The notes under the pieces are model-generated. The model saw only the letters and a program-made list of their open reading frames with translations. It was not told the DNA's origin and made no database searches. Both the position numbers and the translations under genes were made by a program. Shown here piece by piece: positions 1 through 64,000 of a stretch of 64,000 nt of DNA (the stretch's first letter is position 1; every line of letters starts with the position of its first letter). The stretch spans positions 15,776 through 79,775 of the forward strand of contig JAGOOK010000003.1 of the NCBI GenBank assembly GCA_017992555.1, written 5' to 3'. Origin of the DNA: Caldisericia bacterium. Its GTDB lineage: Bacteria > Caldisericota > Caldisericia > JAAYUI01.

Positions 1-163
1 AGGTGAAAATCTCGGAACAACCCGTTGCGTTGGCAACTATACAGTTTGGACCGATTGCATCGATAATCAGCCTCATGCCGAGTGCTTCACCGCAACCTGC
101 ACAGGCGGTGTGACCAGGGGCCAGAAGGTGCTTTTTCATCAGTTTTTGCTTAAGGTCTTCCAT
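1..163 (-). CDS. porB: 2-oxoacid (pyruvate):ferredoxin oxidoreductase beta (TPP) subunit, N-terminal fragment running off the window
   Basis: Minus-strand translation from ATG 163..161 gives MEDLKQKLMKKHLLAPGHTACAGCGEALGMRLIIDAIGPNCIVANATGCSEIFT, a PorB-type N-terminus with the conserved Cys residues. The start overlaps the porA stop (TAATG). An alternative ATG lies at 139. Confidence 0.75.
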   Translation of the reverse strand, partial: MEDLKQKLMKKHLLAPGHTACAGCGEALGMRLIIDAIGPNCIVANATGCSEIFT

Positions 164-1335
164 TATTCCTCCAGAAGGTCCGGCCTGAGCCCGACCCATT
201 CGGAACGGTGGGTCCCGGGGTTTGGCCTGTTGATCATTCCGATTATCTCGTCTTCATGGATGTCCCTGCCACCGAGGCCGTAGATAAAGCTGTCAATTGC
301 TGGTGGATTGGATATTCCATAAAGGGCGGCCCTGATTTCTGAGCCAAGGATTTCTCCATAACCTGCGGACATTGCTCTGTCCATGACAATGACGTGTTTC
401 TTTCCAGAGAGGGCTTCCTTGACTTTTTCGGTCGGAAATGGTCTGAAAGTCTTGATCTTGAGGAGGCCAACTTTTTGGCCCTTGCTCCTGAGCGTGTCAA
501 CAGCTTCTTCGGCAAGACCAGTGATTGAACCCATGGCAACAACAACAGTATCGGCATCATCAAGCTTGTAGCTTCTTATGAGACCGCCTGACGGCCTTCC
601 AAATTTCTTCTCAAATGATGCAGCAACTTCCTCAATTACCTTTGTGGATTCGAGGTTGGCCTTGTGCATCTGGTACCTGACGTCCATGTGGTATGCTGGC
701 TCGGTAAAGCAACCCATTGTTATTGGATTGGCTGGGTCGAGCACCTGGAATGGCTTGTAGGAACCAAGGTATTCATCAACGAGTTTCTGGTCAGGGATGT
801 TTACTGGTTCGAAGGTGTGGGTGATGAGGAAGCCATCAACGTTGACCATGTATGGTAGCTGGACCCTCTCGTCTTCGGCTATCTTGTAACCCATGATGTG
901 AAGATCAAGCGATTCTTGTGCGTCTTCGGCAAATCCCATGATAAAACCGCTGTCGCGCATGAGCATTGCATCCTGCTGGTCAGACCAGATGGAAAGCGGT
1001 GCTGAAAGCGACCTGTTTGCACAGCACATTACGAGTGGAAGTCTCATTCCAGCGCAGTTGTAGAGCACCTCGAGCATGAGTGCCAGGCCCTGGGATGTTG
1101 TTGCAGTGTAGGCCCTGGAGCCGCCTGCAAGGGCGCCAAGAACGACCGATGCGGCACCAAACTCGGACTCGGTATTGACGAATTCGGTTTTGAGCTGGCC
1201 ATCGGCGACCATTTTGGCGAGGTCCTCGACTATGTGCGTCTGTGGGGTGATTGGATATGCAGAGATGACGCCTGGCCTGCAAAGGGCGGCGCCGTGGGCT
1301 ATTGCCAAGCTTCCTTCGATGAGTTCAATTGCCAT
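163..1335 (-). CDS. porA: 2-oxoacid (pyruvate):ferredoxin oxidoreductase alpha subunit
   Basis: 390-aa ORF whose N-terminus AHGAALCRPGVISAYPITPQTHIVE is typical of PorA/VorA. It lies in the gamma-delta-alpha-beta gene order. Confidence 0.9.
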   Translation of the reverse strand: MAIELIEGSLAIAHGAALCRPGVISAYPITPQTHIVEDLAKMVADGQLKTEFVNTESEFGAASVVLGALAGGSRAYTATTSQGLALMLEVLYNCAGMRLPLVMCCANRSLSAPLSIWSDQQDAMLMRDSGFIMGFAEDAQESLDLHIMGYKIAEDERVQLPYMVNVDGFLITHTFEPVNIPDQKLVDEYLGSYKPFQVLDPANPITMGCFTEPAYHMDVRYQMHKANLESTKVIEEVAASFEKKFGRPSGGLIRSYKLDDADTVVVAMGSITGLAEEAVDTLRSKGQKVGLLKIKTFRPFPTEKVKEALSGKKHVIVMDRAMSAGYGEILGSEIRAALYGISNPPAIDSFIYGLGGRDIHEDEIIGMINRPNPGTHRSEWVGLRPDLLEE

Positions 1336-1601
1336 TATCTCACCTCCAGGAGCATTTCAATGCATTTTACTGGGCAAATGTTTGCACAAATTCCGCAACC
1401 TTTGCAATAATCAAGATCTGCATCGTATTTGTGTTCTTTGTCCCCAAAAATTATCCCTTCCGGGCAGTATGTTTCGCATGTTCCGCATGCGATACACTTT
1501 GCGTGGTCAAATTTTGGGTAATAGTTGCGCCAAGAGCCGGTTTTGTTTTCTTTTGATGTTCCGGGCTTGACGTTAATTCCTGGTTTCAACATCTTGCTCA
1601 T
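1335..1601 (-). CDS. porD: 2-oxoacid:ferredoxin oxidoreductase delta subunit (2x[4Fe-4S] ferredoxin)
   Basis: 88 aa with two ferredoxin cluster motifs, CIACGTCETYCP and CKGCGICANICP. It overlaps the neighbouring genes by 1 and 4 nt. Confidence 0.9.
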   Translation of the reverse strand: MSKMLKPGINVKPGTSKENKTGSWRNYYPKFDHAKCIACGTCETYCPEGIIFGDKEHKYDADLDYCKGCGICANICPVKCIEMLLEVR

Positions 1602-2143
1602 TTGGCCTCCTTTGCCGCATTGTAGGCCTTCCTGCAGGCCCTGGCGTTTTTTTCGCCAAGCTCGCCTGGGAACCTTTCCTTGACGGCCTTTTCGACCGAT
1701 TCAATTTTAATGAGCCCTGTGGCTCCGGCAAATGCACCGATCATTACGGTGTTCGGGATTGGTCTGCCAATTTCTTCTACGGCAATTTCCAGTGCCGGGA
1801 CAGTTATTATCCTGGCCTTTGTTTTAAGGCCAAGCTCTTCCGGTTTTTTTGCCGTATTGACGATCACGAGGCCATCTTCCTTGAGTCCGAACAGAAGATC
1901 GACAACACCGATCAAAGTTGGGTCCTGGATGATCAGGAAATCTGGATGAAGGATCTGGGCCCTTGTCCTGATTTTCTTGTCAGAAATTCTGGCGAAGGCC
2001 TGAATGGGCGCACCTTTGCGCTCGGAACCGAAGCTTGGGAATGCCTGGGAATTCTGTCCGTCCAGGAATGCCGCAACAGCAAGGATTTCCGAAGCGGTGA
2101 CGCACCCTTGACCTCCGCGGCCGTGAATGCGTATCTCTTTCAT
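1598..2143 (-). CDS. porG: 2-oxoacid:ferredoxin oxidoreductase gamma subunit
   Basis: 181 aa starting MKEIRIHGRGGQGCVTASEILA (GRGGQG motif of gamma subunits). It is the first gene of the por cluster. Confidence 0.9.
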   Translation of the reverse strand: MKEIRIHGRGGQGCVTASEILAVAAFLDGQNSQAFPSFGSERKGAPIQAFARISDKKIRTRAQILHPDFLIIQDPTLIGVVDLLFGLKEDGLVIVNTAKKPEELGLKTKARIITVPALEIAVEEIGRPIPNTVMIGAFAGATGLIKIESVEKAVKERFPGELGEKNARACRKAYNAAKEAK

Positions 2144-2178
2144 TTTTTCTCACCTTTCCAATTGTATTATGAGCCACG

Positions 2179-2961
2179 GTGGATTATAAACACAAAGGCA
2201 CTTTATCAAAGGGTGGTATGGTAAACATGGACGAAATAAAAAATGCTGTTGATCTGCTATTAAAAGCAGGCAGAGTTTCAGCTCTTACGGGGGCTGGGAT
2301 GTCTGCCGAGAGTGGCATACAGACTTTCCGTGACAAAGATGGCGTCTGGACAAAGATGGATCCGATGAAATGGGCAACCAGAGAGGGCTACCTTGAAAAC
2401 CCAAAGCTCGTGTGGGAATGGTATGAAGCTAGAAGAAACCAGGTGAAAAACTCAAAACCGAATGATGGACATTGTGCAATGGCGGAATTTGAGAACATTT
2501 TCGGTCATTTTTCGGTTGCTACACAAAATATAGACGGTTTTCACAAGCTTTCTGGTTCAAAAAACGTGTATGAGCTCCATGGCAACATATTCAGAAACAA
2601 GTGCTTCGATGAAGACAAAATCCTTGAAGAACTTGATGAAACAAGCATTCCACCAAGATGCCCCTATTGTGGTTCTTTAGCCAGGCCTGATGTGGTGTGG
2701 TTTGGGGAGATACTACCGCAAGAAGTTTGGGAAGCTGCTTTTGATGATGCAAAAAACTCTGATTTCTACATGGTGGTTGGTACTTCAGGGGCTGTCTATC
2801 CTGCCGCTGGCCTTGCCGGGATTGCAAAAAAGAATGGTGCAAAGGTAATCATTGTAAATCCTGAGGACTCCGAGATTGATTTGCTGGCAGATGTTTTGAT
2901 AAAAGGCAAATCGGGAGAGGTTCTGCCAGAAATTCTCAGAGGGCTTCAAGCCAGTAAATAG
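2179..2961 (+). CDS. cobB: NAD-dependent protein deacylase, Sir2 family
   Basis: Has the GAGMSAESGIQTFRD NAD-binding motif, YELHGN catalytic His and a CPYCG zinc-ribbon half-site. The true start is probably an internal ATG at 2218 or 2227 (MVNMDEIK...). Confidence 0.88.
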   Translation: MDYKHKGTLSKGGMVNMDEIKNAVDLLLKAGRVSALTGAGMSAESGIQTFRDKDGVWTKMDPMKWATREGYLENPKLVWEWYEARRNQVKNSKPNDGHCAMAEFENIFGHFSVATQNIDGFHKLSGSKNVYELHGNIFRNKCFDEDKILEELDETSIPPRCPYCGSLARPDVVWFGEILPQEVWEAAFDDAKNSDFYMVVGTSGAVYPAAGLAGIAKKNGAKVIIVNPEDSEIDLLADVLIKGKSGEVLPEILRGLQASK

Positions 2962-3085
2962 CCCGGATTGCCCATAAAGATTCCAAAAATAATCTATCTT
3001 CTCCCTGCCAGTTTCTGGCAAAAGATTGACAAAGCCTTCTTTTGGAAATAATTTAAATGTAATCTGATGTTGTCAGGAGGACGAG

Positions 3086-4015
3086 ATGAAAAGAGTTATT
3101 TTCGCAGTCTTTTTGATATCGGCAATAGCTATCCTGTTTGTTGGCCCTGCCTTCTCGCAGGAAAACAAAAATTCACTACCGCCAACAACTATTACGGGCG
3201 TTCCATCCACGCCAGACGAGATAATGGCTGCCCAGAAAAGAAATTATGTCCAGTTTCCAATTTTAAATGGCAAATATGGCCAGATATGGCTTACTCCCAA
3301 GGGGGAGGCAAAAATAACCGCCAGAAACATAAAGGGGCTTATTACAGGTGATATTATCGAAGTTGATAATGACGGGACAAGCGCCTGCTCAATTGATTTT
3401 GACAACTTTACCTCAGTCTATCTCAAAACGGACAGTGCCATCGAATTTGTCGACACCACACCAACAAAAATGAAAATAAGGCTTTTGAAAGGTGACATGC
3501 TCTTTGTTTCAAAAAAATCCTCAGGGATCGAGCTTGTCCAGGACGGTTGGGCAACCCAGGGGCTTGAAGGAACGTTCACCTTTTCGGTGACCAGAGACAG
3601 CTCCGAAATGAGCGTTGTTGAAGGCACGACTGCATTCAAAATAGAAAAACTAGGTTCCGTTTACAAAATAGACGCGGGCAACACTGCAATAATAACGAAG
3701 GATGGCATTGGCGAAATTGACCCGACTGGCATATCGCCGTTGCGCTTCTGGGACGACACCATATCAAACCTGAACCCGACACTGCCAAAATCAAAAGAAG
3801 CTGTTGAACCATCAACTGCTTTTTCGCTTGGCGCAATTCTGCTGATTGTTGTTGCGGCAATCATCGTTGGTTTGCTTGTCTACATTGCCTACAGGACAAT
3901 CAACAAGAGGCCAAAGGTGGAGATCGAAAGGGTTGATGAGCCGAAGCCGCGCACAGAGGATATTGTCGCATCCGAGATTGAGGAAATCACCACTGACGAG
4001 ACGATAATAAAGTAA
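3086..4015 (+). CDS. Signal-peptide protein with FecR-like beta domain and C-terminal TM anchor, function unknown
   Basis: N-terminal signal MKRVIFAVFLISAIAILFVGPAFSQ. The middle part resembles the FecR fold (GDIIEVDNDGTSACSIDF...KIRLLKGDMLF). The C-terminal TM is AILLIVVAAIIVGLLVYIAY, followed by an acidic tail. Confidence 0.5.
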   Translation: MKRVIFAVFLISAIAILFVGPAFSQENKNSLPPTTITGVPSTPDEIMAAQKRNYVQFPILNGKYGQIWLTPKGEAKITARNIKGLITGDIIEVDNDGTSACSIDFDNFTSVYLKTDSAIEFVDTTPTKMKIRLLKGDMLFVSKKSSGIELVQDGWATQGLEGTFTFSVTRDSSEMSVVEGTTAFKIEKLGSVYKIDAGNTAIITKDGIGEIDPTGISPLRFWDDTISNLNPTLPKSKEAVEPSTAFSLGAILLIVVAAIIVGLLVYIAYRTINKRPKVEIERVDEPKPRTEDIVASEIEEITTDETIIK

Positions 4016-4045
4016 TGCTTTGAAAATAAGAGAGGCAAAGAACTT

Positions 4046-4978
4046 ATGATTAAATATTTTGATTGCATAATACCTGTATTGAAAGTTCTTTCTGACGGCA
4101 AGGAGTGGAAGAAAAAAGATGTTTATGAGCCAGTGGCGAAAATGATGGGTTTAACAGAGGAAGAAAAGAATGAAAGACTTACCTCTGGTTCATTGAAGTA
4201 TCAAAACAGGGTTGCATGGTCTTTTTTGTATCTAACAAAATCTGGTCTTATTGTGAGAACAAAGCCTGCTTTTGTCATGATCACCGAGGACGGTAAGAAT
4301 TTGTTGAAAGATAACCCGGCCAAAATAGACAACAATTTCCTGATGGAGCGATACCCTAAATATAGAGAATGGGTTTCAAATTACACTCAAAGAGAACAAA
4401 AGAAAGATGACGGTAAAAAGGAAGCACTGGAGGGATTTGATACTTGTAGGAGTGTGACCCCCGAAGAAGAGATAGATCGAGCTTGCAGGGATTTGAGGGA
4501 AAACCTTGCAGACGAGTTGCTTGAAACAGTAAAGAGGGTCGACCCGTCATTTTTTGAAAAACTTGTCATCGACCTGCTTTTGAAGATGGGCTATGGTGGT
4601 TCGAGGGCCGAGGCTGGCAAGGCAGTTGGAAAAACAGGTGATGGCGGGATTGATGGCATTATTGATGAAGACAAGCTTGGTCTGGACAAGATCTATATCC
4701 AGGCCAAGAGGTGGGAAAATACCGTTGGAAGACCGATTGTTCAAGCTTTTGTGGGCAGTCTGGCTGGCAATCACTCAAAAAAAGGCATTTTTATCACTAC
4801 TTCTGATTTCACAAAAGATGCCAGGGAATACATAGATAAAATTGACAGCCGGATTTCGCTTGTTGATGGCAGGAAGCTCGTTGAGTTAATGATTGACCAC
4901 GGGCTTGGCGTAAGCACGAGCAATACATACGAAATCAAGAAAGTCGACAGGGACTATTTCCCTGAGGACCTATTCTAG
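4046..4978 (+). CDS. mrr: Mrr-family type IV restriction endonuclease
   Basis: Mrr N-terminal winged-helix region followed by the catalytic core GDGGIDGIIDEDKLGLDKIYIQAKRW (D...(D/E)xK PD-(D/E)xK signature of Mrr_cat). Confidence 0.85.
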   Translation: MIKYFDCIIPVLKVLSDGKEWKKKDVYEPVAKMMGLTEEEKNERLTSGSLKYQNRVAWSFLYLTKSGLIVRTKPAFVMITEDGKNLLKDNPAKIDNNFLMERYPKYREWVSNYTQREQKKDDGKKEALEGFDTCRSVTPEEEIDRACRDLRENLADELLETVKRVDPSFFEKLVIDLLLKMGYGGSRAEAGKAVGKTGDGGIDGIIDEDKLGLDKIYIQAKRWENTVGRPIVQAFVGSLAGNHSKKGIFITTSDFTKDAREYIDKIDSRISLVDGRKLVELMIDHGLGVSTSNTYEIKKVDRDYFPEDLF

Positions 4979-5554
4979 TTCGTCCTGGTCTTTTGGCACA
5001 AAATTGAATTTGTTGCCGGCCGCCTGGTAGCCTTCCTTTATCAGAAAAAGGCAAGCCTGTGCGGCTTTTTTTACTGCCTCCCTCAATCCATCGTCTTTGG
5101 CCCTTGAAAGGACAAAATCAACGACTTCATCTTTTGTCTCCGGCCTTCCGACGCCTATTTTGATCCTGTAGAAATCGGATTTTCCGGTTTCTTTTATGAT
5201 GGATGCAATTCCCTTGTGCCCGCCATTTGAACCGCTTTTTCTGATTCTAAGCGCTCCTGAAGGAAGGTCTATGTCATCATGAATGATTATCCAGTGGTCG
5301 GAAGGCACCTCATTGGCATTTGCGAGACACCCGACTGGCCCACCAGACAGATTCATGAAAGAAAGAGGTTTTGCAATCACAAATTTCATTTCATCAAATT
5401 CCAGCCTGGCGATTTTGGCCCCGCAGGACATCCTTGAAATCCTTGCTTTCAATGATTTTGCAAGGGTATCCACAGCATCAAAACCGACATTGTGCCGCGT
5501 GTGCGCGTATTTGAGCCCGGGGTTGCCGAGTCCTACTATGAGCCATTTTTCCAT
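4970..5554 (-). CDS. pth: Peptidyl-tRNA hydrolase
   Basis: 194 aa with LIVGLGNPGLKYAHTRHNVGF, the canonical Pth N-terminus. Its 3' end overlaps mrr convergently by 9 nt. Confidence 0.95.
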   Translation of the reverse strand: MEKWLIVGLGNPGLKYAHTRHNVGFDAVDTLAKSLKARISRMSCGAKIARLEFDEMKFVIAKPLSFMNLSGGPVGCLANANEVPSDHWIIIHDDIDLPSGALRIRKSGSNGGHKGIASIIKETGKSDFYRIKIGVGRPETKDEVVDFVLSRAKDDGLREAVKKAAQACLFLIKEGYQAAGNKFNFVPKDQDELE

Positions 5555-5628
5555 ACGGGAACATTATCTACAAAAAAGTCCGGCAGTCACGATTAAATTA
5601 TTTACACAAATTGCAATTTGCGACCAAA

Positions 5629-5660
5629 TAAAAAACGGCCCTCAAAAGGGCCGTTTTTTA
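5629..5660 (-). terminator. Rho-independent (bidirectional-looking) terminator after the serC-serA-DUF1015 operon
   Basis: CGGCCCT-CAAA-AGGGCCG hairpin flanked by an A-run on one side and a T-run on the other, 22 nt after the DUF1015 stop. Confidence 0.6.
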
Positions 5661-5681
5661 TTTTTCTGATCAAGCTTCCGA

Positions 5682-7022
5682 CTACTTAACAGTCTCTTTA
5701 TCCGGGAAGTACTGAATCACAAGCCCTGACTGGACTTTTGGGAAATAGTCCGTTGACTTCTGCGGCATTGTCTCAAAGTGTTTTGTTACGTCTTCGACCT
5801 GGGTTGTGAGCGTCGGATTCATGAGGAAGACGCACTGGTGAGTGCCCTTGGCCACAGGTTCGACCGCTTCCGGAACGTACCTTTCATAGTCGACGTTTGT
5901 CTGGGCAGCAAGCTTTGCATCGTCAATTCCCAGCTGTTTTTCAAGTATCAGCTTGTGGAGGATTGTTACATCCAGCCTCTTCCAGTCGTTGGATTTTTCA
6001 ACTGGAATGGAATCGGCGATTGACAGGTTCTTGAGTGTCAGCATGTACATCTTTTTTGAACCCTTCGGGAAGTACCCGAAGGCGTGCTTGTCCACGTTTT
6101 TCCCCATCATTTCGACCAGTTTCCTTGCGGTGTCGACTGCTGATCCGGAAATTTCAATCTCTGTTGCGTCAAAACTTCCCTTGAGTTGTTCAAGCAGCTT
6201 TGCTCCATCAAAATTTGGAACATCGCGGACCAGCCTGTGGGTTGGGAAAACGTAAAGGTTTGGATCGGCCATGTTGACATAGGCGATCATCCTGTAGTTC
6301 CAGCCTTCTTTGCCGGTGAAGCCAGGATTTTTCTCCCTCATCTCGTTGCGGTAGTTGAGGGCGGTTTCGTACCTGTGGTGGCCATCGCAGATGATAGTTG
6401 TTTTTGGCTCCATCAGGTCCTGCACCTTTTTTATTGTTGCCGGATCACTGATTTTCCAGATCTTGTGGTGGGTCTTATATTCGTCTACAGCATCGAATAG
6501 GGGTTCCGAGCTAGTTTTTGCAGAGAGGGTTTTGTTGATTGCCTCTTCATTGTCTCTGTAGAACATCAAAACCAGACCAGTGTTTGTTTTTGTTGACCTC
6601 ATAAGCATGAGCCTGTCCTGTTTTGGGCCAGAGAGTGTGTGCTCGTGAGGATAGACAATCTTTTCCGAATACTCGTGGAGTTTGCCTAGTGCTATGAAGC
6701 TCATGCGGGTAACGGTCTTGCCTGTATCAGGATGGATATACTCCTGGTTGTAGACATAGATGCATGGTTCCTGGTCGCGCTCAAAAATGTTCTCCGCCAT
6801 CCACAGTTTCGTGTACCATTCTGCCCTGACATACTTGTTGTAGTTCTCGTCGTCCCCCTGGAGGTCCTTTCCCAGCTCAACGCGGATGGCGTTGTAAGGC
6901 GAGGTCTTGTAGTATTCCTCCTGCATTTTTGGGGTGATTTTGTCGTATGGCTGGGTGATCAGGTCCTGTATGTTGCCAGCCTGTTTGCTGTAGTGGACTC
7001 CTTTGAAGGGGAGTATTTCCAT
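5682..7022 (-). CDS. DUF1015-family protein
   Basis: 446 aa. The N-terminus MEILPFKGVHYS...ITQPYDKI matches the characteristic DUF1015 start (PF.alrY...PPYD). It begins 6 nt downstream of serA. Confidence 0.8.
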   Translation of the reverse strand: MEILPFKGVHYSKQAGNIQDLITQPYDKITPKMQEEYYKTSPYNAIRVELGKDLQGDDENYNKYVRAEWYTKLWMAENIFERDQEPCIYVYNQEYIHPDTGKTVTRMSFIALGKLHEYSEKIVYPHEHTLSGPKQDRLMLMRSTKTNTGLVLMFYRDNEEAINKTLSAKTSSEPLFDAVDEYKTHHKIWKISDPATIKKVQDLMEPKTTIICDGHHRYETALNYRNEMREKNPGFTGKEGWNYRMIAYVNMADPNLYVFPTHRLVRDVPNFDGAKLLEQLKGSFDATEIEISGSAVDTARKLVEMMGKNVDKHAFGYFPKGSKKMYMLTLKNLSIADSIPVEKSNDWKRLDVTILHKLILEKQLGIDDAKLAAQTNVDYERYVPEAVEPVAKGTHQCVFLMNPTLTTQVEDVTKHFETMPQKSTDYFPKVQSGLVIQYFPDKETVK

Positions 7023-7028
7023 CGATTT

Positions 7029-7943
7029 CTATTTTCCTTCCTTGAAGAATTCGGCAATCTTTTCTGCCAGCTGGACACCAGCCCTTGTCTGGCCTTCTTC
7101 GGTGGCGGCGCCAATGTGTGGGGTAAGGGCAACATTCGGCAGGGAGGCCAGCTTGTTTACTCCTTCTGGTGGCTCTTTTTCGAAGACGTCAATGCCGGCC
7201 GCGAAGAGTTTTCCTTCTTTCAGTGCATTATAGAGTGCCTCTTCGTTGACAGTGCCGCCCCTTGCGCAGTTTACAAGGACGAGGCCTTTTTTGCATTTGT
7301 CAAAGTCCTGTTTGTCCAGAATGTTCTTTGTTTCAGGGGTAAGCGGGATATGGAGTGAAATGAAATCTGCTTTTGCAAGGAGTTCATCTTTGCTCACCAT
7401 GCGTATGCCCTGCATGCCAGGATCAGAGACGTATGGATCGAAGGCGATTACTTCCATTCCAAATGCAATTGCCCTCTTGGCTGTTTCCCTGCCGATTCTT
7501 CCAACACCAATGAGTCCCAGTGTTTTTCCGTAGAGCTCCACGCCTTCCATGGCCTTCTTTTCCCACTTGCCCTCTTTCATGGTGGCTGTTCCGTAGCCAA
7601 TCCAGCGGGAAGCGGCAAGCATGTGGCCAATTGCCAGTTCTGCAACACTGATTGATGTTGCTGCCGGGGTATTTACAACCTTGATCCCCTTTTCTTTTGC
7701 AGCACCAGAGTCAACATTGTCCAGACCAACACCGGCTCTTCCGATGATCCTCAGTTTTGAGCCGGCTTTGATTACGTCAGCAGTGACCTTTGTGGCCGAC
7801 CTGACGATGATGGCATCATAGCCCCCGATTGAACCGACAAGCTCCTCGGGCGTCATTTTTTTGACAACGACCTCGTGCCCTTCCTTTTGCAGAAGGTCCA
7901 CTCCTGCTTTTGCTATTGGATCAGAAACCAATATCTTGGCCAT
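7029..7943 (-). CDS. serA: D-3-phosphoglycerate dehydrogenase (short form without ACT domain) / D-2-hydroxyacid dehydrogenase
   Basis: 304 aa with the NAD Rossmann motif GLIGVGRIGRETA and the catalytic region NCARGG...TPHIGA. Adjacent to the serC-like gene. Confidence 0.8.
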   Translation of the reverse strand: MAKILVSDPIAKAGVDLLQKEGHEVVVKKMTPEELVGSIGGYDAIIVRSATKVTADVIKAGSKLRIIGRAGVGLDNVDSGAAKEKGIKVVNTPAATSISVAELAIGHMLAASRWIGYGTATMKEGKWEKKAMEGVELYGKTLGLIGVGRIGRETAKRAIAFGMEVIAFDPYVSDPGMQGIRMVSKDELLAKADFISLHIPLTPETKNILDKQDFDKCKKGLVLVNCARGGTVNEEALYNALKEGKLFAAGIDVFEKEPPEGVNKLASLPNVALTPHIGAATEEGQTRAGVQLAEKIAEFFKEGK

Positions 7944-7962
7944 AAAAACACCCCCTTTAGGT

Positions 7963-9108
7963 TTATTCTTGTGACATCTCCTTCATGAAGGCAGAGACGC
8001 CAGAACCGATTTCAAACTTGTGTCCAAGCTCTTTGAGTGTGAGTTCAAGAGCTGCCAGGCAGGCCAGCTCGGAATACATGTCCATGTATCCCATGTGACC
8101 AAGCCTGAAGATTTTGCCTGAGAAGTCACCCTGGCCACCGGCGATTGTGACACCATATTTGTCCCTTATGACTGAGGTTACCTTCTTGCCATCAACGCCA
8201 TCCGGGATCTTAACTGTTGTTACTGCATCACCCGGGCATTTTGCAAAGAGTTCGAGATTCATTGCTTTCATGGCGGTTCTGATACCCTTGGCAAGCTTTG
8301 TTGATCTTGCCCAGACATTTTCAAGCCCCTCGGCCTTCATCATCTCGAGCGCCTTGTCGGCCTGGTAAATGATCCCGATCGGCGGTGTCCATGGGGTCTC
8401 GTTGTCAACAAGCTTCTTCTGGAATAGCTTGAGGTCAAAATAGAACTTGTGCTGCTTGTTGTTTTCAACAAGCTTCCATGCCTTTTCATTCAGGCAGATG
8501 AATGCCATTCCTGGCGGAAGCATCATGCCCTTTTGTGAACCACCGACCACCACATCAACGTTCCACTCGTCCATCTTGAGTGGCACAACGCCGATACCTG
8601 AAACGCCGTCGACCACGAGGATTGCATTGGTCTTGTTGACTATCTTTGCAAAACCTGCAGTGTCAGAACATGCACCAGTCGATGTTTCGGAGAGCTGGCA
8701 AAAAACAGCCACTGTGTCTGGGTTTGCTTTTAATGCTGTTTCCAGTTCAGCCGGGGTCGCCATGTCGCCCCAATCTTTCTTGATTTCGACAATATTAGCG
8801 CCGTATGCTTTGTTGATCTTGACCCATCTTCCACCAAAGTTGCCAGCATTGATGATAATTACTTTGTCCCCAGGATTAATAAGGTTCTGGACGGCTGTTT
8901 CCATGGCACCTGATCCTGATGAGGCCAGGAGATAGGAGTCATACTTGGTCCCAAGGAGCCATTTCATGTCGTCCGTCACCTTGCGGAACATCTTCTTGGC
9001 GACTGGATGCTTGTGGTGCGTTATTTCCCTTGCGCCCTCAAGCCTTACCTCTTCTGGAAGCGGGGTTGGACCCGGTGCGAGCAAAAATTTGTACAATGTT
9101 TTCATCAA
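7963..9108 (-). CDS. serC: Class-V aminotransferase, probable phosphoserine (serine-pyruvate type) aminotransferase
   Basis: 381 aa with LLAPGPTPLP, SGSGAMETA, and PLP-lysine context GGSQKGMMLPPG. Operonic with serA. Confidence 0.78.
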   Translation of the reverse strand: MMKTLYKFLLAPGPTPLPEEVRLEGAREITHHKHPVAKKMFRKVTDDMKWLLGTKYDSYLLASSGSGAMETAVQNLINPGDKVIIINAGNFGGRWVKINKAYGANIVEIKKDWGDMATPAELETALKANPDTVAVFCQLSETSTGACSDTAGFAKIVNKTNAILVVDGVSGIGVVPLKMDEWNVDVVVGGSQKGMMLPPGMAFICLNEKAWKLVENNKQHKFYFDLKLFQKKLVDNETPWTPPIGIIYQADKALEMMKAEGLENVWARSTKLAKGIRTAMKAMNLELFAKCPGDAVTTVKIPDGVDGKKVTSVIRDKYGVTIAGGQGDFSGKIFRLGHMGYMDMYSELACLAALELTLKELGHKFEIGSGVSAFMKEMSQE

Positions 9109-9366
9109 AAAACTCCTTTCGGTTTATTGTGGCCGGGGCGGTGTTCCGCCGCGGTTAACTGCATGGTCTTGCGTCAAAAGCTCTATGTTATTTTGTGTCC
9201 GGATTTTTTTGATATGAGGATACTTACAGGGCGATCCTTTTCTGTTTGAAGCGCTGTTCCCATGCCAATCGCGGTTGCATTTTGGGTCTGGTAGGATACC
9301 CCTGTCCAAAGGGAAAGCGCTTGAGAGCGATATTATTTCAATCACTTCACTCCTTCCGGGCCTCCT
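9109..9366 (-). promoter_or_regulatory. Long (~250 nt) structured 5' leader of serC, class unassigned
   Basis: Lies between the predicted promoter and the serC ATG. A long-range helix AGCGCUUUCCC...GGGAACAGCGCU encloses smaller hairpins. A GGCGG-AACA-CCGCC hairpin sits near the SD. Confidence 0.3.
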
Positions 9367-9394
9367 ATTGTAATAACCGATTTTTTGTTTTCAA
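9367..9394 (-). promoter_or_regulatory. Sigma70-like promoter for the serC operon
   Basis: The minus strand reads TTGAAA-16 nt-TACAAT. Confidence 0.4.
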
Positions 9395-9542
9395 GCGTTG
9401 ACCCACCAAAGTAGCCAAACTGGTTATAAAAAGTAAATTTTTATTGGGAAAATAATGATTAAATCGGACACCAGCGACTATGCCGCTATCCAATAATAGT
9501 AGATTTCGCCAATATAAAATGGACAAGATTATTTGAGTGTTT

Positions 9543-9968
9543 TTATGGTTTTGTAGGTGGTTGCAACCAGTAAAAGGCCCCAATCGTGTTGAAATACCCG
9601 AACAGATTGGTAATAAAGACATATATTCCTACCCAGAATGCTATTTTCATCCAGAGAGGGAGCTTAAAGAAGGAAAGGTTTTTCTTGGTTATTTCAAGAT
9701 ACACGCAGAGGATTATAACAACCATTCCAGCCAGTGTTACCCAAAAATTCCAGATTATCGAACGTGGATTCATGACAACAAGCAGGTTTCCAAATATTGC
9801 CATCGCGGATGCTGCTGTCACTGCCAATATCGTGTATAAATCAAGTTTATTCGAAACTATGGTTATTTTCTCGGCACTATCCGGCCCTTCGATAACTCTT
9901 CCGTCGTTTTCTTCCATTTTTTCGCTCCTTTGCCAAGAATGGTACATAAATACACATGTTTTTGTCAA
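9543..9968 (-). CDS. Small integral membrane protein, function unknown
   Basis: 141-aa ORF with 3-4 hydrophobic helices (LYTILAVTAASAMAIFGNLLVV, FWVTLAGMVVIILCVYL, IAFWVGIYVFITNLFGYF). Confidence 0.5.
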   Translation of the reverse strand: MTKTCVFMYHSWQRSEKMEENDGRVIEGPDSAEKITIVSNKLDLYTILAVTAASAMAIFGNLLVVMNPRSIIWNFWVTLAGMVVIILCVYLEITKKNLSFFKLPLWMKIAFWVGIYVFITNLFGYFNTIGAFYWLQPPTKP

Positions 9969-10152
9969 TAGGTAAAAAATTATTAAGTAGAAGGTGAAAC
10001 CATGCTAGGTAGCTAGTGTATCAGTATATGTGCCTGGCAAGTCATGTTTGTGGGTAAGAGAAAGATAATTAAAAAAGAGGAATACTTGCTAACAGGCCGC
10101 TAATATTGAGGGACTAGTATTGAGCCACCAAAAAATTGAAAGGAGAAAGTAT

Positions 10153-10248
10153 ATGGACCAGTTTATGTTTGCTGAAATGCTGATAGAGAACATCGTTAAT
10201 AACTACGGTTGCGATGATGGACACGATTGCAACCAGAATGAGCTCTAG
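10153..10248 (+). CDS. Candidate 31-aa small ORF (MDQFMFAEMLIENIVNNYGCDDGHDCNQNEL)
   Basis: Strong SD (AAAGGAG) 7 nt upstream of the ATG. Lies inside a 19-bp inverted-repeat pair. No homology call is possible. Confidence 0.3.
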   Translation: MDQFMFAEMLIENIVNNYGCDDGHDCNQNEL

Positions 10249-10264
10249 TTTACATGAACATGAC

Positions 10265-10292
10265 TTGCCAAGGCACTGGAAAACTTTATAAT
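10265..10292 (+). promoter_or_regulatory. Sigma70-like promoter for tRNA-Gly
   Basis: TTGCCA-16 nt-TATAAT, ending 11 nt before the tRNA 5' end. Confidence 0.45.
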
Positions 10293-10303
10293 CCCAACTG
10301 GTT

Positions 10304-10378
10304 GCGGGAATAGCTCAGTGGTAGAGCGTCGGCTTCCCAAGCCGGATGTCGCGGGTTCAAATCCCGTTTCCCGCTCCA
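10304..10378 (+). tRNA. tRNA-Gly (anticodon CCC), CCA encoded
   Basis: Hand-folded cloverleaf: acceptor GCGGGAA/TTCCCGC, anticodon loop TTCCCAA, T-loop GGTTCAAATCC, 3' TCCA. Confidence 0.93.
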
Positions 10379-10398
10379 GTGCCACACCAACAAGGAAG

Positions 10399-10425
10399 AA
10401 TGAGGCAAGGTCCGAAAGGGCCTTT
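10399..10425 (+). terminator. Rho-independent terminator after tRNA-Gly
   Basis: AAGGTCC-GAAA-GGGCCTT hairpin followed by T7. Confidence 0.55.
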
Positions 10426-10470
10426 TTTTATTTTTGTCGTTACTTGTTTTTTTAGGCTAAACCCTGGTAC

Positions 10471-10499
10471 TTGTCACAGGTCATCTTTTTGTTATAAAT
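10471..10499 (+). promoter_or_regulatory. Sigma70-like promoter for tRNA-Cys
   Basis: TTGTCA-16/17 nt-TATAAAT, ending about 10 nt before the tRNA. Confidence 0.45.
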
Positions 10500-10508
10500 A
10501 ACTTGCGC

Positions 10509-10583
10509 GGCGACGTAGCCAAGTGGTAAGGCGAAGGTCTGCAAAACCTTTATCCAGGGGTTCGATTCCCCTCGTCGCCTCCA
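10509..10583 (+). tRNA. tRNA-Cys (anticodon GCA), CCA encoded
   Basis: Acceptor GGCGACG/CGTCGCC, anticodon stem AAGGT/ACCTT with loop CTGCAAA, T-loop GGTTCGATTCC, 3' TCCA. Confidence 0.93.
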
Positions 10584-10594
10584 GTCAGAAAAAA

Positions 10595-11482
10595 TTACCC
10601 AAGCCTTTCAACATCAACCCCGTCTTTTTGGGCTTTTACGGCTTCTTTACTAGATAAAACCGTGTACATGGCCACATCAACAATGATAATTCCAAGGATC
10701 CCAGCCTGTTGGCCTAATGTTGCGATCATGGGAATATTTCTTGTTATTCTTGATAGCAACATGGCGCCAGAAACAATCGTTGCCATCACGAAAATAATAA
10801 GCCAGAAATTGTCCCTTGTCAGATGTATCGCATATTTAAATGAATCAATCAGCGATTCTGAAGATTCGCACCGGATGTAGGGAAGATAGGTCAATCTTAT
10901 AAAAAGAACCGATAATGCAATCACAGATGCCGATACGGCAAAGGACCAACCCACATAGGATGGAGAATCATGGATGATTGTTGGTGTTGCCTCGAGAATT
11001 GTCATTATGAGGCCTATCAAACCTGCAATGGACAATACTATCAGATTTATTGAAAGCCCGCCGATATATCTTGCAATTGCCCTGAATTGCCTAAAAGCTG
11101 ATGAGAGCTGTGCTCTTCCTCTTCTTGCGACTTCCAGCACAAAGAAAGCTGCAATGCCAGCAAGAACAGACAGGAGGAGTACATAAATTATAAATTCAGC
11201 CAGAGCGCCCAGTCCCTTTATTGCAACTACGCTCTCCCCGATCCTTGATATTTCTGAAAGTCCTTTTTGTGTTATTTTTTCTATAACTTGTGACCACTCC
11301 TGGCTTGGTGCCCCCTGCATTGACCATCCATTGCCTGCGATAAGTGATGAAATCCTGGGTAATAGCTGGTTTATCAAATAGGCGCATGCGGTCATGGAGA
11401 AAAGCAGGACGGTCAACTTTGTTAGCGACGTGCGTACTATTTGGTCTATTTTTCCGAAAATTTTTCCTATTTTTTCAAGCAT
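10595..11482 (-). CDS. Polytopic membrane protein, paralog family member 1 (DUF975/YciC-like architecture)
   Basis: 295 aa with multiple TM helices. Shares the motif LPYIRCESSESLIDSFKYAIHLTRDNFW with three neighbouring ORFs. Confidence 0.6.
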   Translation of the reverse strand: MLEKIGKIFGKIDQIVRTSLTKLTVLLFSMTACAYLINQLLPRISSLIAGNGWSMQGAPSQEWSQVIEKITQKGLSEISRIGESVVAIKGLGALAEFIIYVLLLSVLAGIAAFFVLEVARRGRAQLSSAFRQFRAIARYIGGLSINLIVLSIAGLIGLIMTILEATPTIIHDSPSYVGWSFAVSASVIALSVLFIRLTYLPYIRCESSESLIDSFKYAIHLTRDNFWLIIFVMATIVSGAMLLSRITRNIPMIATLGQQAGILGIIIVDVAMYTVLSSKEAVKAQKDGVDVERLG

Positions 11483-12305
11483 TCTCCATCTTCCTGTTTA
11501 TTGCTTCGGTATAAATGGGAAGCAAAAGCGTTAACGTGACGATTGTTTCCAGTGCCATAAAAAATTCAGTCAGCCCAATAAACCTGCCGGTGAGGCCAGA
11601 TATGGCGAAAAAGGTGATGGAAACCAGAAAAGACAAGCCCGCTATCACCCAGAAAAATGGTGCCGATATTTCGTATGACGAGACAAGTGTTTCCATGACC
11701 GGTTTTTTTGTCAGCGCGAACCCGAATGGTGCAAGTTGGAGCCTGATGATGAAAAATATCATTACGAGAGCTGATATCGCAACAAAAAAGATTGCAGCAG
11801 GAGAAACAAATATTCCGACAAGTATACCTATCATGAGAATGAAAAACATGAATGCAAATTCCAAGAGAAACATTGTGATCATTCTTGGCAGGAGCGCGAA
11901 ACCTTTTGAAAAGAAAGTTGATAGTCTTTCTTTGAGCGATCCTTTGGATGTGGCCATGTTTATGAATCCACCCGTAAAGAAAGAAGAAAAGAGCACTGTT
12001 CCTACAAAATATATCGCAATTGAAAGGCCGAGGGTCTTGAGCTCCTGAGCGGATAGCGATTGGGCCAAAGTAGAGCCTGATTCCATGTTTTTCAAGCCTG
12101 CCGTGATGATTGATGATATTGAATCCCCTGGTGGTACAATCTGACCAGTTATGGCTATTATTGGTATGCTCAGGATTATCAGCAATATTGTGTAAACAAT
12201 TGTTGCTATGGCAAAATCGGCCAGGTGTTCTTTTATGGTTTTTGCGAAGGTGACGAATGCGTTTTCCAATATGGTCATAAAAGCAAGTATAGTAAAGACA
12301 TACAC
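11475..12305 (-). CDS. Polytopic membrane protein, paralog family member 2
   Basis: 276 aa with GGFINM and APFGFALTKKPVMETLVSSYEISAPFFW motifs. Overlaps member 1 by 8 nt. Confidence 0.6.
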   Translation of the reverse strand: MYVFTILAFMTILENAFVTFAKTIKEHLADFAIATIVYTILLIILSIPIIAITGQIVPPGDSISSIITAGLKNMESGSTLAQSLSAQELKTLGLSIAIYFVGTVLFSSFFTGGFINMATSKGSLKERLSTFFSKGFALLPRMITMFLLEFAFMFFILMIGILVGIFVSPAAIFFVAISALVMIFFIIRLQLAPFGFALTKKPVMETLVSSYEISAPFFWVIAGLSFLVSITFFAISGLTGRFIGLTEFFMALETIVTLTLLLPIYTEAINRKMENA

Positions 12306-12355
12306 ACAGTCAACGCTTGACGCGGAATCTTTTTATACAATAATTTAGAAAGCAT

Positions 12356-12438
12356 GCCGGAGTGGCGAAATGGTAGACGCACGGGACTTAAAATCCTGCG
12401 GTGGTGACACTGTGCCGGTTCAAGTCCGGCCTCCGGCA
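12356..12438 (+). tRNA. tRNA-Leu (anticodon TAA), long variable arm, CCA not encoded
   Basis: Acceptor GCCGGAG/CTCCGGC, anticodon loop CTTAAAA, variable arm GCGGTGGTGACACTGTGC, T-loop GGTTCAAGTCC. Discriminator A is followed by GTTTTTT. Confidence 0.9.
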
Positions 12439-12466
12439 GTTTTTTATTTTATTAGTGGATAAAAAC

Positions 12467-13171
12467 ATGAAATCAAAACCATCTTTAGTTGTGTTGCATG
12501 GGCTTGGAGCAAGCTCCGAGTGGATGGGGATGTATAAAAAATCCTTTTCCAATAGCTACAACGTAATTATCCCAGATATGCCTTATTCGCCTGATTCCGG
12601 CCCGCATTGCGGCAGGAGTATCACAGGTTATGTGGACTACGTGTACGAATTATTAAAAGACACCATCGGAGGGGAAGGGTCCATCCTGATTGGAGAATCC
12701 CTTGGTGGTGCTGTTGCGATGATGCTTTGTCAAAAAATATCCTTTAAAAAACTGGTTCTAATTGCACCAAGCCTTGGAATTGAAAAGGGTTTTATGTCAA
12801 CATATTTGAGGATGTTGCTTGTTCCCGTTGACATTCTTGCAGAGCCTGTAGCAGAAAAGATTGCCAAATCTGATCCGGAGTTGGGGGCACTTTCCAAGAA
12901 GATCATGGTTTCAACACCTAAATGCAAAATGTTGAATCCACTTATCGCCATGAAGAGATTTAATGCCTTTAATCTGGAGCCGGGCTGTCTCCCTGAATTG
13001 CTTGTTATCGGAGGAAAGTACGACAAGGTCGTCCCAGAAAATAAACTCAGGCTGTTTGCAGGCAAACATGGTGCCAATTTGTACATAAATAATGAATCAG
13101 GCCACCATGTTGCTGTGAACAGGTGGCCTGATGTCGAGGCTAGGATAAAAGAATTTATTCCATGTCTTTAG
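12467..13171 (+). CDS. Alpha/beta-fold hydrolase
   Basis: Starts MKSKPSLVVLHGLGASS and has the nucleophile elbow GESLGG. The ORF-track start at 12401 lies inside tRNA-Leu, so I trimmed to the ATG at 12467. Confidence 0.75.
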   Translation: MKSKPSLVVLHGLGASSEWMGMYKKSFSNSYNVIIPDMPYSPDSGPHCGRSITGYVDYVYELLKDTIGGEGSILIGESLGGAVAMMLCQKISFKKLVLIAPSLGIEKGFMSTYLRMLLVPVDILAEPVAEKIAKSDPELGALSKKIMVSTPKCKMLNPLIAMKRFNAFNLEPGCLPELLVIGGKYDKVVPENKLRLFAGKHGANLYINNESGHHVAVNRWPDVEARIKEFIPCL

Positions 13172-14036
13172 TTTCGTAATCGTAGTCGTGTTGCTTGATA
13201 TATACTTCAAGGTATCTGAGGTCCCTGTCAAAGAATTGTGGTGAAATGATTGGCAGGTTGCGCTCTTCCTCCCATTCCTGGAGTCCTCTTATCATTATGA
13301 ATTCTTCAAATCCAAGAGACATCAGGAAGAAGTATGGCCAGAGACTCATGGAAGGGGTCACGGTAAAATTGGTGAAGTAGACGAGCAATACCGGGAAAAT
13401 TGAAATGAACAGTATCAAGAGCCTTATACCAAAGATTGCCCAGAACCTTCTAGATGTTGCCACCCATGAGCGCTTCAATGCTCTGAAAATGCCCTCTCCC
13501 GAGATGATCAATACAGGGGCGTATGAAAATTTGGTCAAAACCATATATGCCAGTATCAGCATGACAAGGTATATCCAGTTGATTGCAATTTGCGGAACAA
13601 AGATCGCTTCCATAAGGATTTGCAACCCATACATTGCACCAAGGAAAAGTGAGAAAAGAAGGACAAGGAAACTTGTGTAGGAAAACATTCTTTTTGTATA
13701 GAAAACTATTCCATTGATGAATGTTCTCTGAGCAATGTGCTTGGGGTCGACTGTTCCTATGAGAAACCTGTATGCACCAGCAAGGGCCGGTGCCGCTATG
13801 AACATCCAGAAGACCAGGAACAGTGCCACTGTGATGATGTTTGGTGTGGTTGGTAAGTTGATAAACGAAAGGATGCTTTTGGTCAGGCTTGGAGGGTTTT
13901 TGAAAGAGAAGGCCATTATTATTTCAGAAAGGAAGAGCGAGAAATAAATGGAGACTACGAATGCAGCTCCGACACCAAGAAGCCCTGCCACATGCCTTAG
14001 CATTTTCTGCCATGTTCTGGTCCAAAAATTGTTCAT
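13155..14036 (-). CDS. Polytopic membrane protein, paralog family member 3
   Basis: Start chosen at ATG 14036, which is preceded by AAGGAG (the ORF track extends to 14117). Carries the motif APVLIISGEGIFRALKRSWVATSRRFW. Confidence 0.6.
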   Translation of the reverse strand: MNNFWTRTWQKMLRHVAGLLGVGAAFVVSIYFSLFLSEIIMAFSFKNPPSLTKSILSFINLPTTPNIITVALFLVFWMFIAAPALAGAYRFLIGTVDPKHIAQRTFINGIVFYTKRMFSYTSFLVLLFSLFLGAMYGLQILMEAIFVPQIAINWIYLVMLILAYMVLTKFSYAPVLIISGEGIFRALKRSWVATSRRFWAIFGIRLLILFISIFPVLLVYFTNFTVTPSMSLWPYFFLMSLGFEEFIMIRGLQEWEEERNLPIISPQFFDRDLRYLEVYIKQHDYDYETKDME

Positions 14037-14049
14037 GATGCTCCTTTCA

Positions 14050-14928
14050 TTATGAGACGACACTTTCTGTTTCTTGCTCCCCCGAAACCATCCTGAATGC
14101 GGAAGCTGTTGCAACAATAGAGAACGTGAAGGCCGACCATGTCACAATACTCAAAAAAACGAAAAAGATTTTATCAAGGCCAAGTTCTAGTGGTAAGAAT
14201 GAAATCAATACACCGAGCAAGCTGCAAAAGAAACCGAGTACCAATTGTACAGCGAAAAGCTCAAAGTACCATGGCCAGATTGACTTCACTGATGCCAGGA
14301 GCGACTCCATAAAAGATTGGCCATTAAAGTAATAGAAAGGTACAAAGAGCAGTGGTGTTTTGATTATGCATACTGCGGTAAAGACGACCATTTCAAACAA
14401 AAAAATTGTCCATGGCGACCAGCTCTCTGCTACCCATGGAAGAGCAATTGAAACAAATGCTGCCAAACCATGGATTGCCAGGACAATTGGGAAAATCTGT
14501 GCCTGATAACCTACCATTCTGGCGCCTTTTTTGGTTATTCCACCTGCAAATTCTTGGCTTGAATTAACGTGTGTAAATCCACCAAGGACGAGGTTCAAGA
14601 TTCCACCCTGAAGGAAACCTGTAACAAAAACATTTATTATCACACCCAAGCCTATTGTCAGCCATTTTGTCATAGAATCCGGGATAACAAAAATCAATTT
14701 TGCAAGGTACCCGGATGTTTCAAAAAATGTTGGTTTTGAAAATATTTCATGTGAAATTACAGGGAGATCATTATTGCTTGGGAATATGACGAAAAGTATG
14801 GTACACATGAGAGCAAGAATAATAAATGGAACCAGCCTGTACATTGTTCCAAAGCCAGCCAGGGTTATATAGTTGGCCTTGATTGCCAGAAAAGTATTTT
14901 TCCAGAATTTCCTTTTCACTGCCATCAT
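14050..14928 (-). CDS. Polytopic membrane protein, paralog family member 4
   Basis: 292 aa with GGILNLVLGG and VPFYYFNGQSFMESLLASVKSIWPWYF motifs. Lies immediately upstream of member 3. Confidence 0.6.
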   Translation of the reverse strand: MMAVKRKFWKNTFLAIKANYITLAGFGTMYRLVPFIILALMCTILFVIFPSNNDLPVISHEIFSKPTFFETSGYLAKLIFVIPDSMTKWLTIGLGVIINVFVTGFLQGGILNLVLGGFTHVNSSQEFAGGITKKGARMVGYQAQIFPIVLAIHGLAAFVSIALPWVAESWSPWTIFLFEMVVFTAVCIIKTPLLFVPFYYFNGQSFMESLLASVKSIWPWYFELFAVQLVLGFFCSLLGVLISFLPLELGLDKIFFVFLSIVTWSAFTFSIVATASAFRMVSGEQETESVVS

Positions 14929-14949
14929 TATATCATTGCCATTCCCAAA

Positions 14950-16503
14950 TTAAAATGTATCCGGAACAAGGACGGACCTTTTCATCGAAGGGTGTGGTTT
15001 GAGTTCAAGGAGATAGAGGACCAGTCCTGTAACATCCGCCAGGCTCCCACCTTCGCCAGGCTCCCATGGTTTCCTGCCTTCCCTTGGGACGAAGATGCAG
15101 GGCACAAGATTTGTTGAATGGGCAGTCTCCTTGTTTCCATTCTCATCAAGCAACTGCTCTGCATTGCCGTGGTCCGATATAATCACAACATCATAACCAT
15201 GCTCATGGGCCGCATTGACTATCCTTCCGGTTGATTCGTCAACCTGTTTTATGGCCTTGATTGTTGCGTCAATATTGCCAGTGTGGCCAACCATGTCCGG
15301 GTTTGCCAGGTTGCAGACAATGAAGCTGTGTTTTTCGGTTTTGATGTCTTCCACAAGTTTTTCTTCAACCTGTGGGCATGACATTTCCGGCTGGAGATCG
15401 TAAGTGGGGACCTTTGGGGATTGCACAAGGACCCTGTCCTCGCCCTTGTAAGTTTCCTCTCTGCCTCCGTTGAGAAAATATGTCACATGGGCGTATTTTT
15501 CAGTTTCGGCGATGCGCAGCTGGGAGAGCCCTGCATCGGAAACAATTTTGCCAAGGGTGGTTTCGATGTCCTGTTTCAAAAGCTCTTCTGTAAAAATTAT
15601 TGGAAGAGTGAATGTTTCATCGTACATTGCAAAGCACGTGTAGTGTATCTTTGGGAACCTGTCCCTCTCAAAACCTGTAAAATCTTTTTCTGTGAGTGCC
15701 CTTGTGAGTTCCCTTGCCCTGTCAGGCCTGTAATTGAAATGTATGAATGAGTCGCCATCTTCAACCAGTGCCGGTGGTTTGCCACCATCCATTATGATCG
15801 TTGGGTTTATAAATTCATCAGTTTCACCCAGCAGATAGGCCTGGTCAACAGCTTCAATTGCCGATCTGGCATGCCTTCCTTTTCCGGATGTCAGGCAATC
15901 GTAGGCTATTTTTACCCTGTCCCAGCGGTTGTCCCTGTCCATGCTGAAGTACCTTCCCTGGACAGTTGCTATTTTTCCGCAACCGATTTCCTTTAGTTTG
16001 CCTTCAATTTCGGCAATGTATTTTTTGGCAGATTGCGGCGGTGTGTCTCTTCCATCGAGGAAGGCGTGCACGAACACGTTTTCAACCCCGCATGATTTTG
16101 CTGTTTTGACTATTTCGTAGAGGTGCTCCAGAACCGAATGGACACCGCCATCAGAACAGAGCCCTGCCAGGTGGAGTTTGCCTTTTTTGCCATTCTCTAT
16201 TGCTTTTAGCAATGTCGGATTTTTTTGGAACGTTCCATCTTCAATGGATTTGTTGATGAGTGTCAGTTTCTGGTAAACAACCCTTCCTGCTCCAAGATTG
16301 AGGTGCCCGACTTCCGAGTTCCCCATTTGCCCTTTTGGAAGCCCCACAGCCAGCCCTGATGCCTCAAGGAGTGTGTGCGGATATTTTCTCTGGAGCTCGT
16401 CAATGTTGGGTGTTCCGGCCAGAGTAATGGCATTTCCCGGGCCAGGCGGTGCCACCCCGAAACCATCCAGTATAAGAAGTAAAACTTTGTTGCCTGTTTT
16501 CAC
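14950..16503 (-). CDS. gpmI: 2,3-bisphosphoglycerate-independent phosphoglycerate mutase
   Basis: 517 aa with VLLLILDGFG, MGNSEVGHLNLGAGR, and the C-terminal DHGNAE metal site. Confidence 0.95.
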   Translation of the reverse strand: MKTGNKVLLLILDGFGVAPPGPGNAITLAGTPNIDELQRKYPHTLLEASGLAVGLPKGQMGNSEVGHLNLGAGRVVYQKLTLINKSIEDGTFQKNPTLLKAIENGKKGKLHLAGLCSDGGVHSVLEHLYEIVKTAKSCGVENVFVHAFLDGRDTPPQSAKKYIAEIEGKLKEIGCGKIATVQGRYFSMDRDNRWDRVKIAYDCLTSGKGRHARSAIEAVDQAYLLGETDEFINPTIIMDGGKPPALVEDGDSFIHFNYRPDRARELTRALTEKDFTGFERDRFPKIHYTCFAMYDETFTLPIIFTEELLKQDIETTLGKIVSDAGLSQLRIAETEKYAHVTYFLNGGREETYKGEDRVLVQSPKVPTYDLQPEMSCPQVEEKLVEDIKTEKHSFIVCNLANPDMVGHTGNIDATIKAIKQVDESTGRIVNAAHEHGYDVVIISDHGNAEQLLDENGNKETAHSTNLVPCIFVPREGRKPWEPGEGGSLADVTGLVLYLLELKPHPSMKRSVLVPDTF

Positions 16504-16574
16504 GCAATCAAGTTTACTTCAACATCAAAACGCTTCAAGTACCGCGATTATTAGCGTCCGATTTTGCCAAAACG

Positions 16575-16602
16575 TTGACAAAAGCACATCCATACTTACA
16601 AT
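16575..16602 (+). promoter_or_regulatory. Sigma70-like promoter for minDE
   Basis: TTGACA-16 nt-TACAAT. The -10 ends 11 nt before the minD ATG, implying a very short leader. Confidence 0.4.
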
Positions 16603-16613
16603 CTTCTAGCAAT

Positions 16614-17417
16614 ATGGGAAGATCTATCGTTGTTACTTCAGGAAAAGGAGGCGTTGGAAAAACAACGCTAACTGCAAACCTTGGATACGGGCTGTCGCTT
16701 GAAGGAAAAAAGGTGGTCCTGGTTGATACAGACATAGGTCTTAGGAATCTTGATGTCATACTGGGACTTGAAAACAGGGTTGTTTATGATGTTGTGAATG
16801 TCGCAGAGGGAACTTGTGAACTACAGCAGGCTCTTGTCAAAGACAAAAGGCTTGGTTCCAGTCTCTTTTTGCTGCCTGCCGCCCAGACCAGAAAAAAAGA
16901 AGATATATCAAATGACCAGCTGAAGCAGATTGTGACAGCTCTCAAAAAAGCTTTTGACTATGTAATTCTGGATTGTCCTGCAGGCATCGAGCATGGCTTC
17001 AACAATGCGGTCAACTCTGCAGACGAGGCGGTTGTTGTCGTAACACCCGAGGTTTCGTCTGTAAGAGACGCGGACAGGGTCATAGGCCTTCTGGAATCGG
17101 CAGGAGTGAATGACATCTCGCTTGTCGTAAACAGGATCAAACCAGAAATGGTCTCCTCCGGAGAAATGATGAGTGTCGAGGATGTGCTTGACATACTCGC
17201 TGTCAGACTTTTGGGTGTCATCCCGGAGGACAGGCAGGTAATCGTCTCAACAAACAAGGGAGAGCCAATAATTCTTAATGAAAAATCACTGGCCACTTCG
17301 GCCATAAAGGCCATCGTCAACAGGCTTGAAGGCAGGGAGGTCCCAATCCCCACTTTTGGCAAGAGGGGTTTCTGGGCGAGACTCTCTGATGCAATAACCG
17401 GCAGGAGGAAACAATGA
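16614..17417 (+). CDS. minD: Septum site-determining ATPase MinD
   Basis: Starts MGRSIVVTSGKGGVGKTT (deviant Walker A) and has a C-terminal amphipathic helix. The ORF-track start at 16575 is the TTG inside the promoter. Confidence 0.93.
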   Translation: MGRSIVVTSGKGGVGKTTLTANLGYGLSLEGKKVVLVDTDIGLRNLDVILGLENRVVYDVVNVAEGTCELQQALVKDKRLGSSLFLLPAAQTRKKEDISNDQLKQIVTALKKAFDYVILDCPAGIEHGFNNAVNSADEAVVVVTPEVSSVRDADRVIGLLESAGVNDISLVVNRIKPEMVSSGEMMSVEDVLDILAVRLLGVIPEDRQVIVSTNKGEPIILNEKSLATSAIKAIVNRLEGREVPIPTFGKRGFWARLSDAITGRRKQ

Positions 17418-17668
17418 GCTTTTTTTCCAGGGCCAAACCATCGGCCAGCATGGCCAAGGAACGGCTAAGAATGGTTTTGATACAGGACAGGTCGCTGCTT
17501 TCTCCCGGGATGCTTGACAGTATGAGAAAAGACATGATAGAGGTACTTAACAAATACTTTGTCGTCGACAATGAAGGCATTGAAATTGACATAGACAGCA
17601 AGGACACCTCGACAATGCTTGTTGCAAACATTCCGATCATCCAGACCAAAAGAAGAACTAATCAGTAG
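17414..17668 (+). CDS. minE: Cell division topological specificity factor MinE
   Basis: 84 aa with SASMAKERLRMVLIQDR. Overlaps minD by 4 nt. Confidence 0.9.
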   Translation: MSFFSRAKPSASMAKERLRMVLIQDRSLLSPGMLDSMRKDMIEVLNKYFVVDNEGIEIDIDSKDTSTMLVANIPIIQTKRRTNQ

Positions 17669-18239
17669 CCTGTTCCAGTGTTTCTTCCAAAGTGACCTCT
17701 TCAAAGAGGCCTTCTTCACCTGTTTCCTCGTCTGTAGTCAGAAAAGTAACATGGGCCTTCATTTCTTCGATTCCCGAAACTCCAGCCATTTGCCTGAATT
17801 TGTCAGTCACAATATATGAGACCTTTCTCTTCTTTGTAACAGAGGGTTTTTCTATTCTTTCAAGGAGCCCTTTCTTCACAAGCCCCAGGATTGTCATTTC
17901 AGAGGGTTTGCCCCTGTATTTTGAAATCTGCTGACAAGAGGCTTCCCCTTTGCTTGCAACTATCGCCAGCACCTCAATTGCGGCAGAAGTCATCTTCCTT
18001 TTTGTGACCCTTAAAACAAGTGGTTTTATGAATTCCTCATACTCTGGGTTTGTGAGCAGCTGGGCGTGGCCATTGGTGATTTTAAGAAAGATGCCGCTGT
18101 CCCTGTACCTGATTGCCAGGTAGCCCAGCGCCTGGTTAACCTCGCTCTGGTCACATTTTGCCAAGTGTGCAAGTCGTTTTATTGCCAAAGGCTTGTTTGA
18201 GGCAAAAAGAATGGCCTCGATGGTGTTCTGTATGTTCAT
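17658..18239 (-). CDS. scpB: Segregation and condensation protein B
   Basis: 193 aa with IEAILFASNKPL, typical of ScpB, and tandem winged helices. Follows scpA with a 4-nt overlap. Confidence 0.88.
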   Translation of the reverse strand: MNIQNTIEAILFASNKPLAIKRLAHLAKCDQSEVNQALGYLAIRYRDSGIFLKITNGHAQLLTNPEYEEFIKPLVLRVTKRKMTSAAIEVLAIVASKGEASCQQISKYRGKPSEMTILGLVKKGLLERIEKPSVTKKRKVSYIVTDKFRQMAGVSGIEEMKAHVTFLTTDEETGEEGLFEEVTLEETLEQATD

Positions 18240-18931
18240 GCCTTGTCGATGTATATTGGCCCGAACGGCTCCTCCTGATATAGGAGGACCTTTTTTCTTT
18301 TTGCAAGCTCGAGGATCGCCAGAAGGTTTGTTATCACGTCAAACCTTGTGGAGTTTTTGGTCAGGAGCAGCGAAAAAAGGAGCTGGACGCCCTTCTTTAG
18401 ACGGTCCATTATTTCGCCCATTGCTGCCCTCAGATCGATTGTTTTTCTCCTGACTATTATTGGCGTCTGGTCGACTTCGCGCTTTTTTGCCAGCCGGGCG
18501 ATTATTGCCACCAACCTCTTGTTGGTTGGAACCGATATTTCCTCCGAGCACACGACTTCCGGGGAAGGCCTTGGAAAGCTGCCTGTATCAAGCTCAAAGT
18601 TTCTTTTTATGAGCTCCTTGAGCTGGCACAATGCGTTGAAATTGCCCTCAAGCCTGCCCTCGAATTCGCCGGTTTCAAATATGGAAGGCTTTGTTTTTTC
18701 AATAAACCTTCCGCCATTTGCCACGAACTCTGATTTCATAAGCAACAGGCTTGCAACCTTGTCAAGCGCTTCAAGCTGGGAGGCTGTTACGCTGTCTGAT
18801 TGCACGATTATTTCCAGGAGCTTTTCAGTGATGACGGCAAGCCTGATGTTGTATGGTGAAACTTTCCCGGCCCTAGCCGATTGGATAATCAGCCCAAGGC
18901 TGTTTGGATTTACAACATTATCAATAGGCAA
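18236..18931 (-). CDS. scpA: Segregation and condensation protein A (kleisin)
   Basis: 231 aa with C-terminal ITNLLAILELAKRKKVLLYQEEPFGPIYI, the conserved ScpA end. Confidence 0.85.
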   Translation of the reverse strand: MPIDNVVNPNSLGLIIQSARAGKVSPYNIRLAVITEKLLEIIVQSDSVTASQLEALDKVASLLLMKSEFVANGGRFIEKTKPSIFETGEFEGRLEGNFNALCQLKELIKRNFELDTGSFPRPSPEVVCSEEISVPTNKRLVAIIARLAKKREVDQTPIIVRRKTIDLRAAMGEIMDRLKKGVQLLFSLLLTKNSTRFDVITNLLAILELAKRKKVLLYQEEPFGPIYIDKA

Positions 18932-19901
18932 GGCCCATCCTCTCTTTTACCTCATTCCAGATCGGCGTGGTAAATTCGTTTGCCTTTCTGGAGCCTTCAT
19001 TCAGGATTTCCCAAACCATTTTTGGATTTGACTCGTATCCGGCCCTCTTTTCCCTGAGCGGAGCAATGACCCCGTCCATGAAAGCCGCGAGCTCTTTCTT
19101 GCATGCGACACAACCAAGCTCTCCCTTTTTGCAACCTTCAGCCCTGCCTTCAAGGTTAGGCGTTTTGAGGATCTTGTGGAAATCATATACCGAGCAGATG
19201 TCCGGGTGGCCCGGGTCAGCTTTTCTTATCTTCTCTGGATCAGTGATCATTTGCGAAATCTTTTGCTGTATCTCTTGAGGGTTGTCAGAAAGAAAAACGG
19301 CATTGTCAAGGCTTTTGCTCATCTTCCTGCCATCCATGCCTGGTATCAGTGGATAGTTTCTTAGGAATTCCTGTGGCTCCGGGAATGTTTCACCGTACAT
19401 TGAATTGAACCTTCTGGCAATTTCCCTTGAAATCTCCAGGTGTGGCCTCTGGTCTTTGCCTATGGGGACGAGATTGGCTTTGTAGGCAAGTATATCTGCG
19501 GCCTGAAGCACAGGATAACCAAGCAGTCCATGCCCAACGCTGTCCTGGAGATTCATGTCCCTGATCATGTCCTTTACTGTCGGGTTTCTCTCAAGCCACC
19601 CTGTTGGAGTGAGCATCGAAAATATAAGGTAGAGATTGTAGTGTATTGGAACTTCAGATTGGATAAGAACGGCCGATTTCTGCGGATCTACTCCTGCCGC
19701 AAACCAGTCGCAGACCATCTGGAAGATGTTTTCCTTTATTTCTGAAGTTTTGTCAGCGCTTGTTGTCAGGACATGAAGGTCTGCAACAAGGAAAAAACAT
19801 TCGTGCTGGTGCTGCATTTCGACGTAGGAAAGCAGGACTGAAAGGTAGTGTCCGATGTGCATTCGGCCTGTTGGCCTCATGCCAGAGAGTATTCTGGCCA
19901 T
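18921..19901 (-). CDS. trpS: Tryptophan--tRNA ligase
   Basis: Start MARILSGMRPTGRMHIGHY (HIGH-type motif) at 19901, plus KMSKS. The ORF-track N-terminal extension to 20042 is discarded because 19901 overlaps the upstream stop as TGATG. Confidence 0.92.
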   Translation of the reverse strand: MARILSGMRPTGRMHIGHYLSVLLSYVEMQHQHECFFLVADLHVLTTSADKTSEIKENIFQMVCDWFAAGVDPQKSAVLIQSEVPIHYNLYLIFSMLTPTGWLERNPTVKDMIRDMNLQDSVGHGLLGYPVLQAADILAYKANLVPIGKDQRPHLEISREIARRFNSMYGETFPEPQEFLRNYPLIPGMDGRKMSKSLDNAVFLSDNPQEIQQKISQMITDPEKIRKADPGHPDICSVYDFHKILKTPNLEGRAEGCKKGELGCVACKKELAAFMDGVIAPLREKRAGYESNPKMVWEILNEGSRKANEFTTPIWNEVKERMGLAY

Positions 19902-20569
19902 CAATATCCTCCAATAAATGGTGTGAAATAAGCAAAATAGGGTCTTCCTATCATGCCGAACAGCTTGAGAAAGACGCTCGAAGCTGAAATCAGCCATGAA
20001 AGAAGTGGTGTCAAGATTATCAGTATGACGATGAGTGTCCACCCCATGTAGGTTATGGCCATGGAGTCGTAGACCCCTTGTGGCTTGTGGTATAGAAGTC
20101 CAACAAGCAACTTGAAACCAGGCAGTTGTGGTATGGGGAGAAGATTGAACAGGGCAAAAAACACATTGAAGGCACAGAAAAATTCCACTGCAGATTTTAT
20201 GGTCCTCAAATCAAGATTTGTCACCGGCTCGAGCCACTTGAGCAGCAAGTAGACGAGTCCTCCAGTAATCCACATGGCCAGGTTTGCCCCAACACCTGAC
20301 AGTTCGATAAGCAGGGGCGCGTAGCTTTTTTGCCCGAGATCGTTGAAATTGTACTGCATCGGCTTCATCCAGCCTATATAAAAAATCAGTAGTGATGCGC
20401 TTCCAAAAATATCGAGATGATGAAGGGGATTCCAGGAAAATCTCCCCTGTATCTTTGTTTGCCTGTCACCGAGCCTGTAGGCCACCCATGCCCTGACATA
20501 GCAGTTTACAAGTCCGCATCCCACAAAAAGAATCAGGAGTGGAAACATTTTTATCAGATAATCATTCAC
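19901..20569 (-). CDS. Site-2-protease (M50, YwhC-like) family membrane protein lacking the zinc ligands
   Basis: AWVAYRLGDRQTKIQGRFSWNPLHHLDIFG aligns to the family segment that follows HExxH, but the HExxH position reads NCYVR. The NLLPIPPLDG motif reads NLLPIPQLPG. Confidence 0.7.
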   Translation of the reverse strand: MNDYLIKMFPLLILFVGCGLVNCYVRAWVAYRLGDRQTKIQGRFSWNPLHHLDIFGSASLLIFYIGWMKPMQYNFNDLGQKSYAPLLIELSGVGANLAMWITGGLVYLLLKWLEPVTNLDLRTIKSAVEFFCAFNVFFALFNLLPIPQLPGFKLLVGLLYHKPQGVYDSMAITYMGWTLIVILIILTPLLSWLISASSVFLKLFGMIGRPYFAYFTPFIGGY

Positions 20570-23195
20570 TAGCTATCCTCCTGGCAAGTTCTAATTCCTG
20601 TATATATCCAGAAACCAGTCCAGCCACTTTTTGTTCCAGGACCTGGTCTATGATGGCCTTGAAGTTTTTTGTCTTCTTTAGCCCGTTTGAAATGAGGTCC
20701 TCTCCGGTTATTTCAAGCCTGATGTTGCGTATTTTACCCACCAGGTCGAGGTTTTTCAAGTTTTCAGGCAGCCTCCCGCCCATGCAGGCAAAGACAATCG
20801 CAGAATCATTGAGGTTTTTCAGCGACCTGAATATCTCCAGGCGGTCACCCTTGCCAATTGCCTGGGAGAGCAACAGGGAACCTTCCTTGGATGTTTCAAC
20901 TGTGTCGATGAATTTACCTGACATCCTTATTCTTGAGAGGCACTCCCTTAATGCACCCTTGTCGATTGCCATTCCAAGAACGAGGCACCTCAGGACCCGC
21001 AAATCGGGCTTGAAGCCTTTTCTTGTGGCAATTGCTGCTAGCCTGTCAGCCTTGACAAGGAGCTGGTGCAGACCATCCGGCAACTGCCCAAAGATGACCG
21101 TGAGTCCGTCCATCTGCTCCAGAAGGTAGAGCATCTCAGAACCTTTTTCGTGCCTGAGTATCTTTTCAAACTCCTGTGCTGTCCTCTCATTTTTGGCTGT
21201 GGCGAGGAGACCGGTCCTTATGGCATCTACCGCGAGACGCTTAGTCTCTTTTTCCAGCGTAAAATTCAATATTTTTGAATAGTATGCGGCCCTCAAAATC
21301 CTGGTTGGGTCTTCTACAAAAGAGAGATTATGCAAAACTCTAACTTTCTTCGTTGCTATGTCGTCGAACCCTCCGCAATAATCGAGGATTTTGTCCTTGT
21401 TTGGGCCATTGAGCGAGAGGGCGAGGGCGTTTATTGTAAAGTCTCTTCTCATCAGATCTTCCCTGATTGAGCTTTGGATCACATTCGGGTAAGCGCCAGG
21501 TTCGGTGTAGTATTCCGCCCTTGCCGTAGCAAAATCGTACTGTATCCCATCCAGGAGCATTCTTGCCGTGCCGAACCTTTCGTGGGTCGTTATTTTGCCA
21601 CCCAATTCATCTGCAGCTGATTTGGCAAGATTGACTGCATCGCCTTCCACAAGAATGTCCAGATCGGTGGGCTCTTTGTCCATGATGCTGTCCCTTACGG
21701 CGCCACCAACGAGATAGAGGTTGTGTCCCAGCTTGTTGGCTATCCTCACAAACACATCTATCTTCTCCTGGACGCTGGCTGGTACCTTCTGCTGGAGCTC
21801 TCTGGTCTGCGTTTTGTCGATGAATGTCGGTGGCGGGAACGGCCCGATGTCTTGCCCCCTGTGCCAGAAAGAGGCCTTCAGGACGTCCGAACGGGTCACA
21901 ATGCCAACCACCCTGCCATCTGAAACAACCGGCAGCCTTCCGAGTGATTTCTTCATCATGAGCCTTCTGGCTTCAACGATGGAAGCACCCGCATCTATCG
22001 TGACAACATTTGTCGTCATATAGCGTTTGACCGGCCTGTGCTGGTACTCATCAGGAACTCTGTCCAGATCGCGCCTTGTGATGATTCCTATCAGCCTGTC
22101 TTCATTGACGACAGGCAACCCACCGTGCCCAAACCTTTGCACCTGTTTTAAAGCTTCGCTTACCGGCACCTCGGGACCAACGGTTTTGACTGGCGAGCTC
22201 ATGATTGAAGTGATTGTTGGTGGAGGAATAATTTCTTCTTCGCAGACTTTTCTGATTCTGTAGAATGCCAACTTTGGGTCGAGCTCACCCTTTATTTTTG
22301 CGGCCGACGCGGTTTTGTGCCCGCCACCGCCAAAGTGGCTCAGCACCTTTGCGGAGTCAACCAGCCTGTCGTCCAAGGACCTGCCGACAAAGTATGTGCT
22401 TCCAGTCATGGAGCAGGCAGTAAATATTGCATCTGCCTCGACCAGGTCAAATAGCTTGTGTGTTATGAAAGCAAGATTTTCCACATAATCTTTGTATTTG
22501 ACGCATGAAATGGCAATAAGGATGCCACCCATCGGGACAACCTCAATATTGTCCAGAAATTGCTTGAGGATGTCTTTTCCTCGCTGGTCAAGTGCAGTGG
22601 AGAGAAATCTCCTGACAACCTGGAGGCTAGCGCCAAGTGATAGCAGATATGCCGCAACTTCAAGGTCCTGTGGGGTTGTTGTCGGGGATATGAGGTTGGC
22701 TGTGTCTTCGTAAACTCCAGTCAGCATGACGGTTGCTTCCTGAGGTGATATATAAATTTTTCTCAGTTTGAGGAGTGGCAGGAGCATCGTGGTGGTTGAT
22801 CCGACCTCTTTTTGTACAAGCCTGCAATTGGTGCGTCCCTTTGAGACTGTGTGGTGGTCAAAAATAACGCAACGCTGGAGATTTTTGAAGCCAGCTATAA
22901 AGTCCCAGACTTTTTTTGAAGGCCTGGTATCAACAATAAAAAGCTCCTTTATTGAATCAGGGTCGTACTCCTCAAAATCCTCAAGTCTTATGAAGTCTTT
23001 GTATATGCCAAGAAACATTTGCACTGGTCTCTCCACTCCGGAGACCTTTACAGGGAGTGCCCCATGATATAGCTTTGATATGCAAAGGGAGGCCGCCAGA
23101 GCGTCGAAATCGATGGACGACAGGCATGTGACGATTCTGGACGTTGTTTTTTTGGCCATCAATGCGAGGTTACACTCACGCTTCCCAGCTGTCAA
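20562..23195 (-). CDS. cca: DHH/DHHA1 - CBS pair - tRNA nucleotidyltransferase/poly(A) polymerase fusion protein (CCA-adding type)
   Basis: 877 aa. N-terminal DHH-like (FDHH, GGGGHKTASA), then two CBS domains, then the polymerase head LYLVGGAVRDSIMDKEPTDLDILV and RDFTINALA. The start may be MAKKTTS at 23159. Confidence 0.75.
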   Translation of the reverse strand: MTAGKRECNLALMAKKTTSRIVTCLSSIDFDALAASLCISKLYHGALPVKVSGVERPVQMFLGIYKDFIRLEDFEEYDPDSIKELFIVDTRPSKKVWDFIAGFKNLQRCVIFDHHTVSKGRTNCRLVQKEVGSTTTMLLPLLKLRKIYISPQEATVMLTGVYEDTANLISPTTTPQDLEVAAYLLSLGASLQVVRRFLSTALDQRGKDILKQFLDNIEVVPMGGILIAISCVKYKDYVENLAFITHKLFDLVEADAIFTACSMTGSTYFVGRSLDDRLVDSAKVLSHFGGGGHKTASAAKIKGELDPKLAFYRIRKVCEEEIIPPPTITSIMSSPVKTVGPEVPVSEALKQVQRFGHGGLPVVNEDRLIGIITRRDLDRVPDEYQHRPVKRYMTTNVVTIDAGASIVEARRLMMKKSLGRLPVVSDGRVVGIVTRSDVLKASFWHRGQDIGPFPPPTFIDKTQTRELQQKVPASVQEKIDVFVRIANKLGHNLYLVGGAVRDSIMDKEPTDLDILVEGDAVNLAKSAADELGGKITTHERFGTARMLLDGIQYDFATARAEYYTEPGAYPNVIQSSIREDLMRRDFTINALALSLNGPNKDKILDYCGGFDDIATKKVRVLHNLSFVEDPTRILRAAYYSKILNFTLEKETKRLAVDAIRTGLLATAKNERTAQEFEKILRHEKGSEMLYLLEQMDGLTVIFGQLPDGLHQLLVKADRLAAIATRKGFKPDLRVLRCLVLGMAIDKGALRECLSRIRMSGKFIDTVETSKEGSLLLSQAIGKGDRLEIFRSLKNLNDSAIVFACMGGRLPENLKNLDLVGKIRNIRLEITGEDLISNGLKKTKNFKAIIDQVLEQKVAGLVSGYIQELELARRIASE

Positions 23196-23247
23196 TTACT
23201 TGAACAAACTTTGTCATTAGATATATTGTTTGCGGAAAGGACCTAAC

Positions 23248-24537
23248 ATGAGAATACTTGCAAAAGACGCAGTCAACCATATTGGCGAAGAAATAACGCT
23301 AGAAGGCTGGATACACAACCTCAGGGAACTCCCCGAGTTCAGCTTCATTGTTTTGAGAGACAGAACGGGAACTGTACAGGGGATTCTTGAAAATCCCGAT
23401 TTTGAGGTCCCGCAAATTGGAAATGAATACGTGATAAGGATGAAAGGCAATTGCGTAAAATCCGAAATCGCGAAGGCTGGTTTTGAGATAAAAATAACTG
23501 GAATTGAGGTGCTCTCAAAAGTTGTTGATGAATTGCCAACACAGATCAACAAGAAAAACCCAGTCGAGCACCTGGACAGGCTCCTTGACTACAGATATTT
23601 TTCGCTCAGGCACCCAAAGCTTGCCGCAGTTTTCAAAGTGCAATCCTGCATATCGAGAGGATTTAGGGAATACCTTTCTTCACAGGGATTCACTGAGATC
23701 CACACACCAAAAATTGTCGCTTCCGGGACAGAGGGTGGGGCAAACCTCTTCAAGGTGGACTATTTTGGCCGTCCGGCATACCTGGCCCAGTCACCGCAAT
23801 TCTACAAGCAAATGATGGTCGGCGTGTTTGAAAGGGTCTTTGAGGTTGCGCCAGTGTTCAGGGCAGAGCCGCACAACACCAGCAGGCACGTCAACGAATA
23901 CACGTCCCTTGATTTCGAGATGGGCTACATCAAGGACGAGAATGACATAATGGACATGGAAGAGGCAGTTCTCCAGTATGTTGTGGGGTTGGTCAATGAA
24001 ACATGCCAGGCCGAACTGGAACTGCTTGGTGCCAAAGTCTCAATCCCTGCAAAAATACCGAGGATGAGGATGACAGAGGTCCACGAAATCCTTGAAAAGA
24101 AATACAAAATAAAATATCCGCAAGGATTTGATATTGACCCTGAGGGTGAAAGGGCTATATGTGAGTATGTCCAGAAAGAAACTGGCTCGGAGTTTGTTTT
24201 TATTGATGGCTACCCGATTGAGGCAAGGCCAATGTATACGATGCCTGACCTGGAGCACCCTGGTGACACAAGAGGGTTTGACCTCATCTACAGAGGCATG
24301 GAAATAACAACTGGCGGCCAGAGGATACACGGGTTTGACATGTTGGTGGATAATATCCGCAAATTTAAGTGCAATCCGGACGATTTCACTTTCTATACCG
24401 ATGTGTTCAAATATGGCATGCCGCCGCATGGTGGGCTGGCAATCGGACTGGAGAGGATCACCTGCCAGATGCTCGGACTGAAAAACATAAGAGAGGGGAC
24501 GCTCTTCCCAAGGGACCTGGACAGGCTCACACCTTAA
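23248..24537 (+). CDS. aspS: Aspartate--tRNA ligase, archaeal/short type (possibly non-discriminating)
   Basis: Starts MRILAKDAV, then an OB-fold and class II motifs (FRAEPHNTSRHVNEYTSLDFE, GGLAIGLERI). About 430 aa, as in type-2 AspRS. Confidence 0.9.
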   Translation: MRILAKDAVNHIGEEITLEGWIHNLRELPEFSFIVLRDRTGTVQGILENPDFEVPQIGNEYVIRMKGNCVKSEIAKAGFEIKITGIEVLSKVVDELPTQINKKNPVEHLDRLLDYRYFSLRHPKLAAVFKVQSCISRGFREYLSSQGFTEIHTPKIVASGTEGGANLFKVDYFGRPAYLAQSPQFYKQMMVGVFERVFEVAPVFRAEPHNTSRHVNEYTSLDFEMGYIKDENDIMDMEEAVLQYVVGLVNETCQAELELLGAKVSIPAKIPRMRMTEVHEILEKKYKIKYPQGFDIDPEGERAICEYVQKETGSEFVFIDGYPIEARPMYTMPDLEHPGDTRGFDLIYRGMEITTGGQRIHGFDMLVDNIRKFKCNPDDFTFYTDVFKYGMPPHGGLAIGLERITCQMLGLKNIREGTLFPRDLDRLTP

Positions 24538-25799
24538 TGCCATCTTTCTGTTTTTTGACAATCGGTTGCCAAATGAATGTTTCTGATTCGGAGTTCTATT
24601 CGAGCATCCTGCTTGAGTCAGGGTTCGTTGAGGCCCCGGAGGAAGAAGCCGACATTATTTTCATAAACACCTGTGCAGTCAGGGAGGGCTCGGTCCATAA
24701 ACTGGATTCGAAGCTTGGCGAACTCTACAAGAGAAAAAGGCAGACAGGCCTTCCAAAAGTAGGGGTTGTGGGGTGTGTTCCGGCCATAGACCTGAAGAGT
24801 TTCAAGAAAAGGCACAAGCAGGTCGATTTTGTCCTGGGCACATACCATGACAGGGAATCAATGCAGGGTGCCCTGGAAGAGGCCTTGGGATTTGAACTCG
24901 AGCATGGTGTTTCCCCAAGGGCATCTTCTATTTCAGCATTTGTGCCCATAACAACTGGTTGCGACAGCTTCTGCACCTATTGCATTGTCCCATATACAAG
25001 GGGCAGGCTTGTTTCCAGAGAGGTTGAAGAAATCCTTTCTGAGACAAAATCATATATCGAATCTGGGGCCAAAGAAATTGTCCTTCTTGGCCAGAATGTC
25101 AATGCCTATGGCCTGGACAAGGACAAAAAGGACGCCTTTGTCGATCTGGTGCGTAGAGTATCAGAACTTCCAGGCGTTCTCAGGGTTAGGTTTATAACGT
25201 CCCACCCAAAAGACATGGATGAAGAGACTCTTTTGAAACTGAGGGAAATAAAAAATCTGGCCTGGTTTTTCCATCTCCCTGTACAGGCTGGCTCGGACGA
25301 AGTCCTCTCAAGAATGAACAGGCGATACACAGTAGAAGGTTACAAAAAACTTGTGGCAAACGTCAGAAGAATATTCCCAGGGGCTGGCGTGACAACTGAC
25401 GTTATTGTCGGTTTTCCTGGCGAAACTGAAGAGCAATTCGAGCAGACAATGGCGCTTTTCAGGGAGCTCCGTTTTGAACAGGCCTACATGGCGATGTACT
25501 CGCAAAGACCAAAGACCCCTGCGGCCAACTTCTCCGGCCAGGTTGACAGGGAGGAATTGCACCGAAGGGTAAGCGCCATTGTGGAACAGCAAAAGAGGAT
25601 TGCCGAACAGGTTGGTGCGGACTATGTCGGCAGGGTCCTGAACGTATTGGTTGAAAATGTTGAAGACGGGCATTCTTTTGGACTCTCGGAGACCGGCAGG
25701 CTTGTCAAGATAAAGGGCCAGTTTGAGAAAGGAACGATTGTGAAGGTGAAGATAAGCAAGCCTGGGATGAGAAGTCTGGAGGGTGAACCTATCCAATGA
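24537..25799 (+). CDS. miaB: tRNA (i6A37) methylthiotransferase MiaB
   Basis: Start MPSFCFLTIGCQMNVSDSE overlaps the aspS stop (TAATG). Has the rSAM motif CDSFCTYC and a C-terminal TRAM domain. Confidence 0.85.
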   Translation: MPSFCFLTIGCQMNVSDSEFYSSILLESGFVEAPEEEADIIFINTCAVREGSVHKLDSKLGELYKRKRQTGLPKVGVVGCVPAIDLKSFKKRHKQVDFVLGTYHDRESMQGALEEALGFELEHGVSPRASSISAFVPITTGCDSFCTYCIVPYTRGRLVSREVEEILSETKSYIESGAKEIVLLGQNVNAYGLDKDKKDAFVDLVRRVSELPGVLRVRFITSHPKDMDEETLLKLREIKNLAWFFHLPVQAGSDEVLSRMNRRYTVEGYKKLVANVRRIFPGAGVTTDVIVGFPGETEEQFEQTMALFRELRFEQAYMAMYSQRPKTPAANFSGQVDREELHRRVSAIVEQQKRIAEQVGADYVGRVLNVLVENVEDGHSFGLSETGRLVKIKGQFEKGTIVKVKISKPGMRSLEGEPIQ

Positions 25800-27025
25800 A
25801 TCCGGCAACTTATTTGTCAAAATGCGAGAGCGAGCTTTCTGGCCATTTTGCCCGAATTGACAGCATGGCCGACAAAAGACTCATGGGGGTTGTTGAAGCC
25901 TACAGAAAGGTCGGCCTCGCAAATTCTGATTTGTGTGGTTCAACCGGCTACGGGCTTGGAGATTCCTCAAGAGACAAGCTTGAAGAGGTTTACTCGATTA
26001 TTTTTGGTGGAGAGTCTGCACTCGTGAGGCCCCAGATTGCCAGTGGAACCCATGCCCTCGCGTGTGTCCTGTTTGGCCTGTCAAGGCCAGGGGACAGGAT
26101 CGTTTCGATAACGGGCACCCCCTATGAGACTTTGCAGGAAGTGATTGGCATCAGGCAGTCCGTTGGTTCGCTTTCGGAATTTGGTGTTTCCTACGCTCAA
26201 ACGGACTGGCGGGCTGATGGGTCAAAAGATTTTGGCTTGCTTGCTCCCCCAACAAAAATCATCATGATACAGCGCTCACCTGGATACAAAACGGGGCGAC
26301 CAGTAACGATAGATAATATTGGGGAATGGGTGGAAGTTATCAGAAAAGCTGGCAGTGACGCAATTATAATGGTGGACAACTGCTATTGCGAGTTTTGCTC
26401 CGAGAAGGAACCATGCCATGCTGGTGCCGATCTTTCGGTCGGGTCACTGATAAAAAATCCGGGCGGCGGGTTGGCTTTTACGGGCGGATACATTGTTGGT
26501 AAAAGCGACCTTGTTTCCAGAATTGCCACAAGAGTCACAGCGCCGGGCATCGGGGCCGAGGTCGGGGCAACGTGGGGTTTCATGCTGGATGTTTTCAGGG
26601 GGCTTTTTACTGCCCCTTCGCTTTCATCCTCTGCGCTCAAGGGAGCGCTTCTATGGGCCAGGTGTTTTGCCGGCCTTGGTTTTGAGGTGAACCCAAAGCA
26701 TAATGAAGAGCACGCAGATGTTGTGGTCTCAATAAAGCTTGGCTCAAGAGAACTCTTTATGGCTTTTGGAAAGGCCATTCAGGAGGTATCGCCAATTGCT
26801 TCAGGTGCAACGCCTGTTCCATTTGACCAGGGTGGGTATGACGCACCAGTGATGCTGGCCGGGGGAGGTTTCATATCCGGGGGTACATCAGATCTTTCCT
26901 GCGATGGCCTTGATAAACCCCCTTACTGGGTTTACGTTCAGGGAGGAGCCAACATGAACCACATAAGGTTGGGGATTTTGAATGTTCTTTCTTCTTTTGA
27001 AAGGATGGGATTTTTTGGCGCATAG
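25796..27025 (+). CDS. ynbB: YnbB-type (aluminium-resistance / Met gamma-lyase-like) PLP enzyme
   Basis: 409 aa with GSTGYGLGDSSRDKLEEVY...ALVRPQIASGTHAL, characteristic of the YnbB family. Confidence 0.8.
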   Translation: MNPATYLSKCESELSGHFARIDSMADKRLMGVVEAYRKVGLANSDLCGSTGYGLGDSSRDKLEEVYSIIFGGESALVRPQIASGTHALACVLFGLSRPGDRIVSITGTPYETLQEVIGIRQSVGSLSEFGVSYAQTDWRADGSKDFGLLAPPTKIIMIQRSPGYKTGRPVTIDNIGEWVEVIRKAGSDAIIMVDNCYCEFCSEKEPCHAGADLSVGSLIKNPGGGLAFTGGYIVGKSDLVSRIATRVTAPGIGAEVGATWGFMLDVFRGLFTAPSLSSSALKGALLWARCFAGLGFEVNPKHNEEHADVVVSIKLGSRELFMAFGKAIQEVSPIASGATPVPFDQGGYDAPVMLAGGGFISGGTSDLSCDGLDKPPYWVYVQGGANMNHIRLGILNVLSSFERMGFFGA

Positions 27026-27410
27026 GCTCACAGTCAGGACACCCAGTAGAAACGCCTTTGTCGATATAACAAGGCTTGTCCAGGATTTTGTCTCGGTTTC
27101 GGGTTTCATTGACTGTACAGTCAGTATTTTTTGTCCCCACACAACATGTGCTGTAACCATCAATGAAAACTCTGATCCGGATGTTGTTTCCGACGTACTT
27201 ACCTTTCTCTCCGCAATGGTGCCAAAAAACAGCAATTTTTCCCATTCCGAAGGCAACTCTGATGCACACATAAAAACAATGCTTTTTGGCAATTCAGTCA
27301 GCGTTTTTGTTGAGGATGGCAAGCTTTTGTTGGGCACGTGGCAGGCAATCTATCTTGCCGAGTTTGATGGGCCAAGGGAAAGGCAAATATGGCTGAAAAT
27401 AACAAAGTAG
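26982..27410 (+). CDS. yjbQ: YjbQ/UPF0047 family protein (secondary thiamine-phosphate synthase-like)
   Basis: Has VDITRLV...CPHTTCAVTINENSDPDV...HSEGNSDAHIK...GTWQAIYLAEFDGPRER. The real start is possibly the TTG at about 27015. Confidence 0.85.
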   Translation: MFFLLLKGWDFLAHRLTVRTPSRNAFVDITRLVQDFVSVSGFIDCTVSIFCPHTTCAVTINENSDPDVVSDVLTFLSAMVPKNSNFSHSEGNSDAHIKTMLFGNSVSVFVEDGKLLLGTWQAIYLAEFDGPRERQIWLKITK

Positions 27411-27994
27411 TACTCGGCATACTCTCTGCCTGTTCCCCACAATATGTTTTCGTAGGAAAAGGCAAAAAAGTCCTTTCAAGTCTGGAAATAAATTATTCCA
27501 ACGGTGGCAATAAAACTTTGTCTGCCGCTGTCTCATGTCTTGAACAGGCAAAAATGACAATACAGGATGTTGATTTTTTTCTTGCGCTCTCAGGGCCCGG
27601 CAGTTTGACCGGAATCAGGACTGGTCTTTCGCCAATAAGGGCATGGGGCTATGCTTTGAACAAGCCGGTGATGGCACTTCCAACATGTGATGTCATGACT
27701 CATGGAATCATAAGGCCTGTTGTGGCAATCATTCCTTCAAGAACAAATGAATACTGGGTGCAGACGTTTACGGACAACATGAGTGAAGTGCCGATGATTA
27801 TTAGTGCGAGCTCACTTGATGCTTATGATATCGAAGGATATACGTGGATGTCCCCAAAAGAACTTTCACCAACCAACGCGAGCTTTGTACTGTCTTCTCC
27901 AAAACCGGAGCAGGCACTTGAGCTTTCCTTGGGAACGCAGGCCCAGTCATGGATGAGGGCCTTGCCGAAATATCTTTTCGAGATGGAAATATGA
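27389..27994 (+). CDS. tsaB: tRNA t6A37 biosynthesis protein TsaB
   Basis: 201 aa with LSGPGSLTGIRTGLSPIRAWGYALNKPV, the TsaB/YeaZ signature. Confidence 0.85.
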   Translation: MAENNKVVLGILSACSPQYVFVGKGKKVLSSLEINYSNGGNKTLSAAVSCLEQAKMTIQDVDFFLALSGPGSLTGIRTGLSPIRAWGYALNKPVMALPTCDVMTHGIIRPVVAIIPSRTNEYWVQTFTDNMSEVPMIISASSLDAYDIEGYTWMSPKELSPTNASFVLSSPKPEQALELSLGTQAQSWMRALPKYLFEMEI

Positions 27995-28434
27995 TAGAGA
28001 TAAGAAGGGCTAAGCCACTTGACTTTGAGAAGGTCTATGAGATCGAGTGCCTTGTAAAAAAACAGCCGTGGGGAATGTTGGATTTTTATGATGATTTCAT
28101 TAATAATCCCAGATCCATCTGGTACATTGCAGAAAAAGAAGGAAAGATAATTGGTTTTGGCGGCATGTGGAGGGGTGTGGACGAGTTCCACATTGTTAAT
28201 CTGGCGATAACCAATCCGGAGCGTGGAAAAGGCTACGGTAAAGAGCTTGTAAAGAAGATGCTTGAGGACGCCATGTCTGAAAAACCGAACATGGTCCTGC
28301 TTGAAGTCAGGGCGAGCAACGCAGTTGCAAAAAGCCTTTATGTCCAGTTTGGTTTCAGGGAGCTCTATGTGAGAAAAAATTACTACCAGGAAGATGGCGA
28401 GGATGGAATTATTATGGTACTGGAGAGCAAATGA
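27991..28434 (+). CDS. rimI: Ribosomal-protein-alanine N-acetyltransferase (GNAT)
   Basis: Start MIEIRRAKPLD overlaps the tsaB stop (ATGA). GNAT motif RGKGYGKELV. Conserved tsaB-rimI-tsaD context. Confidence 0.8.
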   Translation: MIEIRRAKPLDFEKVYEIECLVKKQPWGMLDFYDDFINNPRSIWYIAEKEGKIIGFGGMWRGVDEFHIVNLAITNPERGKGYGKELVKKMLEDAMSEKPNMVLLEVRASNAVAKSLYVQFGFRELYVRKNYYQEDGEDGIIMVLESK

Positions 28435-29429
28435 TATCACTAGGGATTGAAACATCATGCGATGACACCTCTGTCGGCATTGTGGACCAGTCTGGCAAGA
28501 TCCTTGCGCAGATAAGGGCCTCACAGGACAGGGTACATCAAGTTTGGGGTGGAATAGTGCCAGAACTCGCCTCGAGAGCCCACCTTGAAAATATCCTTCC
28601 AGTTGTTGACATGGCCCTCAGGGAATCAATGGTTCGCCCTGATGATGTTGACATTATCACCTGTGCTTATGGACCGGGTCTTGTTGGCAGTCTTCTGGTT
28701 GGGATAGAAACAGCAAAGGCCCTTTCTCTGGCATGGGACAAGCCACTTATTGGCGTCAATCATCTGAGGGGTCACCTGGCCGCTGTAATGCTTGCGTGTC
28801 CGGAAATGGCGATGCCATCGCTTGGTCTCCTTGTTTCCGGGGGGCATTCAGAAGTCATTTATGTTGAGCCGGATTCTACTGTCAAAATGCTTGGAGAAAC
28901 CAGAGATGATGCCGCTGGTGAAACACTCGACAAGTTTGGAAGGGTGCTTGGTCTTGCTTATCCGGCCGGCCCTGAAATAGACAGGATGACCTTTATTGGC
29001 GACCAGAATGCAATACAGTTCCCTGTGACAAAACTGAAAGATGGAAGCATGGATTTCAGTTTTTCCGGCCTCAAGACTGCAGGTGTGAGGGCCATAGAAA
29101 AACACCCTGAAATGTCAAAGGAAGATTTGGCTTCATCTTTCATGAAGGCTGTTGTTGACCAGCTACTCGACAGATTGCTCTTGGCAATTGAAAAAACAGA
29201 GGCCAAATCAATCTTTATAGTCGGAGGCGTTGCTTCAAGCGCATACCTTAAAGAGCGTGTAAACAAACTTGGCGACTCAGTTGGACTTCCGGTTTTTGTT
29301 CCCCCGCCCTCCCTTTGTACCGATAATGGATCAATGATAGCCTATTGCGGGTTTCTCTATCAACAGCTTGGGAAAAAATCCGGGCTCGATCTCCAGCCAC
29401 AATCCAGATTGCCGATTACGGCCATGTGA
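28431..29429 (+). CDS. tsaD: tRNA N6-adenosine threonylcarbamoyltransferase TsaD
   Basis: 332 aa with LGIETSCDDTSVGIV, HLRGHL, GPGLVGSLLVG. Confidence 0.95.
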   Translation: MISLGIETSCDDTSVGIVDQSGKILAQIRASQDRVHQVWGGIVPELASRAHLENILPVVDMALRESMVRPDDVDIITCAYGPGLVGSLLVGIETAKALSLAWDKPLIGVNHLRGHLAAVMLACPEMAMPSLGLLVSGGHSEVIYVEPDSTVKMLGETRDDAAGETLDKFGRVLGLAYPAGPEIDRMTFIGDQNAIQFPVTKLKDGSMDFSFSGLKTAGVRAIEKHPEMSKEDLASSFMKAVVDQLLDRLLLAIEKTEAKSIFIVGGVASSAYLKERVNKLGDSVGLPVFVPPPSLCTDNGSMIAYCGFLYQQLGKKSGLDLQPQSRLPITAM

Positions 29430-29482
29430 TTCGTTGACAAGTTAAATCCGAAGGTTAAAATGATTTTGACCAAGGAGGTTAA

Positions 29483-30220
29483 ATGAGTAATCAAGTGCCG
29501 CCAAACAAGAAGAAAATCTTGGTTATAGACGATGAACACAGGATCGTCGAGACCATAACATACAACCTGAGGGCCGAAGGCTATACGGTTTTTACAGCTG
29601 CAACAGCTGAAGAAGGTCTTGAACAGCTCAGGAGGAGACAGCCTGATCTGGTTGTCCTTGATCTCATGCTTCCTGGAATGAGTGGCACCGATTTTTTACG
29701 CATAATACGCCAAGAGTCGCAAGTTCCTGTTATTATCCTTACTGCAAAAACATCTGAAATAGACAAAGTTGTCAACCTGAAGATGGGTTCTGACGACTAC
29801 ATGACAAAACCGTACTCGTTTGTTGAACTCCTTGCGAGGATTGAAGCTCTGCTGAGACGTACCAACCAGGCTCCAAAGATTGCCGAGGAGAGGGCACCAG
29901 AAGAGATCAGGGTTGGCGACCTCTACATGAACTACTCGAAGAGGGAATGCGTCATAAATGGCAAACCAGTCAACCTTGGCTATAAAGAATTTGAGATACT
30001 ATGGTTCCTTGCAAGCAATCCGGACAAGGTTTTCAGAAGAGACGACATCATGAGCAAGGTCTGGGGCATCGAGGGCATTCCACTTGATACGAAGACGGTT
30101 GATGTGCATATCCGCTGGATCCGCAAAAAAATCGAGCCAGAGCCAGAGAACCCAAAATACATAGAAACTGTGAGGGGCGTGGGTTATAAATTCTCCACGC
30201 ACAAGGCATCTGAAAATTGA
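29483..30220 (+). CDS. OmpR-family two-component response regulator
   Basis: Receiver domain (ILVIDDE...DLVVLDLMLPG...TAK) plus a winged-helix output domain (ETVRGVGYKF). Confidence 0.92.
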   Translation: MSNQVPPNKKKILVIDDEHRIVETITYNLRAEGYTVFTAATAEEGLEQLRRRQPDLVVLDLMLPGMSGTDFLRIIRQESQVPVIILTAKTSEIDKVVNLKMGSDDYMTKPYSFVELLARIEALLRRTNQAPKIAEERAPEEIRVGDLYMNYSKRECVINGKPVNLGYKEFEILWFLASNPDKVFRRDDIMSKVWGIEGIPLDTKTVDVHIRWIRKKIEPEPENPKYIETVRGVGYKFSTHKASEN

Positions 30221-31998
30221 ACCTTTGGGTTAGGCTATTTCTAACCTTCCTTGTTTGCCTTTCACTGACCCTCTCGATGCTGGGGGTCTTTTTTGCATTG
30301 ACCTTCAGGGACTATTACGAAACAGAGCTTTTCAATAGAATGCTTTTCCAGGCTGATGTCCTGGAGCCTCGCCTGAAGTCGTTTATCTTGAGTGGGAACC
30401 CTTTTGGGGTCAATGATTTTCTCAAGGAAGAATCGAATAAATTCCCTTTGCTTGGCCTTTCCCTGCTGGATTCAAATGGAAAAGTCATATCATCAACATG
30501 GGGGCAAAAGGGTGATGACTGGTCTGGTTTTCCAGAAGTTGCCTCTGTATTGAAAAGGGAAAACGGTTTCAACATCAGGACCTTTGACTTCGAAAAACAG
30601 GCCTTTGTTGCGACCCCTATTGTGTCTGATCAGGAAATTGTTGGAATAATTGTCATGAGAAGCTCGATGGAGCCGGTTAGTGCTGGCACTAGTCAGGTTA
30701 TAAGATTCATTATCGGCACATTCCTCATAGCCCTGCTTGCGGGAGTCCTCATGGTTTATTCGTCGGTGCGAATACAGACACAGCCTTTGCAAAGCCTCAT
30801 TGAGTCCGCAAGGAGCATAAGCCTGGGGAATCTTGATGAAACGTTTGAATCGAAGTCAAGTGACGAGGTTGGCCAGCTTGGAAGGGTCTTGCAGATAATG
30901 GTGACACGGCTCAAGAGTGCCCTCAGAGAAGCAGGCGAGGAGAGGAGCCGTTTTCAGGCTATTTTTTCAAACATGGTTGACGGTCTGTTGCTGATTGACG
31001 GCAATGGCAAGATCTTGCTTGCAAACAACTCCTTTCTCACGATTTTTGGGGTTTCTTTCAAGGACATAATTGGTCTGCAGGTTGATAACTCTGTTTTGCC
31101 GCTCCAGCTCTCGGCAATCATCCTCAGGGGTGAGGATGGGGTTGATTCAGAGATGATTCTGGAGAAACCAGCCAAAAGGGTCCTCAGAATAAGGACAGCA
31201 ACTATCGAACAGGATGGTTGTGCCATAGGCACCCTTTCAATATGCGAAGACATTACGCGCATGAAGCTGCTGGAATCGTCAGAGCAGGAGTTTGTCCAGT
31301 ATATAAGCCATGAACTGAAGACCCCGCTTGCTTCTCTTTCGGCCAGCATTGAAACGATAACAACAAAGGCAAAACACGATCCAGACGCACAGGCCAAGTT
31401 CCTGGGCAACATGGGTGAAGACGTCCACAGACTCACCGATCTTGTAAATTCGATTCTCACTTATCAGCGAATCAGGGACACTGGCGAACAGATGTTCAAA
31501 TTTGGGGCAGTCGAGATGGTGTTGGATGTCCACGGCAGGTTCTTGGCCTATGCGAACAAAAGAAAAATACATTTCGATTTTGAGGTCCCCGACGACGAGG
31601 TGTATGTTATTGCCAATAAGGACAGAATAATACAGGTTTTGATTAACTTCATCGATAATGCGATAAGATTTACTCCAGAGGGGGGCAAAGTTATTGTTGG
31701 TATCAAGGATACACCTGATTCAAGAAGGGTGAAGTTCTATGTTTCAGACACCGGGATAGGAATTCCAAGCGAATACATCAGGAAAATTGGGGAAAGATTT
31801 ATTAAAATCCCCAGGAAAGACCATAAATTTGATACCCAGGTCGGGCTTGGGGTTTCTATATGCAAGGAAATCCTCAGGCGTCATGGAAGCCAGCTTGAGG
31901 TGGTGTCTGAAGAAGGCAAAGGTACGACCTTTAGTTTCTATCTCAAGAGGGCTACTCAGTCAAACTCGAGGGAAAAATCCGCTGATTTGACAGAGTGA
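30217..31998 (+). CDS. Sensor histidine kinase (2 TM, HAMP, PAS, HisKA, HATPase_c)
   Basis: H-box ISHELKTPL, N-box FIDNAIRFTP, G-boxes SDTGIGI and GLGVSICK. Overlaps the regulator gene by 4 nt. Confidence 0.92.
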   Translation: MNLWVRLFLTFLVCLSLTLSMLGVFFALTFRDYYETELFNRMLFQADVLEPRLKSFILSGNPFGVNDFLKEESNKFPLLGLSLLDSNGKVISSTWGQKGDDWSGFPEVASVLKRENGFNIRTFDFEKQAFVATPIVSDQEIVGIIVMRSSMEPVSAGTSQVIRFIIGTFLIALLAGVLMVYSSVRIQTQPLQSLIESARSISLGNLDETFESKSSDEVGQLGRVLQIMVTRLKSALREAGEERSRFQAIFSNMVDGLLLIDGNGKILLANNSFLTIFGVSFKDIIGLQVDNSVLPLQLSAIILRGEDGVDSEMILEKPAKRVLRIRTATIEQDGCAIGTLSICEDITRMKLLESSEQEFVQYISHELKTPLASLSASIETITTKAKHDPDAQAKFLGNMGEDVHRLTDLVNSILTYQRIRDTGEQMFKFGAVEMVLDVHGRFLAYANKRKIHFDFEVPDDEVYVIANKDRIIQVLINFIDNAIRFTPEGGKVIVGIKDTPDSRRVKFYVSDTGIGIPSEYIRKIGERFIKIPRKDHKFDTQVGLGVSICKEILRRHGSQLEVVSEEGKGTTFSFYLKRATQSNSREKSADLTE

Positions 31999-32786
31999 GT
32001 CAAAAAGCCCATCGAAATCACATCAACTCCTGATTCGGCATAATCCCTTGCGTTTTGTGGCGTTATCTTGCCAGAGGCCTCAAGAATAACGTGAGGTGGC
32101 TTCATTCTGACGATTTCTTTTATCTGGTCTGGGGTCATGTTGTCGAGCATGACAATATCTGCTCCAGCGTCAAAGGCCTCTTTTGCCTCGCTTGCGCAGG
32201 TTACCTCGACTTCCACTTTCATGACATGGGAAACTTTTGATTTTGCGAGCAAGACTGCTTTTGAAACGGACCCTACCGCCCTGATGTGGTTGTCTTTGAT
32301 AAGAACAAGAGAGGATAAATCCATCCGGTGGTTTGTGCCGCCGCCCACCCTCACTGCATGCCTCTGGATTTCTCTTAGCAAAGGAAGGGTTTTTCTTGTG
32401 TCTGTGACACGGCAGGCTGTCCCCTCGATGCTTTCTACAACAGCCCTTGTTTGTGTGGCAATGCCTGACATGTGGTTCAGGAAATTCAGGGCCACCCTCT
32501 CGGCTGTCAGCATTCCCCTTGTCGGGCCAAATATCCTTGCGGCTGTTTCGCCGGGTTTTATCAAGGTGCCTTCTTTGACGTGAAAATCACACTGTATGAG
32601 TGGGTCGACCTCTTCAAAGGCCATTACAAAGGGGTCTTCTCCGCAGAGGACGCATTCCGACTTACACAGAAGCCTTGCACCTATCATGTCATCTTCCGGC
32701 ACCATGATGGACGAAGTGATGTCGCCCCAGGCAAGATCCTCTTCAAGCGCTTTCCTTACGAGGTTTCTTATAGTCAGCTGTTCCAT
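31956..32786 (-). CDS. nadC: Nicotinate-nucleotide diphosphorylase (quinolinate phosphoribosyltransferase)
   Basis: 276 aa with DTRKTLPLLR, IKDNH, MLDNM motifs. Last gene of nadA-nadB-nadC. Confidence 0.93.
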   Translation of the reverse strand: MEQLTIRNLVRKALEEDLAWGDITSSIMVPEDDMIGARLLCKSECVLCGEDPFVMAFEEVDPLIQCDFHVKEGTLIKPGETAARIFGPTRGMLTAERVALNFLNHMSGIATQTRAVVESIEGTACRVTDTRKTLPLLREIQRHAVRVGGGTNHRMDLSSLVLIKDNHIRAVGSVSKAVLLAKSKVSHVMKVEVEVTCASEAKEAFDAGADIVMLDNMTPDQIKEIVRMKPPHVILEASGKITPQNARDYAESGVDVISMGFLTHSVKSADFSLEFD

Positions 32787-34405
32787 GAATAGCCGTCCTT
32801 TTTGCTTGTTCCAACCTCAATCTCAAGGTACTTTCCGTCAAGTTTTGCCTTGGTGTGCACCCTCAAATTACCCCATATTGCATCTTTGGCCTGGTAATCG
32901 GTCCTCATGTGGCTCCCCCTCGATTCCTTCCTCTCCAGAGAAGACATTGTGATGATCGAGGTGACTGTATACATGTTTGCAAGCTCGAGGGAACCAAGGG
33001 AGGCTGACTCCGGAACAATCATTGTGCCCTGCCTCAATTTTGACAGATGATGTTCCATCTTCTTCTCTTCCCTTACAAGCCCGATGTTGTCCCAGTTCTC
33101 GAGCCTCAATTCTGAACGGGTGTATGGTTCCCTGTCATATTGCGGCTTGAACGGTCTCTCTGGGGGACCAGCTTTTCTTGAGTCTTCAAGCACTGATTTG
33201 GCGCCAAGCGAACCAGTTACAAGTGCTTCCGGGATTGAGTTTGATGCCAGCCTGTTTGCCCCATGCATTCCGTTTGATCCAGCTTCGCCGCAGGCATAAA
33301 GGCCCTTTATGGATGTCCTGCAGGAAAGGTCTGTTTCAATGCCGCCCATCATGTAATGGGCACCAGGTGAAACAGGAATGGGTTGTTGTGTTGGGTCGAA
33401 CCCTGCCTTGAGGCACTGGGAATAAACGGTTGGAAATCTTTTTTGAAAAAATCCTCTTTCAAATTTGGTTGTGTCGAGATAGACCCAAGGTGAACCTGAA
33501 AGTTTCATCTCGTTGAAGCAGGCCCTTGATACAACATCCCTTGGGGCCAGTTCTGCCTTTTCATGGTATCTGGGCATGAACCTTTCCTGCTTGTCATTCA
33601 AGAGAAATGCGCCCTCACCACGTATTGCTTCGGTCACTAGAAATGATTGCCCCTGTATCGCAAAGCACACTGTCGGATGGAATTGCACAAATTCCATGTC
33701 AACAAGTGTTGCGCCTGCACGAAGAGCCATTGCCATTCCATCGCCTGTGGCCACCCGTGGGTTGCTTGTGTAGAAATAGAGCTGGCCGGACCCACCGGTT
33801 GCAATGATTACGTTTGGTGCCGAGAATATGACGTCGTTGTCCTCTATGATGGCGGAAACACCTGCCACTTCACCATTGTCGTCCTGGAGAATGTCAACAA
33901 CAAAAGCCTCTTCAAAAATGGTTGCCTGTGAACCAGTCTTGAGTTGGTCGACCATTGTCTGCGAGATCATTTTTCCGGTCTGGTCCCCGCCGGCGTGGAT
34001 TATTCTTCTTACCGAGTGGAAAGCTTCCCTGCCGAGTATGAAATGGTTTTCATTGTCGAGGTCAAACGGGACGCCCATCTGGTTCAGTTCCTCTATGATC
34101 AAGGGTGTTTGTTCCTCTATCATCTTGACGGCACTTTCGCGGCAAAGGCCATCCCCGGCCTTTATGGTGTCTGATTTCCACAAATCGAGGGAGTCGCCTT
34201 CGCCAAGGGAGGCGGCGAGGCCGCCCTGTGCGTAAAAAGAGTTTGAATCAACCAGTCTTTCTTTGGTTATCAGCGCCACCCTCATTTCCCTTGAGAGCCT
34301 CATGGTGGCGATTACGCCAGCTATTCCTGATCCGACAACGATTGCGTCAAACTCCCAGTTTTCCTTTGCTGAAGAGCCTGCTATGTACCTTGGAATTTTA
34401 ATCAT
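32774..34405 (-). CDS. nadB: L-aspartate oxidase
   Basis: 543 aa with FAD motif DAIVVGSGIAGV, then AQGGLAA, and RGEGAFL. Confidence 0.93.
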   Translation of the reverse strand: MIKIPRYIAGSSAKENWEFDAIVVGSGIAGVIATMRLSREMRVALITKERLVDSNSFYAQGGLAASLGEGDSLDLWKSDTIKAGDGLCRESAVKMIEEQTPLIIEELNQMGVPFDLDNENHFILGREAFHSVRRIIHAGGDQTGKMISQTMVDQLKTGSQATIFEEAFVVDILQDDNGEVAGVSAIIEDNDVIFSAPNVIIATGGSGQLYFYTSNPRVATGDGMAMALRAGATLVDMEFVQFHPTVCFAIQGQSFLVTEAIRGEGAFLLNDKQERFMPRYHEKAELAPRDVVSRACFNEMKLSGSPWVYLDTTKFERGFFQKRFPTVYSQCLKAGFDPTQQPIPVSPGAHYMMGGIETDLSCRTSIKGLYACGEAGSNGMHGANRLASNSIPEALVTGSLGAKSVLEDSRKAGPPERPFKPQYDREPYTRSELRLENWDNIGLVREEKKMEHHLSKLRQGTMIVPESASLGSLELANMYTVTSIITMSSLERKESRGSHMRTDYQAKDAIWGNLRVHTKAKLDGKYLEIEVGTSKKDGYSWNS

Positions 34406-35351
34406 GCATCCTCTCGATTGCTGTCCTTGCTCTGTCAGCTATTTCCTTGTCAACTGTTATCACATGTTTCTCTTCCCGTAGTGATTCCAGGAGTTTTTCC
34501 AGCGTGGTTTTTTTCATGTTTGGACAGGTGATGTTTTTGGTGGCAAGAACAAACCTCTCATTAGGAAACATTTTTTCAAGTCTCTGCTTCATCCCGGTTT
34601 CTGTGGCTATTATAAAGCACCTTCCGGGGTTTTCCTTAACATAGGTTATCATGCCCGATGTTCCGCAGACATGGTCAGAGAGCTCCCTTATTTTTGGATT
34701 TGATTCGGGGTGTGAAACAAGGAGTGCATCTGGATGATAAGCTTTTGTTGTCCTCACCTGGTCTGCATCCATGAGCCAGTGGATTGGGCAGTATCCATTA
34801 AAAATGTGGAGGGTTTTCTTTGTTTTTGAGGCAATCCATGACCCAAGACCCTGGTCGGGGATGAATATTATTTCGTCAGAGTCGATTTTTTCAACGATTT
34901 TCAAAGCGTTTGCCGATGTACAGATGACATCGGACAATGCCTTGACTTCAATGGGGGAGTTGATATAGCAAACAACCCTTGCTTTTGGGTATTTTTTCCT
35001 CATCTCCACAACATCTTCCGGGGTTATCATGTTTGCAAGGGGACAACCGGCCTCCTCGACAGCGATCATGATTTTCTTTTCCGGTGAAAGCACTGATGCT
35101 GTCTCGGCCATAAATTTTACAGCGCAGAACATGATTTTCTTGCTGTCAGATTCCATGGCCTTTTTTGAAAGGTCAAGCGAGTCGCCGACATAATCAGCAA
35201 TTTCCTGAATTTCCATCGGCTGATAGCTGTGGGCAAGTATGAAAATACCCTTTTCTTTTGCGATATTGCGGATTTCACTTTGAAGAGTGCTGGTATCCAT
35301 TGACTCGAATTTAATACATTTGATCTGATTTTCAACAGTCTTGAAAGGCAA
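34398..35351 (-). CDS. nadA: Quinolinate synthase
   Basis: ILAHSYQPMEIQEIADYVGDSL and three conserved Cys contexts. The start is possibly MDTSTLQ at 35300. Confidence 0.92.
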   Translation of the reverse strand: MPFKTVENQIKCIKFESMDTSTLQSEIRNIAKEKGIFILAHSYQPMEIQEIADYVGDSLDLSKKAMESDSKKIMFCAVKFMAETASVLSPEKKIMIAVEEAGCPLANMITPEDVVEMRKKYPKARVVCYINSPIEVKALSDVICTSANALKIVEKIDSDEIIFIPDQGLGSWIASKTKKTLHIFNGYCPIHWLMDADQVRTTKAYHPDALLVSHPESNPKIRELSDHVCGTSGMITYVKENPGRCFIIATETGMKQRLEKMFPNERFVLATKNITCPNMKKTTLEKLLESLREEKHVITVDKEIADRARTAIERMHD

Positions 35352-35378
35352 TGTTTATAAAAATATACTTTTTACGAA

Positions 35379-36416
35379 GTGGAAGACAGAATAATTGATC
35401 CCAATATTGTCCAGGAAGATTCGGACGAGATATCATTAAGGCCGTCCAGGCTTTCGCAATTCATCGGGCAGGAGAGGGTCAAGAAAAATCTCCAGACTTT
35501 CCTTGAGGCCGCCAAAACCAGAGACCCAAAAAAACTAGGCAAGGGCGAGGGTATACTTGATCATATCCTTTTTTATGGCCCACCGGGACTTGGAAAAACG
35601 ACCCTTGCGGTCATTGTGGCCTCTGAACTCGGTGTCTCGCTCAAGAGAACCACCGGCAAGGCGCTGGAGAGGGCCGGTGATGTGGCAGCCATTCTGACTG
35701 GTTTGTCGGAGGGCGACATACTCTTTGTGGATGAAATCCACAGAATGAACCCGCAGATTGAAGAAACATTCTATTCTGCCATGGAAGATTTCAGGTTTGA
35801 TATTGTTCTTGGCAAAGGCCCATCGGCCAGAACAATAACACTCCCACTCAACAGGTTTACACTCATTGGTGCCACAACCAGAATAAGCCTCCTGAGCTCC
35901 CCTCTAAGGGACAGATTTGGCATCATTGAGAGGCTTGAGTATTACACCCCCCCAGAGCTGGCAGAAGTCGCAAAAAGGGCCTCGAAAGCCCTTGGAGTTG
36001 AAATTGACAGGGAGCTTGCCCATCTTCTGGCCAAGAGGGCAAGGGGAACACCAAGGATTGTCCTGAGGCTCCTCAGGAGAGCGAGGGACTTTGCTGTTGT
36101 TTCGGGAACAAATGTCATCGGCAAAGAAGTATTGCTTGAGACGTTCAAGGCCCTTGAAGTCAATGATTTTGGCCTCGACAAAATGGACAGGAGACTTCTC
36201 GAAACAATCATAGAGCGTTTTTCTGGCGGACCAGTCGGGCTGGAAACAATGGCCGCCATCCTTGGGGAAGACAGGGACTCGGTAGAGGACGTCATCGAAC
36301 CATACCTGCTTCAGGAGGGAATGATTGAAAGAACGCCAAGAGGAAGGGTTGTTCTGGAAAAGGGCTATATAGCCTGTGGACTCAAACCAAGAGTCAAAGA
36401 TGATTTCCTCTTCTAA
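35379..36416 (+). CDS. ruvB: Holliday junction branch-migration helicase RuvB
   Basis: GTG start. Has LRPSRLSQFIGQERVK, Walker A GPPGLGKTT, and DEIHR. Confidence 0.95.
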   Translation: MEDRIIDPNIVQEDSDEISLRPSRLSQFIGQERVKKNLQTFLEAAKTRDPKKLGKGEGILDHILFYGPPGLGKTTLAVIVASELGVSLKRTTGKALERAGDVAAILTGLSEGDILFVDEIHRMNPQIEETFYSAMEDFRFDIVLGKGPSARTITLPLNRFTLIGATTRISLLSSPLRDRFGIIERLEYYTPPELAEVAKRASKALGVEIDRELAHLLAKRARGTPRIVLRLLRRARDFAVVSGTNVIGKEVLLETFKALEVNDFGLDKMDRRLLETIIERFSGGPVGLETMAAILGEDRDSVEDVIEPYLLQEGMIERTPRGRVVLEKGYIACGLKPRVKDDFLF

Positions 36417-36981
36417 TCTTCTTCTCCATTGTTGTTGCGGCCCATGTGCCACTGCCTCGATCGACTGTTTTGTCCAGCTTGGCTACAAGGTAGTGCCATA
36501 TTTTTTCAATCCGAACATTGAACCATCAGACGAGCAAAAAAGAAGACTCGATGTTTTTCTGGCTGTTTGCCAGTCAAAAATGCTCACCCCAATAGTTGAA
36601 GATGATCCGAATTATTCCCACAAGCGTGGTTTGGACAGGTGTTTTTCCTGCTACTCCGTTAGGCTTGAAAAGACAAAAATGGCAGCGCAAGAGCTTGGCC
36701 TGGAATTTTTCTCAACATCCCTGCTTATTTCCCCTTATCAGAAGCATGAACTGATAAAACAAGTCGGATCAGGGCTTGAAGGTTTTGTTTATGAAGACCT
36801 GAGGCAATTTTACAAAGATTCACAGCAACAGGCCAAAGAGCTTGGAATTTACAGACAAAAATACTGTGCTTGCCTGGAGAGCCTTGAAGAGTCAAAATGG
36901 CTTGCCAAAAGAAAATCGGAGATGAAAAGGCAAAAATCAGGCCCTACCGAGGAGTGGGTTCCCCGCTGGCTTGTGAAATGA
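36376..36981 (+). CDS. queH: Epoxyqueuosine reductase QueH (DUF208)
   Basis: LLLHCCCGPCA, RCFSCY and YCAC Cys motifs of QueH. The probable start is MISSSN at 36400. Confidence 0.85.
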   Translation: MDSNQESKMISSSNLLLHCCCGPCATASIDCFVQLGYKVVPYFFNPNIEPSDEQKRRLDVFLAVCQSKMLTPIVEDDPNYSHKRGLDRCFSCYSVRLEKTKMAAQELGLEFFSTSLLISPYQKHELIKQVGSGLEGFVYEDLRQFYKDSQQQAKELGIYRQKYCACLESLEESKWLAKRKSEMKRQKSGPTEEWVPRWLVK

Positions 36982-37525
36982 ACCAGTCCTGAAAAGCCCT
37001 TAGGGCTTTCCCGCGATGAGATATTCTGTCTTTTTCTTCAGGCGAAATCTCAGCAGTTGTTTTTTCCCCGTCAAAAATAAATATCGGATCGTAGCCGAAA
37101 CCGTTTGATCCTTTTGGTGTGGTGGCAATTTCGCCTTTTAGTTCGCCTGTGAAGGTGTGTGTGCCGTTCTGGTTGGTGTAGGAGGCCACACAGACAAATT
37201 TCGCCCTTCTGTTTGCCACACCCTCCATTTCTTTCAAGACCCTGATGTTGTTTGCCTCCGGGCCACCGGCGTACCGGGCTGAATATATGCCTGGTCTTCC
37301 ATCCAGTGCCTCCACAACGAGGCCCGAATCTTCGGCAAGTGTGGGTATCCCTGTCTGGGCAAATCCTGCCTCGGATTTCAGCCTTGCGTTTTCCTCGAAT
37401 GTGGACCCAGTCTCCTCAGGCATCTCGACATTATAGTCAGACGCCAGCACAAGCTCTACTTTTGTTAGTATTGCTTGCGCTTCCCTCAATTTGCCAGGGT
37501 TTGATGTTGCAAAAAGAATTTTCAT
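36944..37525 (-). CDS. rdgB: dITP/XTP pyrophosphatase (RdgB/HAM1)
   Basis: Has MKILFATSNPGKLREA and FGYDPIF. Conserved rph-rdgB pairing. Confidence 0.92.
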   Translation of the reverse strand: MKILFATSNPGKLREAQAILTKVELVLASDYNVEMPEETGSTFEENARLKSEAGFAQTGIPTLAEDSGLVVEALDGRPGIYSARYAGGPEANNIRVLKEMEGVANRRAKFVCVASYTNQNGTHTFTGELKGEIATTPKGSNGFGYDPIFIFDGEKTTAEISPEEKDRISHRGKALRAFQDWFISQASGEPTPR

Positions 37526-38226
37526 TACAGGGGGCCAAGTATCTTCTTTTCGAGCTCGATGATTTCGCTTACGCCCTTTTTCCCGAGTTCCAACATTTTG
37601 TTGAATGTGTCAAACGGGAACGTCGAGATTTCTGCGGTTGCCTGCACCTCAGCTATTTTTTGTGCCGAATCCATCACAAAATTCATGTCCACCTGGGCTC
37701 TGCTGTCCTCTTCGTAGTTCAGGTCGAGCCTCAATTCATTGTCGATTATGCCCAGCGAGACTGCGCCGAGATAGTCTTTGATTGGCATTTTCTTGAGCCC
37801 GATGTTTCTTAGGGCAATAACGAGCGAAACAAAGCCACCAACTATCGAGGCAACCCTTGTTCCGCCATCGGCCTGCACTATGTCGCAATCGATTGTTATT
37901 GAATTTTCGCCCAGCTGCTGCAAGTCAACAACAGAGCGTAGCGATCTTCCAATCAGCCTTTGTATTTCCACTGAACGTGCGGCTTTTTTGTTTATGTCCC
38001 GCTGGATTCTCTGGCGGGAGCACCTTGGAATCATTGAGTATTCTGCCGTCACCCAGCCCTGGCCAAGTTCCTTGAGCCAGTTGGGGACTTTTGGTTCCCA
38101 TGATGCCGTGCAGATTACTTTTGTCTCGCCCCAAACCACAAATGCCGATCCTTCGGCGTATTTCATGTAATTTGGTTCAATGGTTACTGGTCTTAGCTGA
38201 TCGTTTTCTCTATTGTTTGTTCTCAT
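37525..38226 (-). CDS. rph: Ribonuclease PH
   Basis: Has RENDQLRPVTIEPNYMKYAEGSAFVVWGETKVICTAS and CDIVQADGGTR. Confidence 0.95.
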   Translation of the reverse strand: MRTNNRENDQLRPVTIEPNYMKYAEGSAFVVWGETKVICTASWEPKVPNWLKELGQGWVTAEYSMIPRCSRQRIQRDINKKAARSVEIQRLIGRSLRSVVDLQQLGENSITIDCDIVQADGGTRVASIVGGFVSLVIALRNIGLKKMPIKDYLGAVSLGIIDNELRLDLNYEEDSRAQVDMNFVMDSAQKIAEVQATAEISTFPFDTFNKMLELGKKGVSEIIELEKKILGPL

Positions 38227-41200
38227 ATTGGCTCCTGGAAGAATTCTTTGATGCCAAGCTGTATTCCCTCTGCAAGCTTTTTAACGTTTACCTCTTCCCT
38301 TATCCAGCCTTCTCCTTTTTTGTTGCTCAGGAATAGAGGCTCGATAAGGATCGATGGTATTGATACAATCTCGCGGCAAACATAAAAGCCGCGTTTTTTG
38401 ATTCCTCTGTCCTCAAAACCAACCTTGGAAAGGACATTTTTGTGTATTTTTTCTGCAAGGCGCCTGCCTAAGTCCGTGTAATAGTAGGTTTCTGTCCCCT
38501 GGGCATCAGGGTCCCTTGCGGCATTGAAGTGGATTGAAATAAACATGTCAGCACCAGAGGAATTCGCAAGATTTGCCCTTCCTTCGAGATCCGGGGTTTT
38601 TATGTTTCTCTCCTCTGTTCTGGTGTATATGACGGTTGCCCCCTGGGAAGAAAGCATTTTCCCAAGCTCGAATGCTGTCTGGAGGTTCACCTCGGATTCA
38701 TAGGTGCCCATCATGCCGCTGCATCCGACGTCGTACGATCCGTCTTCATTGAAGGTGCCGTGGCCGGGGTCGATTATGATGGTTTTTCCATTGAGTCCTG
38801 ACTTGTTTTTCTCCTTGAGAGTAAAAATGAGCTTGTTTGGGCCCCTTGCCTCACCATAGCCTATCTCTTCCGTGGATTTTTTTGTTATCAGGATTGTTAC
38901 CTTTGGAGGGTTTGCATTGGTTCTTGGATCAAAATCGACAGAGACTTTTTTGGCATCAATCCCGCTTAATGCGTTTTCCCCAAGCACGCAGTTGTTCAGG
39001 GTTACCTTTGACCTTCCATCGGGAAGTTCGGTGACATCAAAGTCAGTGAAAAATGAAACCTGGGTTGAAAGGGTCGAGCATGTCTTGCTTGTGTCGAGGC
39101 ACCCCCCGATTTCCAGCTTGTCGATGACAGGGTCGAGATAAACCTTGTTTTGCACTGGCGAGTACATGTATGAGAAGCCAAGCATTGGTGCAACTGGCTC
39201 AATTGGAACATAGAAAGCGCTTCCCACAATTCTTGGGGCCGGCGCTATTGTTTTGTAGAATGAATTTTGGCCATCAACAACATGCATGGATGGCTTGAGA
39301 TTTGTAAACGAGAAGACAAAGGGTCTTTTTGGGTCGACACTCATTTCGGCCCTGTTTTCTTTGTCATCCCAGGAGATGATGTAGCCGAGGTGGGAGGCCA
39401 GTGCGCCAACCGGCACCATGACCTTGTTGTCAAGCAGCATTGGCGGGTCACTTGCGTGGACAGGCCTGCCCTGGATCTCAATCCTCATCTGGTTTGATTC
39501 GACTTTTTCGAAGATTTCCAGCACCAGCTCGGTTGATGTAGGGTTTAATGGGGAGAGGTGGTAATCGCAGGGCTTGTTTAACTGAAAAACGACCAGCACT
39601 GTTGGTGGTGAAACGGATTTCTGTTCGATGCCGACCCTCGAAACCAGCGTTGAATCAACAACAATCGGCTCCAGATCACCAGTGCAGAATGAATTATCCA
39701 GAAATAGCTGTATTCTCGGGTTGTCGTTGTAGCTCTTGATGTTCAGGGAGTTTGGCTTGGATGAAATCGGAATTGTAAACTTGAGGACATCGCCGCGTTT
39801 TGCCCACTGGATCTCACCCACATCGACCGGTTTTACAGGTTGGGGCTGTGTGTGCCTTTTGGTGTCCTCGGAAGATACCCATCCCGCCTGGTTGCCTGAG
39901 AGTATCCTGTAGTAAAGCCTGCCGCCTTCCCTTTGTGCTACAGATTCGATCTTGCCTTTTCCGCCGGCAAAAATCTTTGGGCCGCCACTTCCTGAAGGGA
40001 ATGATGCCAGTGTCGATTCTTTCTGGAGTTCAACCGTGAGCCCGAGAAGGTTTGCTGGTGGCAGGTCGACAGAGCCGGAAGTTTTTACCTTTGTGCTTGT
40101 TACCCATCCCGTTTCTCCCTGCTGGGTTGTCAGGAGATACCACGTTCCGCCATCCGAGTTGAGCGCAGAACCCGATATTGTGCATTTGCTTTCCCGCGGG
40201 ACAACGCCAAGCAGTTTTCCGCCCTGGCTTGGGGCAAGCCTGAGCTGTGCTTTTGCCGCCACAATGTCAAACGGGCTTGAAGATGTTGTTTCGACCATTG
40301 ACCCAAGGACCCAGCCCACGCCGAAATCTCCTTGAACTTTCAACCACATCTTCCCGTTTACATCAGATTTTTTTGACAGTATTTGCACCACAACCTGGGA
40401 CTTTGTTGTGTAGACTTTGGCAAAGTTCAGGCCAGCATCTTTCCTAACGTTCACGTTTTTTGATATGATGCCCTTTTGTTTTGAAGTCGATTCTTCAAGT
40501 ATTGGTGTTGCTGTCTTGGCGAGGTCTGATCTTACCCATGCGTGAGTTCCTGTGGGGAGAACAATCTCGTACCAGATTTTGCCATCCACATCCTTTGATT
40601 TGGCCACAACCGATGGTCTGATGGTTGACGTTGTCCTGTTCACAACGGGGGATTTTGTTGATGGTCCTGATCTCAGATTTGTGAGTGGGTCAATGATTAT
40701 CGTAAGGTTTTTGACCTCTTCCTTTGCGACCTGTGTGGATTTGATTTCGTCAATCAGCCCTGCGCCGATCCAGCCGAAACGGCCATTCCCCAGCGAAAGC
40801 TTGTACCAGTCTTTCCCGTCATCACCCTTTGTTTTGGCAACGACTGGCAATTCTATTTTTGTCTTTATTTGCAAGGCCACGCTCGAAGATGTGTTTGGAG
40901 ACGACCTCAAGTTTATAATGCCAGAATTGGGGTCTATAACAGCAACCTGGCCGTCAATTTTTTCCTCGGTGCCTGTCCTCTGGACTTTGACCACCCATGA
41001 TGCCACAAAGCCTTTTTTGCCTGGCGAAGCCTCAACTTCGAACCATGTCTTGCCGGACTTGTCTTTTGTTTCGGAAATTACGTTTAGGTCTTTTGGCGGC
41101 TGTATTCTTGCAAGCACTTTCGCGTCAACTGACGGCGACATCCTTATATTGGTTGCCTGATATATTTTGACTATAGTTTTCGACTGGACATAGGGCAGGG

Positions 41201-41252
41201 AACCAAAAAAGATGCAAAAAGCCAGCAAAAGCAAAATTGTTTTTTTGTTCAT
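38223..41252 (-). CDS. Secreted multi-SH3b, stalk-domain N-acetylmuramoyl-L-alanine amidase (Amidase_3)
   Basis: 1009 aa. Signal peptide, then about seven SH3b-like repeats (NIRMSPSVDAKVL...GFVASWVV pattern), then a copper-amine-oxidase-N-like segment (LLDNKVMVPVGALASHLGYIISWD). The C-terminus reads IIIDPGHG...ADMFISIHFNA...GTETYYY. Confidence 0.85.
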   Translation of the reverse strand: MNKKTILLLLAFCIFFGSLPYVQSKTIVKIYQATNIRMSPSVDAKVLARIQPPKDLNVISETKDKSGKTWFEVEASPGKKGFVASWVVKVQRTGTEEKIDGQVAVIDPNSGIINLRSSPNTSSSVALQIKTKIELPVVAKTKGDDGKDWYKLSLGNGRFGWIGAGLIDEIKSTQVAKEEVKNLTIIIDPLTNLRSGPSTKSPVVNRTTSTIRPSVVAKSKDVDGKIWYEIVLPTGTHAWVRSDLAKTATPILEESTSKQKGIISKNVNVRKDAGLNFAKVYTTKSQVVVQILSKKSDVNGKMWLKVQGDFGVGWVLGSMVETTSSSPFDIVAAKAQLRLAPSQGGKLLGVVPRESKCTISGSALNSDGGTWYLLTTQQGETGWVTSTKVKTSGSVDLPPANLLGLTVELQKESTLASFPSGSGGPKIFAGGKGKIESVAQREGGRLYYRILSGNQAGWVSSEDTKRHTQPQPVKPVDVGEIQWAKRGDVLKFTIPISSKPNSLNIKSYNDNPRIQLFLDNSFCTGDLEPIVVDSTLVSRVGIEQKSVSPPTVLVVFQLNKPCDYHLSPLNPTSTELVLEIFEKVESNQMRIEIQGRPVHASDPPMLLDNKVMVPVGALASHLGYIISWDDKENRAEMSVDPKRPFVFSFTNLKPSMHVVDGQNSFYKTIAPAPRIVGSAFYVPIEPVAPMLGFSYMYSPVQNKVYLDPVIDKLEIGGCLDTSKTCSTLSTQVSFFTDFDVTELPDGRSKVTLNNCVLGENALSGIDAKKVSVDFDPRTNANPPKVTILITKKSTEEIGYGEARGPNKLIFTLKEKNKSGLNGKTIIIDPGHGTFNEDGSYDVGCSGMMGTYESEVNLQTAFELGKMLSSQGATVIYTRTEERNIKTPDLEGRANLANSSGADMFISIHFNAARDPDAQGTETYYYTDLGRRLAEKIHKNVLSKVGFEDRGIKKRGFYVCREIVSIPSILIEPLFLSNKKGEGWIREEVNVKKLAEGIQLGIKEFFQEPI

Positions 41253-41707
41253 ATCTCCCTTTGCTTTATTGCCCTGGAGAGTTCTCTTTCGTTGTCTCTC
41301 CTGATTATCTGGTCCTTGTGTTCAAACTGTTTTTTGCCATACGCAATTGCTATCCTGATTTTGACAAAACCCTTGTCGTTGAAATAAATCGAAATGGGCA
41401 CGCAGGTGTATCCACCCTGGAGTGTTTTTGCCGCGAGCCTCCTGATTTGCAGTTTATGAAGAAGAAGCTTCCTTTTTCTTTTTGGGTTGCTTCCCAGGTG
41501 CGACATTGCATATTGCGGGATGTTCATGTCGATGACATAGGCCTGGCCGTTTATTACCTCGACAAATGAATCTTTGAGGTCGCAATGACCCATTCGCAGC
41601 GATTTGACTTCATCGCCATTTAACACAATCCCTGCCTCTATTTCATCTTCGAGCTTGTACAGGTGCCTTGCTTTGTTGTTTGTGGAAATGGTCCCTGTCT
41701 TGATCAT
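41249..41707 (-). CDS. smpB: SsrA-binding protein SmpB
   Basis: 152 aa with NNKARHLYKLEDEIEAGIVLNGDEVKSLR and IYFNDKGFVKIRIAIAYGKK. Confidence 0.95.
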   Translation of the reverse strand: MIKTGTISTNNKARHLYKLEDEIEAGIVLNGDEVKSLRMGHCDLKDSFVEVINGQAYVIDMNIPQYAMSHLGSNPKRKRKLLLHKLQIRRLAAKTLQGGYTCVPISIYFNDKGFVKIRIAIAYGKKQFEHKDQIIRRDNERELSRAIKQREI

Positions 41708-41724
41708 TTAGATCAATTCTATCT

Positions 41725-42288
41725 TTGTTTGATGGCAAGTCAAGATTTTGCGATTTCTGCTATAATCTGATTGTGCCTTTAGAATACGAACTGATCAATT
41801 TGCTTGAAGGAGATTGCAGGATAGAACTCACCAAGGTTCTTTCGCAGAAGGATTTTGATTCTGTACTGCGTATTCCCATGCACTCGATAGTCTCGCTCAA
41901 TGCTGCAAATGTTTCCCAGTACTTCAATTACCCCAAAGCAATTCCTGTTGCCTTCAGGAGAAAAAAGACCATAGAGGCCTTTATTGTTGGCGTACCTGTT
42001 GAAAAATACCTTGATGATGAGACCTTTCCTGACCCCGATATTGGCAGAAGAAATACCATATATTCTGCAATCATCGCCTATTCGGACACCAGAACGTACA
42101 ACAAGCTGGTGGCAGACTACAGGCTGTATCTTTCAAAGTTCAATGCAACATTTGAATCAAGGCACTTGCGCACAGATTGGGCAAAAGGGTCGGAGTTCGA
42201 AATCGTAAAGGTATTTGACTACTGGAAGATTGACGGTGTTCCAGTCGCCTACTGCAAGCACAAGTTTGTCGAGAGTTCCAAAAAGTAG
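41725..42288 (+). CDS. Hypothetical protein
   Basis: 187-aa ORF with a non-ATG start and no recognisable motif. A TATAAT at 41761..41766 suggests the real start may be the GTG at 41773. Confidence 0.4.
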   Translation: MFDGKSRFCDFCYNLIVPLEYELINLLEGDCRIELTKVLSQKDFDSVLRIPMHSIVSLNAANVSQYFNYPKAIPVAFRRKKTIEAFIVGVPVEKYLDDETFPDPDIGRRNTIYSAIIAYSDTRTYNKLVADYRLYLSKFNATFESRHLRTDWAKGSEFEIVKVFDYWKIDGVPVAYCKHKFVESSKK

Positions 42289-42295
42289 CCTACTG

Positions 42296-44107
42296 TTAGG
42301 CGACTATAAGGCTGAATAGGTTCCAGTAAATCATCCATGGAATCATGAGCACATAAACGAATGTGGTAACGGTATAGAATATCCTGGAAGCCATGCTCCA
42401 GTATTTTTTCACCCAAATCATCACAGTGAAATAAACCAATGCAGCAGTCATTAACGCGCCAATCATGGGAAGCAGGACAGTTGCTTTTATATAAGATGGT
42501 ATCCCGAAGCCATAATCTATCATGTTTGTTCCCCAGAAGATAATGGCCACAACAACCAGGAAGCTCACGTAAAGCAGTGCTGTAACAAGCTGGCCCCACC
42601 TTGCCAGTTTATCAAACTTTGTTTGCTTTGTTTTGTCGAATTTTCTGAACAGGGCACCAAAGATAAAGGAGACTATTGTCGATAAGATGGTAAGAAGGAA
42701 TATGATTATAAAGACAAGATTTGGCGTCGGGCTTGCGAACCAGTCGATCCTTTCAAGGGCTTGGCCCCAAATTTGGGCGTGACTGATTTGATTGTTCCCG
42801 TCTGTAACAAATTTTATGTATGAGTCACCAAGTTTCGATTTGAACAAATCTTTTCCTGCAGGAACGTATTCCCAGTCATTGATGCTTATGTAGCCATCCT
42901 TGTTGTAGGTGAAGTGGTATAAATCATGAAAGATGAGAATGCCCAATTTTGCAAAAGAGTTTTTCTGGACATACCACATGTTCGAGTAATACCCAGTATA
43001 TCTTGAGGGTTCCTCAACCTTCGCATTCTGGCCGTCTTCACTGCTGGTATCGTCTTCGCTTGCCGGCGGCCATATTTTTTGCAGTAATTGATGAATAAAA
43101 CTATAGCATGCACTTGATCCAGCTTCTGTGGCAAAGAGTCCAATTTTTTGCTTTGGCAACACGACAAGGCGACTGTTTACTCCCAGTGCGTTGCCTTGCT
43201 TGTCGAGGACCGGAAATGGTTCTTTGTAATCATGCTGTGTTACTTCGAATGCTAGTGTGTGTTTTGGGTAGAAAACGGCGTCTTGCTCAAATGCAATGCT
43301 TGTAAACAGGTAAGCGGAGTCCTCGGAGAAGAATTTTTCATATTTAAAAAGGTCTCCCAGGAATTTTCCCATATCACCGGCTGTTGTTACCATTGCATCT
43401 GCCGGTGGGTCGTTGAAGTAATAAGGATCAAATTCTTTAAATTCATTCTTAGTATCGTAGTAGCCTTCGGATTTCCATTCCCTTGGCTTTGCATAGTTTT
43501 TTTGGAGTTCATCAGGAATCGGCTGCTCAAAGGTGGTATAATTCATGCCTAATTTTTCAAAAACGTTTTTCTCGACGTATTTTTCAAATGGCATTCCGGA
43601 AACTTCTTCAATGATGAGGCCGGCCAGGGCTATTCCATAGTTTGAATAATCATAGAGCTTGCCGGATCCCATTATGTGGTTTGGCGGATTTTGCTTGAAA
43701 TATTCAGGAAGGGTCGGGATCTTGTCGGCATTCTTTGTGAGTATTGTCGTCAATTTCTTTTCTAGCCCCGGTGTGTGTGTCAGGAGCTGGGCCAGTGTTA
43801 TATATGGAGTCGGCCTAACTGTCTGTCTGTTCTCTATGCATTCGTAGCCATTTCTGGTTCTGATTACTCTGGCAATAATCCGGGATTTAGTTGGTGACGG
43901 AGCATTTTTGTTTCCTTTTTCTTCCTCAAACACGATCCACTGGTCTGGAAAATCTTTGTTTATAAATTCTACAATTGTCTGTTTTGATGTTTGTGGCGCT
44001 GTGATTTGAAGGGCTGTCCTGCCATCGCTTTTTGCAAGCTTGTCATAAACTTCGAGCAGGTCATGCTTAAAAAATCCTTCCCACTTGTCTTCTGCCCCCA
44101 TGCACAA
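42296..44107 (-). CDS. Serine hydrolase (beta-lactamase/PBP4* fold), C-terminal part with 4-5 C-terminal TM helices; probably the 3' portion of a frameshifted gene
   Basis: Has ITLAQLLTHTPGL and YSNYGIALAGLIIEEVSGMPFEKY (class-C-like motifs), but the SxxK nucleophile is in the upstream ORF. Confidence 0.6.
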   Translation of the reverse strand: MCMGAEDKWEGFFKHDLLEVYDKLAKSDGRTALQITAPQTSKQTIVEFINKDFPDQWIVFEEEKGNKNAPSPTKSRIIARVIRTRNGYECIENRQTVRPTPYITLAQLLTHTPGLEKKLTTILTKNADKIPTLPEYFKQNPPNHIMGSGKLYDYSNYGIALAGLIIEEVSGMPFEKYVEKNVFEKLGMNYTTFEQPIPDELQKNYAKPREWKSEGYYDTKNEFKEFDPYYFNDPPADAMVTTAGDMGKFLGDLFKYEKFFSEDSAYLFTSIAFEQDAVFYPKHTLAFEVTQHDYKEPFPVLDKQGNALGVNSRLVVLPKQKIGLFATEAGSSACYSFIHQLLQKIWPPASEDDTSSEDGQNAKVEEPSRYTGYYSNMWYVQKNSFAKLGILIFHDLYHFTYNKDGYISINDWEYVPAGKDLFKSKLGDSYIKFVTDGNNQISHAQIWGQALERIDWFASPTPNLVFIIIFLLTILSTIVSFIFGALFRKFDKTKQTKFDKLARWGQLVTALLYVSFLVVVAIIFWGTNMIDYGFGIPSYIKATVLLPMIGALMTAALVYFTVMIWVKKYWSMASRIFYTVTTFVYVLMIPWMIYWNLFSLIVA

Positions 44108-44771
44108 TTCTGATCTGGTTTTTTGATGCTTCTGACAAATTTATTTCTGGAGCATTTTCTTTGGATTTATTGTCACTCAGGTATTTCAGAACAAGTTCCT
44201 TGGTTTCTGGCTCGATATTGATGCCGACTGGATAATCAGGAATGACAATACCAGCTTTCTTGAGGTATACGTTAATGTCTTCCTGAAGATCGAGTTTACC
44301 CTCCTCGACAAGCTTTATAACAGCAAGAGAAGTAAAAACTTTTGAAACTGAAGCCACTTTAAATATTGTTTTATCAGGATCAACAGGAATGTCTTTGTCT
44401 ACACTTGTGGAACCATAGCCTGCCTTGAATACTATGTCGCCATCTTTCACAACGCATACCGATGCGGCAGGTTTTGGTTTATTCCCAAGAATTTCTTTGG
44501 ATTCCCCTTGCGGCACAAACGAAAAATCTGCTATCTGCTTCACGTCATCTTTTGAGAAATTCGGCCAGGTTTTTACCTGCAGCATATTGTCGTTTGCCCA
44601 GCTGTAAAACTCATCTCCCGTGTTAATGCTGACGTAGGATTCTTCCATATATTTGTATATGGTTAAGCCTGAGAGCAAGATCGTGCAGACAACAAGAAAA
44701 GGTGTGACAAAATACTTGTATACTTTGAGTTGTGCGTCCATGTTCCCTCCATTTAGAACGTTATTGTTCAA
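44067..44771 (-). CDS. Serine hydrolase (beta-lactamase fold), N-terminal part with TM anchor and SxxK motif
   Basis: Has VVKDGDIVFKAGYG and the active-site ASVSKVFTS. Its frame ends 41 nt inside the next ORF, just downstream of an A6/T6 run at 44119..44124. Confidence 0.6.
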   Translation of the reverse strand: MNNNVLNGGNMDAQLKVYKYFVTPFLVVCTILLSGLTIYKYMEESYVSINTGDEFYSWANDNMLQVKTWPNFSKDDVKQIADFSFVPQGESKEILGNKPKPAASVCVVKDGDIVFKAGYGSTSVDKDIPVDPDKTIFKVASVSKVFTSLAVIKLVEEGKLDLQEDINVYLKKAGIVIPDYPVGINIEPETKELVLKYLSDNKSKENAPEINLSEASKNQIRIVHGGRRQVGRIF

Positions 44772-44908
44772 TGCTATTGGCCCTCTGGAGTTTTTTCAAT
44801 AGCGGCCAAGGGCACAATCAAAGATGAGAATTACGAAAAACTGCTTAGTAAAATACGCACTAAACATGCCTTTTTCGGTAATTGTTCCCCAATTAACATA
44901 AAATAAAA

Positions 44909-44938
44909 AACCGAACAGATTATCTGTTCGGTTTTTTG
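44909..44938 (-). terminator. Bidirectional rho-independent terminator
   Basis: CCGAACAG-ATTAT-CTGTTCGG hairpin flanked by A6 upstream and T6 downstream. Lies 24 nt past the stop of the 202-aa gene. Confidence 0.65.
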
Positions 44939-44961
44939 TAAGTCTAGCTATTTGGCGGGTA

Positions 44962-45570
44962 CTACTTGCCGCCCCTGCCCTTTCCTTTTCCGTTTCCACC
45001 ACGGCACCCACCACCGCCGCAACCGCCGCCACGCTGGTTGATTGTGGCTGATTTGGCCAGATAGGTTCCATCATCCTGTTTTGTGCCGTCAAATCTGAGC
45101 ATGTCGCCAGCTTTGATGTCTTCAAACTTGATCTCTTTGCCGTCTTTCGTGATCTTTGCATCGGATGTGAATTTCACGGTGAAATTTCCAAGCTGTGCGT
45201 TCCACATCTTTACTGTCAGGGTTGCCTTGTCAGTTGATTCGACCCTTCCACACAGGCCGTTGTACTGGCATGCTGTGACCTGGATGTTTTTGGCAAGGTA
45301 GGTGTTGTCCTGGAGCTTGTCAGCTTGCCCCTTTACATTGCCATATTTTGGGACTTCGGAAAGCTTTATCTGCTTCCCGTTCATTGTTATGACCGAATTG
45401 CCGTCAAATTTTAGGGTGAACTCTCCGGTTCTTCCATTCTGTATCTTCATTGTCTGGGCACTGGTATCAACTGAATTGATCCTTCCCCAGATTTCTTCTG
45501 CCGCGTATGCGTATGCCGCTACTGATATCACCATCAAAACGGCCAGTGTTGTCAATATTATCTTTTTCAT
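44962..45570 (-). CDS. Secreted protein with two ~70-aa internal repeats and a Gly/Cys/Lys-rich C-terminal tail
   Basis: Signal peptide MKKIILTTLAVLMVISVAAYAYA. Repeats begin GRINSVDTSAQTMKIQ... and GRVESTDKATLTVKMW.... The tail reads RGGGCGGGGCRGGNGKGKGRGGK. Confidence 0.6.
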   Translation of the reverse strand: MKKIILTTLAVLMVISVAAYAYAAEEIWGRINSVDTSAQTMKIQNGRTGEFTLKFDGNSVITMNGKQIKLSEVPKYGNVKGQADKLQDNTYLAKNIQVTACQYNGLCGRVESTDKATLTVKMWNAQLGNFTVKFTSDAKITKDGKEIKFEDIKAGDMLRFDGTKQDDGTYLAKSATINQRGGGCGGGGCRGGNGKGKGRGGK

Positions 45571-45819
45571 TCTTCCTCCTTCAATCTTTTCATTCTTGTT
45601 TGATTCATATCTGATACTTCTTATAATGCGCTTTCACCAAAATTGTCAGTGTCGTTTTTTTCTCGTCCTCATCTCCTTTCTACAACTAATACGCCATGGG
45701 GGTATATTTTGTCATTTGAGATTGGTTAAAGATTCCCAAACTGGTGAAAGAGGTGTAATTTTATTAGGTTCTACGTTTTTTGCTGGTATTTTTCACTCCT
45801 GCCCGTGAACGATTTGTTG

Positions 45820-45847
45820 TTGACATCGCATCTTTGAATGATAAAGT
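45820..45847 (+). promoter_or_regulatory. Sigma70-like promoter for tRNA-Ser(GCT)/gltX
   Basis: TTGACA-16 nt-TAAAGT, ending 19 nt before the tRNA. Confidence 0.35.
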
Positions 45848-45866
45848 TTACAAAGTATGCAAAATT

Positions 45867-45959
45867 GGAGAGGTGGCCGAGCGGTTGAAGGCACTCGCCT
45901 GCTAAGCGAGTAACTGGTGTAAAACTGGTTCACGAGTTCGAATCTCGTCCTCTCCGCCA
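45867..45959 (+). tRNA. tRNA-Ser (anticodon GCT), CCA encoded
   Basis: Acceptor GGAGAGG/CCTCTCC, anticodon stem CTCGC/GCGAG with loop CTGCTAA, long variable arm, T-loop AGTTCGAATCT, 3' GCCA. Confidence 0.92.
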
Positions 45960-45968
45960 GAGGTAATC

Positions 45969-47426
45969 ATGACAGAGAAAATCAGGGTCAGAATAGCCCC
46001 GTCACCAACCGGCAAATTACACATTGGCAACGCAAGAACAGGCCTTTTCAACTATCTTTTTGCAAGACACTATGGTGGAACATTCATCCTTAGGATAGAT
46101 GATACCGATACCGAACGCTCCACCCCAGAGGCCGAAAAAGCCATTTTTGATGGCCTCAAGTGGCTTGGAATCACATGGGACGAGGGTCCGGATATTGGCG
46201 GAAATTATGGCCCGTACAAACAGACTGAAAGATTCGATACATATAAGGAGGCACTGGACAGGCTCCTTGAAGATGGCCATGCTTACTATTGTTTTTGCTC
46301 ACCGGAAGAGATAGAGCAAAAACGTACTACAGCCGAGAAGGCACACGAGATATACAGATACGACAATACTTGCCGCACTGTTCCCCTTGATGAGGCAAGA
46401 AAAAGAATCGCCAATGGTGAAAGGGCCGTAATAAGGCTCCGCGTTCCAGAGGGCACCGAGGCCAATTTCCATGATCTCATTAGGGGCGACATCGAGGTTG
46501 ATTCCGAGACTTTCGATGATTTTGTCATTGCAAAGCCTGGCGGGGCACCACTTTACAATTTTGCAACGGTCATTGATGACCATCTGATGGACATAACCCA
46601 TATCCTAAGAGGGCAGGACCATCTCACAAATACATCAAAACAGATCCTTATTTACAGGGCTCTTGGTTGGGACGTCCCAAAGTTTGGACACTTCTCGCTT
46701 ATTTTGGACACCAACCGCAAAAAACTCTCGAAGAGAGCTGGAGCTGTATATATCGGCGATTTTCAGGAACAGGGTTATCTTCCACAGACAGTGGCGAACT
46801 TTATTGCTCTAATTGGCTGGTCACCAGGTGAAAACAAGGAAAAAATGACCATGGAAGAGATGATTGGAGCTTTCTCCATGGACCACGTTCAAAAAGCCGA
46901 TGCCGTCTTTGATCCTGAAAAGCTGAAATGGCTCAATGGTGTTTACATAAGGGAAATGTCGCTGGAAAATCTTGTCGAAGCGGTCAAGCCCCATCTTAGA
47001 AATGCTGGTTTTGAGGTCGACAATGTTGACCAGGAATGGCTCAAAAAAGTTGTCTTCCTTGAGCAGGAGAGGATGAGGCTGTTCTCCGAGGCCTCGGAGC
47101 TGTTTGACTTCTTCTTCAAGGACATTCCATACGACAAATCGCTGCTTTCTTCAAAAAAGCACTCCGATGACGAACTTGCAAGGGCGCTTGGGCAAACCAG
47201 GGAACAGCTCGAAGGAATATCAAGCTGGAACAAGGAAGAACTTGAGAATCTTTGCAGGTCGCTTGCATCCCAGATGGGCTGGCAGGGTGGCGACCTTTTC
47301 ATGCCGCTCAGGATTGCGGTCACAGGAAAGAAGGCAACACCGCCACTTTTTGAGACCATGGAAGTCCTTGGCAAAGAGCTTAGCTTAAAACGCATTGACA
47401 AAGCCATACAGTCGCTTAAAAAGTAA
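45969..47426 (+). CDS. gltX: Glutamate--tRNA ligase
   Basis: 485 aa with RIAPSPTGKLHIGNART (HIGH) and KLSKR (KMSKS). Confidence 0.95.
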   Translation: MTEKIRVRIAPSPTGKLHIGNARTGLFNYLFARHYGGTFILRIDDTDTERSTPEAEKAIFDGLKWLGITWDEGPDIGGNYGPYKQTERFDTYKEALDRLLEDGHAYYCFCSPEEIEQKRTTAEKAHEIYRYDNTCRTVPLDEARKRIANGERAVIRLRVPEGTEANFHDLIRGDIEVDSETFDDFVIAKPGGAPLYNFATVIDDHLMDITHILRGQDHLTNTSKQILIYRALGWDVPKFGHFSLILDTNRKKLSKRAGAVYIGDFQEQGYLPQTVANFIALIGWSPGENKEKMTMEEMIGAFSMDHVQKADAVFDPEKLKWLNGVYIREMSLENLVEAVKPHLRNAGFEVDNVDQEWLKKVVFLEQERMRLFSEASELFDFFFKDIPYDKSLLSSKKHSDDELARALGQTREQLEGISSWNKEELENLCRSLASQMGWQGGDLFMPLRIAVTGKKATPPLFETMEVLGKELSLKRIDKAIQSLKK

Positions 47427-47428
47427 GT

Positions 47429-47501
47429 GCGGCTGTAGCTCAACGGATAGAGCAACGGCCTACGGAGCCGTAGGTTGCAGGTTCAAGTCCTGTCAGCCGC
47501 G
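47429..47501 (+). tRNA. tRNA-Arg (anticodon ACG), CCA not encoded
   Basis: Acceptor GCGGCTG/CAGCCGC, anticodon stem ACGGC/GCCGT with loop CTACGGA, T-loop GGTTCAAGTCC. Begins 2 nt after the gltX stop. Confidence 0.92.
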
Positions 47502-47511
47502 CTTGTCATTT

Positions 47512-47970
47512 ATGACGACGCTGCCGCACCTTATACAACTTGCATTTGATCAGGCCCTTGTTGCTTTTGAAAAAGGCGAGGTGCCTGTTGGTGCAGTGGT
47601 GGCAAAAGGCAGTGAAGTTCTTGGCCTTGGCCACAACCTGACCCTCACGCTCAAAGACCCTACAGCCCATGCAGAAATAATGGCCATAAGAGACGCGACC
47701 TCAAAGCTTGGTGACTGGCGCTTGCCAGATTGTCAGATTTATGTAACCCTCGAACCTTGCACCATGTGCGTTGGGGCGATCCTCCTCTCAAGGATTGAAA
47801 CCATCAATTTTCTGGCCTATGATCCAAAGGATGGGGCTTGTGGAAGCACAAAAAATCTTGCCGTCCAGCCAATATTTGGCCACTGCGCAAAGGTCATAAA
47901 AATTGATGACGGCGGGCGTTCCTCGGATCTCATCAGGGAATTTTTCAGACTCAGGAGGGAAAACAAATGA
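47512..47970 (+). CDS. tadA: tRNA adenosine(34) deaminase
   Basis: Starts MTTLPHLIQLAFDQA. Deaminase zinc motifs HAEIMAI and LEPCTMCVGA. The ORF-track start at 47395 runs through the tRNA, so I trimmed it. Confidence 0.92.
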   Translation: MTTLPHLIQLAFDQALVAFEKGEVPVGAVVAKGSEVLGLGHNLTLTLKDPTAHAEIMAIRDATSKLGDWRLPDCQIYVTLEPCTMCVGAILLSRIETINFLAYDPKDGACGSTKNLAVQPIFGHCAKVIKIDDGGRSSDLIREFFRLRRENK

Positions 47971-48905
47971 ACCACACATTCATCAGTGATTTTCAAAAAG
48001 GCCAGGAGATTGATGATTACTATGCTGTCGCAAAAAAGCTCAAAAAATCCACAAAAGCTGGCAGTTTCTTTATTTCACTGATATTGTCAGATCGCACCGG
48101 AAGGGTTGATGCTATCGTATGGAACACCACGCTGGCAAAATTTGGTGAAGATTACAATGAAAACCAGGTTGTCAGGGTGTGTGGAAGGGTCGACGAATAC
48201 GACGGCAAAATCCAGATCGTTGTTGAAAAGATTGGCATAGGTGACCCCACAAAGTACGAGTCCTCATGGTTTCTTCCCCAATCACCTATCCCTGTTGAAG
48301 ACATAATGCGCCAGATAAATGCAATGGTGGCATCGGTTGGCGACGAAAAGCTGAAACAGATGGCCGTGTCATTTCTTGGTGATGAAAACCTTTCCCAAAG
48401 CTTCAGAGTGGCCCCGGGGGCTGTCTATCTACACCATGCCTACCTTGGGGGTCTTGCCGCCCACACGCTTGCTGTAATGAAGTTTTGCGACTCCCTGTGC
48501 CAGCTCTATCCGCTAAATCGCGATCTGCTCATTGTTGCTGCGCTATTTCACGATGTCGGCAAAATGGTCGAAAATACATGGGAACTCATCTTCAAAAGGA
48601 CAATCGAAGGCGAGCTTGTCGGCCACCTCATAATCAGCCGCGATATCCTCAGGGAATTCACAAAGTCTACAGGAATAGCACCTGAAGTCGCGCTCCATCT
48701 TGAACACTGCATTCTCTCGCACCATGGCCAGTATCTGTATGGTTCGCCAAAACTCCCGATGACGAGGGAGGCTTTTGCGTTACACGTTGCAGACCTTGCC
48801 GACTCAAGGTTCGAGGAGTTTGAAAGAGAGCTGAAAAACATTGCACAGGGCGAGTCCACCGAGCCAATAAGATATCTGGACAACATCAAGCTTTTCAACC
48901 TGTGA
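47967..48905 (+). CDS. OB-fold + HD-domain 3'-5' exoribonuclease, YhaM family
   Basis: N-terminal OB (FISLILSDRTGRVDAIVW...VCGRVDEYDGKIQI) and an HD domain (HHAYLGGLAAHTL...AALFHDVGK). Confidence 0.75.
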   Translation: MNHTFISDFQKGQEIDDYYAVAKKLKKSTKAGSFFISLILSDRTGRVDAIVWNTTLAKFGEDYNENQVVRVCGRVDEYDGKIQIVVEKIGIGDPTKYESSWFLPQSPIPVEDIMRQINAMVASVGDEKLKQMAVSFLGDENLSQSFRVAPGAVYLHHAYLGGLAAHTLAVMKFCDSLCQLYPLNRDLLIVAALFHDVGKMVENTWELIFKRTIEGELVGHLIISRDILREFTKSTGIAPEVALHLEHCILSHHGQYLYGSPKLPMTREAFALHVADLADSRFEEFERELKNIAQGESTEPIRYLDNIKLFNL

Positions 48906-49699
48906 TCCTCCAGAACCCCAGAAAATATGGTGTTCCGCCCTTCAGCATCGCTGTTGTCCATGGCGGTCCGGGGGCCTGCGGTGAGATGGCGCCTGTTGCA
49001 AGGGAGCTTTCGTCTCTTTTTGGTGTGATGGAGCCGCTCCAGACCGCAACAACCATAGATGGGCAGGTCAAGGAGCTTGAAGAGGCAATAAAAACCCATG
49101 GCAGTCCGCCGGTGGCGCTTATTGGTCACTCGTGGGGCGCATGGCTGGCCTTCATCTTTGCCGCAAAAAACCCTTTGCTGGTTGGGGAACTTGTCCTTGT
49201 GGGGAGCGGGCCGTTTGAGGAAAGATATGCTTCAAAAATAATGCCGGCGCGGCTTTCCAGGCTCCCAGAAAACGAGCGCAACGAGCTTGCCGGACTCTTG
49301 AAGAAGATGGAAAATCAGGGCGAAAAAGACAGCGATGCAATAATGGACAGGGTCGGCGACCTCATTTCAAAGTCAGACCACTTCGACCCATTGCCTTTGG
49401 AACCGGAGCCGGTGGAGTTCAAGCCGGAGGTCTATAAGGGCGTGTGGCCGGAGGCATCACGTCTCAGGCAAAGCGGGGAGTTGCTGGAAATGGGCAAAAA
49501 AATCGCCTGCCCGGTGGTGGCAATCCACGGCGACCACGACCCGCACCCGGCCGATGGCGTGAGGGTCCCGCTTGAAAAAACCCTAAAAAACTTCAAGTTT
49601 GTCCTGCTGGAAAAGTGCGGGCATGACCCGTGGCTGGAAAAGCACGCAAGGGAAAAGTTCTTTGAGGTGCTGAAAGGGGAGCTTGGCAGTAAAATCTAG
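48902..49699 (+). CDS. Alpha/beta-fold hydrolase
   Basis: Nucleophile elbow LIGHSWGAW. C-terminal AIHGDHDPHP and GHDPW (catalytic His region). Confidence 0.75.
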   Translation: MILQNPRKYGVPPFSIAVVHGGPGACGEMAPVARELSSLFGVMEPLQTATTIDGQVKELEEAIKTHGSPPVALIGHSWGAWLAFIFAAKNPLLVGELVLVGSGPFEERYASKIMPARLSRLPENERNELAGLLKKMENQGEKDSDAIMDRVGDLISKSDHFDPLPLEPEPVEFKPEVYKGVWPEASRLRQSGELLEMGKKIACPVVAIHGDHDPHPADGVRVPLEKTLKNFKFVLLEKCGHDPWLEKHAREKFFEVLKGELGSKI

Positions 49700-49772
49700 G
49701 CCAAGCAACAGGAGGCTGTGAAACCTCCACCTTGATTTTGAAACCCAGACATTTAGAATTTTCATGGTTTGT

Positions 49773-49865
49773 GGAGAGGTGGCTGAGCGGTTGAAAGCGC
49801 CTGACTCGAAATCAGGTAAGTGGGCAATCCCTGCTTCGGGGGTTCGAATCCCCCCCTCTCCGCCA
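49773..49865 (+). tRNA. tRNA-Ser (anticodon CGA), CCA encoded
   Basis: Acceptor GGAGAGG/CCTCTCC, anticodon stem CCTGA/TCAGG with loop CTCGAAA, long variable arm, T-loop GGTTCGAATCC, 3' GCCA. Confidence 0.92.
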
Positions 49866-49878
49866 GACAAGGAGGGGA

Positions 49879-50502
49879 ATGGAAATAAAGGAACTTTTAA
49901 CAATTATAATACCAATTGCCATGCTTGTTATTGACCTAATATTTCAATTTAATAATGGGAAAAAAATAGAAAAGTTAAAAAGTAAATTAGAATTAAATAA
50001 AGATTTGAAATTGCTCTTTTCAAAAGAAAAAATAGATACAAATAATCATTTGTTTCCAATCTTCAATAAAGCAAAGAATGATGTTTCACGTCAACTTGTT
50101 AATCGAAATGATTATGAGAAAAATACGGATGAATTACAAAAAATTATTGATACCAGAAACAACTTATCTGAAGAGCTAGTAAAAAAATCATTATTTCTTG
50201 ATAAGGATATGAGTGATTTGTATTCTGAATTCCTAAAAAACTATCGATTAATACAAGTTAATTATTCAAATTGGATTGAGGCCATGTATTGGTTTTCGCA
50301 CAATTCTAAAATGATTCATGTTGATACGTCGACGTCGTATCAACATGAATTGGGTAAATGGGCAGAGAAAGTAGAAGAATGCATATCAAAACATTCAGAA
50401 TACATTAATAAATTAGATGCAATTCTCGAAAAAATAAAAAAAGATTTTCATGACGAGTCCGTCCAAAATGATATTATTCAACCTAACAACACTAAACTCT
50501 AA
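49879..50502 (+). CDS. AT-rich orphan protein, N-terminal TM helix plus helical Lys/Glu/Asn-rich domain
   Basis: 207-aa ORF starting 13 nt after the tRNA. By hand count, 17 G+C in the first 60 nt, far below flanking genes. No recognisable motif. Confidence 0.5.
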   Translation: MEIKELLTIIIPIAMLVIDLIFQFNNGKKIEKLKSKLELNKDLKLLFSKEKIDTNNHLFPIFNKAKNDVSRQLVNRNDYEKNTDELQKIIDTRNNLSEELVKKSLFLDKDMSDLYSEFLKNYRLIQVNYSNWIEAMYWFSHNSKMIHVDTSTSYQHELGKWAEKVEECISKHSEYINKLDAILEKIKKDFHDESVQNDIIQPNNTKL

Positions 50503-51106
50503 CCTATCCGTTTCCGACCCCAACATCGGCCTGTTCTATTCCCTCGTGGGGACATGGAAAGAGGACGCAACGCTGTGCGGGAGCGAAACAGCCCTGAAGT
50601 CCGGAACGCCTGTTGATGACGCTTCGGCCATCAGCTCTGCGCGCGCATTGCCGGTTGACCGTTCAAAGGCCGTGCTTGCCGTCTGCGACAGCAGGGGCAG
50701 GGTCAAATGCTGGGCAAACCTCAAACTTTCCGGCTACTGGGGCGAGTTTGTCGCACTCTGCTCGAAGGCCACGCCAAGAGAGCACCTGGATTATCTGGGT
50801 TCTGTTGGTGTGAAGGTGATTGTCGAGGGCGAGGTCAGGGTCGACCTTGTGAAGGCGCTTGCCGCGCTGGAGCGGGACTTTGGCGCAAAGACCGTACGCG
50901 TCGACAGCGGCGGAACGCTCAATGGCGTGCTTTTGGGACTTGGCCTTGTTGACGAGGTGAGTTTGCTTGTTCAACCAGTCATTGCCGGTGGCGACGGCCC
51001 CTCGTTTGCGAAACTGCCAGCATCGGTCAATATTCCTCTGGAGCTGATTTCTTGCCAGATGCTCGAGGGTGGGTATGTCTGGCTGAGGTATAGGGTTTTG
51101 AAATAG
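50468..51106 (+). CDS. RibD C-terminal domain / dihydrofolate-reductase-like reductase
   Basis: Has VDSGGTLNGVLLGLGLVDEVSLLVQPVIAGG, typical of RibD_C. Start taken at MILFNL (the ORF track starts at 50450). Confidence 0.7.
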   Translation: MILFNLTTLNSNLSVSDPNIGLFYSLVGTWKEDATLCGSETALKSGTPVDDASAISSARALPVDRSKAVLAVCDSRGRVKCWANLKLSGYWGEFVALCSKATPREHLDYLGSVGVKVIVEGEVRVDLVKALAALERDFGAKTVRVDSGGTLNGVLLGLGLVDEVSLLVQPVIAGGDGPSFAKLPASVNIPLELISCQMLEGGYVWLRYRVLK

Positions 51107-51123
51107 TTTTCTGGGTGGTTTTG

Positions 51124-51257
51124 AAACCACCTCACCCCTACCCCTCTCCTGACAGGAGAGGGAAAAAATATCAGTAACTCCTTCTGTCAGGAGAGGGAAA
51201 AACATTGGTAATCTTTTCTGGAAGGAGAGAGAAACATGGTAGCAACTTTTCCTTGAA
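51124..51257 (+). repeat. Left copy of hairpin-containing direct repeat flanking the DUF559 gene
   Basis: 62-nt core AAACCACCTCACCCCTACCCCTCTCCTGACAGGAGAGGGAAAAAATATCAGTAACTCCTTCT, with a perfect CCCTCTCC/GGAGAGGG hairpin, followed by two further ~35-nt degenerate AGGAGAG(G/A)GAAA units. Confidence 0.8.
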
Positions 51258-51289
51258 GAAGAATAGGAATATCTTCTTGATGAGAGGTT

Positions 51290-51736
51290 TTGGAAGGGAG
51301 GGGTTGGATGGAGAAAAGGGATGAGGAAAATCCTTCTCCCGCCGGGAGAAGGACAAAGGATGAGGGGGTTTTGTCCTGGCCAGATTATGAAAAAAGACAG
51401 CAACTTCTTGAGCATGCTGCCAGAATGAGGAAATCCCAGACAGATGCAGAAGGTTTGCTTTGGGGAATCCTCAGGGGAAGAAGATTTTTGGGGCTCAAAT
51501 TCAGGAGACAGCACACAATAAACGGTTTCATTGTGGATTTTTATTGCAATGAGAAGCATTTAGCCATTGAGCTTGATGGTGGTGGTCATAATGATTCAGC
51601 GAAGGAAAGAAGTGATTCTTTAAGAACAGAAAGCTTGGGGAAAAACGGGATAAGAGTGGCAAGATTTTGGAACAACGACATTTTTAACAATATTGAGGCT
51701 GTTTTGGAAAAGCTTTTTGAAGAATTGAAGGATTAA
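51290..51736 (+). CDS. DUF559 (Vsr-like) endonuclease-domain protein
   Basis: Has MRKSQTDAEGLLWGILRGRRFLGLKFRRQHTINGFIVDFYCNEKHLAIELDGGGH...RVARFWNNDI, the DUF559 core. The N-terminal ~40 aa may not be translated. Confidence 0.8.
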   Translation: MEGRGWMEKRDEENPSPAGRRTKDEGVLSWPDYEKRQQLLEHAARMRKSQTDAEGLLWGILRGRRFLGLKFRRQHTINGFIVDFYCNEKHLAIELDGGGHNDSAKERSDSLRTESLGKNGIRVARFWNNDIFNNIEAVLEKLFEELKD

Positions 51737-51871
51737 AAACCACCTCACCCTGCCCCTCTCCTGATAGGAGAGGGAAAAAATATCAGTAACTCCTTCTCAA
51801 AGGAGAGGGAAAAAATAGTAGCAATTCCTCTTGGAAGGAGAGGGAAAAAATCAAAAATCTTGTCTCCTGAA
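51737..51871 (+). repeat. Right copy of hairpin-containing direct repeat flanking the DUF559 gene
   Basis: The 61-nt core differs from the left copy at about 4 positions and starts at the first base after the DUF559 stop codon. It is followed by two more AGGAGAGGGAAAAAAT units with ~35-nt period. Confidence 0.8.
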
Positions 51872-51937
51872 AGATTATTGTGTAAAACCATAGTTTTTCT
51901 CAAAAAAGGGCGGGTTTTAATAGAAAAGTGAAGGGTT

Positions 51938-52291
51938 TTGCGTAAAATTGCTTACATGTGGACAGACGAATTTCTAGGTGCGATGACGGTTTGTGACAAA
52001 GAGGGCAAAATAATTTACATGAACCAGAAGGCCATGAGGACTTTTGAGAAAGACGGCGGTGCCTCGCTTGCTGGCCAGAATGTCCTGGACTGCCACCCTG
52101 AACCGGCAAGGTCAAAGCTTGCCAAAATGATCGCCGAAGGCACAAAAAATGTTTACACAATCGAAAAGAACGGCACAAAAAAGATGATCTACCAGTCACC
52201 GTGGTATGAAAATGGTGTTTATATGGGTTTTGTCGAACTTTCGCTGGAGATTCCCTTTGAGATGCCGCATTTTGTGAGGGACAAGAAGTGA
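51938..52291 (+). CDS. Small stand-alone PAS-domain protein
   Basis: GAMTVCDKEGKIIYMNQKAMRTFEKDGG...GQNVLDCHPE resembles a PAS core. The likely start is the ATG at 51956. Confidence 0.55.
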   Translation: MRKIAYMWTDEFLGAMTVCDKEGKIIYMNQKAMRTFEKDGGASLAGQNVLDCHPEPARSKLAKMIAEGTKNVYTIEKNGTKKMIYQSPWYENGVYMGFVELSLEIPFEMPHFVRDKK

Positions 52292-52740
52292 CCGAATTTG
52301 AAAATGAAATATATGCAATGCCATGCTTTGCGACGCTTTCCGTGAATGATGTCGCCTCCTCAGTTGATTTTTATTGCGACAAGCTGGGATTTATGAAGAT
52401 ATTTTTCATGGAAGGGCCAAGCGGCGAAACTGCTCTGGCGCATCTTCGCTGGGCAATGTACGCCGATTTGCTGGTTGTGCCTGGCAAGCAGGAGGCTGCC
52501 GACCAGAAGGGTTTTGGCATCTCGCTAACTTTCGCTTGTGGCAGGGTCTCTGTTGATGAACTGGCCGAGAGACTGGCAAAGGCTGGTCTTGAGTTTTCAG
52601 GGCCAACCATCACCCCATGGAATGCCAAGGAGTTAAGAATCAAAGACCCAGACGGTTTTTTACTGGTTTTTACGGAACAGGCAGATTCCAGAAAAGATTT
52701 TGATGAAGTTATCGGGGACATAAAAAAGGCCCAGGGATAA
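52288..52740 (+). CDS. VOC (glyoxalase/bleomycin-resistance) family protein
   Basis: 150 aa with SVNDVASSVDFYCDKLGF...IKDPDGFLLVF, typical paired beta-alpha-beta-beta-beta modules. Confidence 0.7.
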   Translation: MTEFENEIYAMPCFATLSVNDVASSVDFYCDKLGFMKIFFMEGPSGETALAHLRWAMYADLLVVPGKQEAADQKGFGISLTFACGRVSVDELAERLAKAGLEFSGPTITPWNAKELRIKDPDGFLLVFTEQADSRKDFDEVIGDIKKAQG

Positions 52741-52743
52741 AAC

Positions 52744-55700
52744 TTATATTACATCGAAGGTGGATTTTTTTACTATCCCGCTCCTGATGTTCATTTTTAT
52801 GATCTCGGCTGTCCTCTTCAGTTTTGTCTTGAGGTTTGGTTTTTTTAGCTCATCACTCATCTGGACAGCAATTTCAAGGTATCTGGATGTTTCGGCCTGG
52901 TGGTGCTTTAAATTGTCCTGGTCATAATTGGTCATTATTGCATGGTAGATTGAGTAGGCCAGCGCAACATTGAACGACTGGCATCTTGCCCCTGATGAAA
53001 GTGAACCAAGGAAGGCCTGATCAAGTGCCTCTTTTGCCGTTTTGGCCATATCGCCCTGCCATTGCGGGGTTATTGAGATTATGCTGCTTTTTTTGGTTTT
53101 CTGGAGGTTTTCAAGAAGCAGATTGCAGGCGGCTTGCGCTGTCAACAACCCAAGTTCGCAAGAATAATACGGTGTCTGGACGACCTGTTTCATTTTTTCC
53201 GAGGCGGATTTTATAAGTGCCATGGCTTTTTTGTGTTCGTTCTGATGCTCGAGGAGTTTTATATTCAGGATGGCGAGCGCCATTTTTTGCTCAAAATCCA
53301 GACAGTGAGCTGAATTTAGGGCCTCATCCATCAAATCCTGGCATTTTTTTAGCTGTTCTTCTTCAAAAACAATCCGTGCTTCAAGCACGATTGATGGCCT
53401 TATTGGAAGTTCTGGCACCCTTTTTTCGATGTCTTTGGCTCTTTGCAGGTAGAATTTTGCGCCATCCTTGTCGTTATCTTCTATCTGGAATTGAGCCATT
53501 TTTACCAGGAACCGGCATGCTTGCATTTTTTGCCCGGTCAGAATTGAGATTTCGATTGCCCTTTCCATGAGTCTTCTGACAGAATCCAGATCACACTGGT
53601 TGTGTTTTATGAGCGCATCTATGCAAAGAGTTGTTGCCAAGAGCGGTTGCGAGTCCATTTTAAAAGAGATTTCCCTTGCCATCAGGTTGTCTTCTGAGGC
53701 TTGGGACATGCTTCCCCCAATAATCGCCAAGAGGGCTTTGAGATGGAAGAATCTTGCTTTCATTCTCACCCACGATGTGTCACTGATTTCGGCAGAGATT
53801 TTTTCGAGAATATCCAGAGAATCAGAAAAATAGCCTTGAAAATATTTTGCGTATGAAAGGTTTAATAATGCTTTAATTCTAAGACTGGCATTTTGCGATT
53901 TGATCGCCGAATCACTAGATTTTATAGCATGCAAGGCCATTTGACTGAAATCATAATCTTTCATGTTGACGGATTCTTGCAGGTGGAGTTTTATGAGTTT
54001 TTCGTCTTCATCATTCCTTCCAACCAGCCTGTATGCTTCCTGAGTCCTTTGTTGTGCTTCGAAGAATTTTGCCTGGCTTGCTTCCAAATCAGCAAGTGCC
54101 AATAAAATTTCAGACTCAGAATCCGTGTCAACTCCAGCTTTTTTGAGTGCGCTCAGCATTCCGGACAAAGTTTTTTCTGCTTCATCAAATTTACCCTGGA
54201 GCTTCATTATTTTTGCAAGCCTGAGCGAGGATACTGTTTCAAGCGAAGAATCAGAGGCTCTGATTGAAGCTTCAAGTGCTTTTTTTGCGTACTCAAGTGC
54301 CTGTCTGATTGCAAATTGCGATTCTGCCATAATGGATGCCGAAAGGAGAACGGGGATTGATTTGGCCGGGTTTGAACCATCCAGTAGATGTTCGATCAAT
54401 TCATCAGCACTTTCATTTTTATCGGTTTTTTGTTTTGCCTGTATATATTTTGCACATTTGTCATGGATTGAAATGAGTAATTTGGGATTCGTTTCTTCCA
54501 GAAGCTTTGTCCTGATCTGGTTTTCAATAAATTTATATTTATAGCTTCCAGCAATTTTAAATGTTGAGAGCATCATTGAACTAATGGCTTCGTCTAGCGT
54601 TTCTTCAATATCGCCCTCTTCAAAGGAGGTCACTGAGAATAACATTTGTTCGTCGAATGTTTCACCTATTACCGCAGCTTCGCAGAGTATTGCTTTTAAT
54701 TTCGAATCGAGATAGCCGATTCTCCATGAGGCCAATTCATTGCTGTTTGTGGGGAGCTCATCCGGGGATATTTTTTTTGTTTCGCCAGAGCTTGTGATAT
54801 AGCCCCTGCATGCCATGCCGGAGAGCATCTGGAGCAGATATGTGGCATTGCCTTTCGAGGCACCGACGAGTAAATCCGTAGTTTCTTTCGAAATGTTTTC
54901 CAAGCCAATGATTATATCGATAAGCTCTGCTGTTTCAGCGGGAGAAAATGGATTTAGCCGGATTGTTTGTGTGTATCCGGAAAATGAAATTTCTCCAATC
55001 AAATTTTGGGAGGTTGTTTTGGTGTTGGATGAGTTGGCTATGACCACAGTCATGTTTGGATTTTGTATTTCTTTTGCCGACTGGTTTATGATTTCCAGGC
55101 TATTTTGATCGCACCACTGGGCATCATCAATTTCAACAACAAATCTTCCTTTTTGGCTACATTCATTAAAAAGCCACGTTATTGCTTTTGGAATCGATAA
55201 GTTGAATGAGACAGGGTCTTTTTCCAGATCCGGGCTGTTTCCCACCATTAGCCTATCTGCAATATTTGGGCACAAGGTTGCAAAAATATTTTTATACGGT
55301 GATTTTCCAAAAGACCCAAACCCAAGCTCAAGGGCTGCCTCACATACTAATTGACCCAATATTCCAAAAGGTTTTTTGTGGTTGATTTTTTCGCAGGTGG
55401 CATAAAGGACTGGCATATCTTGTGACCTTGCAAGACTTGCTATCTCCTGCATTATCCTGGTCTTGCCAACGCCATGGCCGCCATCGATGATTAGTGTTTT
55501 AAGGCCAGCCTCTTCAGAGAGCACGGCTGATTTGATCAAGTCAAGTTCTTTGCTTCTTCCTACAAGGAGACCGCGATTGATTATCGAGCCTGAGTTACTA
55601 ATGATATTTTTGCCCAGACTCTGGTCTTTTTGTCCCTGCTCGAGCACCTTTAGTACATCTTTCATGCAGGATGGTCGTGATTTGGGGTTTTTCCTCAGGA

Positions 55701-56421
55701 GCCTTCTGACGAGATTTTCAAGCAAGATGGGAATTTTGGGGTTGTATATTGAAACTGGAGTTGGCTGGAGGTTTTGTATCTGCCAGATGAGGCTTGATAT
55801 CTTTGTATCATTGAAAGGTGGCCTTCCTGTGCAAAGGTAGTATCCTATCGAGCCGAAGCTGTAGAGGTTTGAACTTATGGTTCGCTCTTCGTAGCGCAAT
55901 ATCTCTGGGACCATCCAGGCAACTTCGTTTGTTACGTCTGTGGTTTTCATCTGTTTGAGGCTGGTCTGGTCAGAAGAAAGTTTTATAAAGTCAAAAATTT
56001 TTATGTTATAATCTTCATCAATTATGTAGATATTGTCTGGCTTGAGATCCGTGAGAATAATGTCATTTGAATGGAGACAATCAATTGCATTGGCAATATT
56101 TATCAGAACCTTTATTAATTTGTCTCGATTCAATCTTACCTGAGAAAGTTTCTCGCCCTCTATGAGCTCATAAGCTATGTACTTGCCGCCATCACATTCG
56201 CCCCACTCGATGATTTTTACAATACCTGGGCTGTCGGCCTGTTTTATGGTTGCAAGCTCGTTTTCAAACTGTACCCATCTTGGCGCTTTTTTTGATGAGA
56301 GCAAAATTGTTCTTATCAATACATCTTTGCCACTTTCCATGTCAAGCGCGAGATAGATATCATCTTGCATGGGAAGCTTTGATTTCAGCTTAAACCTTTC
56401 CCCTAAGACCCTCTCGTTCAT
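52744..56421 (-). CDS. Ser/Thr protein kinase fused to AAA (P-loop NTPase) and TPR-like helical repeat domains
   Basis: 1225 aa. Kinase catalytic loop ILTDLKPDNIYI, then IKIFDF and WMVPE. Walker A IDGGHGVGKTRIM. A long alpha-helical C-terminal half. Confidence 0.85.
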   Translation of the reverse strand: MNERVLGERFKLKSKLPMQDDIYLALDMESGKDVLIRTILLSSKKAPRWVQFENELATIKQADSPGIVKIIEWGECDGGKYIAYELIEGEKLSQVRLNRDKLIKVLINIANAIDCLHSNDIILTDLKPDNIYIIDEDYNIKIFDFIKLSSDQTSLKQMKTTDVTNEVAWMVPEILRYEERTISSNLYSFGSIGYYLCTGRPPFNDTKISSLIWQIQNLQPTPVSIYNPKIPILLENLVRRLLRKNPKSRPSCMKDVLKVLEQGQKDQSLGKNIISNSGSIINRGLLVGRSKELDLIKSAVLSEEAGLKTLIIDGGHGVGKTRIMQEIASLARSQDMPVLYATCEKINHKKPFGILGQLVCEAALELGFGSFGKSPYKNIFATLCPNIADRLMVGNSPDLEKDPVSFNLSIPKAITWLFNECSQKGRFVVEIDDAQWCDQNSLEIINQSAKEIQNPNMTVVIANSSNTKTTSQNLIGEISFSGYTQTIRLNPFSPAETAELIDIIIGLENISKETTDLLVGASKGNATYLLQMLSGMACRGYITSSGETKKISPDELPTNSNELASWRIGYLDSKLKAILCEAAVIGETFDEQMLFSVTSFEEGDIEETLDEAISSMMLSTFKIAGSYKYKFIENQIRTKLLEETNPKLLISIHDKCAKYIQAKQKTDKNESADELIEHLLDGSNPAKSIPVLLSASIMAESQFAIRQALEYAKKALEASIRASDSSLETVSSLRLAKIMKLQGKFDEAEKTLSGMLSALKKAGVDTDSESEILLALADLEASQAKFFEAQQRTQEAYRLVGRNDEDEKLIKLHLQESVNMKDYDFSQMALHAIKSSDSAIKSQNASLRIKALLNLSYAKYFQGYFSDSLDILEKISAEISDTSWVRMKARFFHLKALLAIIGGSMSQASEDNLMAREISFKMDSQPLLATTLCIDALIKHNQCDLDSVRRLMERAIEISILTGQKMQACRFLVKMAQFQIEDNDKDGAKFYLQRAKDIEKRVPELPIRPSIVLEARIVFEEEQLKKCQDLMDEALNSAHCLDFEQKMALAILNIKLLEHQNEHKKAMALIKSASEKMKQVVQTPYYSCELGLLTAQAACNLLLENLQKTKKSSIISITPQWQGDMAKTAKEALDQAFLGSLSSGARCQSFNVALAYSIYHAIMTNYDQDNLKHHQAETSRYLEIAVQMSDELKKPNLKTKLKRTAEIIKMNIRSGIVKKSTFDVI

Positions 56422-56444
56422 AATTATATTTATTTTATATATTA

Positions 56445-57293
56445 TTGTCTTTTGCGCAATTATGTCTCTTGAATTTATTAGGAACGCGTATTAGGCTAAA
56501 AGTGGTGAATATCGTTTGGGCTGGCCTTTCCAATACCGGTAAAATAAAAGAAAACAATGAGGACCATTATGCCATTGTTCCCCCTCAGTATCCTGAACTT
56601 CCCTATATCTTCGCCATATCCGATGGTGTCGGTGGAAGAAAAGGTGGCGACCTTGCCTCGGTGAGAGCGATTCAGGTCATAAGCGACTATTTTGTTCGTC
56701 ATTTGCCAAAATCTTACAATTCCCCTGAAGTAACGCAAAAAGCCTTTGAGATTGCAAATAGTGACCTCAGGTTAACAGGCTCATCAAATGCCAATCTGAG
56801 TGGAATGGGAACAACGGTTGTTTTTGCCGCTCTTTTCGAGGACACCCTCCAGGTAACATGGATCGGAGACTCAAGGGCTTACATACTAAGAAAAAATATT
56901 TTAGAGCAGATCACAACCGATCACACTCTGCCAAATGAATTGTTCAAAAGGGGCTCAATAACCCAAAAACAACTTAAAAACCACCCTTGCAAACATCATT
57001 TGGTGCGCGCATTGGGAATTGATGAAACAGTAAAGCCGGAAATGGTGCAGGTTCCAGCTCAAAATCTTGAATGGATGGTTTTGTGCACTGACGGACTCTA
57101 TGAACATGTTTCTGATATAGAAATCCAGGGAGCCATCCAGAAACTAAATGACCCAACTTTGGTTACCAAAAAACTCATTCAGATGGCCCTTTCAAGGGGT
57201 GGAACCGACAATGTGACTGTGGTTGTGGTAAAGATGGCTGGCACACAAGCAAAAGAAGACAAGGCCAGCAAAAACAGGTTTGGTATCTTCTAG
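56445..57293 (+). CDS. PP2C-family Ser/Thr protein phosphatase
   Basis: Has NEDHYAI, AISDGVGG, GMGTTVV, WIGDSRAY, LCTDGL, GGTDNVTVVVV. The true start is probably a GTG at 56502/56505. Confidence 0.88.
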   Translation: MSFAQLCLLNLLGTRIRLKVVNIVWAGLSNTGKIKENNEDHYAIVPPQYPELPYIFAISDGVGGRKGGDLASVRAIQVISDYFVRHLPKSYNSPEVTQKAFEIANSDLRLTGSSNANLSGMGTTVVFAALFEDTLQVTWIGDSRAYILRKNILEQITTDHTLPNELFKRGSITQKQLKNHPCKHHLVRALGIDETVKPEMVQVPAQNLEWMVLCTDGLYEHVSDIEIQGAIQKLNDPTLVTKKLIQMALSRGGTDNVTVVVVKMAGTQAKEDKASKNRFGIF

Positions 57294-57811
57294 GAATCTT
57301 TTGGGACGATCCTGACTTCTCCACCACAATATGGACATTTTGTTATCGGTTGTGAGAGTGGCTGTTCCCTTCCACAATAAATGCACTTTCTTACCATCTT
57401 TTTTGGTTTTACGGAATCAAAAATATAATATTGGCCATCATTTGCCATCTCTGCCCTGCAGTTGCCGGCAGAGCAGAGCCTGTCAAGCGATTCAAGTGCC
57501 TGGCCCTTGTTTACATAAAGGTTTGAGACGACCATTTCAGCTGTGAGCTTTCCGTCGTATTTTGATGCAAGCCTTAGCACATCGGCATCAATGAACGCAG
57601 GCGTATTCTGGTCAACATTTCTTTTTAGAACAGATGAGACAACAAATGCCGCTATTGCCGCGGCGGCCATAATAAGCGCCGTCATGACGCGCGATGAGTT
57701 GGCTGATGATGCAATAAAAAAGAGTATTGAAAGAGCGGCAAGAGCAATGCCCGCAATTATCAAAACAACAAAAAGAGTTCTTTTTACAAAGAGCATCTCT
57801 ATCCTTTCCAT
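57290..57811 (-). CDS. Two-TM membrane protein with cytoplasmic domain and C-terminal zinc ribbon
   Basis: TMs LFVVLIIAGIALAALSILFFIA and ALIMAAAAIAAFVVSSVL. The C-terminus reads CIYCG...CPYCGG. Last gene of the rSAM operon; its stop overlaps the PP2C stop convergently. Confidence 0.6.
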   Translation of the reverse strand: MERIEMLFVKRTLFVVLIIAGIALAALSILFFIASSANSSRVMTALIMAAAAIAAFVVSSVLKRNVDQNTPAFIDADVLRLASKYDGKLTAEMVVSNLYVNKGQALESLDRLCSAGNCRAEMANDGQYYIFDSVKPKKMVRKCIYCGREQPLSQPITKCPYCGGEVRIVPKDS

Positions 57812-58959
57812 GAAGCCGTGGCTTCTTTTATCGAACCTGCAACATCTTCAAACATCCCCTTGATTCCTGATTCGGTGAGGTTGTTTTTGATGATCCCGTC
57901 CACTGATTCGGCCAAATCTTTGGGGTTCTCGCAGAGCTTTTTTTCGTCTTTGACCTTCAATGCCACATCTTTCCAGGCTGAATGGAATTTGATAGCGCTA
58001 TCTGGGATTGCGATCTCCAGTTTTTTCAGCGCCTGGTGCATGTTTTGCTCGTCCAGCAGCCCCTTGAATGTGTTTCTGATGTTTGACAGGCCCTCTGATA
58101 TTCCATTTAGAGAACCTAGTATTGAGGACATTTTTTTAAGACCCTCAACGAGCAGATTGGCCTTTTCCTTGTTTTTTGCAATTGCCTTGAAATTTTCATC
58201 CAGCTCTTTTGGAAGGCCTGGTTTCCCAGAGAAAGACTCGACTGCTGGCCCAAGCGCTGCCATGAGCACCAATGAGTCAAAATTTCCCTGTATCTCGCTC
58301 TTTTCCACAAGCAGGCTGGCCGCTTCGCTTTGTATCGCCATCCATCTCTGGGTTATCTCATTGCATGCAAGCTGATTGTCTGTGAGGTCTTTTTTCCATG
58401 CTTTCCTAACATTTTCTATCTCTGCGGTGAGCTGTTTCAGCCTGTCGAGTGATTTTTTGTACTCCTTTTCGAGCATTGTTACTTTTGAACCGGCAAACCA
58501 TCCGCTTATCCCGTCGTATTTTGCCAGCTGCCTGGAAAGCAGGAGAGTTTCTTTTTTGGCCTCTTCTATTTTTGGTTTGAGGGCCTCTTCCTGTTCATTC
58601 AGCTCGGGGTTTTCTTTTGAAAGCCCGACCAGCTTCTGGACGTTTTTTTCCTCAATCTCGCCGGCTTCCTTGTTTAATTTTGCCAGTTCTGACTCAATTT
58701 TCTCCAGTTTCTCTTTGAAGAGTTTTTCCTGGGCAGTTTTTTCTTTTTCGATGATATTTTTGAGGTCACCAGGCAATGAATCCATCTTGCCTTTTATGAA
58801 AACGGCAGATTTCTCTAGCCTGCTTTTTGAGTCCTGGTGGAGCTTTACAAGTTCTGCATTGAAAGACTGTTGTGCCTCTTCAAGCTCCGTATAAAGCTGT
58901 TTTATGTCGCCAGTCCATGAATCGACAAGTTTTATTGTGTCTGAAAGGTCAAGCTTCAT
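57799..58959 (-). CDS. Soluble coiled-coil protein, function unknown
   Basis: 386 aa, Lys/Glu/Leu-rich with a heptad-like pattern. AGGAGG SD 8 nt upstream. Overlaps the rSAM stop by 11 nt. Confidence 0.6.
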   Translation of the reverse strand: MKLDLSDTIKLVDSWTGDIKQLYTELEEAQQSFNAELVKLHQDSKSRLEKSAVFIKGKMDSLPGDLKNIIEKEKTAQEKLFKEKLEKIESELAKLNKEAGEIEEKNVQKLVGLSKENPELNEQEEALKPKIEEAKKETLLLSRQLAKYDGISGWFAGSKVTMLEKEYKKSLDRLKQLTAEIENVRKAWKKDLTDNQLACNEITQRWMAIQSEAASLLVEKSEIQGNFDSLVLMAALGPAVESFSGKPGLPKELDENFKAIAKNKEKANLLVEGLKKMSSILGSLNGISEGLSNIRNTFKGLLDEQNMHQALKKLEIAIPDSAIKFHSAWKDVALKVKDEKKLCENPKDLAESVDGIIKNNLTESGIKGMFEDVAGSIKEATASWKG

Positions 58960-60346
58960 CAGCTACGCCTCCTACCGGCCTAGATTTGCCGACGTATTTT
59001 CTTTTTGCTTTCCAGAGCAACTCTGGAATGATTTTTCTTCCCTTTCCAAGCTCGTCAAAACATCCCCTGTTGTCCCAGTAAAGAGGGCATGCCCCGCAAC
59101 AGACGTTTTTCTTGTCGCAATCACTGCATACTGGTGGGACAAACTCCTTTTTTCTGAAGTAGAGAGACTGCCTGTTGAACCAGATGTCCCTAAAATTCTC
59201 TTTTAGTAAATTTCCAACCCCATTTTCAAAAGAAGAACAGGGTAGAACTGACCCATCTGGTGCCACTGAAAGCAGGCCGTCGGATGCTGCACAGCTTGTT
59301 CCACCAATGCCTTCGGCGACAGTGTTTATGATGCAATATGGCATAGGGGAGTACCACACCAGCTTTATTCCTGCTTTTTTGCACTCCGATTTTATCTTTG
59401 GGAGCACCCTGGCAATCTCGGTGTATCCGACCTCGTCAGGATGGTCCTGCGCATGGCCGGTCCTTATCACCATGTTCATCGACTGGTACTCGAGCCCAAG
59501 CTCCTCTTTTGCGAATTTTGGCAGCTGGTCAACATAGTCAATGTTGTCCTTGCATATCGTTGTGTTTATGTGGGTGTGTATTCCCAGAGACTTGAGTTTC
59601 TTGAACCCGTCAACGGTTTTTCTGAATGCCATTGGGTGGCCAACCACCCTGTCATGGACTTCTGGTATGGATGATTCAAGGGAAACCTGTGCCGAATCCA
59701 GCCCGGCTTCTTTCAATCTGTATGGCAGGTCTGTAACGCCACACATTATGCCGTTGGTTATCAGGTTCACTCTCAAACCAATGCTTTTTGCATAAGAAAC
59801 TATTTCTACGATATCTTTGCGCAGAGTTGGCTCTCCGCCAGTTAACGAAACCGTTGGCACCTTGGCGTCGTTTTTGATTGTCAGGAGGATTTTTTTTACC
59901 TGTTCAGTCGTCATTCCTGGCAATGCCTTTCCCCTCTCGGGTGAAGATGCATAGCAAAAAACGCATTTGTTCTGGCAACGGTAGGTCAGCGCAATCTCCG
60001 AGAGAACAGGCAGTTCCCTCTTGTGGGAGCCAAAGCTAGTCGTTTTGACCTGCACAGGCATACATTCTGGGCTTTTCAGGAGCTCAAGGATTGTTTCCAG
60101 GAGTCTCCTGGCGTCCTTTGCGACGTCCTCTTCCTTGACACCATAATTGTTGGCTACATCTTTTATCGCAAGGTAGGATTGCCCCTGGGGCAGGGAATAC
60201 ATCTTCCCCAAAAGCTCAACGCCGGTCCTGTTGAGGTAATGGACCTTGTTGGGTTTTATGATCAGGACCCCGTCCTCGTCCCTTACAAACACATAATCTC
60301 TTGTGCTGTCAACAACCTGGTTGACAAATTGCCCATAATTATCCAT
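58949..60346 (-). CDS. Radical SAM / SPASM-domain maturase with N-terminal PqqD-like (RRE) domain
   Basis: CQNKCVFC (CX3CX2C) and C-terminal CSDCDKKNVCCGAC (CX2CX5CX3C). The N-terminus reads VFVRDEDGVLIIKPNKVHYLNRTGVELL...DVAKDARRLLETI. The ATG at 60346 overlaps the upstream stop as TAATG (the ORF track offers a TTG at 60376). Confidence 0.88.
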   Translation of the reverse strand: MDNYGQFVNQVVDSTRDYVFVRDEDGVLIIKPNKVHYLNRTGVELLGKMYSLPQGQSYLAIKDVANNYGVKEEDVAKDARRLLETILELLKSPECMPVQVKTTSFGSHKRELPVLSEIALTYRCQNKCVFCYASSPERGKALPGMTTEQVKKILLTIKNDAKVPTVSLTGGEPTLRKDIVEIVSYAKSIGLRVNLITNGIMCGVTDLPYRLKEAGLDSAQVSLESSIPEVHDRVVGHPMAFRKTVDGFKKLKSLGIHTHINTTICKDNIDYVDQLPKFAKEELGLEYQSMNMVIRTGHAQDHPDEVGYTEIARVLPKIKSECKKAGIKLVWYSPMPYCIINTVAEGIGGTSCAASDGLLSVAPDGSVLPCSSFENGVGNLLKENFRDIWFNRQSLYFRKKEFVPPVCSDCDKKNVCCGACPLYWDNRGCFDELGKGRKIIPELLWKAKRKYVGKSRPVGGVADEA

Positions 60347-62982
60347 TAGAAGCTGGATACGCAGGCACTGTGGCAAGCCGAGTGGCAGGCACTATGGCAA
60401 ACGCAGGCACTGTGGCATGCGGAATGGCATGCGGAATGGACACACGCCGAGTGGCAAGCATCATGCACGCAAGCGCTGTGGCAAGCCGAGTGGCAAGCGG
60501 AATGGCATGCATCATAAGCCTTGTTTGCGACATTTGGTATACCCAATCCCAATGCGTTTTCTACAGCCTCTGTAGTTTTTGAAACTGCGCCTTCAACAGA
60601 TGAAGCAAGGCTTGATGCAAAATTTTCCACCGAGGAAGCCGCTTTGTCTGCCCATCCGACGAAAACGGGCTGATACTGGTTCGGGAGCCGCCTCACGTTG
60701 TCATGGTATCTGTCAGAGAGAATGAGCCATGGAATCATCCTGCGGGTGTAGAGTTCATCAACAGGAGCAGCACCCCTTCTGTAGAGGTTCCATGAGTTTT
60801 CTATCTCGTCCTGGTATTTTTTCCTTGTGGCCTTGGGGTCGGCGTCCCATATCTTGCCGGACAGCGATTTGGCCACAGCATCAATAATTGTGGAGACTTT
60901 GTCTCTTGGAATTGTTCCCTCTGGAGTCACGCATTCAAGAAGCGCTTTTTCATAAGGTTCTGTTGCCAGTTTTGGATTGGTTAGCTCAAGCTGGATCGGT
61001 GTCTTGCCGACTATCGTTACAGCATTTTTTGTTGCAAGCTGGAGCACTATCAGCCCTATCACCTTGTCCTGCTGACCAAGATACATTGCAGCCTCGATGG
61101 CGTTCAGGTCGGCAATCTTTCCCTCTACAGAGAATGTTTCGAGCTCTATTTCTGGCGACTCGTACTTTGTGGCTTCCCTTATCTGCTTGAGTCTGGCCTT
61201 TCTCTTGCCTATCTTTGCCAGCCAGAAAAGCAGCAAAATTCCAAGGATGAGGAACGCAAAGAATATTATCGTGCCTGACCTGTCGTGCCAGAACCTTGCA
61301 AACAGGAACCCCTTCTTGAAGGTCCCTGCGGGGAAACTGACATACAAATTTTCAAGCCCCTCTGGCTTGATGGATGAAATCTCGGAGTAGATCTTGTTTC
61401 CTTCAGCCTTGAAGCTGTCGGAATTTGCATTGCCAGGGTAGTACACTTCGGCCGGTCCAAGGCCTTCAGGGTAGGTCAGTTCTATATAAAGTTTCTTTAT
61501 TGCAGCATTGCTGTTTCCAAACAGCAGACCAAGATCGAAGTATTGAAAATCCTCGTTCGTGTCAGTGTATGTGCCGTCTATTGCGGCACCATATATTTTA
61601 AAACCGTATCTGAACGTTTTTTTCTCGCCGTTTTTTGCGCCCCAGTAATAAGTCAGTTTCTGCCAGTCGAAAATATCGTGGTATGTCCTGAGGATGTATG
61701 TGCCAGGGGTGCCTGATTTGGAGAGAATAAAGTCCGTTTCATTTTCTTTTACAAAAGAGGCCTCCATCCACTGGTATTTGTCCAGTGTTATCGATATTTC
61801 GTTGCTCCAGTCGCCCTTGTTGCCCCTGAATAGCATGTCCGACTGGATTTCGTATGTGGCGGTCCCCTTTGAATCGATATCAATTTTTATCTTTGCCGAT
61901 TCTATTACCTGGCTGGTCACATTTTCAGCGTTATATGTGGCTTCTGGCGTTGCCATTATTACTGAATCGTTTTTGCCGATGATTTTTGCCTGGTAGTAGG
62001 CTGTCTCGCCGGGTTCCAGCGAGTCGCTATCGAGGAGAAAATATGTGTTGCTGTTGCTGGCCTTGATCAGCTCATTCTGGAATACTCTTGTTTTGTTACC
62101 AATTTTTCTGACAAGTTGCAGTTTCCCGCTACTTAGCCATTTTGGGTCAACATTCATGATGTTGACCGTTCTCGTGTCGTCATCGATTCCGGCAACAATG
62201 TTTATAAAAAAGTTTTTTTCTTCCTTTTCTGGGGGGTTTACTTGTGAAGTGAAATATTTTTCTGGAAGGAAAAGCTCGACATAGGCTTTTTCTTTAGCAG
62301 CGGCATTGTCTTTCTCTGCATGAATCGAAAGATAGTTTTTGCCCGTTCTTTCGTCCGGAGTTGGGAAGAAGATGAATCTGTCAAAATTTGACTTGTTCGA
62401 TTCGTTTGTTTGCAGTTCTGTTGCGTCTACTACGGCGTCTGTGACCTGTTCCGGCTTGTTAATGTTGCTGGAGAGCTCAATTGGAAGGACAATCTGGACA
62501 ATGATCTTTTCGATTGGCACGCTCCACTGGATTGGTGCCCAGCCAAAGTCCCTTGTCCCTTGCTTGGAATTGCCGGTAATATCGCGATCAATTGCGTATT
62601 CCCAATGTAAGGTGTATGTTTTTCCCGGAACAGTTTCAGAACCAAATTCTGCCTTATAAAAATTATCCCCCAGGGGAACAAGCGAAGCAGGGATTTTTTG
62701 GCTCCCTTCGAGGAGGTATTGGTCTTTTATCCTGTGTCCGCTGTCGAAAGGCCCAAGCTTGTTGATGACGTCCCTGCTCTCGGTCTCCAGGAACGTGAGG
62801 TCCTGCTTGACTGTTGCAGTGCCATCAGATTGAAGAACAAAGTAGCTCTTGAATTCTTTTAGGTCAGGGGCCCCAGCTGCTTTTAATGAGAGCAAGGGAA
62901 ACTGTAATAAAAAAAGAAAGAACAAGGCGAGCGAAATGGCCCGCCTTGTTTTGTCACTTCTTGCCACGAGTTGCGATCTCAT
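60346..62982 (-). CDS. DUF2207-like single-pass membrane protein with cytoplasmic C-terminal (A-C-H-S)n Cys/His repeat tail
   Basis: 878 aa. Signal peptide, then a large extracytoplasmic beta-rich part with a DUF2207-like N-domain (SVPIEKIIVQIVLP). TM IIFFAFLILGILLLFWLA followed by KIGKRKARLK. Cytoplasmic region LNAIEAAMYLG...LQLATKNAV, and a tail ending ...ACHSACHSACVSSF. Confidence 0.8.
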   Translation of the reverse strand: MRSQLVARSDKTRRAISLALFFLFLLQFPLLSLKAAGAPDLKEFKSYFVLQSDGTATVKQDLTFLETESRDVINKLGPFDSGHRIKDQYLLEGSQKIPASLVPLGDNFYKAEFGSETVPGKTYTLHWEYAIDRDITGNSKQGTRDFGWAPIQWSVPIEKIIVQIVLPIELSSNINKPEQVTDAVVDATELQTNESNKSNFDRFIFFPTPDERTGKNYLSIHAEKDNAAAKEKAYVELFLPEKYFTSQVNPPEKEEKNFFINIVAGIDDDTRTVNIMNVDPKWLSSGKLQLVRKIGNKTRVFQNELIKASNSNTYFLLDSDSLEPGETAYYQAKIIGKNDSVIMATPEATYNAENVTSQVIESAKIKIDIDSKGTATYEIQSDMLFRGNKGDWSNEISITLDKYQWMEASFVKENETDFILSKSGTPGTYILRTYHDIFDWQKLTYYWGAKNGEKKTFRYGFKIYGAAIDGTYTDTNEDFQYFDLGLLFGNSNAAIKKLYIELTYPEGLGPAEVYYPGNANSDSFKAEGNKIYSEISSIKPEGLENLYVSFPAGTFKKGFLFARFWHDRSGTIIFFAFLILGILLLFWLAKIGKRKARLKQIREATKYESPEIELETFSVEGKIADLNAIEAAMYLGQQDKVIGLIVLQLATKNAVTIVGKTPIQLELTNPKLATEPYEKALLECVTPEGTIPRDKVSTIIDAVAKSLSGKIWDADPKATRKKYQDEIENSWNLYRRGAAPVDELYTRRMIPWLILSDRYHDNVRRLPNQYQPVFVGWADKAASSVENFASSLASSVEGAVSKTTEAVENALGLGIPNVANKAYDACHSACHSACHSACVHDACHSACVHSACHSACHSACVCHSACHSACHSACVSSF
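60349..60510 (-). repeat. Coding tetrapeptide repeat: ACHS x3, ACVHD, ACHS, ACVHS, ACHS x2, ACV, CHS, ACHS x2, ACVSSF
   Basis: Direct translation of the minus strand gives 13 Cys at CXXX spacing and 11 His. The units use different synonymous codons. Confidence 0.9.
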
Positions 62983-63373
62983 TTTCGAGCCAAGGTGCTA
63001 TCTTGTCTCCACCATAAAGGTTTCCAAGTTCTCCTACGTCCTTCATTTCAACCTTGAATAACCAATTATTGTAAGGGTCCTTGTTAATTGCAGATGGGTC
63101 ATCTACGGCATCTTCATTGACTGCAATTACTGTTCCAGAGACAGGGCTATATATTTTCCCAAGCCATTTTCCGGTTTCAAGTGAGCCAACCTGATCATTC
63201 TGGGAAACCTCATCATCTTCCATTGGAAGTTCTATGAAGGAAATTTCCCCAGCAAGTTTGGTTCCAAATTCATCTATCCCAACGATTGCAACGTTGCCAT
63301 CTTTTTTAACCCAGAAATGCTCCTTGTGGTAATAAAGGTCATCTGGCAGATTATAGTCGCCAATTTTTGGCAT
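62954..63373 (-). CDS. Glycine-cleavage H-protein (lipoyl-carrier) family paralog 1
   Basis: 139 aa with YHKEHFWV..., VGIDEFGTKLAGEISFIELP, and SLETGKWLGKIYSPVSGTVIAVNE, which aligns to the ESVKA lipoyl-Lys motif. Overlaps the 878-aa gene by 29 nt. Confidence 0.8.
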   Translation of the reverse strand: MPKIGDYNLPDDLYYHKEHFWVKKDGNVAIVGIDEFGTKLAGEISFIELPMEDDEVSQNDQVGSLETGKWLGKIYSPVSGTVIAVNEDAVDDPSAINKDPYNNWLFKVEMKDVGELGNLYGGDKIAPWLENEIATRGKK

Positions 63374-63451
63374 ACGATACCTCCTTTAGATTCACTTAAA
63401 TATGATGAATTTTACAACGCTGTTTTCACCACGTCAACATGGAAAGGAACC

Positions 63452-63479
63452 TTGACAGAAAAGGCCTCTAGGCTAGAAT
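63452..63479 (+). promoter_or_regulatory. Sigma70-like promoter in the divergent GcvH-like intergenic region
   Basis: TTGACA-16 nt-TAGAAT. The -10 overlaps the ATG at 63478, so the real start of the downstream ORF may be the in-frame GTG at 63487. Confidence 0.35.
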
Positions 63480-63849
63480 GCGAAACGTGAACAATATTGA
63501 ATTGTACATAGAAATTGACGATTGTTGGGTCGGTCAGTGCGGTCCGGAATTTTATATTGGCCTGCTTCCCTCAACCATGGACAAGATCGGAAACGTGACC
63601 TTTGTAGACAGGATTCCCATCGGCAAGATATTGTCAAAAGGTGCAATAATCGGAATATTGGAAACATCAAAACTTGGTGATTGGCCTTTGAAGTCGCCCG
63701 TTAATGCTCTTGTACTTGCTTTTAATGATAAATTGAACAAAAATCCATCACTTTGTACTACAAGTGATATGGATGAAAACTGGATTGTGAAGTGTAAAGT
63801 CCAGGGCATATCAACGATCTCTGATCTTGGCGAAGCCAAGACGCGATAA
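63478..63849 (+). CDS. Divergent glycine-cleavage H-protein family paralog 2
   Basis: 123 aa. GNVTFVDRIPIGKILSKGAIIGILETSKLGDWPLKSPVNALVLAFNDKL aligns to the GcvH lipoyl-Lys region, but the N-terminal HEW-type motif is absent. Confidence 0.6.
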   Translation: MRNVNNIELYIEIDDCWVGQCGPEFYIGLLPSTMDKIGNVTFVDRIPIGKILSKGAIIGILETSKLGDWPLKSPVNALVLAFNDKLNKNPSLCTTSDMDENWIVKCKVQGISTISDLGEAKTR

Positions 63850-63864
63850 ACACAGGAGGAAAAT

Positions 63865-64000
63865 ATGAAAGTTTATTACACGAAAACAGACGAATACGTT
63901 AAAGTAGACGGCGACACAGCCATTGTTGGCATCACCGAATATGCCCAGCATCATTTGGGTGATATAATCTTTGTCGACAAGATTGCCGTTGGAAAACAGG
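63865..64000 (+). CDS. gcvH: Glycine cleavage system H protein, N-terminal fragment (runs off window)
   Basis: AGGAGGA SD, then [44 protein letters not shown], a canonical GcvH N-terminus. Confidence 0.8.

Follow-up and report, generated by a model that had tools for sequence, protein, structure and literature searches.

We find that a radical SAM-SPASM enzyme and a large membrane protein with a Cys- and His-rich C-terminal tail are encoded as a pair in more than 10 phyla of bacteria and archaea, and the pair is likely to be a two-gene posttranslational modification module in which the enzyme acts on the tail. The pair was examined in a 64,000-nucleotide stretch of DNA from a Caldisericia bacterium (the window; assembly GCA_017992555.1, contig JAGOOK010000003.1, positions 15,776 to 79,775). 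The original prediction was that the tail, although tethered to a protein, serves as the substrate of the enzyme, and our results support this reading, since three sequence patterns that would speak against it (enzyme homologs without Cys-repeat neighbors, orthologs of the membrane protein without the tail, and a firm grouping of the enzyme with anaerobic sulfatase-maturating enzymes [anSME] or cofactor enzymes) were looked for and the outcome was favorable each time.

In the window, the pair lies among five minus-strand genes, all of which are present as open reading frames and overlap their successors (Table 1). The overlaps are 29 nt between the GcvH and membrane protein genes, 1 nt between the membrane protein and radical SAM genes, 11 nt between the radical SAM and coiled-coil genes, and 13 nt between the coiled-coil and two-transmembrane (2TM)/zinc ribbon genes. 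At the 1-nt overlap (TTC TAA TGG, i.e., TAATG), the ATG of the radical SAM gene sits on the stop codon of the tail gene, and the two genes are translationally coupled. The five open reading frames and their overlaps were thus predicted correctly, but the wording "five-gene operon" goes too far for the conserved unit, as the family-wide core consists of only the membrane protein and radical SAM genes. The coiled-coil and 2TM/zinc ribbon genes are clade specific, while the GcvH, PP2C, and kinase genes are lineage specific. The GcvH paralog scores 117.4 bits against GCV_H (PF01597), passes NF002270 (121.1 bits; cutoff, 117), falls below TIGR00527 (106.1 bits; cutoff, 115.85), and retains the Lys at the lipoyl position (ETGKW, read from the sequence); its gene is part of the unit in only the window and loci L001, L002, and L112. 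Genes for an STK-AAA-TPR protein and a PP2C phosphatase are syntenic in the closest relatives, and the kinase and phosphatase genes are missing outside the lineage of the window. A role in antiphage defense was considered and rejected, as the PADLOC matches were confined to generic domains (a viperin core, a kinase, and a coiled coil).

Table 1. Features of the locus, in positions of the 64,000-nucleotide window
Feature	Position	Strand	Basis or remark
2TM/zinc ribbon protein, 173 aa	57290..57811	-	Accessory gene of the clade with F-ending tails
Coiled-coil protein, 386 aa, no TM helix	57799..58959	-	Accessory gene of the clade with F-ending tails
RRE(PqqD)-radical SAM-SPASM enzyme, 465 aa	58949..60346	-	Pfam, AF2, Cys motifs
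SPASM region with seven invariant Cys (C338, C352, C370, C407, C410, C416, C420)	59087..59335	-	Pfam and invariant columns
CX3CX2C motif CQNKCVFC (C124, C128, C131)	59954..59977	-	Invariant in 15 homologs
RRE/PqqD-like N-terminal domain of the enzyme, aa 1-91	60074..60346	-	AF2; PqqD in homologs
Membrane protein carrying the tail, 878 aa	60346..62982	-	Open reading frame; DUF2207 N-terminal domain; AF2 model
C-terminal ACHS-repeat tail, aa 822-878, 57 residues	60349..60519	-	Proposed substrate of the radical SAM enzyme
Amphipathic segment FVGWADKAASSVENFASSLASSVEGAVSKTTEAVENAL, aa 774-811	60550..60663	-	AF2 helix 773-810; similar segments in relatives
Conserved globular domain, predicted cytoplasmic, aa 628-760	60703..61101	-	AF2 pLDDT >90; tblastn
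Stop-transfer TM helix, aa 571-589, followed by KIGKRKARLK	61216..61272	-	Hydropathy scan, positive-inside flank, AF2
GcvH paralog, 139 aa, first gene of the unit	62954..63373	-	GCV_H profile
Sigma-70-like promoter match TTGACG-17-TAAAAT	63409..63437	-	Upstream of the GcvH start; consensus scan only, 10/12 positions

The pairing of the two genes is very consistent. In 75 of 86 loci with a homolog of the radical SAM gene, a gene for a Cys-repeat-tailed membrane protein lies on the same strand and ends no more than 400 nt upstream, and 5 more loci have one nearby, so that the enzyme adjoins a Cys-repeat sequence in 80 of the 84 evaluable loci; in the other four (L007, L025, L053, and L078), it is present with no tail gene in reach. 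The reverse search gave the same picture, with the radical SAM gene just downstream in 83 of 97 metagenome loci seeded by the tail pattern, usually starting 0 to 300 nt past the stop codon. The carriers are mostly anaerobic lineages and include Chloroflexota, Spirochaetota, Myxococcota, Planctomycetota, Omnitrophota, and Sumerlaeota among the bacteria; Thor-, Heimdall-, and Bathyarchaeia among the archaea; and the cultured Desulfobulbus alkaliphilus DSM 24258, in which the pair lies at positions 2175 to 3890 and 3983 to 5404 of locus L032. It is because the gene pair recurs across so many bacterial and archaeal phyla that we regard the tail as probably modified in place. Four tail classes can be distinguished (ACHS…F, ACHS…GG, and two CACACA classes), and a neighbor-joining tree of the enzyme splits cleanly along them, a sequence pattern indicating that enzyme and tail co-diversify. 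In the CACACA sister class, a SAM methyltransferase gene adjoins the radical SAM gene in 19 loci, and by analogy this methyltransferase resembles the tailoring enzymes of RiPP clusters.

The tail contains 13 Cys and 11 His residues, and the Cys spacing is CX3C for the most part, with two instances of CX4C and one of CXC. Near-identical tails occur in 38 other loci from many phyla, and Ala directly precedes 354 of 386 tail Cys residues (92%). Orthologs of the membrane protein retain the tail as their best-conserved portion: between the window organism and Chloroflexota, it is approximately 95% identical, compared to approximately 38% for the remainder of the protein. Tails from different phyla (L003 to L011) share 93 to 97% identity at the protein level and 71 to 76% at the DNA level, with 23 to 33 synonymous versus 2 to 7 nonsynonymous codon differences out of 58. 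Judged from these comparisons, the tail is under strong purifying selection, and it is not a chance sequence, because nearly the same protein sequence is found in other phyla even though the DNA differs. A DNA repeat or assembly artifact was rejected on similar grounds, as Tandem Repeats Finder gave only weak period-12/66 arrays and the tails of other phyla differ mainly synonymously. In the AF2 model, the tail has pLDDT values below 50.

The membrane protein has a signal peptide of the Sec type, followed by a beta-sandwich outside the cytoplasm (aa 40 to 245), a lineage-specific beta-rich insert (aa ~250 to 560), and a single transmembrane helix; its cytoplasmic part comprises a globular domain and the tail of Cys/His repeats. 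Its description as DUF2207-like holds narrowly, with a marginal pass against the DUF2207 N-terminal domain (PF09972, residues 43 to 193; 27.0 bits; threshold, 24.4; E value, 6e-06), and AF2 models the beta-sandwich mostly at pLDDT >90 (10-residue block means, 86 to 98). A comparison with PDB sequences gave nothing informative for this protein. With the full-length protein, a word-indexed protein search returned 2 matches only, and with the C-terminal part it returned 21, all annotated "hypothetical" and many broken off at contig ends; the family members were therefore collected through an exhaustive representative search, and they form one BLAST cluster over 74 loci. The globular domain is common to proteins with ACHS-type and CACACA-type tails, and in tblastn it gave matches at 20 to 62% identity in 52 loci, the CACACA class included. 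In this domain, the L004 ortholog scores 33.8 bits against TIGR04222, below the cutoff of 43, and the window protein and five other members gave no match to this model.

Since the single transmembrane helix is followed by the positive flank KIGKRKARLK, the last ~290 residues are predicted to be cytoplasmic, as originally proposed. The AF2 model likewise has one transmembrane helix (568 to 604), and a hydropathy scan found the helix and its positive-inside flank kept in other family members. According to these models, the tail is on the cytoplasmic side, where it is accessible to an oxygen-sensitive radical SAM enzyme. A second transmembrane helix at aa 641 to 659, which would place the tail outside, was rejected: its score is marginal, it is seen in the window protein only, apart from a similar segment in L043 (CACACA class), and AF2 models the stretch as a helix plus a strand within the globular domain at pLDDT >90. 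Between globular domain and tail, the amphipathic segment sits 15 to 50 residues ahead of the first tail Cys and may serve the RRE as a leader-like recognition element. CACACA-class proteins have a similar segment, ..[DE]FA..[VI]......[VI]V....F[AT]..[IV], ahead of the tail; among ACHS tails, a similarly placed amphipathic segment was found with the F-ending type but not with the GG-ending type.

The identity of the enzyme as a radical SAM-SPASM protein is borne out by the CX3CX2C motif, by passing scores for Radical_SAM (PF04055, 91.7 bits; threshold, 29.5) and SPASM (PF13186, 35.2 bits; threshold, 21.5; CX2CX5CX3C included), and by seven further conserved Cys residues, which would bind auxiliary Fe-S clusters. 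The predicted PqqD-type N-terminal extension is a more mixed case. The PqqD (PF05402) score in the window is below the threshold (18.8 bits; threshold, 23.4; E value, 0.0021), but homologs pass at 32.3, 31.2, and 29.5 bits, PF05402 is precomputed on most homologs, and AF2 models three strands (residues 19 to 22, 27 to 30, and 34 to 37) followed by three helices (residues 40 to 51, 58 to 68, and 72 to 91), which is the layout of an RRE. On the strength of these models, the RRE/PqqD domain is real despite its subthreshold score.

The relation of the enzyme to named enzymes was judged by HMM scores, and for NCBIfam the best 25 of 76 matches are listed. The highest scores were to the cofactor enzymes AhbD (TIGR04545, 137.7 bits; cutoff, 500), NirJ2 (123.8 bits; cutoff, 500), and PqqE (113 bits; cutoff, 381), which counts against reading the enzyme as a peptide maturase, although all are far below their cutoffs. 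The scores were lower for StsB (NF045574, 107.5 bits; cutoff, 625), the ACGX-system radical SAM enzyme (TIGR04340, 86.9 bits; cutoff, 400), and SkfB (TIGR04403, 73.3 bits; cutoff, 300). Neither SbtM (TIGR04082) nor TIGR04115, which we take to be the maturase model of the CXXX-repeat system, is among the best 25 of 76, which puts the latter below 73 bits; the L004 ortholog of the enzyme scores 76.5 bits against SbtM (cutoff, 350). No NCBIfam equivalog cutoff was reached by the enzyme among the matches listed, and none was reached by the tail. The best whole-length fold matches were the RiPP maturases SuiB, SkfB, and CteB, and the best PDB sequence match was SkfB, followed by GDGT-MAS, with anSME distant (E value, 1.5e-08) and QhpD not detected among the best matches. 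A firm grouping of the enzyme with anSME or with cofactor enzymes is therefore not seen. Heme c-like attachment was considered in view of CHSACH, which contains overlapping CX3CH motifs, and of the AhbD match; it was set aside, as His is missing from the homologous CACACA tails, the enzyme falls so far short of the AhbD cutoff, and the RRE suggests that the substrate is a peptide.

In the proposed explanation, which we infer from the pairing, co-diversification, tail conservation, domain makeup, and topology, the N-terminal beta-sandwich would be exported, and, on the other side of the single membrane span, the globular domain and the tail with its 57 residues of Ala-Cys-His-Ser repeats would remain cytoplasmic. 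The RRE would dock on the conserved segment or domain immediately ahead of the tail, and the radical SAM core would work repeatedly on the tail Cys (the Ala-Cys units). The outcome may be Cys-to-carbon thioether cross-links or oxidized Cys heterocycles, with thioether cross-links and SbtM-type thiooxazoles as the leading options, and the product would not leave the membrane protein, on which its Cys and His residues would form a rigid or metal-binding array. A more specific and rather speculative version, which we hold to be possible but not probable, is that the enzyme is an anaerobic counterpart of the O2-dependent MNIO enzymes and builds a chain of ligands, thiooxazoles or similar groups, from the Ala-Cys units; together with the interleaved His, this chain would form a membrane-tethered cytoplasmic metallophore or "bufferin"-like array. 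If so, bacteria and Asgard, Bathy-, and other archaea would share an ancient RiPP chemistry that is tethered to a protein, with the His-free CACACA version also being methylated.

In the clade with F-ending tails, the module probably cooperates with the coiled-coil and 2TM/zinc ribbon proteins. Homologs of the coiled-coil protein are encoded after the radical SAM gene in 20 loci, and the protein has no family match in NCBIfam or Pfam and no PDB sequence match. The 173-aa protein has two N-terminal transmembrane helices (TM scan) and a C-terminal CxxC…CxxC zinc ribbon, with Zn_ribbon_3 found in the L004 ortholog at 28.8 bits; homologs are present in at least 14 loci, and a comparison with PDB sequences gave nothing informative.

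The alternative that survives best, although we consider it unlikely, is that the tail stays unmodified and binds metal or Fe-S clusters, for example, as a metallochaperone or buffer or as a cluster donor or regulator for the radical SAM enzyme, whose substrate would lie elsewhere (a tetrapyrrole, a lipid, or another protein). So many Cys and His residues could indeed bind metals or Fe-S clusters without any modification, and besides AhbD and NirJ2, the NCBIfam matches include, lower down, the lipid synthase Tes, with GDGT-MAS being the second-best PDB sequence match. Cys-tailed TIGR04222 proteins are also frequently found in genomes without a modifying enzyme (PMC12452194). On the other hand, the RRE is a peptide-binding module that is retained in all tail classes, the enzyme phylogeny follows the tail class, no score comes close to the cutoff of a cofactor family, and the CACACA tails, which have no His, still go with the same enzyme. 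It is somewhat less likely still that the membrane protein is an oversized precursor with a giant leader, from which the modified tail is cut off as a free Cys-rich RiPP. The C-terminal position of the core is that of RiPP precursors, free small CXXX-repeat radical SAM targets exist (TIGR04117 and TIGR04118), and GG-type tails weakly resemble the former (14.5 to 17.4 bits; cutoff, 50). However, the tail is predicted to be on the cytoplasmic side, and the carrier has 500 to 900 residues with conserved extracytoplasmic and cytoplasmic domains that are themselves under selection. None of the classes of locus has a conserved gene for a protease, an ABC exporter, or immunity, and because a protease and an exporter are absent, the system is not a classical RiPP. 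That the adjacency reflects only coregulation or assembly, for example, of an envelope stress or signaling complex with the syntenic kinase and phosphatase and with the coiled-coil and zinc ribbon proteins as structural partners, is the least probable explanation, as the kinase and phosphatase are confined to the lineage of the window while the pairing, with its stop/start overlap, holds across bacterial and archaeal phyla in which the other neighbors are unrelated.

Enzymes with the RRE-radical SAM-SPASM architecture are known for producing small peptides that are secreted, and here one such enzyme is locked to the predicted cytoplasmic tail of a large envelope protein across phyla. Should the tail be the substrate, the reach of RiPP chemistry would widen to the permanent modification of a membrane protein, and the carriers would constitute a protein family that is new, very widely distributed, and largely anaerobic and whose poly-Cys/His array may serve in metal handling, in a redox function, or as a structural cross-link. 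The pairing also provides a functional handle on the large uncharacterized group of DUF2207/TIGR04222-like proteins with Cys-rich tails. A direct assay is feasible, as D. alkaliphilus is in culture and a short soluble fragment together with one enzyme should suffice.

The architecture of the enzyme is that of the sactipeptide and ranthipeptide synthases (SkfB, CteB, StsB, PapB, and the SCIFF maturases), but here there is no free leader/core peptide, no protease, and no exporter. CX3C spacing is known from thuricin CD, and CX3D repeats are known from freyrasin. The radical SAM/SPASM enzyme SbtM converts Gly-Cys to thiooxazole (PMC9204691); its Cys follows a small residue, here mostly Ala, and its substrate is a short peptide rather than the tail of a membrane protein. 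QhpD/QhpC and anSME are SPASM enzymes that act on protein Cys residues, with the modification being kept for the function of the protein, which resembles the role proposed here, although their substrates, motifs, and contexts are unrelated. The nearest precedents are, by analogy, the small CXXX-repeat radical SAM targets of NCBIfam and the proposed MNIO-TIGR04222 protein substrates. The former family, named in the original prediction, does exist (TIGR04117, TIGR04118, and PF27846), and there, as here, a radical SAM/SPASM enzyme is encoded beside a C-terminal run with Cys at every fourth residue. The CXXX-repeat targets are small proteins (profiles of 46 to 98 aa), whereas the repeat described here forms the tail end of a membrane protein of 530 to 880 aa. 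The window tail had no match to these three models at an E value of ≤10, and PF27846 gave only a "weak" match on a GG-type tail protein (P0199). To our knowledge, the CXXX-repeat target/maturase system is uncharacterized. The claim that the architecture had no described example stands in part: a literature search for the tail motif and for the pairing of a radical SAM enzyme with a Cys-repeat membrane protein found nothing on this system, but there is a partial precedent in MNIO (DUF692) enzymes, for which TIGR04222 membrane proteins with Cys-rich tails have been put forward as substrates in a report that mentions no link between TIGR04222 and radical SAM enzymes (PMC12452194). Both systems have a Cys-rich, low-complexity C-terminal tail on a membrane protein and a Cys-modifying RiPP-type enzyme encoded next to it. 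They differ in that the enzyme is an oxygen-independent radical SAM/SPASM protein here and an O2-dependent MNIO there, that the tail is predicted to be cytoplasmic here and periplasmic there, and that the hosts are mostly anaerobic lineages here and Actinomycetota there.

The original prediction, that the radical SAM enzyme acts on the Cys-repeat tail of the membrane protein encoded next to it, is supported by comparative genomics. In an enzyme-seeded survey, a profile scan with one genome per species gave 80 loci, which together with five earlier loci and the window made 86. A tail gene ended at most 400 nt upstream of the enzyme gene on the same strand at 75 of these, was divergent at 4 (all Thorarchaeota), lay downstream at 1, and was not found at 4, while 2 loci were cut by a contig end. 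Homologues of the enzyme thus do adjoin Cys-repeat tail genes. The reverse search, in which metagenome contigs were scanned for a threefold back-translated CHSA repeat and loci were counted if the tail was complete and no less than 600 nt followed it, found an enzyme homologue at 83/97 loci, its start usually 0 to 300 nt past the stop codon. The exceptions were mostly of the divergent Thorarchaeota type or had short downstream sequence.

The nearest homologues of the enzyme, with 72% and 67% identity, are found at L001 (GCA_040961665.1) and L002 (a JGI metagenome), where the gene order is that of the window, including the GcvH, PP2C, and kinase-AAA-TPR genes, and where the membrane proteins have a C-terminal tail nearly identical to that of the window. 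At the Chloroflexota loci L003 and L004, the enzyme is 51 to 53% identical and the GcvH, PP2C, and kinase genes are missing; a membrane protein of 586 to 588 aa is retained, with its stop codon abutting the enzyme start. Its final 57 residues are 95 to 97% identical to the window tail (residues 822 to 878), compared to ~38% for the whole protein, and the tail is therefore kept by the orthologues at all four loci. A 42-kb JGI metagenome contig (L112; Ga0116184_10000565) carries an enzyme 97% identical to that of the window along with the GcvH, coiled-coil, and zinc-ribbon genes and is probably from the same species.

The five overlapping minus-strand genes of the predicted operon were all recovered as ORFs, and the four junctions were read directly. 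The GcvH gene ends in GGC AAG AAG TGA, 29 nt within the membrane-protein gene, which in turn ends in AGC TTC TAA and shares its final A (1 nt) with the ATG of the enzyme gene (TAATG); the enzyme and coiled-coil genes overlap by 11 nt, and the coiled-coil and 173-aa protein genes overlap by 13 nt.

Features at and around the window locus
Feature	Position	Strand	Basis or remark
GcvH-like ORF	62954-63373	-	ORF call
878-aa membrane protein ORF	60346-62982	-	ORF call
Radical SAM enzyme ORF	58949-60346	-	ORF call
386-aa coiled-coil protein ORF	57799-58959	-	ORF call
173-aa protein ORF	57290-57811	-	ORF call
Sigma-70-like promoter match	63437-63409	-	Just 5' of GcvH start; consensus match only
Terminator-like hairpin	62921-62950	-	12-bp stem, 7 G-C pairs, then T-run
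Second GcvH gene	63478-63849	+	GCV_H, E 8.9e-12
Ser/Thr kinase-AAA_16-MalT-type TPR protein (1225 aa)	52744-56421	-
PP2C phosphatase	56445-57293	+
Six tRNA genes	10304-12438 and 45867-49862
GluRS gene	45969-47426
SH3/Cu_amine_oxidN1/Amidase_3 cell-wall hydrolase (large)	38223-41252

The hairpin lies directly 3' of the GcvH stop codon, within the opening codons of the membrane-protein gene (signal-peptide region), and could attenuate read-through from GcvH or be due to chance. The two GcvH paralogues in the window, one translationally coupled to the membrane-protein gene and the other divergent, both retain the Lys at the lipoyl position, and two further paralogues lie beside gcvPA/gcvPB in relatives (L001 4453-5726; L002 4190-5450). 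The flanking kinase and PP2C genes are syntenic in L001 and L002 and absent in all other clades, and L002 has a second such kinase. The presence of the tRNA genes, the GluRS gene, the cell-wall hydrolase, and a CBS-PolyA_pol protein identifies the window as an ordinary bacterial chromosome.

Although the five-gene arrangement holds in the window, only the membrane-protein and enzyme pair is the general part of the system. The 386-aa protein gave only coiled-coil noise in family and PDB searches. Two TM helices and a zinc ribbon were identified in the 173-aa protein. The coiled-coil gene was present at 20 loci of the F-ending ACHS clade and the 2TM/zinc-ribbon gene at 14 or more, and in the GG-ending clade, their place is taken by a multi-TM protein of ~330 aa (12 loci). 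In the CACACA classes, the enzyme gene is followed by one for a class-I SAM methyltransferase (19 loci; Methyltransf_11, E 6.5e-23), and a 124-aa zinc-ribbon protein is encoded 5' of the membrane gene (23 loci). The GcvH, PP2C, and kinase genes are limited to the lineage of the window (the window, L001, L002, and L112). In the CACACA sister system (L041-L085; e.g., L043 4285-5889 and 5890-7230; L046 3265-4020), membrane proteins are 530 to 680 aa, and the tail gene is followed by an enzyme ~30% identical to that of the window.

The window tail contains 13 Cys and 11 His. Among the 386 tail Cys residues compared, 354 are preceded by Ala and 287 are followed by His. When the window tail was compared to those of eight other loci, 23 to 33 of 58 codons showed synonymous differences and only 2 to 7 showed non-synonymous ones, and the repeat is weak at the DNA level. 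Tails of the window's own class, ACHS...ACVSxF, come from Chloroflexota, Sumerlaeota, Spirochaetota, Myxococcota, and Thermoanaerobaculia, and those of the ACHS...ACVSGG[AS][HR] class from Planctomycetota, Omnitrophota, WOR-3, Abditibacteriota, Thorarchaeota, and a cultured strain, Desulfobulbus alkaliphilus DSM 24258. Two further classes, ...CVCACxxCACACACVSCACACAGGGxx and ...CACACACAGCACACAGGGR, lack His; their hosts are Bathyarchaeia, Heimdallarchaeota, Anaerolineae, Aminicenantes, and Clostridia. Regardless of tail class, the membrane proteins fall in one homology cluster (74 loci), and the neighbor-joining tree of the enzyme splits cleanly by tail class. One subgroup (L127, L128, L141, L174, and L177) has perfectly regular tails ending in ACVSGGSH and a gene of ~1 kb between the tail gene and the enzyme gene. 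Many database copies of the tail protein end at contig edges, which suggests that assembly breaks are frequent near the repeat. In D. alkaliphilus (L032; NZ_JAFFQC010000005.1), the GG-type pair lies at 2175-3890 and 3983-5404 and the multi-TM accessory gene at 5074-6426, making this strain a practical organism for native-tail proteomics.

The window enzyme matched Radical_SAM (91.7 bits) and SPASM (35.2 bits) in Pfam, and in an alignment of 15 homologues, the CX3CX2C cysteines (C124, C128, and C131) and seven more (338, 352, 370, 407, 410, 416, and 420) were invariant. The proposed PqqD-type N-terminal extension was only partly recovered by profile: the window protein scored 18.8 bits, under the threshold of 23.4, whereas homologues of other clades exceeded it (32.3, 31.2, and 29.5 bits), and residues 19-91 were modeled by AlphaFold (mean pLDDT 75) as three strands followed by three helices, the layout of an RRE. 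The top whole-length PDB fold matches in Foldseek were three RiPP maturases that carry an RRE (SuiB, SkfB, and CteB), and a PDB-sequence profile search returned SkfB, GDGT-MAS, and PqqE. Among the best 25 of 76 NCBIfam matches, no curated cut-off was approached; AhbD ranked first (137.7 against 500), followed by NirJ2, TIGR04053, PqqE, and StsB.

The 878-aa protein marginally passes the DUF2207 N-terminal model (27.0 versus 24.4). Besides a signal peptide, it carries a single strong TM helix (aa 571-589) with KIGKRKARLK after it, an arrangement repeated in relatives. In the AF2 model, a beta-sandwich (aa 40-245) and a cytoplasmic domain (628-760) are confident, the insert between sandwich and membrane (250-560) is poorly modeled, one long TM helix spans 568-604, and confidence is low for the tail. 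A second TM helix at aa 641-659 was rejected since this weak hydrophobic stretch is embedded in the globular domain. With one TM helix, its basic flank, and no second helix, the tail is predicted to be cytoplasmic, as originally proposed. The top PDB fold matches of the protein were ribophorin I/Ost1 of the eukaryotic oligosaccharyltransferase (8b6l_O, E 5e-08; TM-scores of only 0.15-0.29), which share the layout of a luminal beta-sandwich, one TM helix, and a cytosolic helical domain; the family is also present in Asgard archaeal MAGs.

The most economical reading of these comparisons is that the tail would be the substrate of the enzyme. This reading draws on the fusion of a peptide-recognition domain to a SPASM radical SAM enzyme, the coupling of the enzyme start to the tail-gene stop, the pairing in both directions and across domains of life, the enzyme phylogeny that tracks tail class, the tailoring methyltransferase of the sister class, and the predicted cytoplasmic location of the tail. 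A conserved amphipathic segment 15 to 50 residues N-terminal to the first tail Cys (aa 774-811 in the window), with clear similarity in the CACACA class, is a candidate leader-like docking site. Thuricin CD has CX3C spacing and freyrasin has CX3D repeats. In every tail class, Cys follows a small residue (mostly Ala), a pattern that would equally fit sactionine or ranthionine thioethers to nearby Ala, Ser, or His carbons and, by analogy, thiooxazole formation of the SbtM type, in which X-Cys is oxidized (PMC9204691). Since the CACACA classes have no His, the tail His residues are more likely to be functional ligands, e.g., for metals, than to be needed for catalysis. No conserved protease or exporter gene was found in the surveyed loci, and the modified product is thus expected to remain on the protein.

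Source annotations give only "hypothetical protein," "radical SAM protein," or "PqqD family peptide modification chaperone," and our literature search found no description of this system. The CXXX-repeat target family named in the original prediction does exist in NCBIfam (TIGR04117, "Cys-Xaa-Xaa-Xaa repeat radical SAM target protein," and TIGR04118). GG-type fragments scored 14.5 to 17.4 bits against the CXXX-repeat target models (cut-off, 50), the window tail gave no match to them, and the new Pfam entry PF27846 (tSAM_targ_Cxxx_rpt) has weak precomputed matches on two GG-type tail fragments (P0199 and P0176; also L206 18-614). A 2025 survey proposed Cys-tailed TIGR04222 membrane proteins, mainly in Actinomycetota and with tails predicted to be periplasmic, as MNIO protein substrates and does not mention a radical SAM link (PMC12452194). 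The window family misses the TIGR04222 cut-off and, in contrast to those proteins, is radical SAM linked, mostly anaerobic, and predicted to have a cytoplasmic tail. The rSAM-tail family, which is large and ancient, is uncurated and open to direct testing. We file the system as a radical SAM/SPASM enzyme whose Cys-repeat target, unlike the small proteins known as CXXX-repeat targets, would form the tail of a large membrane protein.
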